A stretch of DNA of 64,000 nt. It comes from Chitinophaga pinensis. Lineage in GTDB: Bacteria > Pseudomonadota > Gammaproteobacteria > Burkholderiales > Burkholderiaceae_C. The notes under the pieces were generated by a model. It had not been told where the DNA came from. It did not search any database and worked only from the letters and a program-made list of their open reading frames with translations. Below, one piece after another: positions 1 to 64,000 of this stretch (position 1 is the first letter of the stretch; the number at the start of each line of letters is the position of its first letter). The stretch spans positions 38,389 to 102,388 of the forward strand of contig CALRRO020000007.1 of NCBI GenBank assembly GCA_943370595.1, in the 5' to 3' direction. The position numbers and the translations under genes are program-made.

Positions 1-35
1 CACGCGCCGGCGCCACTGCATGCGCCGCACCCACG

Positions 36-506
36 ATGCTCACCTCGCTCCCGCTCCTCGTCTGTCTCGGCGCCGGCCTGGTCGGCGGCGTGTTCTTCGC
101 CTTCTCCAGCTTCGTGATGAAGGCACTCGGCGAGATGCCGGCCGAACAGGGCGTGGCCGCGATGCAGCGCATCAACGTGGTCGTGCTCAACCCGTACTTC
201 CTCGGCGTCTTCGTCGGCACCGCCGTGCTCGCCCTGGTCTGCATCATGGCCGGCTTCTTCCCCTGGGGCACGACGCGCTCGGCCCTGCTGCTCGGCGCGG
301 GCATCAGCTACCTGGTGGGCTCGTTCGGGGTCACGGCAGCGTTCAACGTGCCGCGCAACGAACGGCTGGCGCAGCTGGAGCCGGACAGCGCACCCGCGCG
401 TGACTACTGGCCGGTGTACCGGCACGAGTGGCTGTTCTGGAACCACGTGCGCACCGCAGCCTCGCTCGCTTCGGCCACGCTCGCCGCGCTGGCGTTGCTG
501 TATTGA
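36..506 (+). CDS. DUF1772 / anthrone oxygenase family membrane protein
   Basis: GLVGGVFFAFSSFVM...MQRIN...NVPRN...W..WNHVRT pattern; 4 TM helices. Confidence 0.85.
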   Translation: MLTSLPLLVCLGAGLVGGVFFAFSSFVMKALGEMPAEQGVAAMQRINVVVLNPYFLGVFVGTAVLALVCIMAGFFPWGTTRSALLLGAGISYLVGSFGVTAAFNVPRNERLAQLEPDSAPARDYWPVYRHEWLFWNHVRTAASLASATLAALALLY

Positions 507-597
507 GGCGACTGCGCCTTCGATCGCACGAGCCGGGTTTCGGCTCGCGACCTTGAGCTGTCGTTCTACGTCTGCTTTACGTGCTGAGTTTGGTGCG

Positions 598-696
598 GCA
601 AAGGCGCGTGCGGGCAGGCTGGCGCGCGCCTGCCGCAAGCCCTGCGCTGCTCAGCGCCGAACAGGCGCGCACCAGCCTGCCCGCACGCGCCTTTGC
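598..696. repeat. Long inverted repeat (35-bp arms, 1 mismatch)
   Basis: 598-632 gcaaaggcgcgtgcgggcaggctggcgcgcgcctg pairs with 662-696 caggcgcgcaccagcctgcccgcacgcgcctttgc. Confidence 0.9.
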
Positions 697-741
697 TGAA
701 CCGTGGCGGCACGCCGGTGGAGAAGCACCAGTGGTGGACTT

Positions 742-973
742 CGCGGCAGGCGCTGCTCGCTGGGGGCGATTTGGGCGGCGACGAGAAGCGCAGCGCCAGG
801 GGGCAGCGCGTCAGCGCGCTTCGTAGACTGACTTGCCGCCGGCTGTCTGAACGGAGTGAGCGCAGCGAACGCAGTGAGTTGGGCGGCTGCCCCCTGGCGC
901 GAGCATCGCAGTGCAGTCGGCCTGTAAGGCCGACCGGCGCCGCATGAGCCCCCAGCGGGCAGCGCCTGCCGCG
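742..973. repeat. Nested palindromic intergenic element (MITE/REP-like or structured RNA)
   Basis: Outer arms 742-767 and 948-973 (26 bp, 1 mismatch); inner arms 793-807 and 886-900 (15 bp perfect); small hairpin gtcggcctgtaaggccgac. Confidence 0.8.
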
Positions 974-1118
974 ACGCTCAATGCAGGCGCGAAAGCAGAC
1001 CCACGCGAACGGCAGCAAAGGGCCGGAGGCAGACAGACCGCTTCCATGCGGTTCGAGGCAAAGCGATGTGAGAAGGCAGCGCGGGCCGGTCGAAGCCGGC
1101 GTGCCGCTACAGTTGTGC

Positions 1119-1397
1119 ATGGCCAGAACCGCACTCGTCTCTGCCGTGGTTGGCGCTGCCGTCACCGCCGCGGCGTTCGTCTCGAACCCATCGCCGGAAC
1201 AGCACCGCAGCAAGATCAAGGAGGCCATCGCCGAGCGCAGCCCGCTCGCCGGGGTCCTGGGCATCGGTGCGCTGACCGCCTTCACCTCGGCCTACCACCC
1301 GCTCGGCGTGGCCTCGTACACCACCGTCAACGAGCGTGTGGTCTCGATCGGCGCCCTGGGGCTGGTCTACGTGCGCCAACCTTCGACGGAGAAGTGA
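1119..1397 (+). CDS. Small exported protein, DUF4359-like
   Basis: N-terminal hydrophobic helix, then SNPSPEQH...LGVASYT...SIGALG; internal ATG at 1119 chosen. Confidence 0.6.
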   Translation: MARTALVSAVVGAAVTAAAFVSNPSPEQHRSKIKEAIAERSPLAGVLGIGALTAFTSAYHPLGVASYTTVNERVVSIGALGLVYVRQPSTEK

Positions 1398-1402
1398 CGC
1401 TG

Positions 1403-2389
1403 ATGAGGATCCTCGTCACCGGCAGCGCAGGGCATCTTGGCGAGGCGCTGGTCCGGCAGCTGCGCCTGACATCTCACGAGGTCGTCGGCATCGACGTGCT
1501 GCCCAGCGCATTCACCGCACTGGTCGGGTCGATCTTCGATCGAGCGTTCGTGCGCCACTGCATGCACGGCGTCGACGCAGTGCTGCACGCCGCCACCCTG
1601 CACAAGCCGCACGTGGCCACGCACAGCCGGCAGGATTTCATCGACACCAACATCACCGGCACGCTCAACCTGCTCGAGGAAGCCGCCGCCGCCGGGGTCG
1701 GCGCCTTCGTCTTCACCAGCACCACCAGCGCCTTCGGCGATGCGCTGACAGCGCCGGCCGATGCGCCTGCCACCTGGATCACCGAGGCGGTGGTGCCGCG
1801 CCCGAAGAACATCTACGGCGCGACCAAGACCGCGGCGGAAGATCTCTGCCAGCTGTTCGCCCGCAACCACGGCCTGCCCTGCGTGGTGCTGCGCACCTCG
1901 CGCTTCTTCCCCGAGCAGGACGACGACCCGCAGGCCCGCGCCGCGCTGGGTGATGCCAACCTCAAGGCCAACGAATTCCTGCACCGCCGCGTCGACGTCG
2001 CCGACGTGGTCTCCGCGCATCTGCTGGCCCTGGAGATGGCGCCGCAGCTGCGCTTCGACAAGTTCATCATCAGCGCCACGACCCCCTTCACGCCCGACGA
2101 TCTGCCCGCGCTGCGCCGCGATGCCGCGGCGGTCATCGCGCGCTGCGTGCCCGGCTTCGCGGCGGTGTACGCGGCGCGCGGCTGGGTGGCGCCGACGTCC
2201 ATCGACCGTGTCTACGTGAACGAGCGTGCGCGCCGCGTGCTGGGCTGGGCGCCGGTGCACGACTTCGGCGGGCTCGTGCGCCAGCTCGAACGCGGAGAAG
2301 ATCCACGCAGCGAGCTCGCGCGCGCCATCGGCGCCAAGGGCTACCACCGCGGTCGGCCGTTCTCGACCGACCCTGATCTCGTCGGCTAG
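1403..2389 (+). CDS. NAD-dependent epimerase/dehydratase (extended SDR)
   Basis: TGSAGHLG Rossmann motif, HAATLH, YGATK (YxxxK). Confidence 0.9.
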   Translation: MRILVTGSAGHLGEALVRQLRLTSHEVVGIDVLPSAFTALVGSIFDRAFVRHCMHGVDAVLHAATLHKPHVATHSRQDFIDTNITGTLNLLEEAAAAGVGAFVFTSTTSAFGDALTAPADAPATWITEAVVPRPKNIYGATKTAAEDLCQLFARNHGLPCVVLRTSRFFPEQDDDPQARAALGDANLKANEFLHRRVDVADVVSAHLLALEMAPQLRFDKFIISATTPFTPDDLPALRRDAAAVIARCVPGFAAVYAARGWVAPTSIDRVYVNERARRVLGWAPVHDFGGLVRQLERGEDPRSELARAIGAKGYHRGRPFSTDPDLVG

Positions 2390-2437
2390 ACACACCCGCG
2401 GCCGCGCGCGGCCGCCAATCCCCACCAGAGGCAAACC

Positions 2438-3055
2438 TTGCATCCACTTCGAAGCGCCGTCCCGTTCGCATTCATCGCCGCGCTGGCCGCCTGCGCCGGC
2501 GGCCCCACACCGCCGGGCAGCGCGAAGCCCGCGCCCACTGCGGGCGGCAGCCCGGCCTACCTGTCGGCGCCCACCGGCTGCGCCGTGCTCGCCGGCGGCA
2601 GCATCGGCAGCCAGTTTTCCGACGGTCAGGTCACGGCCACCTGGGACAAGATCAACGCGGCGATCACCACCGAACTGCACGACCGCCTGATCGAGCAGCG
2701 CTACAAGGTGGTCAAGACGCTGGTGCCGACGGTGCGCAACGGCAAGGTCGAGGACCTGGTCATGGCCAGCCTGGCCGAGAACCGCTGCAACCGCCTGCTG
2801 CAGGTCTCGCACCAGGTCAACGAGGACGCGTCGGGCCGCTACTTCCGCTTCGACGTGACGCTGCTGCGCGTGGTGCCCCAGCAAGACGCCGCGGCCACCG
2901 CCGGCAACCTCACCGTGCGCACGATCGGCGAGTACCGGCGCGAGTACCGCTACGCGCGCACGCAGCAGAACCTCGACAACTTCTACACCGGCACCTTCGC
3001 GGAGACGGTGCTGGCCGACCTCGCGCGCAGCGGCACGCTGGCGCCGCTTCGCTAG
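2438..3055 (+). CDS. Hypothetical lipoprotein
   Basis: Lipobox LAAC; host-like codon usage. Confidence 0.7.
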   Translation: MHPLRSAVPFAFIAALAACAGGPTPPGSAKPAPTAGGSPAYLSAPTGCAVLAGGSIGSQFSDGQVTATWDKINAAITTELHDRLIEQRYKVVKTLVPTVRNGKVEDLVMASLAENRCNRLLQVSHQVNEDASGRYFRFDVTLLRVVPQQDAAATAGNLTVRTIGEYRREYRYARTQQNLDNFYTGTFAETVLADLARSGTLAPLR

Positions 3056-3068
3056 CCGGAGCGGCACG

Positions 3069-3542
3069 GTGACCGACCACCCTCCGCCCGTGCACATCGG
3101 CCTGGAGTCGCCGGACCAGCCCGAGGTGCTGCGCCTGATCGACGAGCTCGACGCTTACCAGAAGCCGCTCTACCCGGCCGAGAGCCACCACGGCATCGAC
3201 CTGGCCGCGCTGCTGCAGCCGCACGTGCTGTTCGCCGTGGCGCGCGACGGCACGGGCCGCGCCGTCGGCTGTGGCGCCATCGTGATCGAGGCCGGCCTGG
3301 GCGAGCTCAAGCGCATGTACACGCTGCCCGCGCACCGCGGCCAGGGCATCGCCCGCGCGCTGCTCGGCGTCCTCGAGGCGCAGGCCCGGGCCCGCGGCTG
3401 CACACGCTTCGCCCTCGAGACCGGCTGCCTGCAGCCCGAGGCGATCGCCCTCTACGCCCGCTGCGGCTACCGGCACTGCGGGCCGTTCGCCAGCTATGTG
3501 GAGGACCCGAACAGCGTGTTCATGTGCAAGGACATGGCCTGA
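3069..3542 (+). CDS. GNAT family N-acetyltransferase
   Basis: ELKRMY, HRGQGIA acetyl-CoA motif, LETG..Q.EAI.LY. Confidence 0.9.
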   Translation: MTDHPPPVHIGLESPDQPEVLRLIDELDAYQKPLYPAESHHGIDLAALLQPHVLFAVARDGTGRAVGCGAIVIEAGLGELKRMYTLPAHRGQGIARALLGVLEAQARARGCTRFALETGCLQPEAIALYARCGYRHCGPFASYVEDPNSVFMCKDMA

Positions 3543-3652
3543 GCCCCGGGCCGCTGGGCTATGCTGCAGACAACACACCCTGAGCTCGAGTTCAACCGTA
3601 GTTCGCTACGCGCCATCCCGGCAGTTGCCCGCAGCAGGACTGAAAGACTCCC

Positions 3653-3940
3653 ATGTGGTTCCTCGTCCAGGTCGTCAAGGGCAGCAAGCACTTCGAGCCC
3701 GACTCGCAACTCGGCAACCGGGTGCTGATCTCCGACACCACCGACATGGTGATCTCGGGCCGCTCCATGGGCGCCGACAACTTCCGCTTCGAGGCCCGCA
3801 AGGGCAACGAGAGCTTCGTCGTGCAGGACTTCATCGGCGCGCAGCCACCGGGCATGCTCTCCGAACGCTTCACGGCGCTGGCCGAGAAGATGGGCGCACT
3901 GACCGTGGCCTCAGCGGTGCCCGCAGCGCGCAGCGCCTGA
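3653..3940 (+). CDS. Hypothetical protein
   Basis: 95-aa ORF with host-like codon usage; no family recognised. Confidence 0.6.
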   Translation: MWFLVQVVKGSKHFEPDSQLGNRVLISDTTDMVISGRSMGADNFRFEARKGNESFVVQDFIGAQPPGMLSERFTALAEKMGALTVASAVPAARSA

Positions 3941-3953
3941 CGGCGCGGCGGGC

Positions 3954-4136
3954 TCAGCGCTTCGCGGCGCGCTTCTTCGCGGGCTGCGTGGCCTCGGTGG
4001 GCCAGCCGTGGGCGGCAATGAGCACCGTACGGATCCTGTTCTTCGGGGTCTTCGCCGATGCATCGGCCTGGAGCGGTGCAGCCGGCTTGTTCGCTGCGAG
4101 CGGGTTCTTCGGCAGGGCGGGCGTGGCGATGGGCAA
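3954..4136 (-). CDS. Small basic Ala/Lys/Pro-rich protein
   Basis: Low-complexity basic ORF ending PAKKRAAKR; fills gap between plus-strand genes; TTG start uncertain. Confidence 0.4.
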   Translation of the reverse strand: MPIATPALPKNPLAANKPAAPLQADASAKTPKNRIRTVLIAAHGWPTEATQPAKKRAAKR

Positions 4137-4287
4137 GTTCAGGTCCAAGGTGCGGTGCAAAGGCGTCCGGAAGGCCGCGATTGTAGGGGTGCCATCACAC
4201 GGGCCCGGCAGAGCGACTTGATGCGCCGCAGGATGCTCGTGCACACTGCGGCCCCGCCCGGACTCGCGCACCCGCAGCCGCCCTCTC

Positions 4288-4824
4288 ATGCGCATGAACA
4301 CGCTGACCACCGGCACGCTGCGGCTGGAACCGCAGACCGCCGCCCATGCCGACGAGATGTTCGTCGTGCTCGGCGATCCGGCGATCTACGAGTACGAGAA
4401 CGAACCGCCGCAGTCCCGGGCCGGCCTGCGCGAACGTTTCACCGAGCTGGAGTTGCGGCGCTCGCCCAACGGGCGCGAGCAGTGGCTCAACTGGGTGATC
4501 CGCCTGCCCGACGCGCGCCTGGCCGGCTACCTGCAGGCGACGGTGCACCCCGACCGACGCGCCAGCATCGCCTACGAGCTGAACAGCGCGCATTGGGGCC
4601 GCGGGCTCGGCAGCCAGGCCGTCGAGGCGATGATCGGCGAGCTCGCCCGGCAGTACGGGGTTCGCCGCGTGACGGCGGTGCTCAAGCAGGTCAACCGGCG
4701 TTCGTTCAGGCTGCTGCAGCGCCTGGGCTTCACGCTGGCCAGCGGCGAGTTGCTCGCGCAGGCCGACATAGAGCGGGACGAGTTCTTCATGGTCCGTGAC
4801 CTGCCCGAGGTAACGCCGGGCTGA
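4288..4824 (+). CDS. GNAT acetyltransferase, RimJ/RimL-like
   Basis: LRLEP, IAYEL...HWGRGLG, N.RS.RLL.RLGF. Confidence 0.9.
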   Translation: MRMNTLTTGTLRLEPQTAAHADEMFVVLGDPAIYEYENEPPQSRAGLRERFTELELRRSPNGREQWLNWVIRLPDARLAGYLQATVHPDRRASIAYELNSAHWGRGLGSQAVEAMIGELARQYGVRRVTAVLKQVNRRSFRLLQRLGFTLASGELLAQADIERDEFFMVRDLPEVTPG

Positions 4825-4878
4825 CCACCCCGCCGGCCGCGCTAAGCTCGCGCCTCCGCCGTTGCCCGGAGTGCCCCC

Positions 4879-5130
4879 ATGGCCCAGCAAGAACTTCGCA
4901 TCGTCCTGTCGTTCTCCCCCGAAGACCAGACCTGGTTGCGCGTCTCGTCGATCAGCGTGCCGCGCTTCTTCGACCAGCACGGCGTCGCCCCGGCCACCGG
5001 CGACGCCCTGCGCATCGGCGGCCGCCAGTTCATCGTGCAGGCCCGCATCTGGGAGCACGACGGCCTGCAGCCGACGCTGCGCCTGCTGCTCAGCAGCGGT
5101 CACGCCGAGAGCGACACGGTGTTCGGCTGA
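4879..5130 (+). CDS. Hypothetical protein
   Basis: 83-aa ORF, good codon usage. Confidence 0.6.
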   Translation: MAQQELRIVLSFSPEDQTWLRVSSISVPRFFDQHGVAPATGDALRIGGRQFIVQARIWEHDGLQPTLRLLLSSGHAESDTVFG

Positions 5131-5162
5131 GCCGTCGCGCCGCAACTTCCGCAGGCTGCACC

Positions 5163-5534
5163 ATGAACCTCAACACCGCCCGCATCTTCGTTCGCGACAT
5201 CGCCCAGGCGCGCGCCTTCTATGGCGGCACGCTCGGGCTGCGCATCCGCGCCGGCAGTGTCGGCGACGGCTTCTGCGTGTTCGACGCCGGCAACTGCGAG
5301 CTGGTCGTCGAGACAGTGGCGGCCGACGCGCCGGCGCAGGACCAGGCGCTGGTCGGCCGCTTCACTGGTCTGTCGTTCCTCGTGCCCAGCGTGCACGTGA
5401 CACACCAGGACCTGGTCGGCAAGGGCGTGCGCTTCACCGGGGCGCCCGAGCGCCAGTTCTGGGGCGGCACGCTCGCCACCTTCAGCGACCCGGATGGCAA
5501 CGAATTGCAGATCGTTCACCGCGACCCGGCCTGA
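5163..5534 (+). CDS. VOC/glyoxalase family protein
   Basis: ARIFVRDI..ARAFY...LGL; WGG..ATFSDPDGNELQI. Confidence 0.9.
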   Translation: MNLNTARIFVRDIAQARAFYGGTLGLRIRAGSVGDGFCVFDAGNCELVVETVAADAPAQDQALVGRFTGLSFLVPSVHVTHQDLVGKGVRFTGAPERQFWGGTLATFSDPDGNELQIVHRDPA

Positions 5535-5597
5535 GCACGCCGGATGGCTCGCGCACCTGTGCGCGGGAGGCTGCACGCACGACAAGGAGCTTCCACG

Positions 5598-5984
5598 ATG
5601 AACCCACCGAGCGAGTTCCTGCTGCTGTCCCGCGGCCAGTGGGATGCCGACAAACCCGCCGAGCAGATCCAGCAGGCGATCGACGACTTCTACGCCTGGT
5701 ACGAACGGCGCGTGGCCGACGGCAGCTTCAAGCCGGGACGGCGCCTGGACACCGCCGGCAAGCGGGTCACGCGCGAGGGCATCGTCGACGGCCCGTTCAG
5801 CGAGGCCAAGGAGGTCATCGGCGGCTACTGGTTCATCGTTGCCGGCAGCCTGGCGGAGGCGGCTGCCATCGCCGCACAGAACCCCTGCCTGGCCTGCGGC
5901 CTGAGCTACGAGATCCGCCCGATCGAGACGCGGCGCGCCAGCGCCTACGTGGCCAGCAACGAGACGCCCTGCAGCTCGAAATGA
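5598..5984 (+). CDS. YciI/DGPF family protein
   Basis: DGPFSEAKEVIGGYW motif. Confidence 0.9.
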   Translation: MNPPSEFLLLSRGQWDADKPAEQIQQAIDDFYAWYERRVADGSFKPGRRLDTAGKRVTREGIVDGPFSEAKEVIGGYWFIVAGSLAEAAAIAAQNPCLACGLSYEIRPIETRRASAYVASNETPCSSK

Positions 5985-6084
5985 AGCCCGCGTCGGCCGG
6001 CCGGCACGCGCAGCGCTTGCCAAGGCCGCCAAGCTGGGCGAAGCTCAGGCCCGGCACCCACCACAACAACCTCCAGGAGACCCG

Positions 6085-6429
6085 ATGAGAGCCCTCGCCA
6101 AGCTGGTTCCGCTGATGCTCGCCGCAGCCGCCTCGGCCGCCGCCCAGGCCGCCGATGTCAACGTGCTGACGGCCTGGTACGGCCAGTCCTGCGGGGCGGC
6201 GCACGGCAATGTCACCGCGCACGTCAAGTCGCGCTGCGACGGCCGCCCGACCTGCCAGTACGGCGTCGACGCCGGCGCGCTCGGTGACCCGGCGCCCGGC
6301 TGCCCGAAGAACATGGTGGTGGTGTTCGCCTGCACCAACCAGCCCAGCGTGCGGCTCAGCCAGATCGTCGGCGAGGCCAACGGCAAGACGCTGGTGCTGT
6401 CCTGCGTCGCGGGTCAGGCGCAGCAGTAG
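6085..6429 (+). CDS. Secreted SUEL/rhamnose-binding-lectin-like protein
   Basis: Signal peptide; AWYG.SC...V...C.G...C.Y...LGDPAPGCPK...V.F.C; 6 Cys. Confidence 0.65.
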   Translation: MRALAKLVPLMLAAAASAAAQAADVNVLTAWYGQSCGAAHGNVTAHVKSRCDGRPTCQYGVDAGALGDPAPGCPKNMVVVFACTNQPSVRLSQIVGEANGKTLVLSCVAGQAQQ

Positions 6430-6857
6430 TGCGGGGGGTTTCTCTCTTCCTCGCGCTGTTCGCGGTCGCGGCCGGTCATGCCGGGGCGCAGACGATGTAC
6501 CGCTGCGGCAACACCTACAGCCAGACGCCCTGCGCGCCCGATGCCGTGCCCAAGCGCAGCCTGTCGGACGCACCGGCCGAGAAGTCGGGCAGCGGCGCAC
6601 AGGGCTACGAGCTGTGCGCGAGCCACGCTCCGACCTCGGTCGACACGCCGGAGCCGCAGAGCGCCCGCGTGCAGCAGGTCGGCCTGCGCCGGGCCGAGGT
6701 GATCCAGTACGCCGACAAGCCGGTGGCCGCGCACCGCTACGACCTCACGGTGGATGCGAAGACGGTGTACGGCGTCTACTCGGGCCCGCAGCCCTACTCC
6801 TGCTGGCTCAGCGAAGACCAGCGGCGGGTGCTGCAGTTCGCGCCACGGCGCCGCTGA
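6429..6857 (+). CDS. Exported protein with DUF4124-like N-terminus
   Basis: Signal peptide then QTMYRCGNTYSQTPC. Confidence 0.7.
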   Translation: MRGVSLFLALFAVAAGHAGAQTMYRCGNTYSQTPCAPDAVPKRSLSDAPAEKSGSGAQGYELCASHAPTSVDTPEPQSARVQQVGLRRAEVIQYADKPVAAHRYDLTVDAKTVYGVYSGPQPYSCWLSEDQRRVLQFAPRRR

Positions 6858-6933
6858 ACGCGCCGACCGACGCATGCCGGTGACAGCCGCTCGCACCCGC
6901 CCCCGTGCCGCCGCCGGGCGCGCCGCCGGCACC

Positions 6934-7329
6934 ATGCTGGCTGTCGGCCTGCTCGGCGGCTGCACCACGGCGCCGGTCGAGGACGCGGCGCTGCACCGCG
7001 CGCTGCATGGCACCTGGTGCAACTCGAACGACGGCGGCCGCAGTTGCTGGGCCTGGGACGAGTTCACCGCCGACGGACGCTTCAGCGCCTGCGGCCGCAC
7101 CGACGACGACCCGCGACCCTTCGCCGGCAGCGGCCGCGTCACCGTCAGCGGCCAGCGCATGTGCTATGTGGTCGAGTCCGCCAGCGGCAGCTTCTGGCTG
7201 CAGCCCGGACAGCGCTACTGCACCGACATCGTCGCCATCGACGACGCCTCCCACCGGTATCGCGACATCGACAGCGGCGCGACCTTCACGCTGTACCGCC
7301 GCGACCGCGCCGAACGGCGCTGCCCCTGA
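6934..7329 (+). CDS. Hypothetical lipoprotein
   Basis: Lipobox LGGC; start could be 6874. Confidence 0.6.
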   Translation: MLAVGLLGGCTTAPVEDAALHRALHGTWCNSNDGGRSCWAWDEFTADGRFSACGRTDDDPRPFAGSGRVTVSGQRMCYVVESASGSFWLQPGQRYCTDIVAIDDASHRYRDIDSGATFTLYRRDRAERRCP

Positions 7330-7344
7330 ACGAGACAGCTGCCC

Positions 7345-7704
7345 ATGCCCGCCTTCATCGTCTTCGCTGGTGCGACGCCGGTCGGGTCGACCGCGCTGGA
7401 GCTCGGCGACCGTGCCGTCGGCGTGGCGGCCGGGCGCTTCGTGCCGGCGCCGGCCTACGCGGCGATCCAGGCCGAGGTGGTGGCGACGCAGCATGCCTCG
7501 CAGCTCGCGCTCGGCCTGCGCGTGACACGCGCCGATGGCCGCCTCGTGGCCGGCGACGGCAACGTGCAGATCGTGGACTACTCGGCCGAGCTCGGTGCCG
7601 ATGCGCTCGAGGTTCACGTCATCGGCATCGAGGCGGACGAGTTCGACGACTGGCCGGCCACGCAGGCCACCGCCTTCGCCCCCACCCAAGTCCTGGACGA
7701 CTGA
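7345..7704 (+). CDS. Hypothetical protein
   Basis: 119-aa ORF in plus-strand run; no family recognised. Confidence 0.55.
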   Translation: MPAFIVFAGATPVGSTALELGDRAVGVAAGRFVPAPAYAAIQAEVVATQHASQLALGLRVTRADGRLVAGDGNVQIVDYSAELGADALEVHVIGIEADEFDDWPATQATAFAPTQVLDD

Positions 7705-7727
7705 ATCGTCCACCCCCGGAGAAGCCC

Positions 7728-8033
7728 ATGCCCAAAGGCTACTGGATCGCCCGTGTCGACGTCACCGATCCCGAACAGTACAAGGCCTACGTGGCCGCCA
7801 ATGCCCAGCCGCTGGCGGCCTACGGCGGCCGCTTCCTCGTGCGTGGCGGCGCGTTCGAGAACCCGGAGGGCAGCGCGCGCAGCCGCAACGTGGTGATCGA
7901 GTTCCCCTCGCACCAGGCGGCGCTGGACTGCTGGAACTCGCCCGGCTACCAGGCCGCGGTCAAGCTGCGCAAGCCGGTGTCGACCGTCGACATGGTGATC
8001 GTCGAAGGCTACGACGGCCCGCAGCCCGGCTGA
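7728..8033 (+). CDS. DUF1330 family protein
   Basis: MPKGYWIA, YGGRFLVRGG, RNVVIEFPS. Confidence 0.9.
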   Translation: MPKGYWIARVDVTDPEQYKAYVAANAQPLAAYGGRFLVRGGAFENPEGSARSRNVVIEFPSHQAALDCWNSPGYQAAVKLRKPVSTVDMVIVEGYDGPQPG

Positions 8034-8081
8034 ATGAAGGCCGGGTGAAGCGCGGCCCGCGGCCCGCCGCGGCGGAGTACC

Positions 8082-8555
8082 ATGCCCCGCATGAACGGGC
8101 CCGCTAACACCAGCCATGAGCGCATGGCCGACCGTGAGCTGGTCACCTCGCGGGTGATCGCGGCGCCGCGCGCGCGGGTGTGGCAGGCCTTCGCCGACCC
8201 GGCGCTGCTGGCACGCTGGTGGGGGCCTGCCGGGTTCAGCAACAGCTTCGACACCTTCGAGCTGCGCACCGGCGGTTCATGGCACTTCGTGATGCACGGG
8301 CCCGACGGGGCGGACCACCCGAACCACTGTGTGTTCACCGAGGTGCTGGAGCAGCAGCGCATCGTCTTCGATCACCTCTCGGTGCCGCGCTTCGAGATGA
8401 CGCTGACCTTCACCGACCACGGCGATCGCACCGCGCTGGGCTGGCGGCAGCGCTTCGCGACGGCCGAGGACTGCCGCCGCCTCGCGCCGCTCGCGGTGCC
8501 GGCCAACGAGCAGAACCTCGATCGCCTGGCGGCGCTGCTGCACGCCACCGCCTGA
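8082..8555 (+). CDS. SRPBCC/AHSA1 (START-like) domain protein
   Basis: RVIAAPRARVWQAF.DP..LA.WWGP.GF. Confidence 0.9.
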   Translation: MPRMNGPANTSHERMADRELVTSRVIAAPRARVWQAFADPALLARWWGPAGFSNSFDTFELRTGGSWHFVMHGPDGADHPNHCVFTEVLEQQRIVFDHLSVPRFEMTLTFTDHGDRTALGWRQRFATAEDCRRLAPLAVPANEQNLDRLAALLHATA

Positions 8556-8594
8556 GCCCGCGCCGGGCCCGGGCCGGCCTCAGCGCAGGTCAGC

Positions 8595-9194
8595 TCAGGC
8601 CAGTTCCTTCTGCTTCTCGACGATGCGCGAGACGATGCCGTAGTCGACCGCCTCCTGCGCGCTCATCCAGAAATCGCGCTCCATGTCCTGCACCACCTTG
8701 TCGTAGGGCCGGCCGGTCTGCGCGGCGATGACACGGGCGATGCGCTCGCGCGTGCGCAGGATCTCCTTGGCCTGGATCGCGATGTCGGTGGCCTGGCCGC
8801 CGGCGCCGCCTGCAGGCTGGTGGATCATGAAGCGGGTGTTGGGCAGGCAGACGCGGCGCTCCTTGGGCGGCGCCAGGAAGATGTGCGCGCCGGCGCTGGC
8901 CACCCAGCCGCTGCCGACGGTGGTGACCGGGGCGCGCACGAAGCGGATCATGTCGTGGATCGCATCACCCGACTCGACGTGGCCGCCGGGCGAGGAGATC
9001 AGCATCGTGATCGGCGCGTCGGACTCCTCTGCCAGCGCCAGCAGGCGCCGGCAGGTGGCCAGCGCGAGCTTGTCGTCGATCTCGCCGAACACCAGCACGT
9101 AGCGCGACTTGAAGGCGAGTTGCTCTTCCAGGCGGCCGGCGGCGGCGGCTTCGGGCTTCTTCTGGTCGTCGTCGGCGGCGAGACGGTGGGTCAT
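8595..9194 (-). CDS. clpP: ATP-dependent Clp protease proteolytic subunit (ClpP paralog)
   Basis: SSPGGHVESG, VASAG (catalytic Ser), HQP (His), RDF (Asp). Confidence 0.92.
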   Translation of the reverse strand: MTHRLAADDDQKKPEAAAAGRLEEQLAFKSRYVLVFGEIDDKLALATCRRLLALAEESDAPITMLISSPGGHVESGDAIHDMIRFVRAPVTTVGSGWVASAGAHIFLAPPKERRVCLPNTRFMIHQPAGGAGGQATDIAIQAKEILRTRERIARVIAAQTGRPYDKVVQDMERDFWMSAQEAVDYGIVSRIVEKQKELA

Positions 9195-9272
9195 GGTGTG
9201 CTCCTGGGCAGGCAAGGGTTCGGGATGGGGTGATTCTGGCCCAGCCGGCGGACGCGCCGGCTGCAGGGGTGT

Positions 9273-10370
9273 TCAGGCCGTGCCGCCGTGCTCGTTGATG
9301 AAGCGGCGGTCGATGTGGTCCTTCCAGCGCCACACCCAGCCGCCCTGGGCCGACCAGCCGCCCCAACTGGCGATCGCGTGGCGCTCGCCGCAGGCCAGCA
9401 GGTTGAGCGCACGAGGCTGCGGCGCCCAGGCCTCGAGCTGGCCGCCGGCCAGGAAGCGGCGCAGGTTCAGTGCCAGCGGCGCACCGGCGCGCACGGCGTA
9501 GACGCCGCTGCGCGGGTGAACCGCATCCTGGCGCGCCGACACGTCGCCCGCCGCGAACACCTCGGCGTGCGAGGTGCTTTGCAGCGTCGGCCCGGTGGCG
9601 ACAAAGCCTTGCGCGTCGAGTGCCAGGCCGCTGGCGCGCAGCCAGGCCGGCGCGACCGCCGGCAGCGCCATCACCGCCGCATCGCAGGCCACCCGCGTGC
9701 CGCGCCCGAGCACCACGTGGGTGGCGTTGATCTCGGCGCAGACATCCTCCAGCACCGTGACCTTGCGGCGCTTCAGCGCGTCCAGCGCGCGGCGCTGCAC
9801 GGCCGGCGGGTGGCTGGGCAGCGGCGGCGAACCGCCGGTGACGAGGCTCACCCGCGAGCGGTCGCCGAGCCGGTGGTGCATGGCCAGCGCCAGCTCGACG
9901 CCGGCCGCACCGCCGCCGACCACCACCACGCACAGCGGCTTCGCCTCGGCGAGTTCCAGCATGCGGTCCCACAACTGCACGAAGCCCTCGATCGGGCGCA
10001 CGAACAGGCCGTGCTCACGCGCCCCGGCGACGGCGTCGCGGTCCTGCGTCGCGCCGACGTCGAGGCTGAGCACGTCGTAGGGCAGCGTGCGGCCGTCGGC
10101 CAGCGTGACCGTGCGGGCCGCGGCGTCGATCGCGGTGGCGCTGGCCTGCAGCACGCGCACGCAGGCACGTTCGGCCATCGGCCGCAGCGGCACGACGCAC
10201 TGCTGGCGCGTGTAGTGGCCGGCGACGACGCCCGGCACCATGCCCGAGTAGGTGAGCTCCGGCCAGGGCGTGACCAGCGTAACCTCGGCGCCGGGCAGCG
10301 CCTCGCTGGCGAACGCACGCATCACCTGCAGGTGCGCATGCCCCCCGCCGAGGAGTAGCAGCTTCTTCAT
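9273..10370 (-). CDS. FAD-dependent pyridine nucleotide-disulfide oxidoreductase (TIGR03169-like, the domain often N-terminal to SelD)
   Basis: LLLGGGHAH, YSGMVPG.VAGHY, GGGAAGVE, FAAGD, GVYAVRAG; no SelD domain. Confidence 0.85.
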   Translation of the reverse strand: MKKLLLLGGGHAHLQVMRAFASEALPGAEVTLVTPWPELTYSGMVPGVVAGHYTRQQCVVPLRPMAERACVRVLQASATAIDAAARTVTLADGRTLPYDVLSLDVGATQDRDAVAGAREHGLFVRPIEGFVQLWDRMLELAEAKPLCVVVVGGGAAGVELALAMHHRLGDRSRVSLVTGGSPPLPSHPPAVQRRALDALKRRKVTVLEDVCAEINATHVVLGRGTRVACDAAVMALPAVAPAWLRASGLALDAQGFVATGPTLQSTSHAEVFAAGDVSARQDAVHPRSGVYAVRAGAPLALNLRRFLAGGQLEAWAPQPRALNLLACGERHAIASWGGWSAQGGWVWRWKDHIDRRFINEHGGTA

Positions 10371-11107
10371 CGATCGAGCGACAGGTCGGCGACGAAGGCG
10401 AGGCTGTGGCCGCGGGTGTTGTCGGCATCCGCACCGAAGGCCACGGCCGACACCGGCGGCGCCTGCGTCGCCTCGTCGGCGAACAGGCGCAGGAAGTCGG
10501 CCGCCACGTCGCGGCGCTCGTCACGCCACCCGCCCTGCCCGTCGTCGCCCGAGCGCAGCACGAGGTAACGCACGCGCCGGCTGTAAGGGTTGGGCAGCAC
10601 GGTGCCGGCAGCGAGCTGGCGGTCCCAGACGTAGCAGACGGTGGCCGCGGGCAGTGCCTCGCCGGTCTTCGAGCGGGCCAGCCGCAGCAGTTGACGCTCG
10701 ACGAAGGGAACCTGCGACATCGGCAGGTCGAAGAAGACGCAGACCTTGACCGCGTTGTCGTCGCCCTCCTTGCGGCTGAGGTCGGACTGCTCGACGAAAC
10801 GCTCGACACGCCACGACCACGACAGCGTCAGCCCGGGTGCAGCGGCCTGCAGCGCATGCACCCGATTGCCGTAGGCGCCGTCGGACTCGATGCGCACGGC
10901 ACGGCGGCCCTCGACCGTCTGGACGGTGTAGCGCGTGGCCGGGAGCTGCTGCTGCGGCAGCCTCGCGTCGCGCCACGCCGCTGCGATGCTGCCGTCGCCC
11001 GCGACCAGCGGCTGCAGCAGCTGCGCCAGCGCAGGCAGGGGCAGCAGGGCTGCGATCGAAGCGGCGATCGCTGCGATCACCCGCATGGCACCTCGCGGCG
11101 CCGTCAT
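10367..11107 (-). CDS. DUF3047 periplasmic protein
   Basis: Signal peptide; LSWSWRV...DLS.K.GDD; CYVWD; DADNT. Confidence 0.85.
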   Translation of the reverse strand: MTAPRGAMRVIAAIAASIAALLPLPALAQLLQPLVAGDGSIAAAWRDARLPQQQLPATRYTVQTVEGRRAVRIESDGAYGNRVHALQAAAPGLTLSWSWRVERFVEQSDLSRKEGDDNAVKVCVFFDLPMSQVPFVERQLLRLARSKTGEALPAATVCYVWDRQLAAGTVLPNPYSRRVRYLVLRSGDDGQGGWRDERRDVAADFLRLFADEATQAPPVSAVAFGADADNTRGHSLAFVADLSLDR

Positions 11108-13254
11108 CCGCGCCTCCAGGCGTGGTACTTCGCAACCCACTCGAGCAGTTTCGCCGGCTGGTGGTTGCGCTTCCATTCGCCGGCCGCGTACTTGTTGGCC
11201 TCGCTCATCGTCGGGTAGGTGTGGATGGTGCCGAGGATCTTGTTCAAGCCCAGGCCGTGACGCATCGCGAGCACGTACTCGGCGAGCAGGTCGCCGGCAT
11301 GCGCGCCGACGATGGTGACGCCGAGGATGCGGTCCTTGCCCGGCACGGTGAGCACCTTCACGAAACCGTGGGCGGCGCTGTCGGCGATGGCGCGGTCGAG
11401 GTCGTCGATGCCGTAGCGCGTCACCTCGTAGGCGATGCCCTTCTCCTTCGCGTCCTGCTCGTTGAGGCCGACGCGCGCGACTTCCGGGTCGACGAAGGTC
11501 GCCCAGGGGATCACCGAGTAGTCGGCCTTGAACTTGCGGAAGGTGCCGAACAGTGCATTGACCGAGGCGTACCAGGCCTGGTGCGCGCCGACGTGGGTGA
11601 ACTGGTAGGGCCCGGCCACGTCGCCGGCGGCGAGGATGTTCGGGTACAGCGTTTCGAGGTACTCGTTGGTCTCGATGGTGCGGCCGGTGGGGATGCCGAG
11701 TTCTTCCAGCCCGAAGCCCTTCAGCCGCGCGACGCGGCCGACGGCGCACAGCAGCCGGTCGAACTCGATGCGCTGCTCGGCGCCGGCATGCTCGACGACG
11801 ATGAAGCGTCGTTCCCCGTCCCGTTCGCAGCGCAGCGCCTTGTGCCCGGTCAGCACGCGCACGCCGTCGTGTTCCAGGGCAGTCTTCGCCAGCGCAGAGA
11901 CCTCCTCGTCCTCGCGGATCATGATGCGCGGCGCCATCTCGATCTGCGTGACCTGCGAGCCCAGCCGGGCGAAGCTCTGCGCCAGTTCGCAGCCGATCGG
12001 CCCGCCGCCCAGCACCACCAGCCGCGCCGGCAGCTCGCGCAGGCCCCACAGCGTGTCGCTGGTCAGGTAGCCGACGTCCTGCAGCCCCGGCAGCGGCGGC
12101 ACGAAGGGCTCGGCGCCGGTGGCCACGACGATGCTGCGCGTCGTCAGCGTCTGCGTCGTGCCGTCGTGGCGCACGATCTCGACGGTCCAGGGGTCGAGGA
12201 TCTTCGCGCTGCCCTCGACGATGTCCACGCCCAGGCCGGTGTAGCGCTCGACCGAGTCGTGCGGCTCGATGTCGCGCACCACCTGGGCCACACGCTCCAT
12301 CACCTGCGCGAAGTCCACCGTCGCCGTGGCGCTGGCGATGCCGTACTTCGTCGACTCGCGCATCTGCTGCAGCAGCGTCGCGGTCTTGATCAGCGCCTTG
12401 CTCGGCACGCAGCCGTAGTTCAGGCAGTCGCCGCCCATCTTGTGGCGCTCGACCAGGGTCACCTTCGCCTTGACGACCGCGGCGATGTAGCTGGTCACCA
12501 GCCCGGCCGCGCCGGCGCCGATGACGACCAGGTTGCGGTCGAAGGTCTTCGGCTTGCGATGCGCCCAGCGCGCGTAGACCTGGCGCGCCTTCACCGCGTC
12601 GACGATCTTCTTGGCCACCAGCGGGAACAGCCCGAGCAGCACGAAGGAGCCGAGCAGCCCCGGCGACAGGATGCCCTGCAGCGAGTCGAGCTTCGCCAGC
12701 TGCGTGCCGGCGTTCACGTAGACCACGGTGCCGGCCAGCATGCCGAGCTGGCTGACCCAGTAGAAGGTGCGCGCCTTCATCGCCGTCAGCCCCATCAGCA
12801 GGTTGATGACGAAGAACGGGAACAGCGGCACCAGGCGCAGCGTGAACAGGTAGAAACCGCCCTCGCGCGCGATGCCGCGGTCGATGTCGGCCAGCCTGGC
12901 GCCGAAGCGCGACTTCACGCTGTCGCGCAGCACGTAGCGCGAGGCAAGGAAGGCCAGCGTCGCGCCGAGGCTCGAGGCGAAGGACACGACCACCGTGCCC
13001 ACCAGCAGCCCGAAGATCGCGCCGCCGGCCAGCGTCAGGATCACAGCACCGGGCAGCGACAGCGCGGTCACCGCCACGTAGATGGCGAAGAAGGCGGCGA
13101 TCACCAGCGCCGGGCGGGTCTCGTACAGCGCCGCCAGCTCGCCCTGGCGCTGCTTGATCGCGTCCAGGCTGAGGAAGCGCCCGAGGTCGAAGGCGAAGAA
13201 CAGCGCGATCAGCACCAGCAGCCCGAGCACGATCATCCACTGACGGCGGTTCAT
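11104..13254 (-). CDS. DedA/TVP38 membrane domain fused to class-I pyridine nucleotide-disulfide reductase
   Basis: N-terminal SLPGA..LTLAGG / LRLVPLFPF.N; GAGAAG, GGDCLNYGCVPSK, GGGPIG.E, HTYPTMSE. Confidence 0.92.
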   Translation of the reverse strand: MNRRQWMIVLGLLVLIALFFAFDLGRFLSLDAIKQRQGELAALYETRPALVIAAFFAIYVAVTALSLPGAVILTLAGGAIFGLLVGTVVVSFASSLGATLAFLASRYVLRDSVKSRFGARLADIDRGIAREGGFYLFTLRLVPLFPFFVINLLMGLTAMKARTFYWVSQLGMLAGTVVYVNAGTQLAKLDSLQGILSPGLLGSFVLLGLFPLVAKKIVDAVKARQVYARWAHRKPKTFDRNLVVIGAGAAGLVTSYIAAVVKAKVTLVERHKMGGDCLNYGCVPSKALIKTATLLQQMRESTKYGIASATATVDFAQVMERVAQVVRDIEPHDSVERYTGLGVDIVEGSAKILDPWTVEIVRHDGTTQTLTTRSIVVATGAEPFVPPLPGLQDVGYLTSDTLWGLRELPARLVVLGGGPIGCELAQSFARLGSQVTQIEMAPRIMIREDEEVSALAKTALEHDGVRVLTGHKALRCERDGERRFIVVEHAGAEQRIEFDRLLCAVGRVARLKGFGLEELGIPTGRTIETNEYLETLYPNILAAGDVAGPYQFTHVGAHQAWYASVNALFGTFRKFKADYSVIPWATFVDPEVARVGLNEQDAKEKGIAYEVTRYGIDDLDRAIADSAAHGFVKVLTVPGKDRILGVTIVGAHAGDLLAEYVLAMRHGLGLNKILGTIHTYPTMSEANKYAAGEWKRNHQPAKLLEWVAKYHAWRRG

Positions 13255-13901
13255 GGGTTTTCCTCGGTCGGTTCGGCAGGCTCTTCGAGCCGGATCAGCG
13301 TTGCGCCCGGCGGCACGTCGTGCGCATCATGCGTCACCAGCACGGCGGGCACCTGTTGCTCGCGCAGTCGCTCGAAGACGAAGCTGCGGAAGCGCTGGCG
13401 CAGCGCCATGTCCAGGCGCGAGAAGGGCTCGTCGAGCAGCAGCGCCTGCGGCCGCGCCAGCAGCGCGCGCAGCACCGACACGCGGGCGCGCTGCCCGCCC
13501 GACAGCGTGTGCGGCCAGCGTGGGCCGTAGCCGGCCAGGTCGGCGCTGGCCAGCGCCGCATCGGCCTCGGCGCGCCGCTGCGCCATCGGCCCGGCCGGCA
13601 GCGCGAAGAGCAGGTTCTCGAGCACCGTCAGGTGCGGGAACAGCAGGTCGTCCTGGAACAGGATGCCGATGCGGCGCTGCGCAGTGGGCAGCGTGGTGAC
13701 CTCGCGCCCGTCGAGGCGCACCTGCCCGCTGGCATTCAGCCCCGGCGCCAGCGTGCCGCACAGGTAGGCCAGCAGCGAGGACTTGCCCGAGCCGCTCTCG
13801 CCCATCACCACCAGCACCTCGCCCGCACCGACACGCGCCGACAGACCGTCGATCAGCGTGCGCTGCGCGGTGGCGATGCGGATGCCGTCCAGCTCGAGCA
13901 T
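13251..13901 (-). CDS. ABC transporter ATP-binding protein (YnjD-like)
   Basis: GESGSGKS, LSGGQ, LLLDEPF. Confidence 0.92.
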   Translation of the reverse strand: MLELDGIRIATAQRTLIDGLSARVGAGEVLVVMGESGSGKSSLLAYLCGTLAPGLNASGQVRLDGREVTTLPTAQRRIGILFQDDLLFPHLTVLENLLFALPAGPMAQRRAEADAALASADLAGYGPRWPHTLSGGQRARVSVLRALLARPQALLLDEPFSRLDMALRQRFRSFVFERLREQQVPAVLVTHDAHDVPPGATLIRLEEPAEPTEENP

Positions 13902-15547
13902 CAGGCGATCTCCAGCCCCAGCCGGCGCGACTGCCGCCGGCCCAGCCACCAGGCCGCGCCGAAGGCCAGGCCGGGCAGCAGCGCCTGCAGCAGCGCATAG
14001 GCGGCCAGCAGCGTGCGCTGGCCGCCGGAAGCGAGCGTCAGCGCCTCGGTGGTGACGGTGGCATGCCGGCCGGCGCCGACGAACTGCGTGCTCAGGTACT
14101 GCGCGACGCTGACCGCGAAACCGACCGCCAGCGCCGACGCCACCGGCGCCAGCAGCATCGGCCACTTGATGCGCCACAGGAAGGCAGCGCGCGAGCGGCC
14201 GAGCGCGCGCGCCGTCTGCTCGTAGCGTGCATCGAAGCCGCGGTAGGCCGGCGCCAGCGCGACCAGCGCATAGGGCGCCGTGAAGAGGCTGTGCGCCAGC
14301 CACAGGCCGGCGAGGCTGCCGTCCAGCCGCAGGTGCAACATCAGCTGATAGAGGCCCGCGACCAGCAGCACGCCGGGCACCAGCATGGTCGCGAAGACCA
14401 GCGGCGCGGCGCGGCGGTCCCAGCTGGCCGGTGTGGTCTCCATCCAGGCGACGGCCAGCAGCACGCCGGTGACCGACGACGCCAGCGCGAGGCCGGCAGT
14501 GTTCACGAGCACCGGCAGGCTGCCGGCCACCATCTGCCAGGCCTCGACCGAGACGCGCTGCGGCCACAACGACGGAAAGCTCCACACGCTGGCCACCGAC
14601 ACGAAGGCCAGCAGCGCCAGCACTGCGCCGTAGACGCCGCCGAGTGCAGCGAGCAGCGGCATCACGGCACGTGACGCGCCCGCGCCACCCGGCCGATCGC
14701 CACGCAGCTGCCGCCCGCGCAGCAGCGGCCGCAGCAGGCGCAGCGCGGCCATCGCGAGCAGCGCACCCGCCACGACCACCAGTGCGACCAGCAGCGCCGC
14801 CGCCGCACCCTGCGCATTGCTGGCCGGATCGGCATCGAGCAGCCCCACCCAGGCCAGCTGCGCCAGCGTCGGCGGCTGCGTCGGGCCGAGCACCAGGGCC
14901 ATATCGACCACGCTGGCACCATAGGCCCACACCGCCAGCAGCGGCAGCGCCAGCCGCGGCAGCAACTGCGGCCACAGCACCCGCCACCACACGCTGGCCG
15001 GCGAGTAGCCCATCGCCTGTGCGGCCTGCAACTGCAGGCGCAATTGCGCCGCCTGCGCCACCGGGCGCAGCAGCGCCGCGATGCTCCACAGCAGGAAGGG
15101 CAGCTCCTTGCAGACCAGGCCGGCGATCAGCGCCAGGCCGAGCGGGTCGTGCACGGTCGAGAGGTCCGGCGGCGACGTCCAGCCCGCCAGCGGCGCGGCC
15201 AGGCGCAGCAGCAGGCCGCTGGGCATGACCAGCAGCGCGAAGCCGACCGCGAAGGCCGCATGCGGCACCGCGAGCAACGCGCCGAGCGTGCGCTCCAGCC
15301 GCGTCCACAGCGGTGTGCCGTGCAGGTGGGTGACGATCAGCAGCGCCAGGGCGAGCGACAGCGCCGTCGATGCCGCGCCGACCCAGACCGACAGCGCGAG
15401 CGCCGGGGCCAGCGCAGGGTCGGAGACAAGGCGAACCCACGCCGACGCATCGGCCGCGCCCTGCAGCGCCAGTCCCAGCGCGGCGAGCAGCGGCAGCGCG
15501 AACAGCCCGGCCGGCCAGCACCAGGCGAGGCCGGTGCGCTGCGTCAC
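13901..15547 (-). CDS. ABC transporter permease (YnjC-like)
   Basis: Polytopic, duplicated halves; PHAAFAVGF, KELPFLL; GTG start overlaps upstream stop. Confidence 0.85.
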   Translation of the reverse strand: MTQRTGLAWCWPAGLFALPLLAALGLALQGAADASAWVRLVSDPALAPALALSVWVGAASTALSLALALLIVTHLHGTPLWTRLERTLGALLAVPHAAFAVGFALLVMPSGLLLRLAAPLAGWTSPPDLSTVHDPLGLALIAGLVCKELPFLLWSIAALLRPVAQAAQLRLQLQAAQAMGYSPASVWWRVLWPQLLPRLALPLLAVWAYGASVVDMALVLGPTQPPTLAQLAWVGLLDADPASNAQGAAAALLVALVVVAGALLAMAALRLLRPLLRGRQLRGDRPGGAGASRAVMPLLAALGGVYGAVLALLAFVSVASVWSFPSLWPQRVSVEAWQMVAGSLPVLVNTAGLALASSVTGVLLAVAWMETTPASWDRRAAPLVFATMLVPGVLLVAGLYQLMLHLRLDGSLAGLWLAHSLFTAPYALVALAPAYRGFDARYEQTARALGRSRAAFLWRIKWPMLLAPVASALAVGFAVSVAQYLSTQFVGAGRHATVTTEALTLASGGQRTLLAAYALLQALLPGLAFGAAWWLGRRQSRRLGLEIA

Positions 15548-16743
15548 TGGCCGTGGCGGCGCGCCCATTCGCGCTCGATCACCTCGACCCAGCTCGCATG
15601 CGGCTCGGGCAGCACCGGCGCGCCCTGCGTCACGGCACCGGGCGCGCTGCCCTGCGCGAACAGCGCCTTGTCGGCGGCGGCGAGCTTGTCGATGGCCAGC
15701 ACCGTCGGGTCGCCCCAGTGTCGGATGTCGGCCTTGCGCGACTGCGCCAGTGGCGACTGCAGGAAGTTGATCACCACCTGCGCGCCCTCCTTCGCCCGCG
15801 CGTTGAACGGGATGGCCAGGAAGTGCGTGTTGCCGATGGTGCCGCCAGCGTGCTGCCAGCTGACCACCGACTCGGGCAGGCGCTTCGCGGCGATCTCGTT
15901 GGCCGCCTCGTTGGGGTTGAAGGTCAGCGTGATGAAGAGTTCACCGTCGGCCAGCATCTGCCGCATCACCGCGTTGCTGGCCGGGAACTGCTTGCCCTGC
16001 CGCCACAGCAGCGGGTGCAGTGCATCCAGCGTGCGCCACAGCGGCGCGAGCAGCGCGGCGGCATCGGCCGGCGCCGGCTTGTAGAACGGCTGTCGGTCGG
16101 CCGCCGTCTCCAGCAGCACCTGCTTCAGGAAGGTGGTGCCGTGGAAGTTGGGCGGCTTCGGGTAGCTGAAGCGGCCGGGGTTCTTCTTCGCGAACTCGAT
16201 CAGCTCGGCCAGGTTCTTCGGTGGCTGCGGCACCCGCTTGCTGTCGCCGTAGAAGGTGAACTGCGCCATGCCCCAGGCCGCCTCGTAGCCCTCGACCGGC
16301 TCGGAGAAGTCGATGCGCGTGGTCGGCTTGCCGACGACGTCGATCAGCGCGAAGTTCGGCAGCGCCTCGGCGAAGGGGCCGTGCAGCAGGCCCTCGCGCT
16401 TCATCGCGAGGAAGTTCTCGCCGTTGATCCAGCCCATGTCGGCGCTGCCGTCGCTGCTGCGGCCGGCGGCCTTCTCGGCGCGCACGCGCTTGACCAGTTC
16501 GGCGGTGTCGCCGAGCTTGACGTGTTCGAGCTTGATACCGTGGCGCGTGGCCACCTCGCCGGCCACCCACTGCAGGTAGGCGTTGACCCGTTCGCTGCCG
16601 CCCCAGGCGTTGAAGTAGACCGTCTGGCCGCGCGCAGCGCGCTCGATGCGCTCCCAGGCCGCGGGGTCGGCAGCGCGCGCCGCCGGCAGCCAGGGGGCCA
16701 GCGAGGCGGCGGCAATCAGGTGGCGGCGGGACAGCAGGGTCAT
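15544..16743 (-). CDS. ABC transporter substrate-binding protein (YnjB-like), probable Tat substrate
   Basis: SRRHL signal; VYFNAWGGS, WINGENF, FNPNE, IGNTHFLAIPFN, WGDPTVL. Confidence 0.88.
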   Translation of the reverse strand: MTLLSRRHLIAAASLAPWLPAARAADPAAWERIERAARGQTVYFNAWGGSERVNAYLQWVAGEVATRHGIKLEHVKLGDTAELVKRVRAEKAAGRSSDGSADMGWINGENFLAMKREGLLHGPFAEALPNFALIDVVGKPTTRIDFSEPVEGYEAAWGMAQFTFYGDSKRVPQPPKNLAELIEFAKKNPGRFSYPKPPNFHGTTFLKQVLLETAADRQPFYKPAPADAAALLAPLWRTLDALHPLLWRQGKQFPASNAVMRQMLADGELFITLTFNPNEAANEIAAKRLPESVVSWQHAGGTIGNTHFLAIPFNARAKEGAQVVINFLQSPLAQSRKADIRHWGDPTVLAIDKLAAADKALFAQGSAPGAVTQGAPVLPEPHASWVEVIEREWARRHGQ

Positions 16744-16805
16744 CGACGGTTTCCGTTCAGCGCACAGGCGCGCCGCAGTGTATCGGCAGGCCTGTGCAGG
16801 GTCGT

Positions 16806-17291
16806 TCAGGCGCGGCCGAGCAGCCGTTGCCGCAGTGCGGGCACCGCCCAGCGGTCCAGCGACCAGCGCCCCGGCCCCCACAGCAGCAGCGCAGCGAGCA
16901 GGCTGCCCCAGAACACATGGCCCTGCAGCGCCGGCTCGCTGATCTCGGCCAGGCTGATCACCGCGACGAGGTTGACCACCGACAGGCCGGCGGCAGCGAA
17001 GCGGCCGGCCAGCCCGAGCACGAGCAACACCGGCAGCACCAGTTCACCGGCGGTGCCGGCCACCGCCGCGACCATCGGGTCCAGCAACGGCACCTGGTAT
17101 TCGTCGGTGAACAGCGCGACCGTGGTGTCGAAGTCGCGCAGCTTGGTCAGCCCGGAGCGGAAGAACACCAGCGCCACGTAGACGCGTGCGAGCAGCTGCC
17201 CGGCCGGCTGCAGGTGCTCGAGCGCGGCGATGCTTCGTTCGCCGAAGGACCAGAGGCGGGCCAGCGGCCCGGTCGAGGTGGCAGGGTTCAT
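16806..17291 (-). CDS. DoxX family membrane protein (BufD-like)
   Basis: LLAR.Y...VFF.SG..K; ELVLPVLLVLGL.GR.AA; GPGRWSLD. Confidence 0.9.
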   Translation of the reverse strand: MNPATSTGPLARLWSFGERSIAALEHLQPAGQLLARVYVALVFFRSGLTKLRDFDTTVALFTDEYQVPLLDPMVAAVAGTAGELVLPVLLVLGLAGRFAAAGLSVVNLVAVISLAEISEPALQGHVFWGSLLAALLLWGPGRWSLDRWAVPALRQRLLGRA

Positions 17292-18097
17292 GAGCGTCGT
17301 TCAGTGAAGTGAGATGACACTCGGTCGTGCGGCGGCCGCACAGCTTTCAGCCAGCCTTGCGTGACCGCGCGGGTGAGCCAGGCGGCGAAGTCGAAGTCCG
17401 GTCCGGGGCAGGCGAGCGCCTCGGCCAGCGAGGCACCATCGAAGAGCACGCACATGAAGATCGCCTCGCCGGCGGACAGCCGGTGCACCTGCACACGCCA
17501 GCCGGCCCGGGCCACGCACACTGCCTCGCCGCGCCGCTCGGCCAGCGCCGCGCGCACCGGCGCGAACGGGTCCGGGCCGCCGGCGTGGTGCGCGGTGTAC
17601 AGGGTGGCGATCGGCCAGTCCGACTGCAGCACCGCCAGGCCGGGCATCGGTTCCAGCACGAGCGCGGCCGGGTCGGCCTCGGCCAGCAGCGCCAGCGAAG
17701 CAGCGTCGAACTCCGCGTCGGCGGCACGTTCGGCGTCGTACCTCGCCCGGTCGAGCCGCGCCGCATCGGCCAGCCAGGGCCATTCGGCGAGATCGGGTTG
17801 TGCCTCGATGAAGGCCGGCAGCGCAGCCCCCCATTCGGCGACGTCACCGCGCGCTGGCGGATCGGCCGCCCACAGGTCACGCGCCAGCCGGGCAAAGTCC
17901 GCCTCGCCGAGCATGGCGGCCACCGTCGGCGCGGCCGCCTGCAGCGCCCGCTCGGCCAGGGCGCCGGCGTTGGCGCGGTAGGCGGCGAGGCCGCGCGCGA
18001 TGCGCGGCCCGGGCCCGCGCAGGCCGGAGGCTTCGCCGCGGCGAAGCAACGCGGCCAGCAACTGCGACTGGCGCTCGGCCTCGATCGCTTCGCTCAT
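17288..18097 (-). CDS. DUF2063 (HvfC/BufC-like) MNIO partner protein
   Basis: GLAAYRAN, WG..LPAFI, DAARLD; directly downstream of DUF692. Confidence 0.85.
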   Translation of the reverse strand: MSEAIEAERQSQLLAALLRRGEASGLRGPGPRIARGLAAYRANAGALAERALQAAAPTVAAMLGEADFARLARDLWAADPPARGDVAEWGAALPAFIEAQPDLAEWPWLADAARLDRARYDAERAADAEFDAASLALLAEADPAALVLEPMPGLAVLQSDWPIATLYTAHHAGGPDPFAPVRAALAERRGEAVCVARAGWRVQVHRLSAGEAIFMCVLFDGASLAEALACPGPDFDFAAWLTRAVTQGWLKAVRPPHDRVSSHFTERRS

Positions 18098-18963
18098 GGC
18101 TTCACCGCCTCGGCGATCTGCCGGGCACTCGCCGCTTCGTCGAGCAGCACCTCCAGCGGCGGCAGCGCCGTGTCCCACTCGATCAGCGTCGGCACCGGGC
18201 CGAAGCGCTCCACCGCATGGCGGTACAGCGCCCACACCGGCTCGCCGACGCGGCTGCCATGGTCGTCGATGACGATGTCGCCGCTGTCATCGTGGCCGGC
18301 GAGGTGGATCTCGGCGACCGTTGCCGCGTCGAGCGCCTCGACAAAACGGCAGCAATCGGCCAGCGGCTCGGCCGCACCAGCGTTGAGCGCATTGACCATC
18401 AGGTTGTTCAGGTCGAGCAGCAGCCTGCAGCCGCTGCGCCGCGCCAGCTCGGCAAGGAACTGTGCCTCGCCGAGGTGGTCGTCCTCGAAGTTCAGGTAAG
18501 CGGAGAGGTTTTCCACCGCGATCGGCCGGCGCAGCCGCTCCTGCACCTGCACGACATTGCGCACCAGGATGTCGAGCGACGCCTCGGTGAAGGCCAGCGG
18601 CAGCAGGTCGCTGCCGTGCAGCACCGTACCGCCCGCGGGCAGCGGCGTACGGGCAAAGCAGGCGTGGTCGGACACCAGCGCCGGCTCGACCCACCGCACC
18701 AGGCGCTCGAGCCGGTCGAGGTGCCAGGAGTCGACGCCCGCTGCCGAGCCGAGCGCCAGCCCGACGCCGTGCAGGCTGAGCGGATAGCGCTCGCGCAGCT
18801 CGTGCAGCACGGCCAGCGCCGCGCCGCCGTCGGCAAAGAAGTTCTCCGCGTGGACCTCGACGAAGCCCAGCGACGGCGACTCCTCGATCAGCGCCGCGTA
18901 GTGCGGCTGCCGCGCGCCGATGCCGACACTGGCGGCGGGAAGCAAGGCGCGCGGCATGGACAT
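18094..18963 (-). CDS. DUF692 multinuclear non-heme iron oxidase (MNIO, BufB-like)
   Basis: EVHAENF, SLHGVGL, VSDH, VENLS, LLDLNN, EIHLAGH, IDDH, IEWD. Confidence 0.93.
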   Translation of the reverse strand: MSMPRALLPAASVGIGARQPHYAALIEESPSLGFVEVHAENFFADGGAALAVLHELRERYPLSLHGVGLALGSAAGVDSWHLDRLERLVRWVEPALVSDHACFARTPLPAGGTVLHGSDLLPLAFTEASLDILVRNVVQVQERLRRPIAVENLSAYLNFEDDHLGEAQFLAELARRSGCRLLLDLNNLMVNALNAGAAEPLADCCRFVEALDAATVAEIHLAGHDDSGDIVIDDHGSRVGEPVWALYRHAVERFGPVPTLIEWDTALPPLEVLLDEAASARQIAEAVKP

Positions 18964-19238
18964 CACTTCTTCATGCCGCCCTTGGCTTCCTCGGCGGTCA
19001 TGCCCTTCATCTCCTTGCAGGTGCCCTTGGCGACGTACTTCCACTCGTCCGGGCCGTTGTCGACCTTCGACTGGCCGGCGCACGAATGCGTGCCTGACAG
19101 GTTGGCGCAGTCGTTCTGGCCGGCCTTGGCGATGCCGTAGCACTTCTCCTTGGCCTTGTCCTGCGCGGCAACCTGGCCGACGAGGCCGAGGGCGAGCACG
19201 GAAGCGAGGGCGGACGAGACGATGAGACGCTGGTTCAT
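18963..19238 (-). CDS. DUF2282 RiPP precursor (BufA1-like)
   Basis: Signal peptide + [14 protein letters not shown]...HSCAG...W.YV.KGTC (4 Cys). Confidence 0.93.
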
Positions 19239-19350
19239 GGGAATGCTCCTTGGGGTTGAGGGGTGCGGCACGGCGGGTGCGACCGTTCCGACCTGCGTTC
19301 GTCGCCGCCCGCCGCGGCGTCTTACACCCGCCGATCGCCCAGAATGCGCC

Positions 19351-20349
19351 ATGGCCCCGACACCCCTGCGACGCGACGATCCCTGGTACCACGCCCGCCT
19401 GGCCCCGCCCAGCGGCCCGGTGCGCATCGTCATCGACACCGATGCCGCCAACGAGATCGACGACCCCTTCGCCATCGCCTGGGCGCTGAGGGCACCGCAG
19501 CGGCTGCAGGTCGCGGGGGTTTACGCGGCACCCTATTCCTTCGCGCACCGCCGCGCCGAGATGAAGGTGCAGCAGCACCGCCAGTTCGATGCGCCCGGCA
19601 TCGGCATGGAGCACAGCCTGGACGAGATCCGCGCCGTGTTCGCCGCGCTCGGTATCGCCGAGGCGGGGCGCGTGCAGCGCGGCTCGACGCGCTACCTGGC
19701 CTCGCTCGACGCGCCTGAGGCCAGCGAGGCCACGGCGCACCTGATCGCCACCGCGATGGCGACACCGCCGGACGAGCCGCTGTACGTGGTCGCGATCGGC
19801 TGCGTCACCAACATCGCCAACGCGCTGCTGATCGAGCCGGCGATCGCCGAGCGCATCGTCGTCGTCTGGACCAGCGGCTACCCCTCGCACGCGCCGCAGG
19901 TCAACGACTCGTTCAACCTCGAACAGGATCTGCTCGCCTCGCAGTGGCTGCTCGACAGCGGCGTGCCGCACGTCTACCTGCCGGGCTTCCATGTCGGGGC
20001 GCAGCTGCGACTGTCGCTGCCGGAGATGGAGCGCTGGGTGAAGGCGCGCGGGGCCATCGGCGCGCACCTGTTCGATCTCTACACCCACAACCCGCTGTGG
20101 CCGCTGCTGGGCATCGACAGCTTCGAGGCGCACTCCTGGGTCATCTGGGACATCATCAACATCGCCTGGCTGATCGAGCCGGCCTGGGTGCCCAGCAGCC
20201 TCGTGCGCACGCCGCGGCTCGGCGCCGACCGGCGCTGGATCGCCGATGCCACGCGCCATCCGATGCGCGAGGCCCATGCGGTGCAGCGCGATGCCATCTT
20301 CCGCGCCTTCTTCGAGTCCTTGCCACCATCGACGAGCGGCCCACAGTGA
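19351..20349 (+). CDS. Nucleoside hydrolase family protein
   Basis: [11 protein letters not shown] motif; FNL.QD; IWD. Confidence 0.85.
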
Positions 20350-20503
20350 CTCCACCGCATCACTTGCGGCGAGTTTCGATCACTTTGCATCTCCAGTCGG
20401 CCGAACGCTGCGCCGAGCCGCCCCGACCTGTGCATTTGGAGCATGGACATCGCGGAAAACCGGTGCACGATGAGGCTCTCACCGAGCAGTACCCAGCGAT
20501 TGC

Positions 20504-23500
20504 ATGCCTGTCGACGCGCCCGCAGCGGACCCCTCGCCGGCCTTCGGCCGCTGGCTGGCGCCGGCTGTTCTGACAGCGGGACTGCTGGTCACCGCGGCAT
20601 TCGCCGTCTGGTCGTGGCAGCGTGAGGCCGACGAGCGCCACAGCCAGTTCGAACGCCGCGTCGACCGCTTCGTGCAGTCGCTCGGCAGCCGCGTGCAGTC
20701 GTACATGGACACTCTGCCGGGCCTGCGGGTGTTCGACGGCTCGGACGTGGTGCTCAACGACGCCGAGTTTGCCCAGTACGTCGAGGCGATCTCGCTGCAG
20801 CGGCGCTTTCCCGGCCTGGCGCTGACCTTCGTCGCCGAGCGCGTGCGCGAAGACCAGCGCGAGCGCTTCATCGCCTCGGTGCGCGAGGACCGCACGCGAT
20901 GGACCGGCGGCCACCCCGGCTTCGACATCCGGCCGGGCGGCGTGCGACCCGAGCACATGGTGATCCGCCATGTTCATCCGCCGGACGACCAGACCTTCGG
21001 CTACGACCTCTACGACACCGCGCAGGCCTACCGCCCCGCGGTGGACGCCGCACTGCGCAGCGGTGGCTACGTGGCGACCGGGCCGATCCTGCTGGCCCGG
21101 GACCGCGAGGGCAAGCTGCTGCCGGCGCTGACCAGCGTCGTCATCCGCGCCGCCACCTACGAGACGGTGCTGCCGCCCGCTTCGCCCGAGGAGCGCGAAC
21201 GCCTCGCCAAGGGCGTGGTCGGCATCGCCTTCCGCACGGTGGAGCTGGTGCGCAGCAGCATCCCGGCGGAGCTGCTGGACGTGCTGCACGTGCGCATCCA
21301 CGACGTGCAGGCGCAGGGCGAGGGCCGGCCGGCGACGGTGTTCGACACCGACTGGCTCGGCCCCGGCAGGACACGCCGCGACGATGCCGCCACGCAGCGG
21401 CTGACGCTGGAGGTGGCCGACCGGCGCTGGGAGATCGACGTCGGCCTGCAGCAAGGCGCGGCCGCCGGCGGCATCGAGAGCGCCACCGCGCTGGCGCTGC
21501 TGCTGGGCGTGCTGCTGTCGGCCGCATTGGCCGCGGTGACGCACACCCTGGTTCGAAGCAACGCTGCGCGGGCCCGCGAGGTGCGCGAAGCCACGGCGCA
21601 GCTGCAGGCGGAGAAGCGCAGCGTCGAGCAGAGCGAGCAACGCTTCCGGCTGCTGTTCGAGAAGAGCATGGACGCGGTACTGCGCACCAGCACCGACGGC
21701 CGCGTGCTCGCCGCCAACCCGGCCGCCTGTGCGCTGTTCGGCGCCGACGAGCCGCGCCTGTGCGCGCTCGGCCGCGCGGGCCTGGTCGATGCGTCGGACC
21801 CGCGCCTGCCGGCGCTGCTGGCCGAGCGCGAGCGCAGCGGCAGTGTCTCCGGCCAGTTGCGCATGCGGCGCACCGACGGCAGCCTGTTCGAGGCCGAGCT
21901 GTCGTCGACGACCTACCGCGACGACGACGGCAGCTCGATCAGCAGCCTGATCGTGCGCGACGTCACCGACCGCGAGCGCGCCACGGCGCAGCAGGCCGAG
22001 CTGACGTCCATCCTGGACGCCACGCCCGACTTCGTCGGCTCGGCCTCGACGGACGGCCAGCTGACCTTCCTGAACCGGGCGGCCCGCCGCATGCTGGGCC
22101 TGGCGGCCGATGCCGACCTGGCCGGGTTCCACTTCTCGAACTGCCATCCGCCGTGGGCCGTGCGCACCATCGTCGAGGTCGGCCTGCCCGCTGCCCGACG
22201 CGCCGGCGTGTGGGCCGGGCAGATGGCGATCTCCTGTGCCGACGGGCGCGAGATCCCGGTCTCGCAGGTCATCATCTGCCACCGCAATGCCCAGGGCGAA
22301 GTCAGCCGCTTCTCGACGGTGGCCCGCGACCTCAGCGACCTGCACGCCGCGCAGGCCCAGCAGCGCGAGCTGCAGACGCGGCTGCAGGAGGCGCAGAAGA
22401 TGGAGTCGATCGGCACGCTGGCCGGCGGCGTGGCGCACGACTTCAACAACGTGCTGGCAGCCATCCTCGGCAACCTGAGCATCGCGCGCGAGGACCTGGC
22501 CGCCGACCACCCGGTGCAGCGCCCGCTGGGGCTGGTCAACCAGGCCGCGCTGCGGGCGCGCTCGCTGGTGCAGCAGATCCTCGCCTTCAGCCGCCGGCTG
22601 CCGCAGGAGCGCGAGGTCCAGCCGCTGACGCCGCTGGTGGAGGAGTCGGTCGCGCTGCTGCGCGCGACGCTGCCGGCGTCGGTGCGGCTCGACCTGCACC
22701 TGCCGGCGGAGCCCTTGTTCGCCGAAGTCGATGCGGCGCAGATCCAGCAGGTGCTGCTCAACCTGTGCACCAACGCCTGGCAGGCCCTGCCGGGCCAGGC
22801 CGGGCACATCAGCGTCGAGCTGGCGGTCGCCACAGGCGACGCTGCAGGCCGGCCGACGGCCGGCCAGGCGCGGCTGCGCGTCGCCGACGACGGCTGCGGC
22901 ATGGACGAGGCCACACGCGCGCGCATCTTCGAACCCTTCTTCACCACCAAGCCGGTCGGCCAGGGCACCGGCCTGGGCCTGGCGGTGGTGCACGGCATCG
23001 TCACGGCCAGCGGCGGCCGCATCGAGGTCGACAGTGCGCCGGGCCGCGGCACCCGCATCGACGTCTTCCTGCCCTTGCGCCAGCCCGCCGCGACGGATGG
23101 CAGTGCCTCGCCGGTCGCGCCGCCGGCGCCCGGGCGCGGCCATGGCGAGCGCATCCTGCTGGTCGACGACGACGATGTGGTCGGCCTGACGACCGAGGCG
23201 CTGCTGCAGCGTGCCGGCTACCGCGTCACCCGCGTCGACAACGGCCTGGCCGCCATCGAGACGGTGCGCGAGGACCCGCAGGCCCATGCGCTGGTGATCA
23301 CCGACTACAACATGCCCGGCCTGTCGGGCCTGGCGGTGGCCGAGCAGATCGCCGCCTTCGCGCCGCAGCTGCCGGTGCTGATCACCTCGGGCTATGTCAC
23401 CGAGGAGCTGCTGTCGCGCGCCCGCACGCTTGGCGTGCGCGGCGTGCTGCTCAAGGAGCACAGCCTGGAGCGGCTGGCCGGCCTGGTCGGCGAGGCGCTG

Positions 23501-23527
23501 GCCGCGGCGCCGCTCAGTCCGGGCTGA
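20504..23527 (+). CDS. Hybrid sensor kinase CHASE-PAS-PAS-HisKA-HATPase-REC
   Basis: TM-CHASE-TM; AHDFNN H-box; NLCTNA, DDGCG, FFTTK, GTGLGL; REC with LVDDD and TDYNMP. Confidence 0.93.
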   Translation: MPVDAPAADPSPAFGRWLAPAVLTAGLLVTAAFAVWSWQREADERHSQFERRVDRFVQSLGSRVQSYMDTLPGLRVFDGSDVVLNDAEFAQYVEAISLQRRFPGLALTFVAERVREDQRERFIASVREDRTRWTGGHPGFDIRPGGVRPEHMVIRHVHPPDDQTFGYDLYDTAQAYRPAVDAALRSGGYVATGPILLARDREGKLLPALTSVVIRAATYETVLPPASPEERERLAKGVVGIAFRTVELVRSSIPAELLDVLHVRIHDVQAQGEGRPATVFDTDWLGPGRTRRDDAATQRLTLEVADRRWEIDVGLQQGAAAGGIESATALALLLGVLLSAALAAVTHTLVRSNAARAREVREATAQLQAEKRSVEQSEQRFRLLFEKSMDAVLRTSTDGRVLAANPAACALFGADEPRLCALGRAGLVDASDPRLPALLAERERSGSVSGQLRMRRTDGSLFEAELSSTTYRDDDGSSISSLIVRDVTDRERATAQQAELTSILDATPDFVGSASTDGQLTFLNRAARRMLGLAADADLAGFHFSNCHPPWAVRTIVEVGLPAARRAGVWAGQMAISCADGREIPVSQVIICHRNAQGEVSRFSTVARDLSDLHAAQAQQRELQTRLQEAQKMESIGTLAGGVAHDFNNVLAAILGNLSIAREDLAADHPVQRPLGLVNQAALRARSLVQQILAFSRRLPQEREVQPLTPLVEESVALLRATLPASVRLDLHLPAEPLFAEVDAAQIQQVLLNLCTNAWQALPGQAGHISVELAVATGDAAGRPTAGQARLRVADDGCGMDEATRARIFEPFFTTKPVGQGTGLGLAVVHGIVTASGGRIEVDSAPGRGTRIDVFLPLRQPAATDGSASPVAPPAPGRGHGERILLVDDDDVVGLTTEALLQRAGYRVTRVDNGLAAIETVREDPQAHALVITDYNMPGLSGLAVAEQIAAFAPQLPVLITSGYVTEELLSRARTLGVRGVLLKEHSLERLAGLVGEALAAAPLSPG

Positions 23528-23549
23528 CGCCGCAGCGGAGCGCAGCCGT

Positions 23550-24134
23550 TCACCGCGCTGGCGGCAACAAACCCCTCAGCCCCTGCGCCAGTTCCGCCGC
23601 CTGCCAGACCGCGATGCGCTGCTGCGCCGCGAAGGGCACGGCGTTCTCGCTCAGTTCGCCCAGGCCGATGTAGAGCGCATCGGTCGCCTCGGCACCTTCG
23701 CGCGCCGCCTGCAGCGCCCGCAGCGACTCCAGGCCGGTGCGTGCCGATTTCCAGCGCTTCGCGCTGACCAGCATGCGCCGGCCCTGGCGCTCCAGTTCGA
23801 AGTCGTAGGCTGCATGCTGGTGGCGCCGCACGGTGTAGCCATCACGTGCGAACGCCTGTTCGAGCAGCGCGGCGAACTGCGCCCACGACATGGTCGCCAG
23901 AGCCGCCTGCGCGCGCTCCACCTGGGCCGTGCTGGGCCGGTTCCATTGCTTGACCAGGGCCATCACGCCGATCACCAGGAACGGAAAGCCGGAGACCGCG
24001 CCGGCCACGCGCCAGCCCTCGGGCAGCAACGCCGACATCACCCCACCGATCGCCACCGCGATGACGATGCTGATCCACCACGGCGAGCGCAGCAGGATCG
24101 CGAACAGCGAGTTCTTGGCCATCTGGAACTTCAC
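23550..24134 (-). CDS. Membrane-anchored Mrr-like restriction endonuclease domain protein
   Basis: Two N-terminal TM helices; FAALLEQAF.R.GY.V; YDFEL...LVSAKRWK. Confidence 0.75.
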   Translation of the reverse strand: MKFQMAKNSLFAILLRSPWWISIVIAVAIGGVMSALLPEGWRVAGAVSGFPFLVIGVMALVKQWNRPSTAQVERAQAALATMSWAQFAALLEQAFARDGYTVRRHQHAAYDFELERQGRRMLVSAKRWKSARTGLESLRALQAAREGAEATDALYIGLGELSENAVPFAAQQRIAVWQAAELAQGLRGLLPPAR

Positions 24135-24167
24135 GCGGGGGTCTCCTCGGGATGCGAGCGCGCGAGT

Positions 24168-25199
24168 CTATCCGCCGAGTGCGTCCAGTTCGTCGATGAC
24201 CCTGGCCACGCCTTCGGGCGACAGGTAGTGGTCGACGCGGCCGCGCACATGCGCGATCAGCGCCGCCTCGCTGCGCTCGCCCGACCAGTCCTCGCCGTCG
24301 CCACCGGCCCGCGCCTCGCGCGAGGACAGCACGCGCCACTTGGCGCACCAGGTGATCGACCACAGCCACATCGCGCTGCGCAAGGGCAGCAGGTCGTCGT
24401 GCCAGGCGCCGGCACCGTCGCAGCGCGATTGCCAGCGCGCATGGAAGGCCCGCACATCCGCCAGCGACAACTCCGCCGACGAGGCCACGTCCCAGGTCGT
24501 CGAGGTGTAGAGCGTGGCATGCGCCAGGTCCAGCGGCGGCAGGCCGTAGCGGGCCTTCTCCAGATCGACCAGCACGGCGCGTCCGCCCTGGTCGACGAGG
24601 AAGTTGCCGGGGTGCGCATCGAAGGCGATCAGGCGCCGGGGCGGCCGGCCCGGCCGCTCGCAGCGTGCGGCCAGCGCGGCCCGGCGCGCGTCGATGGCCC
24701 GGCGGCTCGCCGGGTCGATCTGCGCGGCGTCGAGGAACATGGCCTGAACCTCGATCTCGTCGCGCAGATCGGCGAGTGGGTCGGCTGCGTCGAGCAGCGG
24801 CGCACGCGCGTCGCGCTCGGGCACGGGCAGCGAGTGGATGGCGGCGAGCGCATCGGCCAGCGCATGAAGATCCTGCGGCAGCCGCACCGGCACCCCGTGG
24901 ATCTCCTCCACCAGCAGCGCGCCACGCGGCAACACGGTCGAGGGCGGCAGCATGCCGCGCAGCCGTGGCGCATGGCCGCTGGCTGACGCGCGCTCGAAAC
25001 AGGCGGCCTGGTAGGCGAGGTTGGCGGCGGCGGGCAGGTCCATCTGGCTCTGCTTCGGGATGCGTGCCAGCACCCCGGCGCCGACCAGCCGCAGGTGGGC
25101 ATGCGCGAGACCGCTGTCCGGCAGGACTTCGATCGGCGCATCGGCCCAGGGCGAGCGCAGATCGCGCAGCGCCGCGCGCAGGGCGTCGACCAGGCTCAC
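24168..25199 (-). CDS. APH/choline-kinase-like phosphotransferase
   Basis: AFDAHPGNF (Brenner-like) and VDLEK motifs; GTG start overlaps upstream stop. Confidence 0.8.
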   Translation of the reverse strand: MSLVDALRAALRDLRSPWADAPIEVLPDSGLAHAHLRLVGAGVLARIPKQSQMDLPAAANLAYQAACFERASASGHAPRLRGMLPPSTVLPRGALLVEEIHGVPVRLPQDLHALADALAAIHSLPVPERDARAPLLDAADPLADLRDEIEVQAMFLDAAQIDPASRRAIDARRAALAARCERPGRPPRRLIAFDAHPGNFLVDQGGRAVLVDLEKARYGLPPLDLAHATLYTSTTWDVASSAELSLADVRAFHARWQSRCDGAGAWHDDLLPLRSAMWLWSITWCAKWRVLSSREARAGGDGEDWSGERSEAALIAHVRGRVDHYLSPEGVARVIDELDALGG

Positions 25200-25831
25200 A
25201 GCCAGCCTCGCCCGGCCAGATGAACCAGGTCGGCCGGCTCGTCGATATCGTGCAGCGGGGGCAGCTCGTGCCAGCGAAGGCCGCCTTCGCGCAGGCGCTC
25301 GCGCGTGACCGCCATCACCTGCGCGGTGCTCCACGGCATCGCTTCGAACAAGCGAGACCAGCGCGGCGCGGCGCGGCGCAGGCCGATCAGTGCGTAGCCG
25401 CCGTCGTGCGCCGGTGCGAACACGGCGTCGTGCGTGGCCAGCGCCTCGGCCGCCGCGCGCAGCGCCGCGGCGTCGAGATCGGGCGCATCGGTGCCGATGA
25501 GCACGGCACGCTCGTTCGTCGCCAGCGCCCGCTCGAAGGCACGGTGCATGCGCGCGCCGAGATCGCCGTCGCCCTGGGGATACAGCGCCAGGCCGCCGTC
25601 CTCCGCAAGGCGGGCGAACGCCGGGTGAGACACGTCCGGCGCACCGCACAGCATCACCGGGCCGACGCTCGCGGCTCGCGCCTCGCCCACGGCGTGCATC
25701 AGCATGCGTGCCGCCAGCGCCGCGGCGCCCTCGGCACACAGCGCAGGGATCAGGCGCGTCTTCGCCAGGCCCGCCACCGGCGCCTTGGCCATGACGATCA
25801 CTGCGCAATGCGGGTCGTTCAGCGGTACCAC
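25196..25831 (-). CDS. TIGR04282-like (DUF2064, CofC-like) transferase
   Basis: MAKAP..G.AKTRL, QGDGDLG.RM, IGTDAPDL, PA.DGGY.LIG, DID.PADL. Confidence 0.9.
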   Translation of the reverse strand: MVPLNDPHCAVIVMAKAPVAGLAKTRLIPALCAEGAAALAARMLMHAVGEARAASVGPVMLCGAPDVSHPAFARLAEDGGLALYPQGDGDLGARMHRAFERALATNERAVLIGTDAPDLDAAALRAAAEALATHDAVFAPAHDGGYALIGLRRAAPRWSRLFEAMPWSTAQVMAVTRERLREGGLRWHELPPLHDIDEPADLVHLAGRGWL

Positions 25832-26499
25832 GGGGCCAGTCTATCGGCGCTCACGCCGAGCGCGTAGAGCAGCCGCAGGCGCCACATCAGAAGAATGGTG
25901 CGCCACACGCCGCGCTGCTCCCAGCGGCGGCCGGAGGTGATCACCCGTTCGTGCAGGCAGACTGGCGCGACCATCCGCTTGAGGCGGATCGACAGCTCGA
26001 TGTCTTCCATCAACGGTTGCTCGGGAAAGCCGCCGACGGCGTCGAACGCATCGCGGGTCATGAACATCGCCTGGTCACCGGTGGCGATGCCGCTCCAGCG
26101 CGAGCGCAGGTTCATCAACGTGGCCACCACGGGCAGCCAGGCCGAGCGGCCTTCGATGATCACGTCGAAGCGGCCCCAGGCCTGCGCCTGCGCGGCGAGC
26201 GCAGCGGCGACGAGCGCATCGGCCCGCTCCGGCAGGCGCGTGTCGGCATGCAGGAAAAGCAGCTGCGGCGCACTCGCCACCGCTGCACCGGCGTTCATCT
26301 GCCGCGCTCGGCCGCGCGGGCCGTCGACGATGTGGTCGGCCAGCGGTCGCGCGAGCGCCACCGTGTCGTCGCGGCTGCCGCCGTCGACGACGATGACTTC
26401 GACACCGCGCTCGCGCAGCGGCGCCAATGCACGCAGCGTCGCCTCGATGCCCGCAGCCTCGTTCAGCACCGGCACCACGATACTCAACGAGGCCGTCAC
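25819..26499 (-). CDS. TIGR04283-like family 2 glycosyltransferase
   Basis: SIVVPVLNE, VDGGSRD, GRARQMNAGA, FLHADT, GDQ, MEDIE, SGRRW. Confidence 0.92.
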   Translation of the reverse strand: MTASLSIVVPVLNEAAGIEATLRALAPLRERGVEVIVVDGGSRDDTVALARPLADHIVDGPRGRARQMNAGAAVASAPQLLFLHADTRLPERADALVAAALAAQAQAWGRFDVIIEGRSAWLPVVATLMNLRSRWSGIATGDQAMFMTRDAFDAVGGFPEQPLMEDIELSIRLKRMVAPVCLHERVITSGRRWEQRGVWRTILLMWRLRLLYALGVSADRLAPWYR

Positions 26500-27275
26500 G
26501 CCGGCCTCGCGATGCGCCGCTGCGACAGCGCGTACAGGCCGATCGCCACCGCCAGCGCAGCGCACCAGGCGGCGGCATAGGCGGCCGCCGTCGGCCACGC
26601 GGCGAGCCCGAGGTAGAGGACCACGAAGAAGGCACCGAAACCCGACAGCCCGCGCACGAAGCCGCGCAGCAGCGCCACCGTGGCGGCGCTGCCGTAGCGC
26701 GGCAGCGTGAAGCAGGGCAGCACGTTGCCGGTGATGGGCACGGCCAGCAGCAGGCCGCTGAACCAGGCCGGTGCCACGCCGGCGCTGCGGATGATCAGCC
26801 AGGCCACCGCCACTGCGGCGATGACGCGGCAGGCCAGTTCCACCTGCGGGATCGCCACCGCGCCGGGCACGACCGGCAGGCGCGGCATCAGCCGGCCGCC
26901 GATGGCGAGCACGGCCAGCGCCACCACGCAGGCCAGCACGGGCGGCAGGTGCAGCAGCGGCAGCAGCGAGCCCAGCCCGAAGAAGGCGATGTTGGCCATC
27001 GCGAGGGCCACCCACCACGGCCAACGCATCGAACTCCAGGCGAACACGACCAGGTGCGCGACGGTGGCTGGAAGGCAGACCAGCGTGGCCAGCGCGATGT
27101 CGCGCACGCTCCCGGTCGCGGTCTGCAGCAGCACGAAGCCCATGATCGGCCCGGCGATCATCGGCAGGCCGGCCAGCGTGCCGCCCACCGCATGGCCGAA
27201 GCGCCGTGCCGCCAGCGAGGAGAGCAGCGCCGACGCGGCGACCAGCAGCAGCTTCAGCAGCAGCGTCGGCAGCAT
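26496..27275 (-). CDS. Uncharacterised polytopic membrane protein
   Basis: About 8 hydrophobic segments, internally repeated G...G.L.A.P pattern. Confidence 0.75.
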   Translation of the reverse strand: MLPTLLLKLLLVAASALLSSLAARRFGHAVGGTLAGLPMIAGPIMGFVLLQTATGSVRDIALATLVCLPATVAHLVVFAWSSMRWPWWVALAMANIAFFGLGSLLPLLHLPPVLACVVALAVLAIGGRLMPRLPVVPGAVAIPQVELACRVIAAVAVAWLIIRSAGVAPAWFSGLLLAVPITGNVLPCFTLPRYGSAATVALLRGFVRGLSGFGAFFVVLYLGLAAWPTAAAYAAAWCAALAVAIGLYALSQRRIARPA

Positions 27276-27284
27276 CGAATCGGG

Positions 27285-30901
<3,617 letters not shown>

Positions 30902-30905
<4 letters not shown>

Positions 30906-31882
30906 GACGTGCTCGATGAATGGTACGGGATGAAGATGGCGTTCGCCTGCGGGCCGACTTCGCGGATCCACTCCAGCGCGAAACGCTCGCCCAGCCGGCG
31001 CAGGTGCAACGCCAGCGGCGGGGCCGGCAGCTCGACCTTGACGCCATGGCGGCGCAGTTCGTCCACCGAGTCGCGCGCCGCCTGCCGGCTGGCCGCCCAG
31101 CCGCGCGCCTCGGCCTGTGGTGCGCTGGCGAGCAGCGCGTCGCGCGCCGCCGCCGGCAGCGAGCGCAGCGCGGCCTCGCCGACGAAGACCGCGTTCTTCG
31201 GGAACCAGGCGTTGATCTCGTAGAAGTACTTGAGGCCGTCCCAGACGCGGTTCTCCACGCCGGTGACGGCCGAGGTGATCATCGTGTCGATGCGCCCTTC
31301 CGCCACCGCGCGGCCGACGTCGACCATCGCCACGTCCACCGGCACGGCGCCGAGCAGCTCGGCGATGCGCACGGTGGTGGCGTTGTAGGTGCGCATGCGC
31401 AGGCCGCGCAGGTCCTGCACCGAGGCAACCGGTTTGGTGCAGTACAGCCCCTGCGGCGGCCAGGGCACGGCGAACAGCAGCTGCAGCCCGCGCGCCGCGA
31501 ATGCCGGCTCGACCAGCGGCCGCTGGTGCAGCCACAGGCGCTGCGCGTCCTCGTAGTGGCGCGTCACGAAGGGCACGGCGTCGGCGCCGGCGATCGGCAT
31601 CTCCTTGGCCAGCCCGGTCATGATGACCTCGCCCATCTCGGCACGACCCTCGCGCACCGCCGCCGGGATCTGCGCCAGCGGCGCCAGGCTGCCGTTGGGC
31701 TGCAGCTCGATGCGCAGCGCCCCGCCGGTGGCCTGCTCGACCTGGCGTGCCCAGGCCTGCAGGTTCTGGCCGTGGAAGGATTCGGCGCGGTAGCCGGTGG
31801 CCAGCCGCCACGTCGAGGCCGCGAGGGCCTTCGAGGTCAGCAGCGCCCCTGCCGCGCCCTGCAGCATCGTTCGTCTGAGCAT
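30902..31882 (-). CDS. dctP: TRAP substrate-binding protein DctP, divergent paralog
   Basis: PWPPQG, GLRMR, AWFPKN; RR-type signal. Confidence 0.88.
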
Positions 31883-31904
31883 GGTGTCTCCTCGGGTCGC
31901 GCCG

Positions 31905-33197
31905 CTACATGCGCGACGGCATCCAGGTGGCAATGCCGGGCACGAACCACAGCAGCAGCACGAAGCCGAGCATCAGGAAGAACAGCGGCATCGAGCGGCC
32001 GGCGATCCAGGTGATGTCGCGCCTCGTCAGGCCCTGCAGCACGAAGAGGTTGAAGCCCACCGGCGGCGTGATCTGCGCCAGCTCGACGACCAGCACCACG
32101 AAGATGCCGAACCAGATCAGGTCGAAGCCGGCCTTCTGCACCGTGGGCATCAGCACCGCCATCGTCAGCACCACCATCGAGATGCCGTCGAGGAAGCAGC
32201 CGAGCACGATGAAGAAGGCCACCAGCATCAGCATCAGCGCGAAGGGGCTGAGGTTCAGGCCGCCGATGAACTCGGCCAGCTGCCGCGGCAGGCCGATGAA
32301 GCCCATCGCCAGCGTGAGGAAGGCGGCACCGGCGAGGATCAGGCCGATCATGCAGTAGACGCGCGTGGCCGCCGCCAGGCCCTCGCGCAGCGCCTTCCAG
32401 CTCAGCGAGCCCTCCACCGCGGCCAGGCCCAGCGAGCCGGCCACGCCCAGCGCGGCAGCCTCGGTGGCGGTGGCTACGCCGGTGTAGATGGAGCCCAGCA
32501 CCACCGCGATCAGCGTGACCACCGGAATCAGGTGGCGCGACTCGCGCAGCCGCGCCGCCAGCGGCAGCGGCGCATCGGCCGGCGGCACCTGCTCGGGGTG
32601 GCGCAGCGCCCAGACCACGATGTAGCCCATGAAGACCAGCGCGAGCAGGATGCCCGGCAGCACGCCCGCGATGAACAGCTTGGCGATCGAGACGTTGGCC
32701 GCCACGCCGTAGACGATCATGATGATCGAGGGCGGAATCAAGAGGCCCAGCGTGCCGGCTCCGGCCAGCGTGCCCACCGCCATGCCGTCCGGGTAGCCGC
32801 GTCGCTTCAGCTCGGGCAGGGTGATCTTGCCGATGGTCGCGCAGGTGGCCGCACTCGAGCCCGACACTGCGGCGAAGATCGCGCATCCGATCACGTTGGT
32901 GTGCAGCAGCCGGCCGGGCAGGCGGTTGATCCAGGGCGCGAGGCCGCGGAACATGCTCTCCGACAGCCGGGTGCGGAACAGGATCTCGCCCATCCACAGG
33001 AACAGCGGCAGCGCGGTCAGCGTCCAGCTCGAGGTGGAGCCCCAGATGGTCAGCATCATGCTGTCGCCCACCGGCCGCTGGGTGAAGAACTCCATCGCCA
33101 CCACGGCCACGCCGAGCAGGGCCAGGCCGATCCACAGCCCGGAGCCGAGCACGGCCAGCAGCAGCACGATCAGGAAGACGGTGATCAGCAGGTCCAT
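31905..33197 (-). CDS. dctM: TRAP large permease
   Basis: LPLFLWMGE, SGSSAAT, LIPPSI, TPPVG.NL. Confidence 0.93.
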   Translation of the reverse strand: MDLLITVFLIVLLLAVLGSGLWIGLALLGVAVVAMEFFTQRPVGDSMMLTIWGSTSSWTLTALPLFLWMGEILFRTRLSESMFRGLAPWINRLPGRLLHTNVIGCAIFAAVSGSSAATCATIGKITLPELKRRGYPDGMAVGTLAGAGTLGLLIPPSIIMIVYGVAANVSIAKLFIAGVLPGILLALVFMGYIVVWALRHPEQVPPADAPLPLAARLRESRHLIPVVTLIAVVLGSIYTGVATATEAAALGVAGSLGLAAVEGSLSWKALREGLAAATRVYCMIGLILAGAAFLTLAMGFIGLPRQLAEFIGGLNLSPFALMLMLVAFFIVLGCFLDGISMVVLTMAVLMPTVQKAGFDLIWFGIFVVLVVELAQITPPVGFNLFVLQGLTRRDITWIAGRSMPLFFLMLGFVLLLWFVPGIATWMPSRM

Positions 33198-33213
33198 GGC
33201 CGCGCTCCGGGTG

Positions 33214-33720
33214 TCATTCGATGTGGGCCGCTTCGTCGGCGGGCCGTTCGACGAAGTAGCTGCTGGAGGTCCAGCGCGCCCACATCGCCTCGGCCAGCGA
33301 CAGTGCGAAGCCGATGCAGCCCAGCGCCATGGCCGTCTGCGGGATCCACAGCGGCGTGGCGTCGGCCGAGGAGGAGACGTCGTGCATCTGATGCGACAGC
33401 CACACCAGCCGCAGCGCATAGACCGCCATGTAGACGGCCAGCGCGAGGCCGGCGGCCAGCGACCACCACTCGAGCACCGCGCGGCCACGCGGCCCCAGCT
33501 TCTCGAGCAGCAGCGTCACGCGGATGTGCTCCTGGCGGCGCAGCGTCTGCGGCAGCGCGAGGAACAGCGCGGCGGCGATCGCGTAGCCGGCGTAGGCATC
33601 CAGGCCGGGAATGTCCCAGCCGGCCAGCCGCGCGACCACGCCCAGGCCGACGCAGACGAAGGCGGCGACCATCGCGAAGGCGGCGAGCACGGCCAGCAGG
33701 CGGTCGAGGGCAGCGCTCAC
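33214..33720 (-). CDS. dctQ: TRAP small permease
   Basis: 4 TM; EHIRV; P.WIPQ. Confidence 0.9.
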   Translation of the reverse strand: MSAALDRLLAVLAAFAMVAAFVCVGLGVVARLAGWDIPGLDAYAGYAIAAALFLALPQTLRRQEHIRVTLLLEKLGPRGRAVLEWWSLAAGLALAVYMAVYALRLVWLSHQMHDVSSSADATPLWIPQTAMALGCIGFALSLAEAMWARWTSSSYFVERPADEAAHIE

Positions 33721-33728
33721 GGGCCGGC

Positions 33729-34691
33729 TCACTTCGAGTAGGTGTCGATGATCGCCTGGCCGTCCGGGCCGGCCTGCTTGAGCCACTCGGCGGTCATCGT
33801 GGCGCCGATCTTGCGCAGCTCGCGCGCCAGCGGCTCGCTCGGCGCGGCCACCTTCATGCCCTTCGCGGCGAGTTCCTTCAGATACTCGTCGTTCTTGCGT
33901 TCGCTGGTGGCCCAGCCGCGGGCCTCGGCGGCAGTGGCAGCCTTGAGCACGGCATCCTGCGTCGACTTGTCCAGCGCGTCGAAGGCCTTGCGGTTGACCA
34001 CCACGGCGTTCTTCGGTAGCCAGGCGTTGACACCGTAGAAGTACTTGACGCTCTCGTGCAGCTTCATCTCCACGCCGCTGGCGCTGGAGGTCAGGAAGTT
34101 CTCCACCGTGCCGGTGGCCAGCGCCTGCGACAGTTCGGCCAGCTGGATGGTGGTGGGCTGCGCGCCGGCCAGCTGCGCGATGCGCGAGGTGGCCGGGTTG
34201 TAGGCGCGCATCTTGGTGCCCTTGAGGTCGGCGAGGCTCTCGACCGGCTTGCTGCTGTACAGGCTCTGGCCCGGCCAGGGCGACACGAACAGCAGCTTCA
34301 TGCCCTGCGACGCGAGCAGCTTGTCGATCGCCGGCCGCGAGGCTTCGGCCAGGCGCTTCGCGGCCGGGTAGCTGTCGGCCAGGAAGGGGATCGAGTCGAC
34401 GCCGAACAGCGGGTTCTCGTTGGCCGCGCCGGAGAGGATGAACTCGCCAGCCTGGGTCTGGCCGCTCTGCACCGCGCGCTTGATCTCGTTGGCCTTGTAC
34501 AGCGAGCCGTTCGGGTGCAGCACGATCTTCAGCTTGCCACCGCTGGCCTGCGCCACGTCGGTGGCGAACTGCTGCACGTTCTCGGTCTGGAAGCTGCTGG
34601 CGGCGTAGCCGGTGGGCAGGTCCCACTGGGTCTGGGCGTGGGCCGCGGCAGCGAGTGCGGCGCCGGCGAGCGCGAAGGCGAAGCGTTTCAT
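33729..34691 (-). CDS. dctP: TRAP substrate-binding protein, pyroglutamate-binding-like subfamily
   Basis: QTQWDLPTGY, EIKRAVQ, WPGQ, AWLPKN. Confidence 0.92.
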   Translation of the reverse strand: MKRFAFALAGAALAAAAHAQTQWDLPTGYAASSFQTENVQQFATDVAQASGGKLKIVLHPNGSLYKANEIKRAVQSGQTQAGEFILSGAANENPLFGVDSIPFLADSYPAAKRLAEASRPAIDKLLASQGMKLLFVSPWPGQSLYSSKPVESLADLKGTKMRAYNPATSRIAQLAGAQPTTIQLAELSQALATGTVENFLTSSASGVEMKLHESVKYFYGVNAWLPKNAVVVNRKAFDALDKSTQDAVLKAATAAEARGWATSERKNDEYLKELAAKGMKVAAPSEPLARELRKIGATMTAEWLKQAGPDGQAIIDTYSK

Positions 34692-34735
34692 CGAGGACTC
34701 TCCCGAAGTGGAATGGGACTGACGTGGGGCGGGTT

Positions 34736-35545
34736 TCAGAAACTGGCCAGCTGGTGGTTCAGCAGGTCGGTGATCAGCATCGCGCCGGGCGCGTGGGTGA
34801 TGCAGAAGTCGGGCTTGGCCTGGGCGATGGCCGCCTGCGGCGTCACGCCGCAGGCCCAGAACACCGGCAACTCGCCGGGCAGCACCTCGACGGCGTCGCC
34901 ATAGTCGGGCCGCATCAGGTCACGGATGCCGATCTGCGCCGCGTCGCCCAGGTGCACCGGTGCGCCGTGCACGTCGGGGAAGCGCGAGGTGATCTGCACC
35001 GCGCGGATCGCCGCGGCCGGCGCCAGCGGGCGCATCGTGACGACCAGCGGCCCGGCGAAGGGGCCGGCCGGCTCGGTGGCGATGGAGGTGCGGAACATCG
35101 CGACGTTGCGCCCCTGGTCGACGTGGCGCAGCCGGATGCCCTCATCGCGCAGCGCCTGCTCGAACGAGAACGAGCAGCCGAGCACGAAGGTGACCAGGTC
35201 GTCGCGCCAGAGTTCGCCGATGTCGGTCGGCTGGTCGACCAGCTCGCCGTCGCGCCAGACACGGTAGCGCGGCACGTCGTGGCGGATGTCGATGTCGGCG
35301 CCGAGCTTCTGCAGCGCGTGCGCGCCGGGCTCGGTCACCGCCAGCAGCGGGCAGGGCTTGGGATTGCGCTGGCAGTACAGCAGGAAGTCGTCGGCCCAGC
35401 GCTTGGGCAGGATCACCACGTTGCCCTGCACGTGACGCTCGGCGATGCCGCTGGTGTGCTGGGTCCAGCGGCCGGCGCGGATCAGTGCGCGGGCCTGGGC
35501 CGGCGTGGCGTCGTGGATGTCGCGGTGATCGGATGGCGGGTGCAT
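34736..35545 (-). CDS. DUF1445 putative hydro-lyase (D-glutamate cyclase-like domain / YcsI)
   Basis: [50 protein letters not shown]. Confidence 0.9.
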
Positions 35546-35594
35546 GCGGCGCATTCTGTTGCCGCGCCTGACCCCGGACAAACGAGATTTTTTT

Positions 35595-37370
35595 CTAAGT
35601 CGTGATCGGTTTTATCGATGGACCTGCGCTCACGCGGACGCAGGCGCGGCCGGCACCCTTGGCCTCGTACAGCGCGGCGTCGGCGCGTTCGAGCAGCAGG
35701 TCCAGCGCCTCGGCACCGGCCGCCGCCGAGGCCACGCCGGCCGAGAAGCTGCACGAGAAGACGTTGCCGTGCACGTCGTCGAAGCGCAGCGCCGCGAAGC
35801 GCGGCAGCAGCTGCGTCACCCGTGCCGCGGCCTGCGCCGCGTCTGCGCCGGGCAGCAGCAGCACGAACTCCTCGCCGCCGTAGCGGCAGACCACGTCTTC
35901 GGCGCGGGTCTCGCGCCGTGTCAGCTCGGCGAACGCGCGAAGCACGCGGTCGCCGGCGTCGTGGCCGTGGCGGTCGTTGACGTGCTTGAAGTGGTCGAGA
36001 TCGATGATCGTCACCGCCAGCGGCTCGCCGCGCCGGCGCATCAGCGACAGCAGTGACGCGCCGGCCTCGAACAGGTGACGGCGGTTGTGAAGGCCGGTCA
36101 GCGGGTCTTCCAGGGCCTGTGCACGCAGCTGCCCCTGTAGCCGCTCGTTCTCGGCCACCTGGGCCTGCAGCGAGGTGTTCAGCGCCTCAAGACGCGCGGC
36201 CATCTGCTGGGCGGTGTCGCGCTCCCACTCGGCCTGCCGCAGCCGGTGCTGGACCTGCAGGCTGATCTGTCGGGAGCGCGCAGCGCGGCCGAGCAGCTGG
36301 TCGTGCTTGGCAAAGGCTTCGCCGAGCAGGCGGTAGGCCAGCGCATGGTCGTCGACCTCGGCGGCCGCCTGGGCCGCGATGCGCAGCAGGTTGACGCGGT
36401 CGATCGCGATGCCGCCCTCCTCGCCCGGCCGCTCGAGCAGCTGCTGGCGCGCCAGGCACAGCTGCAGCGCCTGGCCGGCCCGGCCGCGGGCGAGCAGGAT
36501 GCGGGCGCCCAGCCAGACACGCACCGTGCCGAGCTCGTTGCTCAGCGGGTCGACATGCGCTTCGCCGCCAAGCGCAGCCTCGGCCTCGTCGACCAGCCCG
36601 TTGTCGAGCAGCACCTGGGCGATCTCCTCGTCGCGGTGCAGCGCCGGCGGGTCGTCGTCACGGATGTGGCCGATCAGGTGCTCGCGGGCGACAGCCAGCG
36701 CCTGGGGCGCACGGCCCATCAGGCACAGGCACTGCGCCAGGTTGCCGGCGGCGTAGATGGTCTGCCGGCGCGAGCCGAGCCGCTGCGCGCCAGCAAGGCA
36801 CTCCTCGAGCATCGGCAGCGCGTCCTCGAGGTTGTGCAGGTCGGACTGGGTGGATCCCAGGTTGTTCAGCGCATTGACCAGCAGGCTGTCTTCGCCGCTG
36901 CGCCGCGCCAGCGCCAGCGCCTGGTAGAACAGGTCGAGCGCGCCATCGTCGTCGCCGCGCATCGAGACCACGATGCCGAGCGCGGCCGCCGTCAGGCAGG
37001 CGTCGACCGGCGGGCGCCGAGCGGCCTGCTCGTGCAGCGGGCGCATCAGTGATTTGGCCTCGGCGAGCCGGCCTTCGCGCCGATGCCACAGCGCATGCGC
37101 GTGGTCGATCAAGGCCGCCACGCGAGCGTCGCCGTCGGACACGCCGAGCAGTCCGCGGGCGGCCTGCAGGCAGATCACGCCATCGTCCACCGTGCCTTCG
37201 CGAAACGCGACCATGGCCAGCAGCAACTGCGCGAAGGCCTGCTGCACGGCATCGGCATCGGGCCGGTGCAGCACGGCGTCGGCCAGTTGCCGAGCCGCGT
37301 CGCCGTCGGAGACGATGAGGGCCAGCGCGCGTTCGTTGTCTGCGTCGGCCGACTGGGGTTCGCTGCTCAT
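35595..37370 (-). CDS. TPR-like diguanylate cyclase
   Basis: Helical repeats; DPLTGL.NRR, DLD.FK, RAED I-site, GGEEF. Confidence 0.9.
35605..35619. promoter_or_regulatory. Candidate LysR-type operator
   Basis: ATCG-N7-CGAT (T-N11-A) beside an AT-rich tract upstream of the DUF1445 operon. Confidence 0.5.
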
Positions 37371-38332
37371 GGTTCTTTTCGGATGCGCCGCTTCGAGGCC
37401 GCCCCGGCGTCGCCCGCGGCACGGCCCGATCGCACTGTAGCCCGGCCGCTGGCGGTGCCTACCCCGGCAAACGCCATGACCGCCTCGATCAATTCGGCCG
37501 GGACGCCGCTGCTCGGGTCGTGCCGGTAGCTCAGGTGCACCGGCAGCGGGGTCAGCGTTGCTTCGCAGGCCAGCGGCTTGAGTGGCAGCCGCTCGGCCAG
37601 GCGCGCAACGGCCGCCTGCGGCAGCGTGGCCACGCCGAAGCCGCCCTCGACCAGCTGCACCATCGCCGAGATCGAGGAGATGGTGTGCACGCGCGGCGGC
37701 TCCAGCCCGGCGCGGCGGAACAGGTCGAGCAGCGCCACGTGCGGCTGCGAGCCGCGCTGGAAGGTCAGCAGCTCGAGGCTGGCCAGATCGGCCAGCGCAT
37801 AGCGGCGCTTGCGGTGCAGATCGCGGTGGCCGACGAAGACCATCTCCATCGGCGGCAGCGCCCGGCTGCGCAGGCCGTCCGCGGCCGCCGGCATCGCCGC
37901 GAAGGCCAGGTCCAGCGTCCCGCGCCGCACCTGCTCGACCAGCACCGGCGTGGTTTCCACCGTCAGCTCGAGTTCGAAGCCGGGCTGCGTCTGGCGCATG
38001 TGCTGCACCCATTCGATCAGCCAGGAATGCAGCACCGATTCGATCGCCCCGAGGCGCAGCGACAGCGCCCGCGCAGTGGCCGAGCCCATCTCCGACTTGA
38101 TCTCGCGCTGCATCGCCAGCAGCCGCTCGGCATAGACGAGGAAGCGGGATCCGGCCACCGTCAGGCGGATCTGCCGGTCGCGGCGGTCGAGCAGGAGAGC
38201 GCCGAGCTCCTCTTCCAGCGCGGCGATGCGGCTGGACATCGCCGACTGGGTGATGAACAGCTTCTCCGCGGCCCGTGACATGCTCTTGAGCGAGGCGACC
38301 CAGTAGAAGGCTTCGACGAAGCGCAGGTTCAC
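37367..38332 (-). CDS. LysR family regulator
   Basis: N-terminal HTH AAEKL.ITQSAMS.RI..LEE.LG. Confidence 0.93.
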   Translation of the reverse strand: MNLRFVEAFYWVASLKSMSRAAEKLFITQSAMSSRIAALEEELGALLLDRRDRQIRLTVAGSRFLVYAERLLAMQREIKSEMGSATARALSLRLGAIESVLHSWLIEWVQHMRQTQPGFELELTVETTPVLVEQVRRGTLDLAFAAMPAAADGLRSRALPPMEMVFVGHRDLHRKRRYALADLASLELLTFQRGSQPHVALLDLFRRAGLEPPRVHTISSISAMVQLVEGGFGVATLPQAAVARLAERLPLKPLACEATLTPLPVHLSYRHDPSSGVPAELIEAVMAFAGVGTASGRATVRSGRAAGDAGAASKRRIRKEP

Positions 38333-38359
38333 GCGGTTCTCTCCCTTGGTGCACGGCCC

Positions 38360-38375
38360 CGGCACGGGCATTGCA
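38360..38375 (+). promoter_or_regulatory. Sigma54 -24/-12 promoter of the second TRAP operon
   Basis: CGGCACGGGCATTGCA (GG-N10-GC), about 85 bp upstream of dctP. Confidence 0.7.
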
Positions 38376-38461
38376 GGCGTCGGGATGTTGCCGGGAAGTT
38401 CCGCAGGCGGGCAGGCGCCCGCCGCGCTTATTCTCCAGCCTTCTTCTGATCGGGAGCCCCC

Positions 38462-39427
38462 ATGTCCTTGCGTTCCTTCCTCGCTGCCGCCGCGCTGCTG
38501 GCCGCCGGCTCCGCCCTGGCCCAGACCAAGTGGGACCTGCCGGCCGCCTACCCGGCCACCAACTTCCACTCCGAGAACCTGGCGCAGTTCGCTGCCGAGA
38601 TCGACAAGGCCAGCGGCGGCAAGCTGAAGATCACGGTGCATCCCAATGCCTCGCTGTTCAAGGCGCCCGAGATCAAGCGCGCGGTGCAGGGCGGCCAGGC
38701 ACAGATCGGCGAAATCCTGCTGACCGCCTACCAGAACGAGTGGCCGATCTTCGGCGCCGACGGCCTGCCCTTCCTGGCCGACAGCTACGACGAGTCGATG
38801 AAGCTCTACAAGGCACAGAAGCCGCTGCTCGAGAAGAAGCTGGGCGAGCAGGGCATGATGCTGCTGTACTCGGTGGCGTGGCCGCCGCAGGGCATCTACA
38901 CCAAGAAGCCGCTGGCCAGCGCCGCCGACCTGAAGGGCATCAAGTGGCGCGCCTACAGCCCGGCCACGGCGCGCATCGCCGAACTCGTCAGCGCGCAGCC
39001 GGTGACGGTGCAGGCCGCGGAGTTCGCGCAGGCCCTGGCCACCGGAGTCGTGGAAAGCACGATGACGTCGGGCGCCACCGGGGTCGACAGCAAGCTCTAC
39101 GAGCACCTGAAGTACTACTACGACACCCAGGCCTGGCTGCCCAAGAACGCGGTGATCGTCAACAAGGCCGCCTTCGACGCGCTCGACAAGCCCACGCAGG
39201 CCGCCGTGCTGAAGGCCGCAGCCGATGCCGAGGCGCGCGGCTGGACCGCCAGCCAGAAGGTCAACACCGACACGCTGGAGAAGCTCAAGGCCAACGGCAT
39301 GCAGGTGCAGCCGCCCGCGGCGCAGCTCAAGACCGACATGCAGAAGGTCGGCGAGACGATGCTGAAGGAGTGGCTCGACAAGGCCGGCGCGGAAGGCAAG
39401 ACCCTGGTCGACGCGTACCGGAAGTAA
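38462..39427 (+). CDS. dctP: TRAP substrate-binding protein, pyroglutamate-binding-like subfamily
   Basis: QTKWDLPAAYPATNFH, EIKRAVQG, WPPQG, AWLPKN; recalls Bordetella pertussis DctP6/DctP7. Confidence 0.92.
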   Translation: MSLRSFLAAAALLAAGSALAQTKWDLPAAYPATNFHSENLAQFAAEIDKASGGKLKITVHPNASLFKAPEIKRAVQGGQAQIGEILLTAYQNEWPIFGADGLPFLADSYDESMKLYKAQKPLLEKKLGEQGMMLLYSVAWPPQGIYTKKPLASAADLKGIKWRAYSPATARIAELVSAQPVTVQAAEFAQALATGVVESTMTSGATGVDSKLYEHLKYYYDTQAWLPKNAVIVNKAAFDALDKPTQAAVLKAAADAEARGWTASQKVNTDTLEKLKANGMQVQPPAAQLKTDMQKVGETMLKEWLDKAGAEGKTLVDAYRK

Positions 39428-39431
39428 GGCC

Positions 39432-39941
39432 GTGCGGCGCGCGCTCGACCGGCTCTACGACGGCTGTGCCGTCCTCGCGGCCTGCTTCATGGTGGGCCTG
39501 CTGGTGGCGGTGCTGCTGTCCGTCCTCGGGCGCCAGCTGCACTTCAACATTCCGGGCATCGATGCCTACGCCGGCTACCTGATGGCCGGCACGGGCTTCC
39601 TCGCGCTCGCGCACACGCTCAAGCGCGGCGAGCACATCCGCGTCACGCTGCTGGTCGGCCGGCTCACGGGCGGCGCCCAGCGCGCGATGGAGCTGTGGGC
39701 GCTGTTCGCCGCCGCGCTGCTGGCGGGACTGACCGCCTTCTACAGCGTGCGGCTGTCGTGGCAGTCCTGGCAGTTCCACGACATCTCCACCGGCAACGAC
39801 GCCACGCCGCTGTGGATTCCGCAGCTGGCGATGGCGCTGGGCACCGTCGTGCTGGCGATCGCCTTCGCCGACGAACTGGTGCTCGAGGCACGCGGCCAGC
39901 GCCTGGCCGCGATGCCCGAGGAGGCCACGCGAAATGAGTGA
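39432..39941 (+). CDS. dctQ: TRAP small permease
   Basis: GEHIRVTL; TPLWIPQ. Confidence 0.9.
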   Translation: MRRALDRLYDGCAVLAACFMVGLLVAVLLSVLGRQLHFNIPGIDAYAGYLMAGTGFLALAHTLKRGEHIRVTLLVGRLTGGAQRAMELWALFAAALLAGLTAFYSVRLSWQSWQFHDISTGNDATPLWIPQLAMALGTVVLAIAFADELVLEARGQRLAAMPEEATRNE

Positions 39942-41248
39942 ACGGCATGAGTGACCTCGGCATCACGCTGCTGCTGATCGGCGCGCTGTTCCTCATCCTC
40001 GGCAGCGGCGTGTGGATCGGGCTGACGCTCTCGGGCGTCGCCTGGATCGGCATGCAGCTGTTCAGCTCTCGCCCCGCCGGCGACGCGATGGCGGTGACGA
40101 TCTGGGGCTCGGCCTCGAGCTGGACGCTGACCGCCCTGCCGCTGTTCGTGTGGATGGGCGAGATCCTGTTCCGCACGCGGCTGTCGCAGGACATGTTCCG
40201 CGGCCTGGCGCCCTGGATGCAGGCCCTGCCCGGCCGGCTGCTGCACGTCAACGTGGCGGGTTGCACGATCTTCGCGGCGGTGTCGGGCTCGAGCGCTGCC
40301 ACCTGCGCCACCATCGGCAAGATGAGCCTGCCCGAGCTGCAGCGCCGCGGCTACCCCGAGATGATGTCGCTCGGCTCGCTGGCCGGCGCGGGCACGCTGG
40401 GCCTGCTGATCCCGCCGTCGATCATCATGATCGTCTACGGCGTGGCGGCCGACGTCTCGATCGCGCAGCTGTTCATCGCCGGCGTGATCCCGGGGCTGCT
40501 GCTGGCCCTGATCTTCTCGGCCTGGATCGCGATCTGGGCACTGCTGAACCCGTCGCTCATTCCGCCGGCCGACGCGCGCATGAGCTTCATCGAGAAGCTG
40601 CGCGAATCGCGCCACCTGATCCCGGTGGTGCTGCTGATCGCGGCGGTGCTCGGCTCCATCTACGGCGGCATCGCCACCGCCACCGAAGCCGCGGCGCTGG
40701 GCGTGGTGGGCTCGCTCGTGCTCTCGGCGGCCCAGGGCTCGCTGAGCTGGGCGACCTTCCGCGATTCGCTGCTGGGCGGCACGCGCCTGTACTGCATGAT
40801 CGCGCTGATCCTCGCCGGCGCGGCCTTCCTGACGCTGGCGATGGGCTACATCGGCCTGCCGCGGCACCTGGCCGAGTGGATCGGCTCGCTGGGGCTGTTG
40901 AAGTGGCAGCTGGTGCTCGCGCTGACGCTGTTCTTCATCGTGCTCGGCTGCTTCCTCGACGGGATCTCGATGGTGGTGCTGACCATGGGCGTGATCATGC
41001 CGACCATCCTCAAGGCCGGCATCGACCCGCTGTGGTTCGGCATCTTCATCGTGATCGTCGTCGAGATGGCGCAGATCACGCCGCCGGTCGGCTTCAACCT
41101 GTTCGTGCTGCAGGGCATGACGAAGAAGGACATCGCCGTCATCGCCCGCGCTGCCTTCCCCTTCTTCCTGCTGATGGTGCTGATGGTGGTGGCGCTCTAC
41201 GCCTTCCCGCAGATCGTCACCTTCCTGCCCCAGCAGATGCGGAACTGA
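39938..41248 (+). CDS. dctM: TRAP large permease
   Basis: SGSSAAT, LIPPSI, TPPVGFNL. Confidence 0.93.
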   Translation: MNGMSDLGITLLLIGALFLILGSGVWIGLTLSGVAWIGMQLFSSRPAGDAMAVTIWGSASSWTLTALPLFVWMGEILFRTRLSQDMFRGLAPWMQALPGRLLHVNVAGCTIFAAVSGSSAATCATIGKMSLPELQRRGYPEMMSLGSLAGAGTLGLLIPPSIIMIVYGVAADVSIAQLFIAGVIPGLLLALIFSAWIAIWALLNPSLIPPADARMSFIEKLRESRHLIPVVLLIAAVLGSIYGGIATATEAAALGVVGSLVLSAAQGSLSWATFRDSLLGGTRLYCMIALILAGAAFLTLAMGYIGLPRHLAEWIGSLGLLKWQLVLALTLFFIVLGCFLDGISMVVLTMGVIMPTILKAGIDPLWFGIFIVIVVEMAQITPPVGFNLFVLQGMTKKDIAVIARAAFPFFLLMVLMVVALYAFPQIVTFLPQQMRN

Positions 41249-41348
41249 GGGGCGTTTCCGCCCCATCTCCGGCCTTCCTGCACGGCCCGGCATCGGCACC
41301 ATCGAGACTGCGACCGCCTGTCTGCGCGGCGCAGATCCGAGGACTGCG

Positions 41349-43907
41349 ATGACCGACCTGTCTGCCCCCCTGGAGTGGAAGCTGCCCGGCGCCGCCGGAG
41401 CTGCCGGCGCCGGCGCACCGGCGCGCGCCGAGCCCGACAAGGTCAGCCGCGAAGCCTTCGCCTGGCCCACGCCGCCCTTCGCCAGCTACCCGGCCGCCAC
41501 ACCGCAGACCGATCCGCTGCCCTGCGAGATCCTCGGCCTCAACGACAAGCGCACGACCGGCCGGCTGACCTTCTTCGTGCCGGAGGAATCAGTCGCCCAC
41601 GTGCAGATTCCGCCGGCACGCACGACGCTGCCGCTGCGCTTCGACCAGTTCCGCGCGCTGACGCTGGTCACGCCGCTGGAACCGATGGCGATGGAGAGCG
41701 CCGACCCGCATGCCGCCATCCTCGGCCACCGCGCGCGCAGCGACTACGTGCTGCGCTGGCGCAGCGGCGGCGAATCGCGCGGGCAGACCATGGGCCACGC
41801 GGAAACCGGGCATGGCCTGTTCCTGTTCCCGCCGCTGGACGAGCAGGGCCGCGTGCAGCGCATGTTCGTGCCGCGCGCCGCCTACGAGGGATTCGAGATC
41901 GGCCCGCGCATCGGCGAGGTGCTGCTGGCGCAGAACCGCGTGACGGCCAAGCAGGTCGAGGACGCGGTGGACACGCAGAAGACGCTGCGCAGCCAGAAGC
42001 TCGGCGACATCCTGCTGCTGCGCCAGGTCGTCTCGCCGGATCAGCTGTTCGAGGCCATCGACCGGCAGGCGAAGATGCCGATGGTGCGCGTCGGCGAGGC
42101 GCTGCTGTCGCTGGGCATGATCACCGACGCGCAGCTGCAGGAGGCGCTGCAGCAGCAGGCCCAGGACCGCAGCGTGCCGCTGGGCGAGCTGCTGGTGCGC
42201 ATGGGCGTGGTCTCGCGCGCCGACCTGCAGGTGGCGCTGTCGCGCAAGATGGGCTACCCGCTGGTCGACCTCGATGCCTTCCCGGTCGAGGCCGATGCAC
42301 TGCGCAAGCTGCCGTTCGAAGCCGCGTCGCGGCTGCGCATGATGCCGCTGCTGATCCGCGACGGGCGCCTGGTCGCCGCGCTCGACGACCCGGCTCGGCG
42401 CCGCGCTGCCGTCGAGGAGGCCGAGTTCATCGCGCAGACCAAGGTCGTGCCGGTGCTGGCCCAGTGCCGCGATCTGGACACGCTGATGCATGCCGCCTAC
42501 GACAAGATCGGCGGCCTGCTTCCCGGGCGCTTCCCCGACCAGGACCCGCTGCAGCCGATCGAGTTCCAGCTCACCGACACCGACAAGCTGATCGAGACGC
42601 TGGAGCGCGAGGGCCAGCGCCCGGCCGGCGAGGACGACCTGCAGCAGATCGAGCAGAGCGACAACTCGCTGGTGCGGCTGATCAACAACATGATCGCCGA
42701 GGCGCACAAGGACGGCGTCTCCGACATCCACATCGAAAGCTACCCGGGCCGCGAGAAGATCCGCATCCGCTTCCGCAAGGACGGCCTGCTGCGCACCTAC
42801 CTCGAGCTGCCGGCGAACTACCGCAACGCGATGATCGCGCGCATCAAGATCATGTGCGACCTCGACATCAGCGAGAAGCGCAAGCCGCAGGACGGCAAGA
42901 TCAACTTCGCGAAGTTCGTCGCCCAGCACCGCATCGAGCTGCGCGTGGCCACCATCCCGACCAACGGCGGCCTGGAAGACGTGGTGATGCGCATCCTGGC
43001 CTCGGCCAAGCCGATCCCGCTGCCGCGCATCGGGCTGTCGGAGCGCAACCTGGCCGAACTGCAGCGCGTGGTCGAGCGGCCGTACGGCATGGTGCTGTGC
43101 GTCGGCCCGACCGGCTCGGGCAAGACGACCACGCTGCATTCGGCGCTCTCGCACATCAACGTGCCCGAGCGCAAGATCTGGACCGCGGAAGACCCGGTGG
43201 AAATCACCCAGCCCGGGCTACGCCAGGTGCAGGTCAACCCGAAGATCGACTGGACCTTCGCGCGCGCGCTGCGCGCCTTCCTGCGCGCCGATCCGGACGT
43301 GATCATGGTCGGCGAGATCCGCGACAGCGAGACCGCGCAGACCGCGGTGGAAGCCTCGCTGACCGGCCACCTGGTGTTGTCGACGCTGCACACCAACAGC
43401 GCACCGGAGACGGTGACGCGGCTGCTCGACATGGGCATGGACCCGTTCAACTTCGCCGACTCGCTGCTGGCCGTGCTGGCGCAGCGCCTTGTGCGCCGGC
43501 TGTGCGGCGAGTGCCGCACCAGCCGGCCGGCCACCGACGAGGAGGTCGACGAACTGCTGTCCGACTACCTGCATGCCTTCGGCGACGCCGACGGCGCGCA
43601 GCCGTCGCGCGAGGCGACGTGGCAGTCCTGGGTCGACCGGCACGGCCGCGACGGCCGCCTGCACATGCACCACGCCCCCGGCTGCCCGAACTGCGACCAC
43701 ACCGGCTACCGTGGTCGCGCCGGCGTGCACGAGCTGATGGTCGTCTCGCGTGCGATGCGCCGGCTGATCCAGACCGGCGCGCGTGCCGAGGCGCTGCAGG
43801 AGACCGCGCTGCGCGAAGGCATGCGCACGCTGCGGCAGGACGGCATCGAGAAGGTCTGGGCCGGCGTGACGACGATCGACGAGGTGCGCGCGATCAGCAA
43901 CGTCTGA
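41349..43907 (+). CDS. PilB/GspE family ATPase with tandem MshEN-like motifs
   Basis: SDIHIE, GPTGSGKTTT, TAEDPVE, LRADPDVIMVGEIRD, STLHTN, CxxC + CxxC, GYRGR. Confidence 0.93.
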   Translation: MTDLSAPLEWKLPGAAGAAGAGAPARAEPDKVSREAFAWPTPPFASYPAATPQTDPLPCEILGLNDKRTTGRLTFFVPEESVAHVQIPPARTTLPLRFDQFRALTLVTPLEPMAMESADPHAAILGHRARSDYVLRWRSGGESRGQTMGHAETGHGLFLFPPLDEQGRVQRMFVPRAAYEGFEIGPRIGEVLLAQNRVTAKQVEDAVDTQKTLRSQKLGDILLLRQVVSPDQLFEAIDRQAKMPMVRVGEALLSLGMITDAQLQEALQQQAQDRSVPLGELLVRMGVVSRADLQVALSRKMGYPLVDLDAFPVEADALRKLPFEAASRLRMMPLLIRDGRLVAALDDPARRRAAVEEAEFIAQTKVVPVLAQCRDLDTLMHAAYDKIGGLLPGRFPDQDPLQPIEFQLTDTDKLIETLEREGQRPAGEDDLQQIEQSDNSLVRLINNMIAEAHKDGVSDIHIESYPGREKIRIRFRKDGLLRTYLELPANYRNAMIARIKIMCDLDISEKRKPQDGKINFAKFVAQHRIELRVATIPTNGGLEDVVMRILASAKPIPLPRIGLSERNLAELQRVVERPYGMVLCVGPTGSGKTTTLHSALSHINVPERKIWTAEDPVEITQPGLRQVQVNPKIDWTFARALRAFLRADPDVIMVGEIRDSETAQTAVEASLTGHLVLSTLHTNSAPETVTRLLDMGMDPFNFADSLLAVLAQRLVRRLCGECRTSRPATDEEVDELLSDYLHAFGDADGAQPSREATWQSWVDRHGRDGRLHMHHAPGCPNCDHTGYRGRAGVHELMVVSRAMRRLIQTGARAEALQETALREGMRTLRQDGIEKVWAGVTTIDEVRAISNV

Positions 43908-44016
43908 GGCGAGACCGGCCCCGGGCAGTGCCGGCGGGCCTAGGGAAAGCAGGTGCCATCGCGCGGGACGCGCCTTCTAGACTCCGTGGCGCCCGCCGTG
44001 GGCCTTCGAGGACGCC

Positions 44017-45444
44017 ATGCGCCACGCAGACACCGACTACCTGATCATCGGCGCAGGCGCCACGGGGCTCGCGTTCGCCGACACCTTGATCGCCGAGACC
44101 GACGCGCACGTCACGGTGGTCGATCGCCACGGCAAGCCAGGCGGGCACTGGAACGATGCCTACGCCTTCGTCACGCTGCACCAGCCGTCGTCCTTTTACG
44201 GCGTGGCGTCGATGGAACTGGGCAGCGGGCTGAAGGATCCCGTCGGCCTGAACCGCGGCATGGCCGAGCTGGCCAGCGGCCCCGAGGTCAGCGGCTACTT
44301 CGATCGGGTGATGAACCACCGGCTGCTGGCCAGCGGCCGCGTGAGCTACCACCCGATGAGCAACTACCTCGGCGATGCGGATGGCGGCGGCGAGTTCGAG
44401 TCCCTGCTGTCGGGTGAGCGCACGCGGATCACCGTGCGCCGCAAGATCGTCGATGCCACCTGGTTCAGCCCTGCCGTGCCCTCCACGCACACGCCGGCCT
44501 TTGCGGTGGGCGCGGGCGTTAGCGTCGTTCCCCCCAATGCCCTGCCGGGGTTGTGGCAGCGGGCGCAAGGCGGGTCGAAACCGCGGCACTTCGTGGTGCT
44601 CGGCGCCGGCAAGACGGCGATGGACACCTGCATCTGGCTGCTGCAGGCCGGTACCCCGGCCGACGCGATCACCTGGGTCATGCCGCGCGACTCATGGGTC
44701 GTCAACCGCCTGAGCACGCAGAACGGGCCGGAGTTCTTCCAGGAGGCGATCGGCAGCCAGGCCGACCAGATGCAGGCCTTCGCCGAGGCCCGCTCGATCG
44801 ATGACCTGTACCTGCGGCTCGAAGCCTGCGGTGCGCTGTTGCGCATCGACCGCGCGCGCATGCCGACGATGTTCCACCTGGCGACCTTGTCGGAGGCCGA
44901 GGTGGAGGTGCTGCGCCGCATCCGCGACGTTGTGCGACAGGGCCGCGTCACGTCGATCGACGTCGGCGGGATGGAGCTGGAACAAGGTCGCGTGGCCGTC
45001 GAGGCCGGTGCGCTGTTCATCGATTGCACCGCCTCGGCCGTGCACTTCAAGGCGCCGACGCCGGTGTTCCAGGGCCACCGGATCGTGGTGCAGCTGCTGC
45101 GCGCGCCGCTGATCTCCTTCAGCGCCGCGCTCACGGCCTACGTGGAAGCACGCTACGCCGACGAGGCACACAAGAACCGGCTGTGCCAGCCGGTACCGTT
45201 CCCGCGCACCACCGCCGACTATGCGCGCACGGTGGCGGTCAACATGAGCAACCAGTTCCAGTGGGCCCAGGACAGCGCGCTGCGCCAGTGGATGCGGCAG
45301 TGCCGACTCGATGCCTTCGGTCGCCTGGCCGGCGGCGTGGACAAGGCCGATACCGAGAAGCAAGCTCTGCTCGTGCGCCTGAAGACACAGGCCCAGGCGG
45401 CGATGGCCAACATGCCGCGATTGCTGGCCGCCGACCCGGGGTGA
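44017..45444 (+). CDS. FAD/NAD(P)-binding oxidoreductase
   Basis: IGAGATG, PGGHWNDAY, VLGAGKTAMD. Confidence 0.85.
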   Translation: MRHADTDYLIIGAGATGLAFADTLIAETDAHVTVVDRHGKPGGHWNDAYAFVTLHQPSSFYGVASMELGSGLKDPVGLNRGMAELASGPEVSGYFDRVMNHRLLASGRVSYHPMSNYLGDADGGGEFESLLSGERTRITVRRKIVDATWFSPAVPSTHTPAFAVGAGVSVVPPNALPGLWQRAQGGSKPRHFVVLGAGKTAMDTCIWLLQAGTPADAITWVMPRDSWVVNRLSTQNGPEFFQEAIGSQADQMQAFAEARSIDDLYLRLEACGALLRIDRARMPTMFHLATLSEAEVEVLRRIRDVVRQGRVTSIDVGGMELEQGRVAVEAGALFIDCTASAVHFKAPTPVFQGHRIVVQLLRAPLISFSAALTAYVEARYADEAHKNRLCQPVPFPRTTADYARTVAVNMSNQFQWAQDSALRQWMRQCRLDAFGRLAGGVDKADTEKQALLVRLKTQAQAAMANMPRLLAADPG

Positions 45445-45817
45445 CCGGGCTCTCCGATCGGTCGATCGACCACGCGCTCCGTCATGCGCGGGGCTCATCC
45501 GGTCGCAGTCGCAGGGCGCCGAAGCAGCTGCTTTGGCGCGAGCGCCGGCAAGGACATGGCGACGCCTGCGCCACCCAGTCTGTGCAGGTCTCGCACAAGT
45601 TGCTGCGACTGGCCTGCTGCCGCGCCAAGGTTCTTGCAGTCGCAGCGCAGTCACCCATTGAGACCAGCCTGCTACACAGCGGACGTTCGGCAGCACCAGC
45701 AATCGACCGAATCCGGCCGCTCCTGGCTGTCCGTTACCCGGTGGCACGTATCTACACACCGCTTGGAAGAGAACTTGTTGTTGGTTCCCGAGTAGGGCAA
45801 GAGCTCACGGGTCACGT

Positions 45818-46771
45818 TCACCGATCGTGATGCACGTGTTGTGCCGCCTGCAGGCGCACGACTTCGCGCGCCACCACGTCGTGTACCGCGTTGCGCAGCC
45901 AGCGGCTCGCTGGTTCTTCATGGGCACGCCGGTGCCAATGCTGCATGACCTTGAAGCGCCGCTGCAAGACCGGCAGTGCGAACACCTTCAGCCTCGTACC
46001 TAGCGGATGCAGACCGACCAGCGTGGCCGGAACGGCTGCCACCACGTCGGTGGACGCTACCAGGGACGGTACCGAAAGAAAGTCCGGCACTCTCGTCACG
46101 ACGCGCCGCTCCGGCGAGAGAGCCTCCAGTGCGGCCTCGATGCGGCTCAGCGCAGGGCCGCGAGGCGCCACTGCGCAGTGCATGCAGCGCAGGTAGCCGG
46201 CGAGCGTGTCGAGCTGGGCACTCAGCGGATGCCCGACGCGTGCGATTCCCACGTACTGCTCATCGAGCAGTTGCTGACGCACCAGCGTGGCATGTGTCTT
46301 CCACGGTGTGCCGATCACCAGGTCCAGCCGCCCGGCTTCCAGCTCCGCCCAGACATCGTGTCCATCCACCCGAACGACATCGATCTCCACCTTGAGGCGG
46401 GCCTCGTCGATGAGCCGCAGTAACCCAGGCAGGATCAGCAACTCGGCCAGATCCAGCATGTGCACGCGAAACCGCTGGGGCACGCGCTCCGGTTCGAAGT
46501 CGATGGAGAGGCCCTGCAGGCGGTCGAAGTCGAGCAGCAGTCGCGTGGCCTCCTCGGCCAGCCGCGTCCCCAGGGCCGTGGGTACAAGGTGACGTCCTGA
46601 ACGCACGAACAACGCATCGCTGTAGTGCTTGCGCAGTTGGTCGAGCGCATGGCTCAGCGTCGATTGCGACTTTCCCAGGCTCGCGGCTGCGGCCGTCACG
46701 GTGCCCATGCGCGCCAGTTCCCGCACCACCCGCATCAGGCCGACATCGATCTCCCGACTTGCCCGTGACAT
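45818..46771 (-). CDS. LysR family regulator
   Basis: AA.SLG.SQS.LSHAL..LR....D.LF.R; substrate-binding domain of NahR/DntR type. Confidence 0.9.
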   Translation of the reverse strand: MSRASREIDVGLMRVVRELARMGTVTAAAASLGKSQSTLSHALDQLRKHYSDALFVRSGRHLVPTALGTRLAEEATRLLLDFDRLQGLSIDFEPERVPQRFRVHMLDLAELLILPGLLRLIDEARLKVEIDVVRVDGHDVWAELEAGRLDLVIGTPWKTHATLVRQQLLDEQYVGIARVGHPLSAQLDTLAGYLRCMHCAVAPRGPALSRIEAALEALSPERRVVTRVPDFLSVPSLVASTDVVAAVPATLVGLHPLGTRLKVFALPVLQRRFKVMQHWHRRAHEEPASRWLRNAVHDVVAREVVRLQAAQHVHHDR

Positions 46772-46783
46772 GCACCTTTCCTT

Positions 46784-46804
46784 TCCATCGACTGGATCGA
46801 TGGA
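46784..46804. promoter_or_regulatory. LysR operator in the divergent promoter
   Basis: TCCATCGA-ctgga-TCGATGGA palindrome with an ATCG-N7-CGAT core. Confidence 0.7.
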
Positions 46805-46883
46805 TGGTATGGCATCGATCGCTGCACCGGAGCCGGGACCGCTCCTACGATCCGCGGCAAACAAGTCGAGGCAGGAGACAAGC

Positions 46884-47855
46884 ATGAAACGACGCTCGCT
46901 GGTGCTGGGCGTGCCGCTGTCTGCCGGCATGGGGTTCTCTGCCATGGCGCAGGGCACGGGGACGGCCGCAGTGGGCCCGATCCGGATCGTCGTTCCCTAC
47001 CCCGCCGGCGGCCCGGTGGATGCCGCTGCTCGGGAACTGGCGCGCGGCATGGGTGCCCAGATGGGCACGACAGTAATCGTCGACAACAAGCCTGGGGCCG
47101 GCAGCACGCTCGGCGCTGCCGACGTGGCAAGGTCCAGCCCCGACGGCCAGACGCTGTTGTTCTCGCTGCCCGACTCGTTCCTGTACGTCCCACAGCTCTA
47201 CAAGCGTCTGCCTTACGACCCCGCCAAGGACCTGGCCCCGGTCACGCAGGTGGCACTGACGCAGCCGGTGATGGTGCTGCGCACCGACGCCGCCGTCGCC
47301 TCGCTTCGCGATCTGGGCAAGGCCGGCGCCGGCCTGGCTTTCGGTACCTGGGGACAAGGCACCTACCCTCACCTGATAGCGGCTGCCCTCGCCCGCTCGA
47401 CGGGCGCGGACCTCAACATCATTGCCTACAAGGGCGGCGCCCCGGCGGTGCAGGACTTCATGGGCGGCCACATCCAGATGACCATTGCCGGCATCCCGCA
47501 GGCCCTGGACATGCAGGCCAAGGGCATGGCCCGGATCGTGGCCGTGGCGGGCACCGAGCGATCCAGACTCGTGCCCGACGTGCCCACCTTCGTCGAACTG
47601 GGTTTCAGCGAGCCGACCTTCACGCTCCCACTCTGGGTAGCCCTGGCAGCACCTGCAGGGACGCCCGCGGCCGCGATCGAACGCTTGAACGAATCCGCCT
47701 CGGCCACCGTGCGCTCGCCTCAGATGCAGCTCTTCCTGCGGGGTTTCGGGTGGAGCGCAATGGGCAACAGCGCGGCCGAGTTCGGCGCCGCACTCAAGCG
47801 CGAGGCTCCCATCGTGGCGGCCGCGATGCGCGCAGCCGGCGTGCAACCCGAGTGA
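46884..47855 (+). CDS. Bug/TctC periplasmic binding protein
   Basis: IRIVVPYPAGG..D..AR, DNKPGAG, YKGGAPA. Confidence 0.92.
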   Translation: MKRRSLVLGVPLSAGMGFSAMAQGTGTAAVGPIRIVVPYPAGGPVDAAARELARGMGAQMGTTVIVDNKPGAGSTLGAADVARSSPDGQTLLFSLPDSFLYVPQLYKRLPYDPAKDLAPVTQVALTQPVMVLRTDAAVASLRDLGKAGAGLAFGTWGQGTYPHLIAAALARSTGADLNIIAYKGGAPAVQDFMGGHIQMTIAGIPQALDMQAKGMARIVAVAGTERSRLVPDVPTFVELGFSEPTFTLPLWVALAAPAGTPAAAIERLNESASATVRSPQMQLFLRGFGWSAMGNSAAEFGAALKREAPIVAAAMRAAGVQPE

Positions 47856-48844
47856 GCGCTACCACGACGGCTGCCGTCGAGGAGCGCTGGATCGGCAGCA
47901 GCCACGATCCGCGGGCGCGGATCTTCGTGCGCGCACGCGGGCAACGAGGCGAAACGCCGCTGGTGCTGGTACACGGCTTCTTCCAGCCAGCCTCTGCGAT
48001 CCTGGACGTTCCGGGCTGGTCCCTTCAGGACTCGCTCGCGGCGACCGGCCGGCGAGTGGTGCTGTTCGATCTGCGCGGCTACGGCCGCTCGTCGCGGCCC
48101 GACTTCATGGATCGACCGCCCGAGCAGAGTTCGCCCGCGCTGGGTTGCCTGGCCGACGCGATGGCGGACATGGAAGACGTTGTTCAGCACGTCTGTGAAA
48201 CTGAAGGCTGCGCACAGGTCGACTTGCTCGGCTACTCATGGGGAACGGCCCGCAGTGCCGCATACGCGCTGGCCCACCCCCGACGCGTGCGGCGACTGGT
48301 GCTGTACGCGCCGGTCTGGCGCCCGCGCAGCGGCGCCGCGGCCGAGGCAGCCGCGCGCGGGGATTCCGAAAGCCTCGATCGACGACTGGGTGGCTACCGC
48401 ACGTTTGGTCCCGGCGACTTGTCCCGCCAGTGGGGCGGAGAGTTCGGGCCACAAGACCCTCGAACGTTCAGAGATCCACGGGTTGTGGATGCGGCCGAAC
48501 AGGCCCTGTTCGCATCGGACTCTGCGCTGGGTGGGCAGGGCTACCGGGCGCCGCTGGGCCCCATGCTCGATGCGTTGGGCGTCGCCCGAGGCCGGCCACT
48601 GTTCGATGCTGCCGCTTTGCAGGGCAGTGTCCTGCTGGTTCGGGGGGATTGCGACAGGCTTTCCGTCGCCGACGATGCAGCCGGGTTGTTCGCGCAGATG
48701 CAAGCGCCTGACCGGCGCCTCGTGACCATCGCCCGCGGTACGCATCTGCTGCATCTGGAGCATGCGCGCTGGCAACTGATCGACGAAATCGTCGGATTTC
48801 TCGGTAGGTCGCGCCTGCCCGTGCCGCGGGCCATCACAGGATGA
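47852..48844 (+). CDS. Alpha/beta hydrolase
   Basis: VHG, DLRGYGRS, GYSWG nucleophile, GD.D, GTH. Confidence 0.88.
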   Translation: MSATTTAAVEERWIGSSHDPRARIFVRARGQRGETPLVLVHGFFQPASAILDVPGWSLQDSLAATGRRVVLFDLRGYGRSSRPDFMDRPPEQSSPALGCLADAMADMEDVVQHVCETEGCAQVDLLGYSWGTARSAAYALAHPRRVRRLVLYAPVWRPRSGAAAEAAARGDSESLDRRLGGYRTFGPGDLSRQWGGEFGPQDPRTFRDPRVVDAAEQALFASDSALGGQGYRAPLGPMLDALGVARGRPLFDAAALQGSVLLVRGDCDRLSVADDAAGLFAQMQAPDRRLVTIARGTHLLHLEHARWQLIDEIVGFLGRSRLPVPRAITG

Positions 48845-48976
48845 ACACAGCAGCGGCCGCCGCCTCAACTTTTCGAGCAGGCCAAGGACGCTGGCGCGCA
48901 TCGGTTCGCATTCCACGTGCATGGGGACGGCGTGTTCCACATGCGCGAGAAGACCTTTCGCTGACTGGAGACCACG

Positions 48977-50125
48977 ATGAAAGCACACCGTACACCGTCT
49001 TGCCGGATCACGCGACGCGCCGGCCTGCAACTGATCGCTGGCGCCGCGGCGAACGTGGCACTGCCCGGCCGTTCCCAGCCCCGTGCCGTCCGCATCGGGA
49101 CGACCTTCGACAACAGCGGCCCGGAGCGCGCCAACGGCTCCGCCAACTTCAAAGGCGCGCAGGCCTACTTCAACGCTGTCAACAAGGCGGGCGGCATCCA
49201 CGGAGCCAAGATCGAACTGGTGCCGCTCGACGACCAGTTCAAGCCCGAGCTTGCGAAGTCCAATGCGCAGACCTTGTCCAGTGATCGCTCGGTCATCGCC
49301 TTGCTGACGCCGCTTGGAACGAGGCAGACCGCCGCGATCATGGAATCGGTCAGGGACCTGGCCATCGTCGGGCCGGTCACCGGAACCGCGGCGCTGCGAA
49401 AGTCCAGTCCGCCGAACCTCTTCTGGGTGCGGGCCAGCTACGACCAGGAGGTCGATCGATTGATCCGAACGGCCACGACGCTGGGCATGGCCCGGATCGG
49501 CATCGTGCATCCGAAGGATCCTCTGGGCCAGTCCGTGCTGGCGGCATTCATCAAGTCGATGACCGCCGCCAAGCTCGAGCCCGCGATCATCGCCACGACG
49601 CCAGGAACGACCAGCACCGAGGTCGGTCCCGCTGTGGAGGCCGTCGCCAAGGCCCGACCTCAGATGGTGGTCATGGTTGCCGCGGGAGCCATGCCGGCGC
49701 TGGTGCGTGGCCTGCGTGGCGCCGGCGTCGCGAGCTCGATGTACGGGCTGTCCATTGGCGCCAGCGCGGCAAACATCGGAGAGCTCGGTTCGATGGGGCG
49801 GGGCATTGGTTTCGCCATCGTGGTCCCGCCACCGAATGCACCGAAATACGACATCGTGCGCCGCTATCAGGCAGACATGCGCGCCAGTGGAGCGGATCAA
49901 TTCTCGCTGCCGTCGCTGGAGGGCTACGTCAACGCGCGCATCATGGGAGAAGGTCTGCGCCGTGCCGGGCCGAGTGCGACCCGCGAAGGAATGATCGCCG
50001 CTCTCGAGAGGATCGAGGCGTTCGATATCGGTGGCATGCAGATTGGCTACGGTGCAGGCAACCGGGTAGGCGGGACGTTCGTCGATGTGGCAGTGCTTGG
50101 ACAAGATGGACGACTGATCGCTTGA
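48977..50125 (+). CDS. LivJ-like (class I) periplasmic binding protein
   Basis: N.AGGIHG.KIELV.LDDQ, SLEGYVNA. Confidence 0.88.
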   Translation: MKAHRTPSCRITRRAGLQLIAGAAANVALPGRSQPRAVRIGTTFDNSGPERANGSANFKGAQAYFNAVNKAGGIHGAKIELVPLDDQFKPELAKSNAQTLSSDRSVIALLTPLGTRQTAAIMESVRDLAIVGPVTGTAALRKSSPPNLFWVRASYDQEVDRLIRTATTLGMARIGIVHPKDPLGQSVLAAFIKSMTAAKLEPAIIATTPGTTSTEVGPAVEAVAKARPQMVVMVAAGAMPALVRGLRGAGVASSMYGLSIGASAANIGELGSMGRGIGFAIVVPPPNAPKYDIVRRYQADMRASGADQFSLPSLEGYVNARIMGEGLRRAGPSATREGMIAALERIEAFDIGGMQIGYGAGNRVGGTFVDVAVLGQDGRLIA

Positions 50126-50349
50126 GCTCTGACACGGCGTCGAGGCCAGACCGTGCAACTCACGGGCTCGATCGGCTGCTTGTGGTGGTCGAGCTTCTGG
50201 CTGCGAACGGCTGCGGTGGTTCGACTCGAGCTACTCGTGGTCGGCGACAGCAGTCACTCGAAGTGGCACAACCGCGATTTCAGGTCCCGGCCAATAGCGG
50301 AACTGGAGCGGCTGGCCGCTGAGCAGACAGTCGACACTCGGGCGGTGCG

Positions 50350-52032
50350 CTATGCCATAAGTCGCTCGACGAACTTGCGTGCCGGTTCGAGTTCTGGATC
50401 GCCCTTCAGATCCTTCTTCAATGCCTCGTTGACCCACTTCGGCCCGTGATTGCCGACGCTTCGCGCAAAGCCTTCGACTTCGCCGACCTCCACGACATGA
50501 ACCCCAAAGCTACGCAGCGTCGTCATGAGTCGCTCAAACGCTTGAGTCGCCTGGCCAGGGGGAACGAATGGCTTGCCGACCTCTTTGGCCGTCGCCCACG
50601 GCGACGCGCGCTTGAACATCTTCTGAATCGCATCCTTAGCTTCCTTGGGAAAGGCTACTGATTTGATACCTGCCAACACCTTGTTGACGCCCTCCCTGAC
50701 TTCCTCCGCAGTGAGTTCCGGCTTTTTCGACTCGATTGCTGATCTGACCTGATTCCAATCCGCAACGACAGCACTCCAATCGCCACCTGTTGCTTCGACG
50801 ATGTCTCTAAGGGGGCGCTCTGCGTTCAACACATCGAAGTCGACAACAACTGCAATCGGAACGTCGACCTCGCGGAGCGCACGAATGACCAAGGCACATC
50901 GATCTTTCCCGCCGCAATGGGTAAACATGACGTCCGGCCGCCGCGTGTTCTGATCCTTCGCCTCGACTAGCGAGTCGGTCATCGCCGAATAGAAGCGCGC
51001 GTCAGCATCCCCTTCACAGATGATGACCTTCTCGTGAAACAGTCCATCGAGGATGTTGGAGTAGCGAAGCAATGGGTCATTCCATAGTTCGGCAACCTTT
51101 GCATTCTCGAGTTGGCGAACGTGATTGACGCTACCAATCCTCCGCAAGCGAACCACGCGAACTGCCGAGCCGCCTGCGTCTAGTACGCCCCGCAGGATGT
51201 CACCGCTGTGTGTTGCGACAAACATCTGCCTTGCTTCTGGCTTGTCCGCGACGAGCATCCGGCCCAACTGTCTTGCCTGCGGGGGGTGCAGGAAGGCTTC
51301 GGGCTCATCAATCAGAAGGACGCTCTCTCGGCCTACAGAGGTGTGTAAAAGGACGCCGGCAAAGCTACGCATCCCGTCGCCTTGCGTATGAAGCATGGGC
51401 AGTGCTTCGACTTGCTGTATGTACTCGTGGCTGATTCGATCCTTTCCGGCCGCAGGTATGGGGCGCTGACCAACATGGAGCGGCACCTGGTTGCCGGCAA
51501 CGCGGTTCACAACAAGGTCAACGCCGAATGCCCTCTGAAACTGATCGCTCAAACGCTTCTCAAGCTCATCGTCACGCATCAGATAGTGAATCGGATGGCT
51601 TGCAGGCTCTCGAACAATAGCGATGCTCCCAGGCGGATTTGCCGCACCAAGCCTTTCGTCTGCCGTAAGCAGGTGGCAAAAGAAGCGAGCAAGAGCTTGA
51701 AGCGGATTCTGGCCGGACCAGCAGTTGGAGATTTGGCTCTTGTGAACTCCAGTACCGAGCGCCTGAAACACGGGGTCCGGAGCGAACGGATCGCTCTTCC
51801 TTGTGAATGAGTCGAGCCATTCCACCACCTCTTCGGTATCCCCCTCTCGCACGGAAGTCAAGCTAGATACGACGTTGCTGTGAACGTTAGTCGCCAGCTT
51901 GTCCCGGACGGCACGCAGCGTTGCACTCTTGCCCGCGTTGTTGGGCCCTACGACGAGCACTATGTCGTTCTTGGAAAGAGCTACGGTAGATCCGTCGCTA
52001 AACGCCAGTTGCTGAACCCAAAGACGAGGCAT
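50350..52032 (-). CDS. OLD-family ABC ATPase + TOPRIM nuclease
   Basis: GPNNAGKS, QGDGMRS, LLIDEPEAFLHP, ATHS, ICEGDAD, VVDFD. Confidence 0.85.
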   Translation of the reverse strand: MPRLWVQQLAFSDGSTVALSKNDIVLVVGPNNAGKSATLRAVRDKLATNVHSNVVSSLTSVREGDTEEVVEWLDSFTRKSDPFAPDPVFQALGTGVHKSQISNCWSGQNPLQALARFFCHLLTADERLGAANPPGSIAIVREPASHPIHYLMRDDELEKRLSDQFQRAFGVDLVVNRVAGNQVPLHVGQRPIPAAGKDRISHEYIQQVEALPMLHTQGDGMRSFAGVLLHTSVGRESVLLIDEPEAFLHPPQARQLGRMLVADKPEARQMFVATHSGDILRGVLDAGGSAVRVVRLRRIGSVNHVRQLENAKVAELWNDPLLRYSNILDGLFHEKVIICEGDADARFYSAMTDSLVEAKDQNTRRPDVMFTHCGGKDRCALVIRALREVDVPIAVVVDFDVLNAERPLRDIVEATGGDWSAVVADWNQVRSAIESKKPELTAEEVREGVNKVLAGIKSVAFPKEAKDAIQKMFKRASPWATAKEVGKPFVPPGQATQAFERLMTTLRSFGVHVVEVGEVEGFARSVGNHGPKWVNEALKKDLKGDPELEPARKFVERLMA

Positions 52033-52506
52033 CCCATCCCTCCCATAAGCGCGAGCGCTCGATCGTACAAGGCAAGCGGATCGACGCCGGCCGACGAGAC
52101 GTTGCGCGTCGCGTCTACTGCGCCATAGCGGCGCAGGCGAGTTCGAAAGCAAGAGCCAGAGCTGCCAGCCTGGCAGGTCCGACGGGAGGCAAGCCACGCC
52201 CAGAACCACCGTTGGCCTGCGAGATCGCCCACGTCTGCTGTGTCGTAGTGCGACTGACGCCTCTGGGTCGATAGCACGCCGAGGCCAACGAGATTGGCTT
52301 GCCACAAAGCTGCCGTCGCTCGCAGCGCAGCGTGAGGAGCGAGCCCGTGGAGATGGCATGTCTGGAATCACGCCCCACGCAGTCGCAGCCGAACCCTTCG
52401 GCCACGCCGCGTGTGCGGCCAGGTCAGTCGCAGTGACTGGCGCACGGCAGTCGCAATCTTGTGGCGTGAGTCGCAACTTGTTCTGCGCCCCACGGCAGTG
52501 TCGAAA

Positions 52507-52806
52507 CTACCCTCCGCCGCGCTGCGTGTACAGGTCGAAGTAGCGCATGAAGTCCTGGCGCGGCGCCTCGTCCACGCCCTCGAAGTGGAACGAAACCGCC
52601 AGCCGCGGCATGCGCAGCAGCGCGATCTGCCGCGGCGGGAGTTCACGCCAGGCCAGCTCAAGACGACCGGCATCGATCGCCACTTCGGCCGAACGCGGCA
52701 GCAGCGTCAGCGCGCGGCCGTCCACCGCGCCGGGCAGCCACATCAGCAGCTCGGCCTCGGTGCAGCCCATCTCCCGCCGGAAATCGGCCGGGTAGTGCGC
52801 CTGCAT
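52507..52806 (-). CDS. Small AOR-operon protein ending in RGGG
   Basis: 99 aa, last gene of the aor run; C-terminus YTQRGGG. Confidence 0.8.
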   Translation of the reverse strand: MQAHYPADFRREMGCTEAELLMWLPGAVDGRALTLLPRSAEVAIDAGRLELAWRELPPRQIALLRMPRLAVSFHFEGVDEAPRQDFMRYFDLYTQRGGG

Positions 52807-52809
52807 GAA

Positions 52810-53064
52810 TCAGCCGCCCGCAATCGGCGGCCAGATGGCGAGCACGTCGCCATCCTTCAGCACATGGCTCAGGCGCTGATCGGGCGGTACGTAGACGCCG
52901 TTGACGAGCACCAGGTGCACCAGTTTCTCCGGCAGGCCGAAGGGCTCGATCACCTGGGCGATCGGGCTGCCCTCGGGCAGCTCGAGCGCCACGCGGTTGT
53001 CGTAGCGGTGCTCGGCGGGCAGGTACTGCGTCAGGCTGGCGTAGAGCTTGAAGGTAATCTTCAT
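52810..53064 (-). CDS. MoaD/ThiS-like sulfur carrier
   Basis: VLVNG...LKDGD.LAIWPPIAGG. Confidence 0.92.
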   Translation of the reverse strand: MKITFKLYASLTQYLPAEHRYDNRVALELPEGSPIAQVIEPFGLPEKLVHLVLVNGVYVPPDQRLSHVLKDGDVLAIWPPIAGG

Positions 53065-54332
53065 TTCGGCGGAACGAGCGCCCGCATGCTCTGCCCCTGC
53101 GCGCTGGCCAGGTAGGCCTCCATCAGCAGCGTCGGGTCGTGCTTGAGCTTGTCCTTCCACTCGCCAAGCTTCACCTGGCCTTCGACCAGGCCGCGCATCA
53201 CGCCGACGTGCTCCGTCCAGCCGATGCTGTTGCAGCCGACCATCACGTCGTCCTTGAACTGCAGGCTCAGGTGCCGGCCGGCCGGCCGATCGGTGAGCTC
53301 GACGTGCTCGCCATCGGCCACGCCCTGCCAGTTGCCGAAACTGGTCGAGATCAGGCCCAGCGTGTCGAGCACGTTGATCTGGGTGACGCCCTTGAGCACG
53401 GCCTGGCGGCCGACCATGTTCATCGCGGCGATGTAGGCCTGGTCGGCGGCGTTCGGCTGGATGGCGCTGACGATGGTCTTGCCGCTGACGATGTCGAAGG
53501 CTTCGGCGCAGTCGCCCGCGGCGTAGACGTTCGGCACGGTGGTCTGCAGGTGCTCGTCGGTGAGCACGCCGACCAGGCACTTGATCGGCGAGTCCTTCAG
53601 GAAGCCGATGTTCGGCTTCACGCCGGTGGCGCTGATGACGAGGTCGACCTCGAGCGCCTGGCCGTTGGAGAGCTTCACCTTCATCGCGCCGCCCGCGGCC
53701 GCCTCGATCGCCTCGACCCGCGCGCCGGTGAAGACACGCACGCCCTTCTTCTCGCACCAGTCCTTGATCATGCCGCCGGCCGTCGGGCCCATCATGCGCG
53801 GCACCATGCGGTCGCCCATCTCGACGACCGTCAGCTCGACGCCGCGCGCCGCCAGCGCCTCCATGATGATGCAGCCGATGAAGCCGGCGCCCATCTGCAG
53901 GACGCGCGCGCCCTTGCCGGCGCGGGCCATGATCGCGCGCGCATCGGCCAGGGTCCAGCAGCTGTGCACGTTCGGCAGGTCCATGCCGGGGATCGGCGGG
54001 CGCACCGGGCTGGAGCCGGTGGCGATCAGCAGCCGGTCGTAGGGCAGCGAGGAGCCGTCTTCCAGATGCACCTGGTGGCGCCCGGTGTCGATGCCCTTGG
54101 CGCGGCCGCGCTTGAGCTCGATGCGCAGGCTGTCGAAGTGGCCGGCGCTGTGGCGCAGGTGCGTGCCCTCTTCCTGCACGTTGCCGATCAGCAGGTAGGG
54201 GATCGCCATGCGCGAGTACGGCGCCTCCGGCTCGTCGCCGACCAGCACGATGCGGTCGTTCGGGGCGTGCTTGCGGATCGTCTCCGCGGCGATCACGCCG
54301 GCCGGGCCGGCGCCGAGGATCACGTGGTTCAT
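53061..54332 (-). CDS. aorC: FAD-dependent NAD(P) oxidoreductase subunit of AOR
   Basis: GAGPAG, YSR, IATGS, GAGFIG, YAAGD; position in the operon. Confidence 0.85.
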   Translation of the reverse strand: MNHVILGAGPAGVIAAETIRKHAPNDRIVLVGDEPEAPYSRMAIPYLLIGNVQEEGTHLRHSAGHFDSLRIELKRGRAKGIDTGRHQVHLEDGSSLPYDRLLIATGSSPVRPPIPGMDLPNVHSCWTLADARAIMARAGKGARVLQMGAGFIGCIIMEALAARGVELTVVEMGDRMVPRMMGPTAGGMIKDWCEKKGVRVFTGARVEAIEAAAGGAMKVKLSNGQALEVDLVISATGVKPNIGFLKDSPIKCLVGVLTDEHLQTTVPNVYAAGDCAEAFDIVSGKTIVSAIQPNAADQAYIAAMNMVGRQAVLKGVTQINVLDTLGLISTSFGNWQGVADGEHVELTDRPAGRHLSLQFKDDVMVGCNSIGWTEHVGVMRGLVEGQVKLGEWKDKLKHDPTLLMEAYLASAQGQSMRALVPPK

Positions 54333-54347
54333 GTCTTGGCTTCCTTC

Positions 54348-54378
54348 AAAGAAAGAAGGCGGTCTTGCAACCGCCTTC
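54348..54378 (-). terminator. Intrinsic terminator-like hairpin between aorB and aorC
   Basis: Minus strand GAAGGCGGT-tgcaag-ACCGCCTTC followed by TTTCTTT. Confidence 0.75.
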
Positions 54379-54400
54379 GTTCGTCACGCGCGAATGTCGA

Positions 54401-56248
54401 TCACAGGCCGAGGCGGCTGCGCGTCTCCGGCTTGAGCTGGCCGTCGCTGTCCCAGCCGCGGGCGGCGTAGTACTTCGGCAGCATCTCGGGCAGCTTGTTG
54501 ACCAGGCCCTTGGCCGGGCCGGTCTTGGCCGGCTCGTTGAGCAGGCGCGGCGGCAGCGAGTCGTCCTTGGAGGTGAAGCCGGCGCGGTTGTTGAAGTCGC
54601 GCTCCATGTTCCAGATGCGCTCGCCGATCTTGGCCATGTTCTCCAGCGTGAACTCGGGCCCGCAGGCGGCGGCCACCTGCGGCGCCACGTCGGCCAGGCC
54701 CCAGGCGAAGCTGGTGAAGATGCAGATGCCGGCCGAGTCGAACGCGGCAGTGGCGTCCTGGAAGGCAATCACCAGCTCGGGCTTGCCCTCGGCGGTCAGC
54801 GGGTCGGTCTTGACCGGGATGCCCAGCACTTCCGAGGCCACGGTGTAGCTGCGCAGGTGGCAGGCGCCGCGGTTGCTGGTCGCGTAGGTCAGGCCCATGC
54901 CCTGGATCCCGCGCGAGTCGTAGGCCGGGAACTCCTGGCCCTTGACGCTCATGCTCAGCTCGGGGTGGCCGTACTTCTTGCACAGGCGCGCCGAGCCCTG
55001 GCCGATTTCCTTGCCGAAGCCTTCGCCCTTCGCGGTGATCTCGGCAAAGTGCGCCAGCGCCTGCGCGCTGCCGAACTTGGCGTCGATGCCGAGCTGCTCG
55101 GCCGTGAGCACACCCATCTCGTAGAGCTCCATCACCGCGCCGACGGTGGCGCCGAAGGAGATCGGATCGAAACCCTGCTCGTTGCACAGCAGGTTGGCGT
55201 ACTGCAGCGCCTCCAGGTCGTTGACGCCATTGGCCGCACCGAGTGCCCAGGCCGCCTCGTACTCCAGGCCGCCGGAGGCGCCCCAATACTGCGGCTTGTT
55301 CTGCACGGTGAAGTGGCCCTGGTCCATCTTGCTGATGCGGCCGCAGGCGATCGTGCAGCCGAAGCAGGCCTGGTTGGTCACCAGCTGCTTCTTGCCATCG
55401 GTCTTGCGCGGCGTGGCCATCGCTTCGGCGGAGATGTCCTTCGCGCCTTCGAAGGCGACGTCCTTGTGGTTGCGCGTGGGCAGCGCGCCGATCTCGTTGA
55501 TGACGTTCATCAGCACCTGGGTGCCGTAGGTCGGCAGGCCCTGGCCGGTGACGGCGTTGTCGGCGAGGATCTTCTTCTTCTCGAAGGTGACCTTCATGAA
55601 CTCCTTGGGGTCGGCGACGTTGCCCACGCCCTTGGTGCCGCGCACCGCGATGGCCTTCAGGTTCTTGCTGCCCATCACCGCGCCGACGCCGGAGCGGCCG
55701 GCCGCACGGTGCAGGTCGTTGACGACTGCGGCGTACAGCACCTGGTTCTCGCCAGCCAGGCCGATGCTCGACACACGCGCCAGCGGCTGCTGCAGCTGCT
55801 TCTTCAGCGTCTCTTCGGTCTCCCAGACGCTCTTGCCCCACAGGTGCGAGGCGTCGCGCAGCTCGGCGACGTCGTCCTCGATGTAGAGGAACACCGGCTT
55901 GGCCGACTTGCCTTCGAAGATGACCATGTCCCAGCCGGCCATCTTCAGCTCGGCGCCCCAGTAGCCACCGGAGTTCGAGCAGGCGATGGCCCCGGTCAGC
56001 GGGCCCTTGGTGACGACGGTGTAGCGGCCGCCGGTGGAGGCCATCGTGCCGGTCAGCGGGCCGGTGGCCCAGATCAGCTTGTTGGCCGGCGACAGCGGGT
56101 CGACCTTGGGGTCGACCTCTTCGACGATGTACTTGGTGGCCAGGCCGCGCGAGCCGAGGTAGGCGCGCGCCCAGTCCATGTTGGTGGGTTCCGACGTGAC
56201 GGTGCCGGCGGTGAGGTTGACGCGGAGGATCTTTCCAGCCCAGGACAT
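54401..56248 (-). CDS. aorB: Aldehyde:ferredoxin oxidoreductase catalytic subunit (tungstopterin family)
   Basis: GKILRVNL, SNSGG.WG..LK.AG.D, GRSG.GAVMGSKNLKAI, EYE, RGACH, D..G.C.F. Confidence 0.93.
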   Translation of the reverse strand: MSWAGKILRVNLTAGTVTSEPTNMDWARAYLGSRGLATKYIVEEVDPKVDPLSPANKLIWATGPLTGTMASTGGRYTVVTKGPLTGAIACSNSGGYWGAELKMAGWDMVIFEGKSAKPVFLYIEDDVAELRDASHLWGKSVWETEETLKKQLQQPLARVSSIGLAGENQVLYAAVVNDLHRAAGRSGVGAVMGSKNLKAIAVRGTKGVGNVADPKEFMKVTFEKKKILADNAVTGQGLPTYGTQVLMNVINEIGALPTRNHKDVAFEGAKDISAEAMATPRKTDGKKQLVTNQACFGCTIACGRISKMDQGHFTVQNKPQYWGASGGLEYEAAWALGAANGVNDLEALQYANLLCNEQGFDPISFGATVGAVMELYEMGVLTAEQLGIDAKFGSAQALAHFAEITAKGEGFGKEIGQGSARLCKKYGHPELSMSVKGQEFPAYDSRGIQGMGLTYATSNRGACHLRSYTVASEVLGIPVKTDPLTAEGKPELVIAFQDATAAFDSAGICIFTSFAWGLADVAPQVAAACGPEFTLENMAKIGERIWNMERDFNNRAGFTSKDDSLPPRLLNEPAKTGPAKGLVNKLPEMLPKYYAARGWDSDGQLKPETRSRLGL

Positions 56249-56261
56249 GTGTGTGCTCCTC

Positions 56262-56738
56262 TTACGCGGCAGAAGGTTGATTGCCCAGCTTGTCGGCCCA
56301 GGCCTGCATCTTGTTCAGGCCGGTCCAGTTGGCGTCGACGTAGGTGATGGCGCCGGTCGGGCAGGCGGTGGCACAGGCCGGGTCGCCGCCGCACAGGTCG
56401 CACTTCTGGACCTTGCCGGTTTCCTGCACGTAGTTGATCGTGCCGAACGGGCAGCTGATCGTGCAGACCTTGCAGCCCACGCAGGTGGTCTCGTTGACGA
56501 CCTTGGCGCCGGTCAGCTTGTCCAGCGTGATCGCCTCCACCGGGCAGGCGTGCAGGCACCAGGCCTCGTCGCACTGCGTGCAGGTGTAGGGCACCTTGCG
56601 GCCGGTGTGATGGAAGTCGAACACCTTGATGCGCGACTTCGCCGTGGCGTAGGTGCCGTAGTTCTCGAACGAACAGGCCATCTCGCACTGGAGGCACCCG
56701 GTGCACTTGTCCGGGTTGATGTGGAGCGTCTTCTGCAT
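56262..56738 (-). CDS. aorA: 4Fe-4S dicluster subunit of AOR
   Basis: CxxCxxCxxxC, CxxC...CxxxCP, CxxCxxCxxxCP, KCDLC...CxxxCP. Confidence 0.92.
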   Translation of the reverse strand: MQKTLHINPDKCTGCLQCEMACSFENYGTYATAKSRIKVFDFHHTGRKVPYTCTQCDEAWCLHACPVEAITLDKLTGAKVVNETTCVGCKVCTISCPFGTINYVQETGKVQKCDLCGGDPACATACPTGAITYVDANWTGLNKMQAWADKLGNQPSAA

Positions 56739-56770
56739 GAGCTTCCTCGGTGTTGGGGCGTCAGGCGCGT

Positions 56771-56792
56771 GCTATGCACGACCTTGCATAGC
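56771..56792. promoter_or_regulatory. Inverted repeat upstream of aorA
   Basis: GCTATGCA-cgacct-TGCATAGC. Confidence 0.5.
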
Positions 56793-56793
56793 T

Positions 56794-56809
56794 TGCTGAG
56801 GGCGAGCCA
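56794..56809 (-). promoter_or_regulatory. Weak sigma54 promoter candidate for aorA
   Basis: TGGCTCGCCCTCAGCA: correct GG-N10-GC spacing but poor -12 box. Confidence 0.35.
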
Positions 56810-56841
56810 GAGCCACCATCCGGGGGAAACCCTAGGATTTG

Positions 56842-56865
56842 CTCCAGCGCGTCACAGCGCTGGAG
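56842..56865. terminator. Hairpin downstream of the substrate-binding gene
   Basis: CTCCAGCGC-gtcaca-GCGCTGGAG; no clear U-tract. Confidence 0.4.
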
Positions 56866-56882
56866 GCTTCACGCGCAAAAGC

Positions 56883-57704
56883 TCAGACCGGGCGCCAGGC
56901 CAGGTTGGCGCGGGCGAAGATTTCTGCCAGGCGGCCGCTGGCGGCCAGTTGGTTGACCGCGGCCTGAAGCGCCTGCGCCAGCTCGGTGGCGTCCTTCTTC
57001 ACCGCCATGCCGACCGCCCAGCCGTCGCGCGGGGCGCGTGGCGAGGGCAGCGGCTCGATGGCGAAGCGCGCATCGCCGCGCAGCACCGCCTGCAGTTCGG
57101 ACAGCAGCCCGGCGGCCACCGGCACCTCGCCACGCTGGAGTGCCCGTGCGGCCTCGACGCCGTCCTTCGACTGCGTGCGCAGGGTGTTGCGCAGGGCGCC
57201 GCTCTCGGCCCCGATCAGCAACCAGCCGGCCAGCGACTGCCCGGGCACCGCCACCGGCTTGCCGGCCAGATCGGCCAGCGCCTCCAGCTTCGGCACCTGC
57301 TCCAGATGGCGCGCCACGGCGACCCGCTCGCGCCAGTACGGCGCGAACACGCTGACCTGCGGGTTGGCATCCATCAGCGGGCGGTCCACCGGCACGTGCA
57401 GCAGCACGTCGGCCGGGCCGTAGCCGAGGTAATGGCCCTTCCAGACCATGTTGCGCAGGTCGTCGTTCATGTTCTCGTCAGCCGGGAACGGCAGCGGCGA
57501 GAAGGCCACGCCCAGCGTCTCGGCCAGCGCTCGGCCGAGCTCGACATCGATGCCACCGCCGTCGGCATGGAAGGGCGGCATGTCCTTGTACAGGCCGACG
57601 ACGAGGCTGCCGCGGCTCTTCACCTTGGCCAGCGGCGTGGCCGACAGCAGCCCCGGAAGCGCAGCCAGAGCCGCCGCGCCCAGCACATGGCGGCGGCCGA
57701 TCAC
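56883..57704 (-). CDS. Periplasmic binding-protein fold, quinoprotein-associated (MxaJ/XoxJ-like)
   Basis: RR signal, GIDVEL, DDLRNMVWKGHY; coupled to the cytochrome c gene. Confidence 0.75.
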   Translation of the reverse strand: MIGRRHVLGAAALAALPGLLSATPLAKVKSRGSLVVGLYKDMPPFHADGGGIDVELGRALAETLGVAFSPLPFPADENMNDDLRNMVWKGHYLGYGPADVLLHVPVDRPLMDANPQVSVFAPYWRERVAVARHLEQVPKLEALADLAGKPVAVPGQSLAGWLLIGAESGALRNTLRTQSKDGVEAARALQRGEVPVAAGLLSELQAVLRGDARFAIEPLPSPRAPRDGWAVGMAVKKDATELAQALQAAVNQLAASGRLAEIFARANLAWRPV

Positions 57705-58180
57705 AGCGGCTTCTCGCGGCGGGTTTCGAGGTAGGCCTTGATCGACCAGACGGCTTCCTGGTTCATCATGCCCTCGAACGGCGGCATGTAGACCGCGCCG
57801 TTGCGCGTGCGGCCCTTGCGCACGGTGCTGGCGAAGTACTCGTCGATCTCCTTCACGCAGGCCGCCTTCTTCTTCTCGTCCTTCAGCGTCGCGCACTCGT
57901 TGTCGAGCTTGCGCAGGTCCGGCGCGATGCCGCCGGAGATCGCCTCCAGGCCGTGGCAGCGCGCGCAGTTCTGGTTGTAGGCGGAGGTGCCGACCTTCAC
58001 CGCCGCCTCGTTCTTGCGGAACGGGTTCTCCACGCGCCAGGCGTCGCCGAGCTTGGGCAGCGTGCTGGTGTCGACCGCCTGCGGCGTCACGTCGCCGTGC
58101 GCCCAGGCCGGCTGCCATGCGGCGCCCGCCAGCAGCGCGCCGACAAGAAGGAATCGATGACGGGAACGGTGGCTGACCAT
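57701..58180 (-). CDS. Cytochrome c550, PedF-like
   Basis: HGDVTPQAVDT, CARCH heme motif, APDLR, YMPPF. Confidence 0.88.
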   Translation of the reverse strand: MVSHRSRHRFLLVGALLAGAAWQPAWAHGDVTPQAVDTSTLPKLGDAWRVENPFRKNEAAVKVGTSAYNQNCARCHGLEAISGGIAPDLRKLDNECATLKDEKKKAACVKEIDEYFASTVRKGRTRNGAVYMPPFEGMMNQEAVWSIKAYLETRREKPL

Positions 58181-58223
58181 GCGGTTGTCTCCTGGAGGGT
58201 CGGTTTGGAATAAGCTCTGCGAC

Positions 58224-58239
58224 TGCAAACGCCATGCCA
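58224..58239 (-). promoter_or_regulatory. Sigma54 promoter of the cytochrome c operon
   Basis: Minus strand TGGCATGGCGTTTGCA. Confidence 0.85.
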
Positions 58240-58247
58240 CGAGCAGG

Positions 58248-58302
58248 TGTCTCAAAGCTGAACAGTCGGGCCCACGGAGTCCGTGCTGTCCCGCAGTGGA
58301 CA
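58248..58302. promoter_or_regulatory. Two candidate enhancer (UAS) palindromes
   Basis: TGTCTCAAAGCTGAACA (58248-58264) and TGTCC-cgcagt-GGACA (58287-58302). Confidence 0.55.
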
Positions 58303-58405
58303 AGCCCTACCAACTGCCGGACAGTCGCGCCCAGCGTGCGGTGAACCGCACGACGATGAAACGATGGAGACAGCCTGCGCCAGCGCGGGCAAGGCAGACG
58401 AAGTC

Positions 58406-60493
<2,088 letters not shown>

Positions 60494-60634
60494 GCGCGGC
60501 ACACACGCTGCGCAAGCGGCCTCGGGATATCCCTGTGCCAGCGCCCCACGCGGCTGCTCCCGGCTGGAACAATCCACTCGCCTCGGCCGCGCGTTTGCAC
60601 GGCGCTTGCCCGGCATGTGCCCGGTGCCGCACAG

Positions 60635-60650
60635 CGGCATGGCTCTTGCA
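60635..60650 (+). promoter_or_regulatory. Sigma54 promoter of the pqqB-like/TolQ-like operon
   Basis: CGGCATGGCTCTTGCA; palindromes TGTGC-N8-GCACA (60616-60633) and TGTGCCAGC...GCTGGAACA (60534-60571) upstream. Confidence 0.8.
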
Positions 60651-60684
60651 GCCTCGTGCAGAGCATGCACGCCTCGAGAACGCC

Positions 60685-61374
60685 ATGAAGATCCACGTGC
60701 TCGGCACAGGGGGCCGCGCAGATTGCCGTCAATGCACCGCCGGTGCAGCCGACGGCCGGGCGCTCCCGTCGCGGCTGGCCGGCGCCATCGCCGTGGCCGG
60801 CGAGGAACAGCGCTGGCTGCTGGTCAATGCGGCAGCGGAGATCGCACACCACTCGCACATCGAGCACGCGGCGCGGCACGGCCACATTGCCGGCATCGTG
60901 CTGCTCGACGCCCAGCTCGAACACGCCGCGAGCCTGGCCGAACTCAGCCGCCTCGGGCCGCTGAACCTCTATGCCACGCCGGCCGTGTTCGAGGAGCTGA
61001 CCAGCCGACTGCCGATGCTCGGCCTGCCCGAGGGCGGCAGTGCAATGCGCTGGCACCTGCTGCCGGTGGCCGGCGACGTGCGCAGCGCCGAGTTCCGCGT
61101 CGAGGGCATCGAGTCGCTGCGGTTCGTCGCCGTCGACGAAGAAGGCTCGGCCGCGCCCTACTCGCCCTGGCGCCGCGAGGCGGTGGTCGGCGAGAGCATC
61201 GCGCTGTTCGTCGAAGACCTCTGCGACGGCCAGCGCCTGGTCTGTTCGCCTCGTGCCCGCGGCGACGTGCGGCCGCGGGCAGAAGGCGCGGACTGCCTGC
61301 TCGTCGACGGCTCGGCCTGCCCGCTCGCGGCCGGCATCGAGGTCGCGTTCGACGGCATGGAGATCGGCCTGTGA
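60685..61374 (+). CDS. Degenerate, shortened PqqB-like protein
   Basis: MKIHVLG, WLLVNA, DAQLEH, LNLYAT.V.E.LT, AFDGMEI.L resemble PqqB; lacks GGGFPQWNC; 229 aa. Confidence 0.7.
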   Translation: MKIHVLGTGGRADCRQCTAGAADGRALPSRLAGAIAVAGEEQRWLLVNAAAEIAHHSHIEHAARHGHIAGIVLLDAQLEHAASLAELSRLGPLNLYATPAVFEELTSRLPMLGLPEGGSAMRWHLLPVAGDVRSAEFRVEGIESLRFVAVDEEGSAAPYSPWRREAVVGESIALFVEDLCDGQRLVCSPRARGDVRPRAEGADCLLVDGSACPLAAGIEVAFDGMEIGL

Positions 61375-62048
61375 TGCGCGCTGCCTCGCCACCGCGCCCC
61401 GGCGCGCCGGCGCTCGAGCCGATCTGGCTGGAGTGGTTCGCACTCGCCGGCATGCTTGCCTTCGCGACCTGGCTGCTCGGCGGCCGCGGCGTGTGGGCGC
61501 TGCTGCTGCACTCCGACCCGACCGGGCTGACGCTGGTGATCATCGTGATCTTCGTCGCCGCGACCCTCTGGTGCGGCGCGCGCGCCCGCGAACTGCAACA
61601 GCAGCGGCGCTGGCTGGAAGACGCGCGGGAGGCTCATGGCGGCACGGCCGCCACAGGCTGGGCGGCCGACTACTGGGCCGCGCTGCGCACCGCGCCGCGC
61701 GATGCCGGCGCGCCGCTGGACGTGCTGCTCGAGCGTTGCCACGGCCCGCACCACACCGCGTGGTGGGTCAATGGCATCCAGCTCAAGCTCGGCCTGCTGG
61801 GCAAGGTGATCGGCTTCTCGATCCTCGCCATCGAGATCGGCCAGATCCAGAACTTCGACGCCTCGCAGTCGCAGGAACTGCTGCGCAGCCTGACCACCGG
61901 CCTGGGCGTCGCGCTGCTGACGACGATGGTCGGCCTGGTCGGCAACATCCTGCTCGGCCTGCAGCTGACGCGGCTGGACCGCTATGCCGACGTGCTGGTG
62001 GCCGACGCGCAGCGGCACGGCATGACCCTCGCCACCGCGGAGCGCTGA
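61374..62048 (+). CDS. MotA/TolQ/ExbB proton-channel family protein
   Basis: LGLLGKVIG...GLGVALLTTMVGL; TGATG coupling to the upstream gene. Confidence 0.8.
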   Translation: MRAASPPRPGAPALEPIWLEWFALAGMLAFATWLLGGRGVWALLLHSDPTGLTLVIIVIFVAATLWCGARARELQQQRRWLEDAREAHGGTAATGWAADYWAALRTAPRDAGAPLDVLLERCHGPHHTAWWVNGIQLKLGLLGKVIGFSILAIEIGQIQNFDASQSQELLRSLTTGLGVALLTTMVGLVGNILLGLQLTRLDRYADVLVADAQRHGMTLATAER

Positions 62049-62051
62049 GCC

Positions 62052-62657
62052 GTGCGCAGGCGCCGCTTCTCCCGCGAAGCCGAGGTCGACCCGTTCTACG
62101 ACATGTTGTTCAACATGCTGATCGCGTTCGTCTTCTGCTTCATCATCGCGCTGCTGGCGATGAACCCGAAGGCGCTGAAGGCCGGCGACATCCCGTCCAA
62201 GGCCGAGTACATCGTCAACGTGTCGTGGCCGGACATGAACCCGAACGACATCGACACCTGGGTGCAGGACCCGGCGGCCAACCTGGTGTGGTTCCGCGCC
62301 CGCGAGGCCGGGCTGATGCACCTGGACCGCGACGACCGCGGCCTGGCCAACGACGTCATCGTGGTCAACGGCAAGCAGGTGGCCAACCCGCTGAACACCG
62401 AGGTGGTGACGATCCGCGGCATCGCACCGGGCGAGTACACCGTCAACGTCCACTACTACGAATCGACCAACGGCCAGCCGGTGGAGGTGACGGTCTCGGT
62501 CATCAAGGTGAACCCGCGCGCCGAGGTGGTCTTCTACGGCACCGTCGCGCTGGCCCGCAAGGGCGACGAGGCCACCGCCGCCCGCTTCACCGTGCTGCCC
62601 GACGGTTCGGTGACCAACGTCAACACCCTGCCCAGGACCCTGGTGCAACGCTTATGA
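62052..62657 (+). CDS. Single-TM protein with ExbD/MotB-like Asp helix and YfaP/DUF2135-like periplasmic domain
   Basis: DPFYDMLFNMLIAFVF TM; DIDTWVQDP, LDRDD.G, EVVTI...PGEY.VNVHYY. Confidence 0.65.
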   Translation: MRRRRFSREAEVDPFYDMLFNMLIAFVFCFIIALLAMNPKALKAGDIPSKAEYIVNVSWPDMNPNDIDTWVQDPAANLVWFRAREAGLMHLDRDDRGLANDVIVVNGKQVANPLNTEVVTIRGIAPGEYTVNVHYYESTNGQPVEVTVSVIKVNPRAEVVFYGTVALARKGDEATAARFTVLPDGSVTNVNTLPRTLVQRL

Positions 62658-62766
62658 GACAAACCGCTTCAGTACCGCGCGGCGGGCCGAGCGCCGGGCC
62701 GCTCCCAAGCCGGCCCGCTATCCCCCCGGGGGATCGACCGACGTATTCGTCGGGCGAGGGGCGCAC
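62658..62766. repeat. Palindrome-rich intergenic element
   Basis: gcgggcc...ggcccgc, atccccc-c-gggggat and ccgacg-tatt-cgtcgg packed into about 110 bp. Confidence 0.55.
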
Positions 62767-63261
62767 ATGACGACTGCCGTCGTGCTGAGTTTTGCTGCCC
62801 TCGTGCTGCTGTGCACGCTGGCCCTGCTGTGGTCGCGCTGGCCGGCGTGGCTGAAGGCCATGCTGGTGGTCGCCGTGACCGGCTTCTACTTCTATGCCGA
62901 CGGGCAGGTGCATGGACTGGCCGGCTGGCCCAGCCGCGACGCGCTGCCCGAACGCTTCGTGCTGCTGGCCGCCGTGATCGAGGAGCCAAGCTCGAAAGCC
63001 AAGGGCGCGCTGTACGTGTGGGTCCACGAGCTGAAGGACGGCAAGCCGTCGGCGCAGCCGCGTGCCTACCAGCTGCCCTATGCGAAGGACCTGCACGCAT
63101 TGCTCAACGAAGGCATGAAGAAGGTGCGCCAGGGCATCAGCCAGATGGGCACGGCCGAGCCGAAGGCCGGGCCCAAGGGCTTCTCGTGGCTGCGCCCGGG
63201 CAGCGACGAGCAGAACGTCAAGATCCGCGACCTGCCGGTGCCGCAGCTGCCGGAAAAGTGA
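62767..63261 (+). CDS. Hypothetical 2-TM membrane protein
   Basis: Two N-terminal TM helices, then GWPS...LP.RF.LLA...PRAY.LPY. Confidence 0.8.
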   Translation: MTTAVVLSFAALVLLCTLALLWSRWPAWLKAMLVVAVTGFYFYADGQVHGLAGWPSRDALPERFVLLAAVIEEPSSKAKGALYVWVHELKDGKPSAQPRAYQLPYAKDLHALLNEGMKKVRQGISQMGTAEPKAGPKGFSWLRPGSDEQNVKIRDLPVPQLPEK

Positions 63262-63271
63262 ACCCCGCGAC

Positions 63272-63967
63272 ATGAAGTTCCTGCTGCCCATCGTCGTTGC
63301 GCTGCTGTTGTGCGGCTGCAGCGCGCCGAAGGACGACACCTTCTTCCCGCTCGCCAAGGGCCACCGCTGGGCCTACGAGCTCACCACCGAGTGGGAGAAC
63401 AACATCGTCGAGCACGAGCAGCGCAGCCTCGAGACGCTGGGCCGCGACACGCTGGAGTCCGGCGAAGCCTGGCGGCGGCGCAGCGACAGCGGCGTCGACT
63501 ATTGGCTCCGGAGCGACGCCAGCGGCATCTACCGCGTCGCCACCAAGAGCGAGCTGCAGGCCGAGCCCGAGCCGGACAAGGAGCCGCGCTTCGTGCTGAA
63601 GGCGCCGTACACGGTCGGCACCACCTGGCGCGCCAGCACCACCGCCTACCTGCTGCAGCGGCGCCAGGAGTTCCCCCGCGAGATCCGCCACAGCCACCCG
63701 TCGGTGCCGATGAACTACACGATCGAGGCGGTGGGCGAGAAGGTCGCCACGCGCGCCGGCGAGTTCAGCGGCTGCCTGCGCGTCAAGGGCGTGGCGGCGC
63801 TGCGCTTGTTCGCCGACCCGGTGGCCGGCTGGAAGGACATGGCGCTGACCACCACCGAGTGGTACTGCCCCGGCGCCGGCCTCGTCAAGCTGGTGCGCGA
63901 GGAGCCGGCGCAGTCGACCTTCCTGACCGGCGGAACGCTGACAATGGAGCTGGTCGACTGGCACTGA
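63272..63967 (+). CDS. Hypothetical lipoprotein
   Basis: Lipobox LCGC; beta-rich with EWYCPG.GLVK. Confidence 0.8.
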   Translation: MKFLLPIVVALLLCGCSAPKDDTFFPLAKGHRWAYELTTEWENNIVEHEQRSLETLGRDTLESGEAWRRRSDSGVDYWLRSDASGIYRVATKSELQAEPEPDKEPRFVLKAPYTVGTTWRASTTAYLLQRRQEFPREIRHSHPSVPMNYTIEAVGEKVATRAGEFSGCLRVKGVAALRLFADPVAGWKDMALTTTEWYCPGAGLVKLVREEPAQSTFLTGGTLTMELVDWH

Positions 63968-64000
63968 CCGCTCCCGCTTGAACACCCCCGAACTTCCCCT

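Follow-up and report, generated by a model that had tools for sequence, protein, structure and literature searches.

A kinase-containing, ArsS-less variant of the TIGR04282/TIGR04283 gene cluster as a candidate module for riboside salvage

The window, a stretch of 64,000 nucleotides from contig CALRRO020000007.1 of assembly GCA_943370595.1 (Chitinophaga pinensis), contains on its minus strand four co-directional genes with overlapping ends, as indicated by GC3 frame analysis. They are reported in Table 1, along with more distant genes considered below. The overlaps, already pointed out in the initial annotation, are borne out by the reading of the junctions: the membrane protein and GT2 genes have the four nucleotides GTGA in common, and so do the DUF2064 and kinase genes. 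GT2 and DUF2064 overlap by 13 nt, if the DUF2064 start is the GTG at 25831; with either of the other possible starts, 25801 or 25792, the two genes would be 17–26 nt apart.

Table 1. Position and main features of the genes discussed in the text
Feature	Position	Strand	Remarks
Multi-pass membrane protein	26496-27275	-	259 aa; flanking backbone gene
GT2 glycosyltransferase, TIGR04283	25819-26499	-	226 aa
DUF2064/TIGR04282, CofC/MobA-like nucleotidyltransferase-fold protein	25196-25831	-	211 aa
APH/choline-kinase-fold small-molecule kinase	24168-25199	-	343 aa; small distinct family
IU-type nucleoside hydrolase (NH)	19351-20349	+	PF01156, 55.8 bits (cut-off 34.2)
YnjBCD ABC importer	13251-16743	-	YnjB 15544-16743; YnjC 13901-15547; YnjD 13251-13901
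DedA/VTT membrane domain fused to FAD disulfide reductase (DedA-reductase)	11104-13254	-	Pfam VTT_dom, Pyr_redox_2, Pyr_redox_dim
DUF3047 protein	10367-11086	-	PF11249, 182 bits; several paralogs in genome
TIGR03169 "Nterm_to_SelD" pyridine nucleotide-disulfide oxidoreductase	9273-10370	-	369 bits (cut-off 310)

The GT2, DUF2064 and kinase genes, indicated below as the trio, are a real unit. The membrane protein, which the initial annotation had placed in the same pathway, belongs instead to the genomic backbone: its gene is found in all 13 genomes of the genus, including the three (G001, G005, G013) devoid of the trio; in the non-Piscinibacter loci this gene is missing. It follows an oxoprolinase gene after a gap of 9 nt and, in two loci (L021 and L022), it directly abuts an Mrr-like gene, so that the trio appears as an exact indel between the two. 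No family in Pfam or NCBIfam matched the membrane protein, which, in the protein atlas, is found in clusters of hypothetical proteins only, with DUF3147 assigned to 20% of the members of one of them.

The GT2 protein scores 283.3 bits against TIGR04283 (cut-off 182), and only GT2 families are matched in Pfam. Its AF2 model (pLDDT 95) has a GT-A fold, the nearest folds being those of GT2 enzymes which use NDP-sugars (6p61, WrtF, TarS/TarP; Z 22.7–20); residues D39, H84-x-D86, D142 and E165-D166 are invariant. On the basis of the model, the protein is classified with confidence as a Leloir-type GT-A enzyme, which would therefore need an NDP-sugar as donor. As to the acceptor, lipid or soluble, the fold search gave no preference: the NDP-sugar GT2 enzymes it listed had similar scores and differ in their acceptors. 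The DUF2064 protein scores 203.3 bits against TIGR04282 (cut-off 134), present in one copy in the whole genome, and 114 bits against PF09837, with weaker matches to CofC and NTP_transf_3. Among solved structures it is closest to 3cgx (E 3.6e-17), followed by the 3-phospho-D-glycerate guanylyltransferase 7p97 (E 2e-4), the latter similarity being weak, as is that to the CofC/FbiD proteins of F420 synthesis, which share the fold: the score against TIGR03552 (49.9 bits) lies under the CofC equivalog cut-off (105 bits), and the context is not that of a F420 pathway. A literature search on DUF2064 found no papers, and the TIGR04282 and TIGR04283 accessions are mentioned in the literature only in passing; the functions attributed to the pair are annotations only, even within the ArsS system.

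The third protein of the trio matches PF01636 (APH), with 49 bits against a cut-off of 23.2. All catalytic motifs are kept: both the catalytic loop D-x-x-x-x-N and the metal-binding D-x-E are present, and 40 sequences show no variation in D194-x-H-P-G-N199, D212-L-E214 and K49. The AF2 model (pLDDT 85.6) is bilobal and matches many APH-fold kinases with Z scores of 21–18, according to Foldseek and to a second fold search; the alignment to 3dxq (Z 21.3) includes 277 residues, with a rmsd of 3.5. Choline/ethanolamine-like, homoserine, aminopropanol and N-acetylhexosamine kinases are tied at the top of the list: NahK (Z 19.8, 304 residues aligned) stands among non-sugar kinases at Z 21.3–18, and LicA is found at Z 18.0. 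Nothing significant was found in PDB by sequence, either with the single sequence or with a 40-sequence profile. The family is small, with 502 representatives in 1.84 billion proteins.

The association of the kinase with the pair, on which the initial annotation staked its interpretation, is confirmed in several ways. Kinase and pair are adjacent in all 10 genomes of the genus having either of them. In other proteins (P0116, P0120, P0123, P0137), falling into at least three separate clusters at 50% identity, DUF2064 and kinase are fused in one chain, whose N-terminal portion is the nucleotidyltransferase and whose C-terminal portion is the kinase. Even in the five genomes where the kinase is located away from the pair, TIGR04282 is always present, and ArsS never. 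Linkage is moreover kept across several gene orders and in two proteobacterial classes. These data bear on the possibility that the kinase is an APH-type enzyme for resistance or housekeeping, unrelated to the pair it happens to adjoin, so that the four genes would not form one pathway. Its Pfam family is indeed that of aminoglycoside phosphotransferases, and more remote kinase-family members are found elsewhere, beside MoCF_biosynth genes; yet adjacency throughout the genus, repeated fusion, co-occurrence without adjacency and linkage in different gene orders make such an explanation very improbable, and it may be considered as largely refuted.

The initial annotation stated that the pair normally accompanies ArsS, and noted that neither ArsS nor ArsM is found in the window. 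Both statements hold at a larger scale. In an order-level sample of 301 genomes, TIGR04282 is found in 120, which include all of the 106 ArsS genomes. In the genome analyzed here, which is 100% complete, the best match to ArsS (TIGR04167) reaches 22.5 bits, with the cut-off at 300, and the best match to ArsM (NF008823) 81.5 bits against 263. Nine of the ten kinase-type genomes of the genus likewise yielded no ArsS. The search for a hidden radical SAM protein in the window and in Burkholderiales loci returned only CxxxCxxC matches, which look like out-of-frame ORFs in GC-rich DNA, and the Roseovarius-type radical SAM protein was not found in this genome. Within the order-level sample the kinase was found only in this genome, with up to six first-look candidates scored per genome, a limit that may have hidden a few: the ArsS-less kinase variant is rare, and a literature search found no paper describing it. 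The pair itself is the same as that of ArsS clusters, since a 63-row tree of GT2+DUF2064 places the kinase-type pairs within the ArsS-type ones, with at least three switches. ArsS adenosylates DMAs(III), giving the nucleoside DDMAA (PMC13598754); the steps which follow, an "adenosyl nucleosidase" and then glycosidation, are only proposed (PMC10456119).

Comparison with ArsS-type loci brings into the picture genes located 11–17 kb from the pair. In five such loci (L015–L019), the pair is flanked by homologs of the DedA-reductase, DUF3047 and TIGR03169 genes, with 30–71% identity: for the DedA-reductase, identity to the gene adjoining the pair in L015 and L017 is 64–71%, while for the TIGR03169 oxidoreductase identity to the DUF3047-adjoining gene is 40–43%. 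DUF3047 directly adjoins TIGR04282 in six ArsS-type genomes. It was rejected as a marker of the module, being present in 2–4 paralogs per genome and occurring also without the pair. In three loci of the kinase type (L102, L104, L109) the pair is contiguous with the DedA-reductase, DUF3047 and TIGR03169 genes too.

Within the window, DUF3047, DedA-reductase and YnjBCD-type genes span positions 9273–16743 on the minus strand. YnjB is recognized by NF008633 with 504 bits (cut-off 203), and the permease and ATPase genes come next, overlapping at their ends. In many relatives, the importer genes are found inside the operon, in a single co-directional run of GT2, DUF2064, YnjB, YnjC, YnjD and kinase. 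The initial annotation had suggested that the distant genes may be the rest of a split cluster, and the arrangements found in ArsS-type loci and in relatives bear out this view. The NH, whose link to the cluster had gone unnoticed there, features an aspartate motif, D-T-D...D-D, near residues 29–38; its scores are far under the RihC and UriH equivalog cut-offs, and no signal peptide was found.

Further support comes from the distribution of these genes. TIGR04282, kinase, NH and YnjB are present in the same 10 of the 13 genomes of the genus; in the three genomes without the trio, neither a full-length DedA-reductase nor YnjB was found, while the TIGR03169 oxidoreductase is kept. Two of the three (G001 and G013) retain the histidine kinase gene located between the two halves of the module and lack both halves, which implies at least two deletions. 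A set of 80 species loci, containing members of the kinase subfamily (52–79% identity), was also analyzed. The NH adjoins the kinase in 41 of the 80. In 41 loci of the set the kinase has 6 kb or more of sequence to each side: the pair is found in 25, YnjB/C in 27, neither in 3, and ArsS in none. Conversely, ArsS-type loci do not feature the kinase, the NH or YnjBCD, and YnjB is absent from all nine ArsS-type genomes.

Taken together, the data favor, with a probability of roughly 55%, a reading in which the trio is part of a larger module, split here over about 17 kb and composed of the TIGR03169 oxidoreductase, DUF3047, DedA-reductase, YnjBCD, NH and the trio. The module would be a rare ArsS-less variant of the widespread "arsenosugar-type" TIGR04282/TIGR04283 cluster, in which importer, hydrolase and kinase serve as a salvage front end, in place of the de novo adenosylation carried out by ArsS. 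It shares with the ArsS/ArsM arsenosugar system the pair, the DedA-reductase, DUF3047 and the TIGR03169 oxidoreductase; it differs in having an APH-fold kinase, a NH and YnjBCD instead of ArsS and ArsM, and in being split. The parts of the split module may not be co-expressed in this genome.

The following sequence of reactions may be envisaged. The compound imported by YnjBCD would contain ribose: it may be a nucleoside or riboside, 5'-modified and bearing an As, Se or S group. Its glycosidic bond would be split by the cytoplasmic NH. The kinase would then phosphorylate the freed sugar, probably at C1, the position phosphorylated by MtnK, NahK and AmgK. DUF2064 could couple the sugar phosphate with the NMP moiety of a NTP, forming a NDP-sugar, from which the inverting GT2 would move the sugar to an acceptor, producing a beta-riboside; reductases and DUF3047 would act upon either the heteroatom group or the acceptor. 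The order of kinase, nucleotidyl transfer and glycosyl transfer, already proposed in the initial annotation, fits both gene order and fusions. Overall, the interpretation given there is partly supported.

Parallels for single steps exist. In methionine salvage, MTA nucleosidase (MtnN) is followed by MtnK, an APH-family methylthioribose 1-kinase: here too a hydrolase frees a 5-modified ribose, which an APH-fold kinase phosphorylates, as suggested for the first two steps after import. The NH of the module, however, is IU-type and not Pfs-type, no MtnK match stood out in the fold searches, and the product would be passed to a nucleotidyltransferase and a GT rather than to methionine. AmgK-MurU, NahK with GlmU-type enzymes and the bifunctional FKP combine an anomeric kinase with a nucleotidyltransferase in sugar salvage. 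Kinase action followed by NDP-sugar formation, a fusion order like that of FKP and the presence of NahK among the tied top folds are points of likeness; the difference is that DUF2064 is CofC/MobA-like, and does not belong to the classical sugar-1-phosphate nucleotidylyltransferase family.

A number of observations count against the salvage module. YnjB is found without the pair in G017, in G021 and in the E. coli control; in 13 of the other 119 order-level genomes with TIGR04282, both ArsS and the kinase are missing; no hydrolase, kinase or phosphorylase that could supply a sugar phosphate is encoded in ArsS-type loci. The list of fold matches obtained with the kinase model is flat, favors no substrate class and does not point to sugars, and the characterized relatives of DUF2064 (CofC and the 3PG guanylyltransferase) use phospho-acids, not sugar phosphates. 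In this genome, moreover, the NH is located 4 kb from the trio, on the opposite strand.

A rival explanation is a phospho-alcohol route, along the lines of LicA-LicC-LicD or CofC, in which the kinase acts on a small alcohol or acid other than a sugar, DUF2064 activates the product as a NDP derivative, and a phosphodiester link to a lipid or sugar is formed. Choline/ethanolamine-kinase-like, homoserine and aminopropanol kinases, as well as LicA, are among the best folds for the kinase, and DUF2064 is CofC-like, its nearest characterized solved relative activating 3-phosphoglycerate. The analogy with LicA-LicC-LicD, drawn in the initial annotation, proves loose: the succession of an APH/choline-kinase-fold kinase, a nucleotidyltransferase-fold enzyme and a transferase is common to both, but the last is here a GT2, nearest to users of NDP-sugars. 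No LicD-type or CDP-alcohol phosphotransferase is found in the cluster, LicD families having matched none of the scanned window genes, and for the middle enzyme Pfam reports only DUF2064, NTP_transf_3 and CofC, rather than a LicC-type NTP_transferase. Nor does the route leave a part for the NH, co-conserved along with the importer, and the ArsS product of the sister clusters is a ribonucleoside. A phospho-alcohol route is therefore regarded as unlikely; NH and importer point to salvage of a riboside.

The same front end could also serve catabolism or detoxification: YnjBCD, NH and kinase would take up and degrade an environmental nucleoside or riboside, for example an arsenosugar, while pair and redox genes would modify or detoxify the heteroatom part. 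The combination of importer, hydrolase and kinase is typical of the front end of salvage or catabolism; with ArsM and ArsS below cut-off, the genome lacks the means to produce DMAs(III) or DDMAA; and the host bacteria are, judging from record names, freshwater and marine. The presence of a kinase-fused nucleotidyltransferase-fold protein and of a GT argues, in contrast, for the building of a glycoside, and the same pair serves the biosynthetic ArsS system, so that a purely degradative role seems quite unlikely.

A more specific version of the salvage module is put forward as a tentative idea only, and a rather doubtful one. Environmental 5'-modified ribosides or nucleosides carrying As, Se or S, originating from algae or ArsS-type bacteria, would enter through YnjBCD; NH and kinase would be the missing enzymes for adenine removal and sugar activation; DUF2064 would be a new CofC-fold ribose-phosphate nucleotidyltransferase, giving a new NDP-(5-substituted)-ribose, used by GT2 to form a beta-riboside. 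If true, it would provide the first complete enzymology for an "arsenosugar" back end, and a substrate for YnjBCD. In arsenosugar formation, an enzyme is assigned only to the first committed step, that of ArsS; adenine removal and riboside formation are still proposals (PMC10456119). The occurrence of NH, kinase, nucleotidyltransferase-fold protein and GT in one co-evolving unit therefore offers concrete candidates for these two steps, and the trio, in particular, candidates for the unassigned sugar-activation steps of an arsenosugar-type pathway.

The variant also ties to one pathway the orphan E. coli-type YnjBCD, the DedA-fused reductases, DUF3047 and the SelD-associated oxidoreductase family; for ynjB/C/D and DUF3047, a literature search found no paper addressing function by title or abstract. 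Finally, the TIGR04282/TIGR04283 pair is found with at least three sets of partners: ArsS; an unnamed radical SAM protein with kinase and YnjBCD; and NH with kinase and YnjBCD. With such varied partners, the pair may do more than its database name, "arsenosugar biosynthesis glycosyltransferase", conveys.

By third-position GC, the criterion used to separate real genes from spurious ORFs in this window of about 70% G+C, the interval 24168-27275 is filled by four minus-strand genes, listed in the table. GTGA overlaps form the junctions on either side of GT2 plus DUF2064, and these two overlap by 13 nt if DUF2064 starts at the GTG at 25831. Gene models, junctions and family scores thus bear out the initial annotation, which described four genes with overlapping ends and assigned their families. 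The pair, GT2 plus DUF2064, is single-copy in the genome. The Mrr_cat gene, which starts 33 nt past the kinase, belongs to the backbone; G005 and G013, two genomes lacking the trio of pair plus kinase, also carry an Mrr_cat gene.

Features of the window and the unnamed radical SAM of kinase loci (window coordinates unless a locus is named)
Feature	Position	Strand	Remarks
Back-end genes (TIGR03169 oxidoreductase, DUF3047, DedA-reductase)	9273-13254	-	
YnjBCD importer genes	13251-16743	-	YnjB: NF008633, 504 bits
Bufferin-type genes (DoxX, MbnB/DUF692, small ORFs)	16806-19238	-	between ynjB and NH
Nucleoside hydrolase (NH)	19351-20349	+	PF01156; ortholog co-occurs with kinase
Mrr_cat restriction-endonuclease-like protein	23550-24134	-	2-3 N-terminal transmembrane helices
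Kinase	24168-25199	-	343 aa; PF01636, 49 bits
DUF2064 protein	25196-25831	-	211 aa; TIGR04282, 203 bits (cut-off 134)
GT2	25819-26499	-	226 aa; TIGR04283, 283 bits (cut-off 182)
Multi-pass membrane protein	26496-27275	-	259 aa; no family match
Unnamed radical SAM	L072:8877-9911	+	also L057, L066, L074, L081, L085, L087, L088, L090, L091, L105, L106, L115, L117, L118

The membrane protein, proposed as the fourth member of the unit, has to be removed from it: it is present in 13 of 13 genomes of the genus, including three without the trio, and in only 7 of 80 kinase loci, all from close Piscinibacter-labelled relatives. Its gene abuts the Mrr-like gene in two of the three trio-less genomes (loci L021 and L022), while in the window the latter follows the kinase: the trio as a whole is thus a precise indel of three genes, with a backbone gene on either side. 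A 9-nt gap separates the oxoprolinase gene from the membrane protein gene.

Co-occurrence of kinase and pair was searched in 40 relatives, 13 of which belong to the window's genus. Within the genus, TIGR04282 and the kinase are found in the identical 10 of 13 genomes, with about 30 bp between the genes; the other three have neither. Outside the genus, TIGR04282 occurs in nine genomes: ArsS is present in 9 out of 9, mostly 1-5 kb away, and the kinase, at E <= 1e-10, in none. Among kinase homologs of 64-93% identity, DUF2064 and kinase also form single polypeptides of about 565-587 aa (P0116, P0120, P0123, P0137). The kinase is thus co-conserved with the pair, as shown by joint occurrence in the genus and by fusion. 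In G010, a fragmented assembly of the genus (570 contigs, 5% contamination), a kinase-type cluster and ArsS-type genes lie on separate contigs (C287, C1, C60, C275), with three TIGR04282, two ArsS and three DedA-reductase genes, indicating either true coexistence or a mixed bin.

The absence of ArsS and ArsM, initially reported for the window, extends to its whole genome (100% complete, 49 contigs): the top matches score 22.5 bits for ArsS (TIGR04167, cut-off 300) and 81.5 bits for ArsM (NF008823, cut-off 263). SelD is encoded on a different contig. In an order-level sample of 301 evenly drawn genomes, TIGR04282 is found in 120 and ArsS in 106, all 106 being included in the 120; G054, an unpublished genome, counts once in each. 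The kinase was found in the window's genome only, at most six first-look candidates being scored per genome. In thirteen of the TIGR04282 genomes both ArsS and kinase are missing: some feature DedA-reductase, DUF547, GT2 and DUF2064, others DUF2064 only.

NH, an IU-type nucleoside hydrolase, directly adjoins the trio in three distant loci, found via kinase homologs. Within the genus, its ortholog and the kinase occupy an identical set of 10 of the 13 genomes, 1-16 kb apart, and the ortholog was not found in the remaining 30 of the 40 genomes searched. YnjB is found in these same ten, in 0 of 9 ArsS-type relatives and, in two genera, without the pair. In G011, a genus genome 77% complete in 3 contigs, DUF3047 and NH each match as two overlapping pieces (C1:2651122-2651707 and C1:2659130-2660055), reflecting either frameshifts or sequencing errors. 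The kinase subfamily was scanned with one genome per species, and the resulting 80 loci (52-79% identity) were screened with the window's proteins by tblastn. Hosts include, within Burkholderiales, Piscinibacter, Rubrivivax, Aquincola, Rhizobacter, Variovorax, Hydrogenophaga, Rhodoferax, Aquabacterium and Pusillimonas, and also Alphaproteobacteria such as Roseovarius. Context counts were restricted to loci with 6 kb or more on each side of the kinase (41 of the 80): the pair is present in 25, YnjB/C in 27, both in 14, neither in 3, and ArsS in none. In many Burkholderiales GT2, DUF2064, YnjB, YnjC, YnjD and kinase form one co-directional run, with NH convergent. Where the pair lies away from the kinase (three Roseovarius and two Alcaligenaceae genomes), TIGR04282 is found elsewhere in 5 out of 5 and ArsS in 0 out of 5. 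Bufferin-type genes also accompany YnjB in L040, L041, L109 and L082; in L017 they accompany an ArsS-type locus.

The gene order in ArsS-type loci of five other families is TIGR03169-type oxidoreductase, DUF3047, DUF2064, GT2, (DUF547), DedA/VTT plus reductase, ArsS; genes of rhodanese and ArsR type are close by, and no kinase, hydrolase or phosphorylase was found among the genes scanned. The back-end genes of the window are homologs of these partners: its DedA-reductase is 64-71% identical to the L015 and L017 counterparts, its oxidoreductase (TIGR03169, 369 bits) 40-43% identical to the ArsS-type ones. In L102 (Variovorax), L109 (Hydrogenophaga) and L104 (Pusillimonas) they are contiguous with kinase, YnjBCD and pair. 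None of the three genus genomes without the trio yielded a full-length DedA-reductase or YnjB at any position; in G001 and G013 both halves are gone and the histidine kinase gene between them is kept, which indicates separate losses and, hence, functional coupling. Partner homology, contiguity and joint loss all support the suggestion that the window holds a split cluster. DUF3047 alone was ruled out as a module marker, since it has several paralogs and is found without the pair.

In a maximum-likelihood tree of concatenated GT2 and DUF2064 (63 rows), kinase-type pairs are nested among ArsS-type ones and the kinase label changes at least three times: the same pair is therefore found in both contexts, its partners having been swapped more than once. 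In 15 alphaproteobacterial loci the kinase gene is closely preceded by a conserved CxxxCxxC ORF of about 345 aa, the unnamed radical SAM. It has no NCBIfam match, and searches of the window's genome and of three further Burkholderiales kinase-type genomes did not find it. NH occurs in 41 loci, the unnamed radical SAM in 15, both in none. At least three sets of partners alternate around the pair: ArsS by itself; unnamed radical SAM, kinase and YnjBCD; NH, kinase and YnjBCD, the last being the window's form. A fourth context for TIGR04282 is the lone DUF2064, without adjacent GT2, of L119, L120 (genus g59, six genomes) and L123, whose genomes have neither ArsS nor kinase.

In the kinase, D194-x-H-P-G-N199 (catalytic loop), D212-L-E214 (metal-binding) and K49 are invariant among 40 sequences, and the model (pLDDT 85.6) shows a clear APH/choline-kinase fold. 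Its structural matches are tied: 3dxq (Z 21.3) stands at the top, then come homoserine kinase, aminopropanol kinase and N-acetylhexosamine 1-kinase (Z 19.8), with APH(2'') at the lower end. The family is small: 502 representatives at E <= 0.001 in 1.84 billion proteins. DUF2064 is nearest to 3cgx, with weaker likeness to 3-phosphoglycerate guanylyltransferase and CofC; among the papers searched, none treats DUF2064, and the TIGR accessions are mentioned only in passing. GT2 (pLDDT 95) has a GT-A fold nearest to NDP-sugar-using GT2 enzymes. NH keeps the N-terminal aspartate cluster and has no signal peptide.

ArsS, according to passages of PMC13598754 and PMC12159101 citing Cheng et al. 2021, adenosylates DMAs(III) to the nucleoside DDMAA; the subsequent steps, an "adenosyl nucleosidase" and then glycosidation, are proposals only (PMC10456119). 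In the window's variant, importer, nucleoside hydrolase and kinase would stand in place of ArsS. The last enzyme of the set is a Leloir-type glycosyltransferase, and in some species the kinase is fused to a nucleotidyltransferase-fold protein. The simplest reading of the module may be salvage of a ribose-containing compound: this would be imported, its glycosidic bond cleaved, the freed sugar phosphorylated, the sugar phosphate activated to an NDP-sugar, and the sugar finally transferred. GT2 enzymes invert at the anomeric centre: from an alpha-linked NDP-ribose derivative a beta-riboside would thus result, the configuration of arsenosugars. The proposed route works like MtnN-MtnK followed by AmgK-MurU or FKP-type activation, although the proteins found here are outside those families. 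The 5-substituent may be arsenic, selenium or sulfur, or there may be none; selenium is possible because the window has the TIGR03169 "Nterm_to_SelD" oxidoreductase, sister loci hold rhodanese genes, and the genome encodes SelD. Against salvage, the ArsS-type loci themselves include neither hydrolase nor kinase, the back end occurs without either front end in some genomes, YnjB is also found without the pair, non-sugar substrates suit the kinase and DUF2064 folds equally, and in the window the parts are split, with NH on the opposite strand. The window represents a split form of the kinase/hydrolase/importer variant.

The more distantly related kinases of the family adjoin MoCF_biosynth genes and not the pair, a different context: in L035 (7438-10328), L034 and L037 they (160-250 bits) follow a MoCF_biosynth (PF00994) gene, and in L035 a PA0069-family radical SAM gene (NF033668, 520 bits) comes after the kinase. 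Two MAG contigs labelled Ilumatobacter, Actinomycetota (L045, L012), carry trio and NH genes 57-73% identical to those of the window; in the tree they fall inside a 10-row clade holding Piscinibacter rows, sister to the uncultured betaproteobacterium L075, a placement that suggests mis-binning or recent transfer.

Follow-up and report, generated by a model that had tools for sequence, protein, structure and literature searches.

Comparison of sequences indicates that three consecutive genes (A, B and C) in the 64,000-nucleotide stretch of DNA analyzed here (the window) form the Burkholderiales variant of a membrane module of three genes that is widespread, has no name and belongs to the MotA/ExbB superfamily. 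In Burkholderiales this module is embedded in an alcohol-oxidation regulon, as shown by comparative genomics, and in the window it is followed by a lipoprotein gene (D). The four open reading frames A to D, which an earlier reading made from the letters alone (the sequence-only reading) had grouped as one set, are real; all lie on the + strand between positions 61374 and 63967, with GC3 values of 0.91-0.98 that represent a strong coding signal. A pseudogene remnant was considered and discarded, B being 69-95% identical across genera and the frames intact in 80 loci.

The region would form the distal part of a sigma54-dependent operon comprising a PqqB-like gene, A, B, C and D, which in the window's genus probably also takes in a CoA-transferase and an acyltransferase. 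The first gene (60685..61374, + strand) encodes a truncated PqqB paralogue of 229 aa that scores 90.5 bits against TIGR02108 (cut-off 245), matches Lactamase_B_2 at 5e-8 and ends in a stop codon overlapping the ATG of A (TGATG). It is fast-evolving, with just 62% identity to its same-genus orthologue, and the true pqqBCDE of the genome is located on contig C1. Upstream lies a gene (58406..60493, + strand) for an AcoR-like activator with GAF, sigma54-interaction and HTH_8 domains (Pfam GAF, HTH_8 and Sigma54_activat, the latter at 3.1e-67), the probable regulator of both divergent operons. On the divergent side, gene annotation of the region 56886..58180 places a cytochrome c gene (57704-58180, - strand) and a gene for an SBP_bac_3 periplasmic protein (56886-57704, - strand), then AorABC; a second sigma54-like element occurs there at 58239-58224 on the - strand.

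The sigma54 promoter proposed by the sequence-only reading corresponds to a -24/-12 promoter-like element, CGGCATGGCTCTTGCA (60635..60650, + strand; GG-N10-GC). By itself the motif is about as frequent in the window as expected by chance (19 matches observed, 21 expected). In related loci the element nevertheless recurs at the corresponding place (38 of 55), preceding the PqqB-like gene or, in loci that lack it, A; in the window it stands before this fifth gene and not directly before A, as had been supposed. Together with the adjoining activator gene, the conserved promoter-like element marks the module operon as a predicted sigma54-dependent one. Between B and C there is a REP-like repeated element (62658..62766, unstranded), with ~33 copies in the genome, which is not part of the machine; it is absent from a same-genus genome, where B and C overlap. 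Its interpretation as a regulatory RNA was rejected, as it folds no better than shuffled sequence (z=-0.6). As reported before, no TonB, TolA/Pal, OmpA-like or flagellar gene occurs within the operon, and seven canonical ExbB-ExbD pairs are encoded elsewhere in the genome.

Protein A (61374..62048, + strand; 224 aa) has four transmembrane (TM) helices and is MotA/ExbB/ZorA-like by Pfam and family profile, with the motifs GLLGK144V and ALLTT184. Against the Pfam model MotA_ExbB (PF01618) it scores 20.8-21.1 bits (E=3.5e-4), just below the cut-off of 22.9. Eight of 11 diverse homologues match the same model at E<=0.01 (best 8.2e-10), and the family profile recovers the ZorA-like 8vvn (1.3e-4), TolQ, ExbB and MotA from the PDB; these matches support, by transitivity, homology of A to the MotA/TolQ/ExbB family. 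The PADLOC ZorA model matches A at 0.004 and a phage homologue of A at 4e-9, and B, C and D have no PADLOC match.

Protein B (62052..62657, + strand; 201 aa) combines an N-in single TM helix with a periplasmic PPC/DUF2135-like beta-sandwich, according to AF2 and alignments. The helix (residues 14-37) carries PFYD17MLFN with an ExbD/TolR-type Asp17, in agreement with the previous description of B as a single-TM partner with an ExbD/MotB-style Asp. The sandwich is confidently predicted (AF2 pLDDT 84), its invariant residues are W59, D66, D68, D94, D95, G97, E117 and R122, and its D-x-D-x-W-V and G-E-Y-x-V-N motifs resemble PPC-type sandwiches. The 'YfaP-like' label given to this domain goes back only to a weak match to DUF2135 (PF09906; 14.9 bits, E=0.028, cut-off 22; 25 residues covered, 1 of 11 members matching) and to the JGI names of B homologues; the PPC model matches weakly (0.057) in one family member. 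Neither B nor its 11 homologues match the ExbD/TolR domain (PF02472) or an OmpA-like peptidoglycan-binding domain, and a genome-wide PF02472 scan recovered 11 other genes and not B. Foldseek searches with the B model yielded no meaningful match in the PDB (best E=5e-3, TM<0.2) and, among viral models, only uncharacterised phage proteins; profile searches of B and of C against PDB sequences gave no match. These comparisons support the view of A and B as a divergent pair of the MotA/ExbB type, not described before, whose partners are non-canonical.

Protein C (62767..63261, + strand) has two TM helices and a small domain outside the cytoplasm, ends in a conserved DLPxPxxPxK tail and matches DUF4131 weakly in 3 of 9 members (best 4.4e-4). 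TonB_C has no match in any of A, B, C and D, and, as read from its sequence, C lacks a TonB-type SHLS/His motif and its first helix has no His. Protein D (63272..63967, + strand) is a lipoprotein whose lipobox (LLCG|C) is conserved in relatives, and it occurs only in quinoprotein-linked clades. Its AF2 model (pLDDT 89.6) is an open, unclosed beta-barrel of the LolA/LolB-like superfamily, which includes YmcC-like and DUF3108 proteins. Foldseek matched it to 4fvs (6e-7) and 3fzx (5.6e-5), both with probability 1.0 and TM of about 0.45, and to the LolA-superfamily structure 3buu (probability 0.94); its sequence match to DUF3108_like is weak (E=0.29). Cys168 is invariant and Cys199 nearly so.

The two pore Thr of A, equivalent to ExbB T148 and T181, are represented by Lys144 and T184. 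The Lys, already pointed out as an oddity of the GLLGKV motif, is present in all 77 Burkholderiales loci, and T184 is kept. B-Asp17 occurs in 80 of 80 Burkholderiales loci, with B-Asn21 and A-Thr184 likewise invariant; across the family 121 of 139 representatives have the TM Asp of B, as do 71 of 72 readable phage copies, but a sister Bradyrhizobium clade has replaced it by Val and gained a Lys on B. In phage copies and basal members both A pore positions are Thr, and by this distribution the Thr-to-Lys change is derived and specific to the Burkholderiales clade, not a trait of the whole class. Next to B-Asp17, the change probably modifies or gates ion coupling. With five buried Lys around two Asp the pore chemistry would be non-canonical, and the complex may lack proton conduction of the usual kind; by the criterion of the sequence-only reading itself, the sister clade without the Asp makes canonical proton coupling doubtful in part of the sub-family.

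The A-B-C triad defines a large unnamed family, in which B alone accounts for 2438 clusters at 50% identity (a B search with a narrower alignment returned close relatives only). The triad is kept in 13 of 13 distant genomic loci as well as in the 80 Burkholderiales loci. Relatives of B occur on 337 viral contigs, and the full triad was intact in 77 of the 80 examined. It also occurs in bacteria in other, non-PQQ contexts; of three distant representatives looked up, two are on contigs too short for gene context. Given how common the three-gene core is in phages and non-PQQ contexts, its core activity cannot be PQQ- or lanthanide-specific. The sub-clade of the window is chromosomal and, in Burkholderiales, closely joined to quinoprotein genes. 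No description of the module was found in the literature on MotA/TolQ/ExbB with PQQ, on pqqB with ExbB/ExbD, on DUF2135, or in 5:2 motor surveys.

Among the 56 loci with upstream coverage, genes for the sigma54 activator (52), cytochrome c (49), PqqB or a PqqB-like protein (47) and the PBP (37) recur. Of the 53 loci with downstream coverage, 33 have a PQQ-ADH no more than 10 kb away (the nearest in the window is 26 kb from the module); a PedA1A2BC-like transporter is encoded immediately upstream of A in 29 of 61 loci, and pqqBCDE is fused upstream in at least eight. The lanthanide-type motif W-D-[YF]-D-G is carried by 26 of 29 cluster-linked ADHs, and in Burkholderiales the clusters also include a XoxJ/PedG-like protein and, in many cases, a LuxR-type two-component pair. 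Of two module copies in a marine gammaproteobacterium, only the D-bearing one has AorABC and a PQQ-ADH/cytochrome c pair as neighbours. The Bradyrhizobium and Tardiphaga modules adjoin a histidine kinase/response regulator (HK/RR) pair only. Among 201 genera sampled at family level, pqqC was present in 22 of 30 B-positive and 21 of 171 B-negative genera (odds ratio 19.6, Fisher p=1.8e-11, phylogeny uncorrected), order-level sampling (5/301) being too sparse. The 21 pqqC-positive genera without the module and the 8 module-positive genera without pqqC imply that PQQ use does not require it and that it does not depend on the synthesis of PQQ. The tie to quinoprotein metabolism advanced by the sequence-only reading thus holds as synteny in 80 loci and co-occurrence with pqqC, but not as a PQQ-specific one, the triad being abundant in phages.

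With its motor-like A-B-C module and D, the Burkholderiales operon may well encode a device for quinoprotein alcohol oxidation coupled to the proton motive force (PMF), a reading to which we assign slightly less than an even chance. By homology, A would form a channel ring in which the N-terminal helix of B, with Asp17, would sit as a 'transpore' helix. Ion flow would move B, whose periplasmic beta-sandwich head would be the output, given that A is nearly devoid of a cytoplasmic domain. C (two TM helices) would act as a fixed third subunit, and D would be a LolA-fold lipoprotein added in the window's lineage. Among particular jobs, the likeliest is that a PMF-coupled envelope device supports supply or insertion of a cofactor (Ln3+ and/or PQQ) for periplasmic dehydrogenases, a tentative proposal and, taken by itself, a somewhat unlikely one. 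It seems quite improbable that the triad is an unrecognised phage/bacterial class of ion-driven envelope motor, recruited in the chromosomal clade that bears D as the missing energy-coupling step of quinoprotein cofactor supply; such a step could shuttle Ln3+, a chelator of it or PQQ among D, the outer membrane and the ABC transporter of the inner membrane or, alternatively, load the cofactor into the apo-dehydrogenase. On that reading, the Lys ring of Burkholderiales and the B Lys of Bradyrhizobium would reflect a re-engineered pore, changing the coupling ion or gating the motor.

The neighbouring kinases bring in a different and fairly unlikely role, that of a signal-input device passing a periplasmic or envelope signal to the LuxR-type two-component system of the alcohol regulon, in the manner of the BceAB-type or LiaF-type accessories that feed intramembrane-sensing kinases. 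HK/RR genes adjoin the module divergently in 5 of 5 Bradyrhizobium/Tardiphaga loci, where quinoprotein genes are not nearby, and in Burkholderiales 20 of 53 loci have them no more than 6 kb downstream of D (11 of these no more than 1.5 kb); the Pelomonas kinase beside D spans the membrane just twice, with a very short outer loop, and therefore has no sensor domain of its own. However, divergent adjacency fits a 'regulated target' equally, kinases of the two clades share the catalytic core only (28-39% identity) and differ in their sensor parts, phage copies come without a kinase, and no HK/RR pair stands beside the operon in the window. A core shared with phages and many unrelated contexts would also suit a Tol-like motor for envelope maintenance or solvent tolerance, induced with the alcohol/aldehyde regulon and not involved in cofactor handling. 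The LolA-superfamily fold of D, typical of lipid/lipoprotein handling, the continuation of the operon into an acyltransferase and the presence of the aldehyde-detoxifying AOR in the regulon point the same way, yet neither linkage to PqqB/pqqBCDE and PedA1A2BC-like genes nor co-occurrence with pqqC is expected of a general stress function, and we regard such a motor as distinctly unlikely.

It is very unlikely that the module is a Ton-like energiser of the cluster's TonB-dependent receptor in lanthanophore or PQQ import, with C or B in the role of TonB. A receptor gene does follow cytc-PBP in 11 of 56 loci, including genomes without pqqC (G316, G331), and C ends in a conserved Pro-rich tail, but most loci, that of the window included, have no receptor in the cluster, C has neither the SHLS/His motif nor TonB_C, and the genome possesses its seven canonical ExbB-ExbD pairs. 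An equally slight probability attaches to a static scaffold that would only anchor B, C and D in the inner membrane, the Lys ring forming salt bridges with B-Asp17 and the complex neither turning nor conducting ions. Fixation of the Thr-to-Lys change (77/77) and a sister clade without Asp are consistent with this; against it, the invariance of B-Asp17, B-Asn21 and A-Thr184 and the 69-95% identity of B across genera argue for continued selection on pore residues, and Lys is able to serve as a proton relay in other membrane machines.

As a PMF-coupled device for quinoprotein alcohol oxidation, the module would stand among the 5:2 ion motors (Mot, Exb, Tol, Gld, Zor), which power very different envelope tasks; with every partner set that came to be understood, a new use of the proton gradient outside the cytoplasm has emerged. 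It constitutes an unstudied partner set, with a putative beta-sandwich 'axle' subunit and a 2-TM subunit, thousands of members, and hundreds in phages. A fixed place in the lanthanide/PQQ clusters of Burkholderiales gives this orphan motor a testable phenotype, some of its bearers are tractable (the PET degrader Piscinibacter/Ideonella sakaiensis, Rubrivivax, Methylibium), and the Thr-to-Lys and Asp-to-Val/Asn-to-Lys pore variants found in nature offer a ready means of probing how coupling works. The module also bears on Ln3+/PQQ trafficking across and within the envelope and on sensing in the rare-earth switch.

Among known systems, A resembles ExbB/TolQ in its last two TM helices (GLLG-x-V-x-GF as in GLFGTVWGI, ALLTT-x-VGL as in ALLATAIGL), and B resembles ExbD in its N-in helix, where an Asp stands close to the cytoplasmic end (PFYDMLF, TPFIDVML), the genes being adjacent and tightly packed. 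In contrast to ExbB/TolQ, A has four TM helices, falls below the Pfam cut-off and has Lys at the equivalent of ExbB Thr148; B has a beta-sandwich instead of the ExbD/TolR domain, and the third subunit is a 2-TM protein. A canonical Ton/Tol paralogue was rejected, given the lack of an ExbD domain and of TonB/TolA. ZorA, also a 4-TM protein, is the nearest solved or curated relative of the membrane part of A. However, A is without the long ZorA tail, B without the ZorB peptidoglycan-binding domain, and the module without ZorC/D or a defence-island context; Zorya was discarded, as ZorB, ZorC and ZorD are missing and PADLOC gave only the weak ZorA match to A.

TolQ-like proteins with 'transpore-helix' vWA partners are a further predicted system, in which a TolQ/MotA-like gene occurs without tolR/exbD (Williams-Jones et al. 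2025, PMC12204202). Like the vWA partner, B would join a transpore helix that bears an Asp to a periplasmic domain other than that of ExbD, both being predicted; the module differs in its PPC/DUF2135-like beta-sandwich, conserved 2-TM third subunit and abundance in phages. The gene context resembles the ped/exa/lut clusters of Pseudomonas putida and Methylorubrum extorquens, with a PQQ-ADH bearing the lanthanide-type motif, cytochrome c, PedG/XoxJ-like protein, PedA1A2BC-like ABC transporter, LuxR-type pair and, in some module loci, a TonB-dependent receptor. A 2026 review of the ped cluster contains no MotA, ExbB, ExbD or TolQ term, and the lut paper names only canonical TonB-ExbB-ExbD genes and no non-canonical MotA/ExbB-like module. 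Unlike those clusters, that of the window is probably under a sigma54 activator and, in the window's genus, is joined by a tungsten-type AOR.

On the forward strand of the window, a truncated PqqB paralogue (PqqB-like gene, 60685-61374, 229 aa) is followed by genes A (61374-62048, 224 aa), B (62052-62657, 201 aa), C (62767-63261, 164 aa) and D (63272-63967, 231 aa), which encode a MotA/ExbB-like protein, its partner with an Asp-bearing helix, a protein with two transmembrane (TM) helices and a lipoprotein, respectively. The ATG of A overlaps the preceding stop (TGATG), 3 nt separate A and B, and the coding signal of all five genes is high (GC3 = 0.91-0.98). Two further genes, for a family III CoA-transferase and an acyltransferase, follow outside the window. 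The 109 nt gap between B and C (62658-62766) is filled by an intergenic repeat. This REP-like repeat (∼110 bp, about 62658-62780) occurs in ∼33 copies across the genome (82-97% identical), folds no better than shuffled sequence and is absent from a same-genus genome, in which B and C overlap. The PqqB-like gene looks like a paralogue under relaxed selection: its match to the PqqB model covers only positions 18-217 of 298, most of the Cys-rich N-terminal motif is lost, and it is 62% identical to its same-genus orthologue, against 84-93% for the neighbouring genes.

A sigma54-type -24/-12-like element (CGGCATGGCTCTTGCA, 60635-60650, + strand) precedes these genes. Its position is kept in 38 of 55 related loci, the motif by itself being about as common in the window as expected by chance (19 matches, 21 expected). 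Upstream of the module lies a GAF/sigma54/HTH_8 activator gene (58406-60493) and, opposite to it in direction, genes for a cytochrome c, an SBP_bac_3 periplasmic protein and the tungsten-type aldehyde oxidoreductase AorA/B/C. Since a second sigma54-like element (TGGCATGGCGTTTGCA, 58239-58224, - strand) stands ahead of the cytochrome c, periplasmic binding protein and AorABC(-MoaD-like) genes (52810-58180), both divergent operons may be driven by this one activator. If so, the window's genus would have joined a tungsten-type aldehyde oxidoreductase to a gene set that usually works with a PQQ dehydrogenase. Beyond this operon, the stretch 45818-52476 is poor in ORFs with the genome-typical high GC3 and was perhaps acquired horizontally as an island; one of its ORFs (708 aa, 50350-52476, - strand) carries Walker-type ATPase motifs (VVGPNNAGKS, LLIDEPE).

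At the sequence level, protein A is identified by homology as a divergent member of the MotA/ExbB superfamily. It has four predicted TM helices with both termini in the cytoplasm (positive-inside rule), and scores 20.8 bits against Pfam MotA_ExbB, slightly under the 22.9 cut-off; the same model is matched by 8 of 11 diverse members of the A family (best 8.2e-10). The family profile retrieved from the PDB a ZorA-like chain (8vvn, 1.3e-4), TolQ (0.017), ExbB (0.09) and MotA (0.3), and ZorA models are also the closest to A in PADLOC. The motifs KLGLLGK144VIGF and ALLTT184MVGL in the final two helices correspond to GLFGT148VWGI and ALLAT181AIGL in ExbB (E. coli numbering).

Protein B has a basic N-terminus followed by an ExbD-like Asp helix (residues 14-37), in which D13-P-F-Y-D17-M-L-F-N21 resembles the TPFIDVML of ExbD. 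Residues 53-191 are predicted with confidence to be an all-beta domain (AF2 pLDDT 84). Searches of B for an ExbD domain and for an OmpA-like domain found neither, comparison of its structure with the PDB found no neighbour, and its likeness is limited to weak DUF2135/PPC signals and uncharacterised phage proteins. An invariant acidic cluster (D66, D68, D94, D95 and E117, with R122) would be a functional site and could well be the Ca2+-type site of a PPC-like sandwich; its invariance extends to phage copies, so that it would not be lanthanide-specific. Protein C combines two TM helices with a small domain weakly similar to DUF4131 and a conserved C-terminal tail (DLPxPxxPxK). Protein D, with a conserved lipobox, an invariant Cys168 and a nearly invariant Cys199, is predicted to adopt a LolA/YmcC-like open barrel (pLDDT 89.6; Foldseek 4fvs, 6e-7; LolA-superfamily probability 0.94). 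The positive-inside rule, the lipobox and the conserved cysteines support a periplasmic orientation of the B head, C and D.

Close homologues of B number 2794 and are labelled 'hypothetical' or, tentatively, ExbD/YfaP; an exhaustive profile search recovered 2438 clusters (50% identity), and 1837 of these reached E<=1e-10. Between genera such as Methylibium, Azohydromonas and Ideonella, B is 82-92% identical. Homologues of A, B and C are adjacent in every genomic locus inspected (13 distant and 80 Burkholderiales loci). A scan of IMG/VR found a B relative encoded on 337 viral contigs, and 77 of the 80 retrieved carry A-B-C side by side on the same strand. Phages and bacteria thus share this core of three genes. 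A minimal triad on a metagenome contig (L117, 7541-9100; 157 aa for A, 193 aa for B and 173 aa for a C-like protein), flanked by small unannotated ORFs and by genes for a metallophosphatase, a ThiF-like protein and an AAA ATPase, lies in what looks like a phage genome.

Profile alignments of paired A and B sequences revealed distinct pore states. In phage triads and a marine gammaproteobacterium, A has Thr at both pore positions and B has Asp17 and Asn21. In Burkholderiales (77/77 loci) the first pore position of A is Lys and the second Thr, with the same two B residues. The Lys that the sequence-only reading had noticed in the channel motif of A is thus real, and the pore states by group together with a tree of 183 B sequences indicate that it is derived and fixed in the Burkholderiales clade (support 0.95). 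The sister of this clade is a Bradyrhizobium-type clade (0.83), and a phage-free clade (0.955) encloses both along with the marine gammaproteobacterial copies. In Bradyrhizobium and Tardiphaga (5/5 loci; 9/139 representatives) A is Thr, Thr and B has Val17 and Lys21, so that the pore-side Lys is on B rather than A and the B Asp is lost. Thermopetrobacter keeps Thr at both A positions and the B Asp, with Leu at B position 21. Conservation of the Asp, which the sequence-only reading had named as a check, holds in Burkholderiales, phage triads and the marine gammaproteobacterium but fails in Bradyrhizobium/Tardiphaga. The transmembrane Asp is considered essential in known motors, and the Lys/Asp changes in the two sister clades may reflect altered ion coupling, altered gating or a static complex.

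A tie to quinoprotein genes, likewise proposed from the sequence, is borne out by co-occurrence and by synteny in related loci. Among 201 genomes, one each from 200 genera of the window's family, B occurs in 30, pqqC in 43 and both in 22 (odds ratio 19.6, Fisher p=1.8e-11, not adjusted for phylogeny); of the eight genera with B but no pqqC, two have a TonB-dependent receptor inside the cluster. Synteny was counted by tblastn with a marker set of our choosing. Upstream (56 loci with at least 8 kb), the sigma54 activator was found in 52, cytochrome c in 49, PqqB or the PqqB-like gene in 47, a periplasmic binding protein in 37, a TonB-dependent receptor in 11, pqqC in 8 and AOR in 7; on the downstream side, 33 of 53 loci with at least 6 kb have a PQQ dehydrogenase and 20 have a LuxR-type two-component pair. 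Immediately before A, 29 of 61 loci encode a transporter resembling PedA1A2BC (YNCE beta-propeller, Peripla_BP_6, ABC-2 permease). By synteny, the module is thus assigned to the alcohol-oxidation regulon. W-D-[YF]-D-G, whose extra Asp marks lanthanide-dependent enzymes, is present in 26 of the 29 dehydrogenases linked to clusters. In the window's genome, that of a Piscinibacter-like member of the Burkholderiales, all three PQQ-ADHs bear D-[YF]-D (C7:128769-130466, C14:136184-137758, C1:611633-613165), no Ca-type paralogue being seen among them; the orthologous PQQ-ADH lies 26 kb downstream of the module, and contig C1 carries true pqqBCDE (C1:622501-625513), PedABC-like genes and another PQQ-ADH. 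The marine gammaproteobacterium has two module copies: that with D adjoins AorABC, acetone-carboxylase-like genes and a PQQ-ADH/cytochrome c pair, and that without D is not beside AorABC/PQQ-ADH genes. In two relatives without pqqC (L025, 15325-17466; L027, 1028-3223), a TonB-dependent receptor after the cytochrome c and binding protein genes occupies the position of the window's AorABC; its substrate may be PQQ or a chelator of lanthanides.

The reading we favour, by inference, is that the module is a PMF-coupled envelope device serving periplasmic lanthanide/PQQ alcohol oxidation; if so, its task would most likely be cofactor or metal trafficking. A would form a ring around the B helices, and ion flow would move B. 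The output would be periplasmic, because the cytoplasmic portion of A comprises only ∼60 loop residues and a 24-residue tail, and D would be a lineage-specific adaptor. Four other roles were weighed. In Bradyrhizobium/Tardiphaga (L030-L034) the triad lacks D and its sole flank is a divergent HisKA_3 kinase with a LuxR-type response regulator; the module could be a sensor accessory of such a kinase, which we consider unlikely. A Tol-like role in the envelope or in solvent tolerance seems somewhat less likely again. Still less probable is a private Ton-like energiser, the receptor being present in 11 of the 56 upstream regions, and we give equally little credence to a static scaffold.

No description of the A-B-C module was found in the literature. 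Published work comes closest with the 'transpore-helix vWA' partner predicted for TolQ-like proteins (PMC12204202); the terms MotA, ExbB, ExbD and TolQ are absent from a review of the Pseudomonas ped system, and the canonical TonB-ExbB-ExbD genes are the only ones named in the Methylorubrum lut paper. By analogy, the PMF-coupled device proposed here would share the mode of working of Ton/Tol/Zor-type motors, yet the periplasmic domain of B places this subunit outside the ExbD/TolR/MotB family, and its partner set places the module outside Ton, Tol and Zorya.
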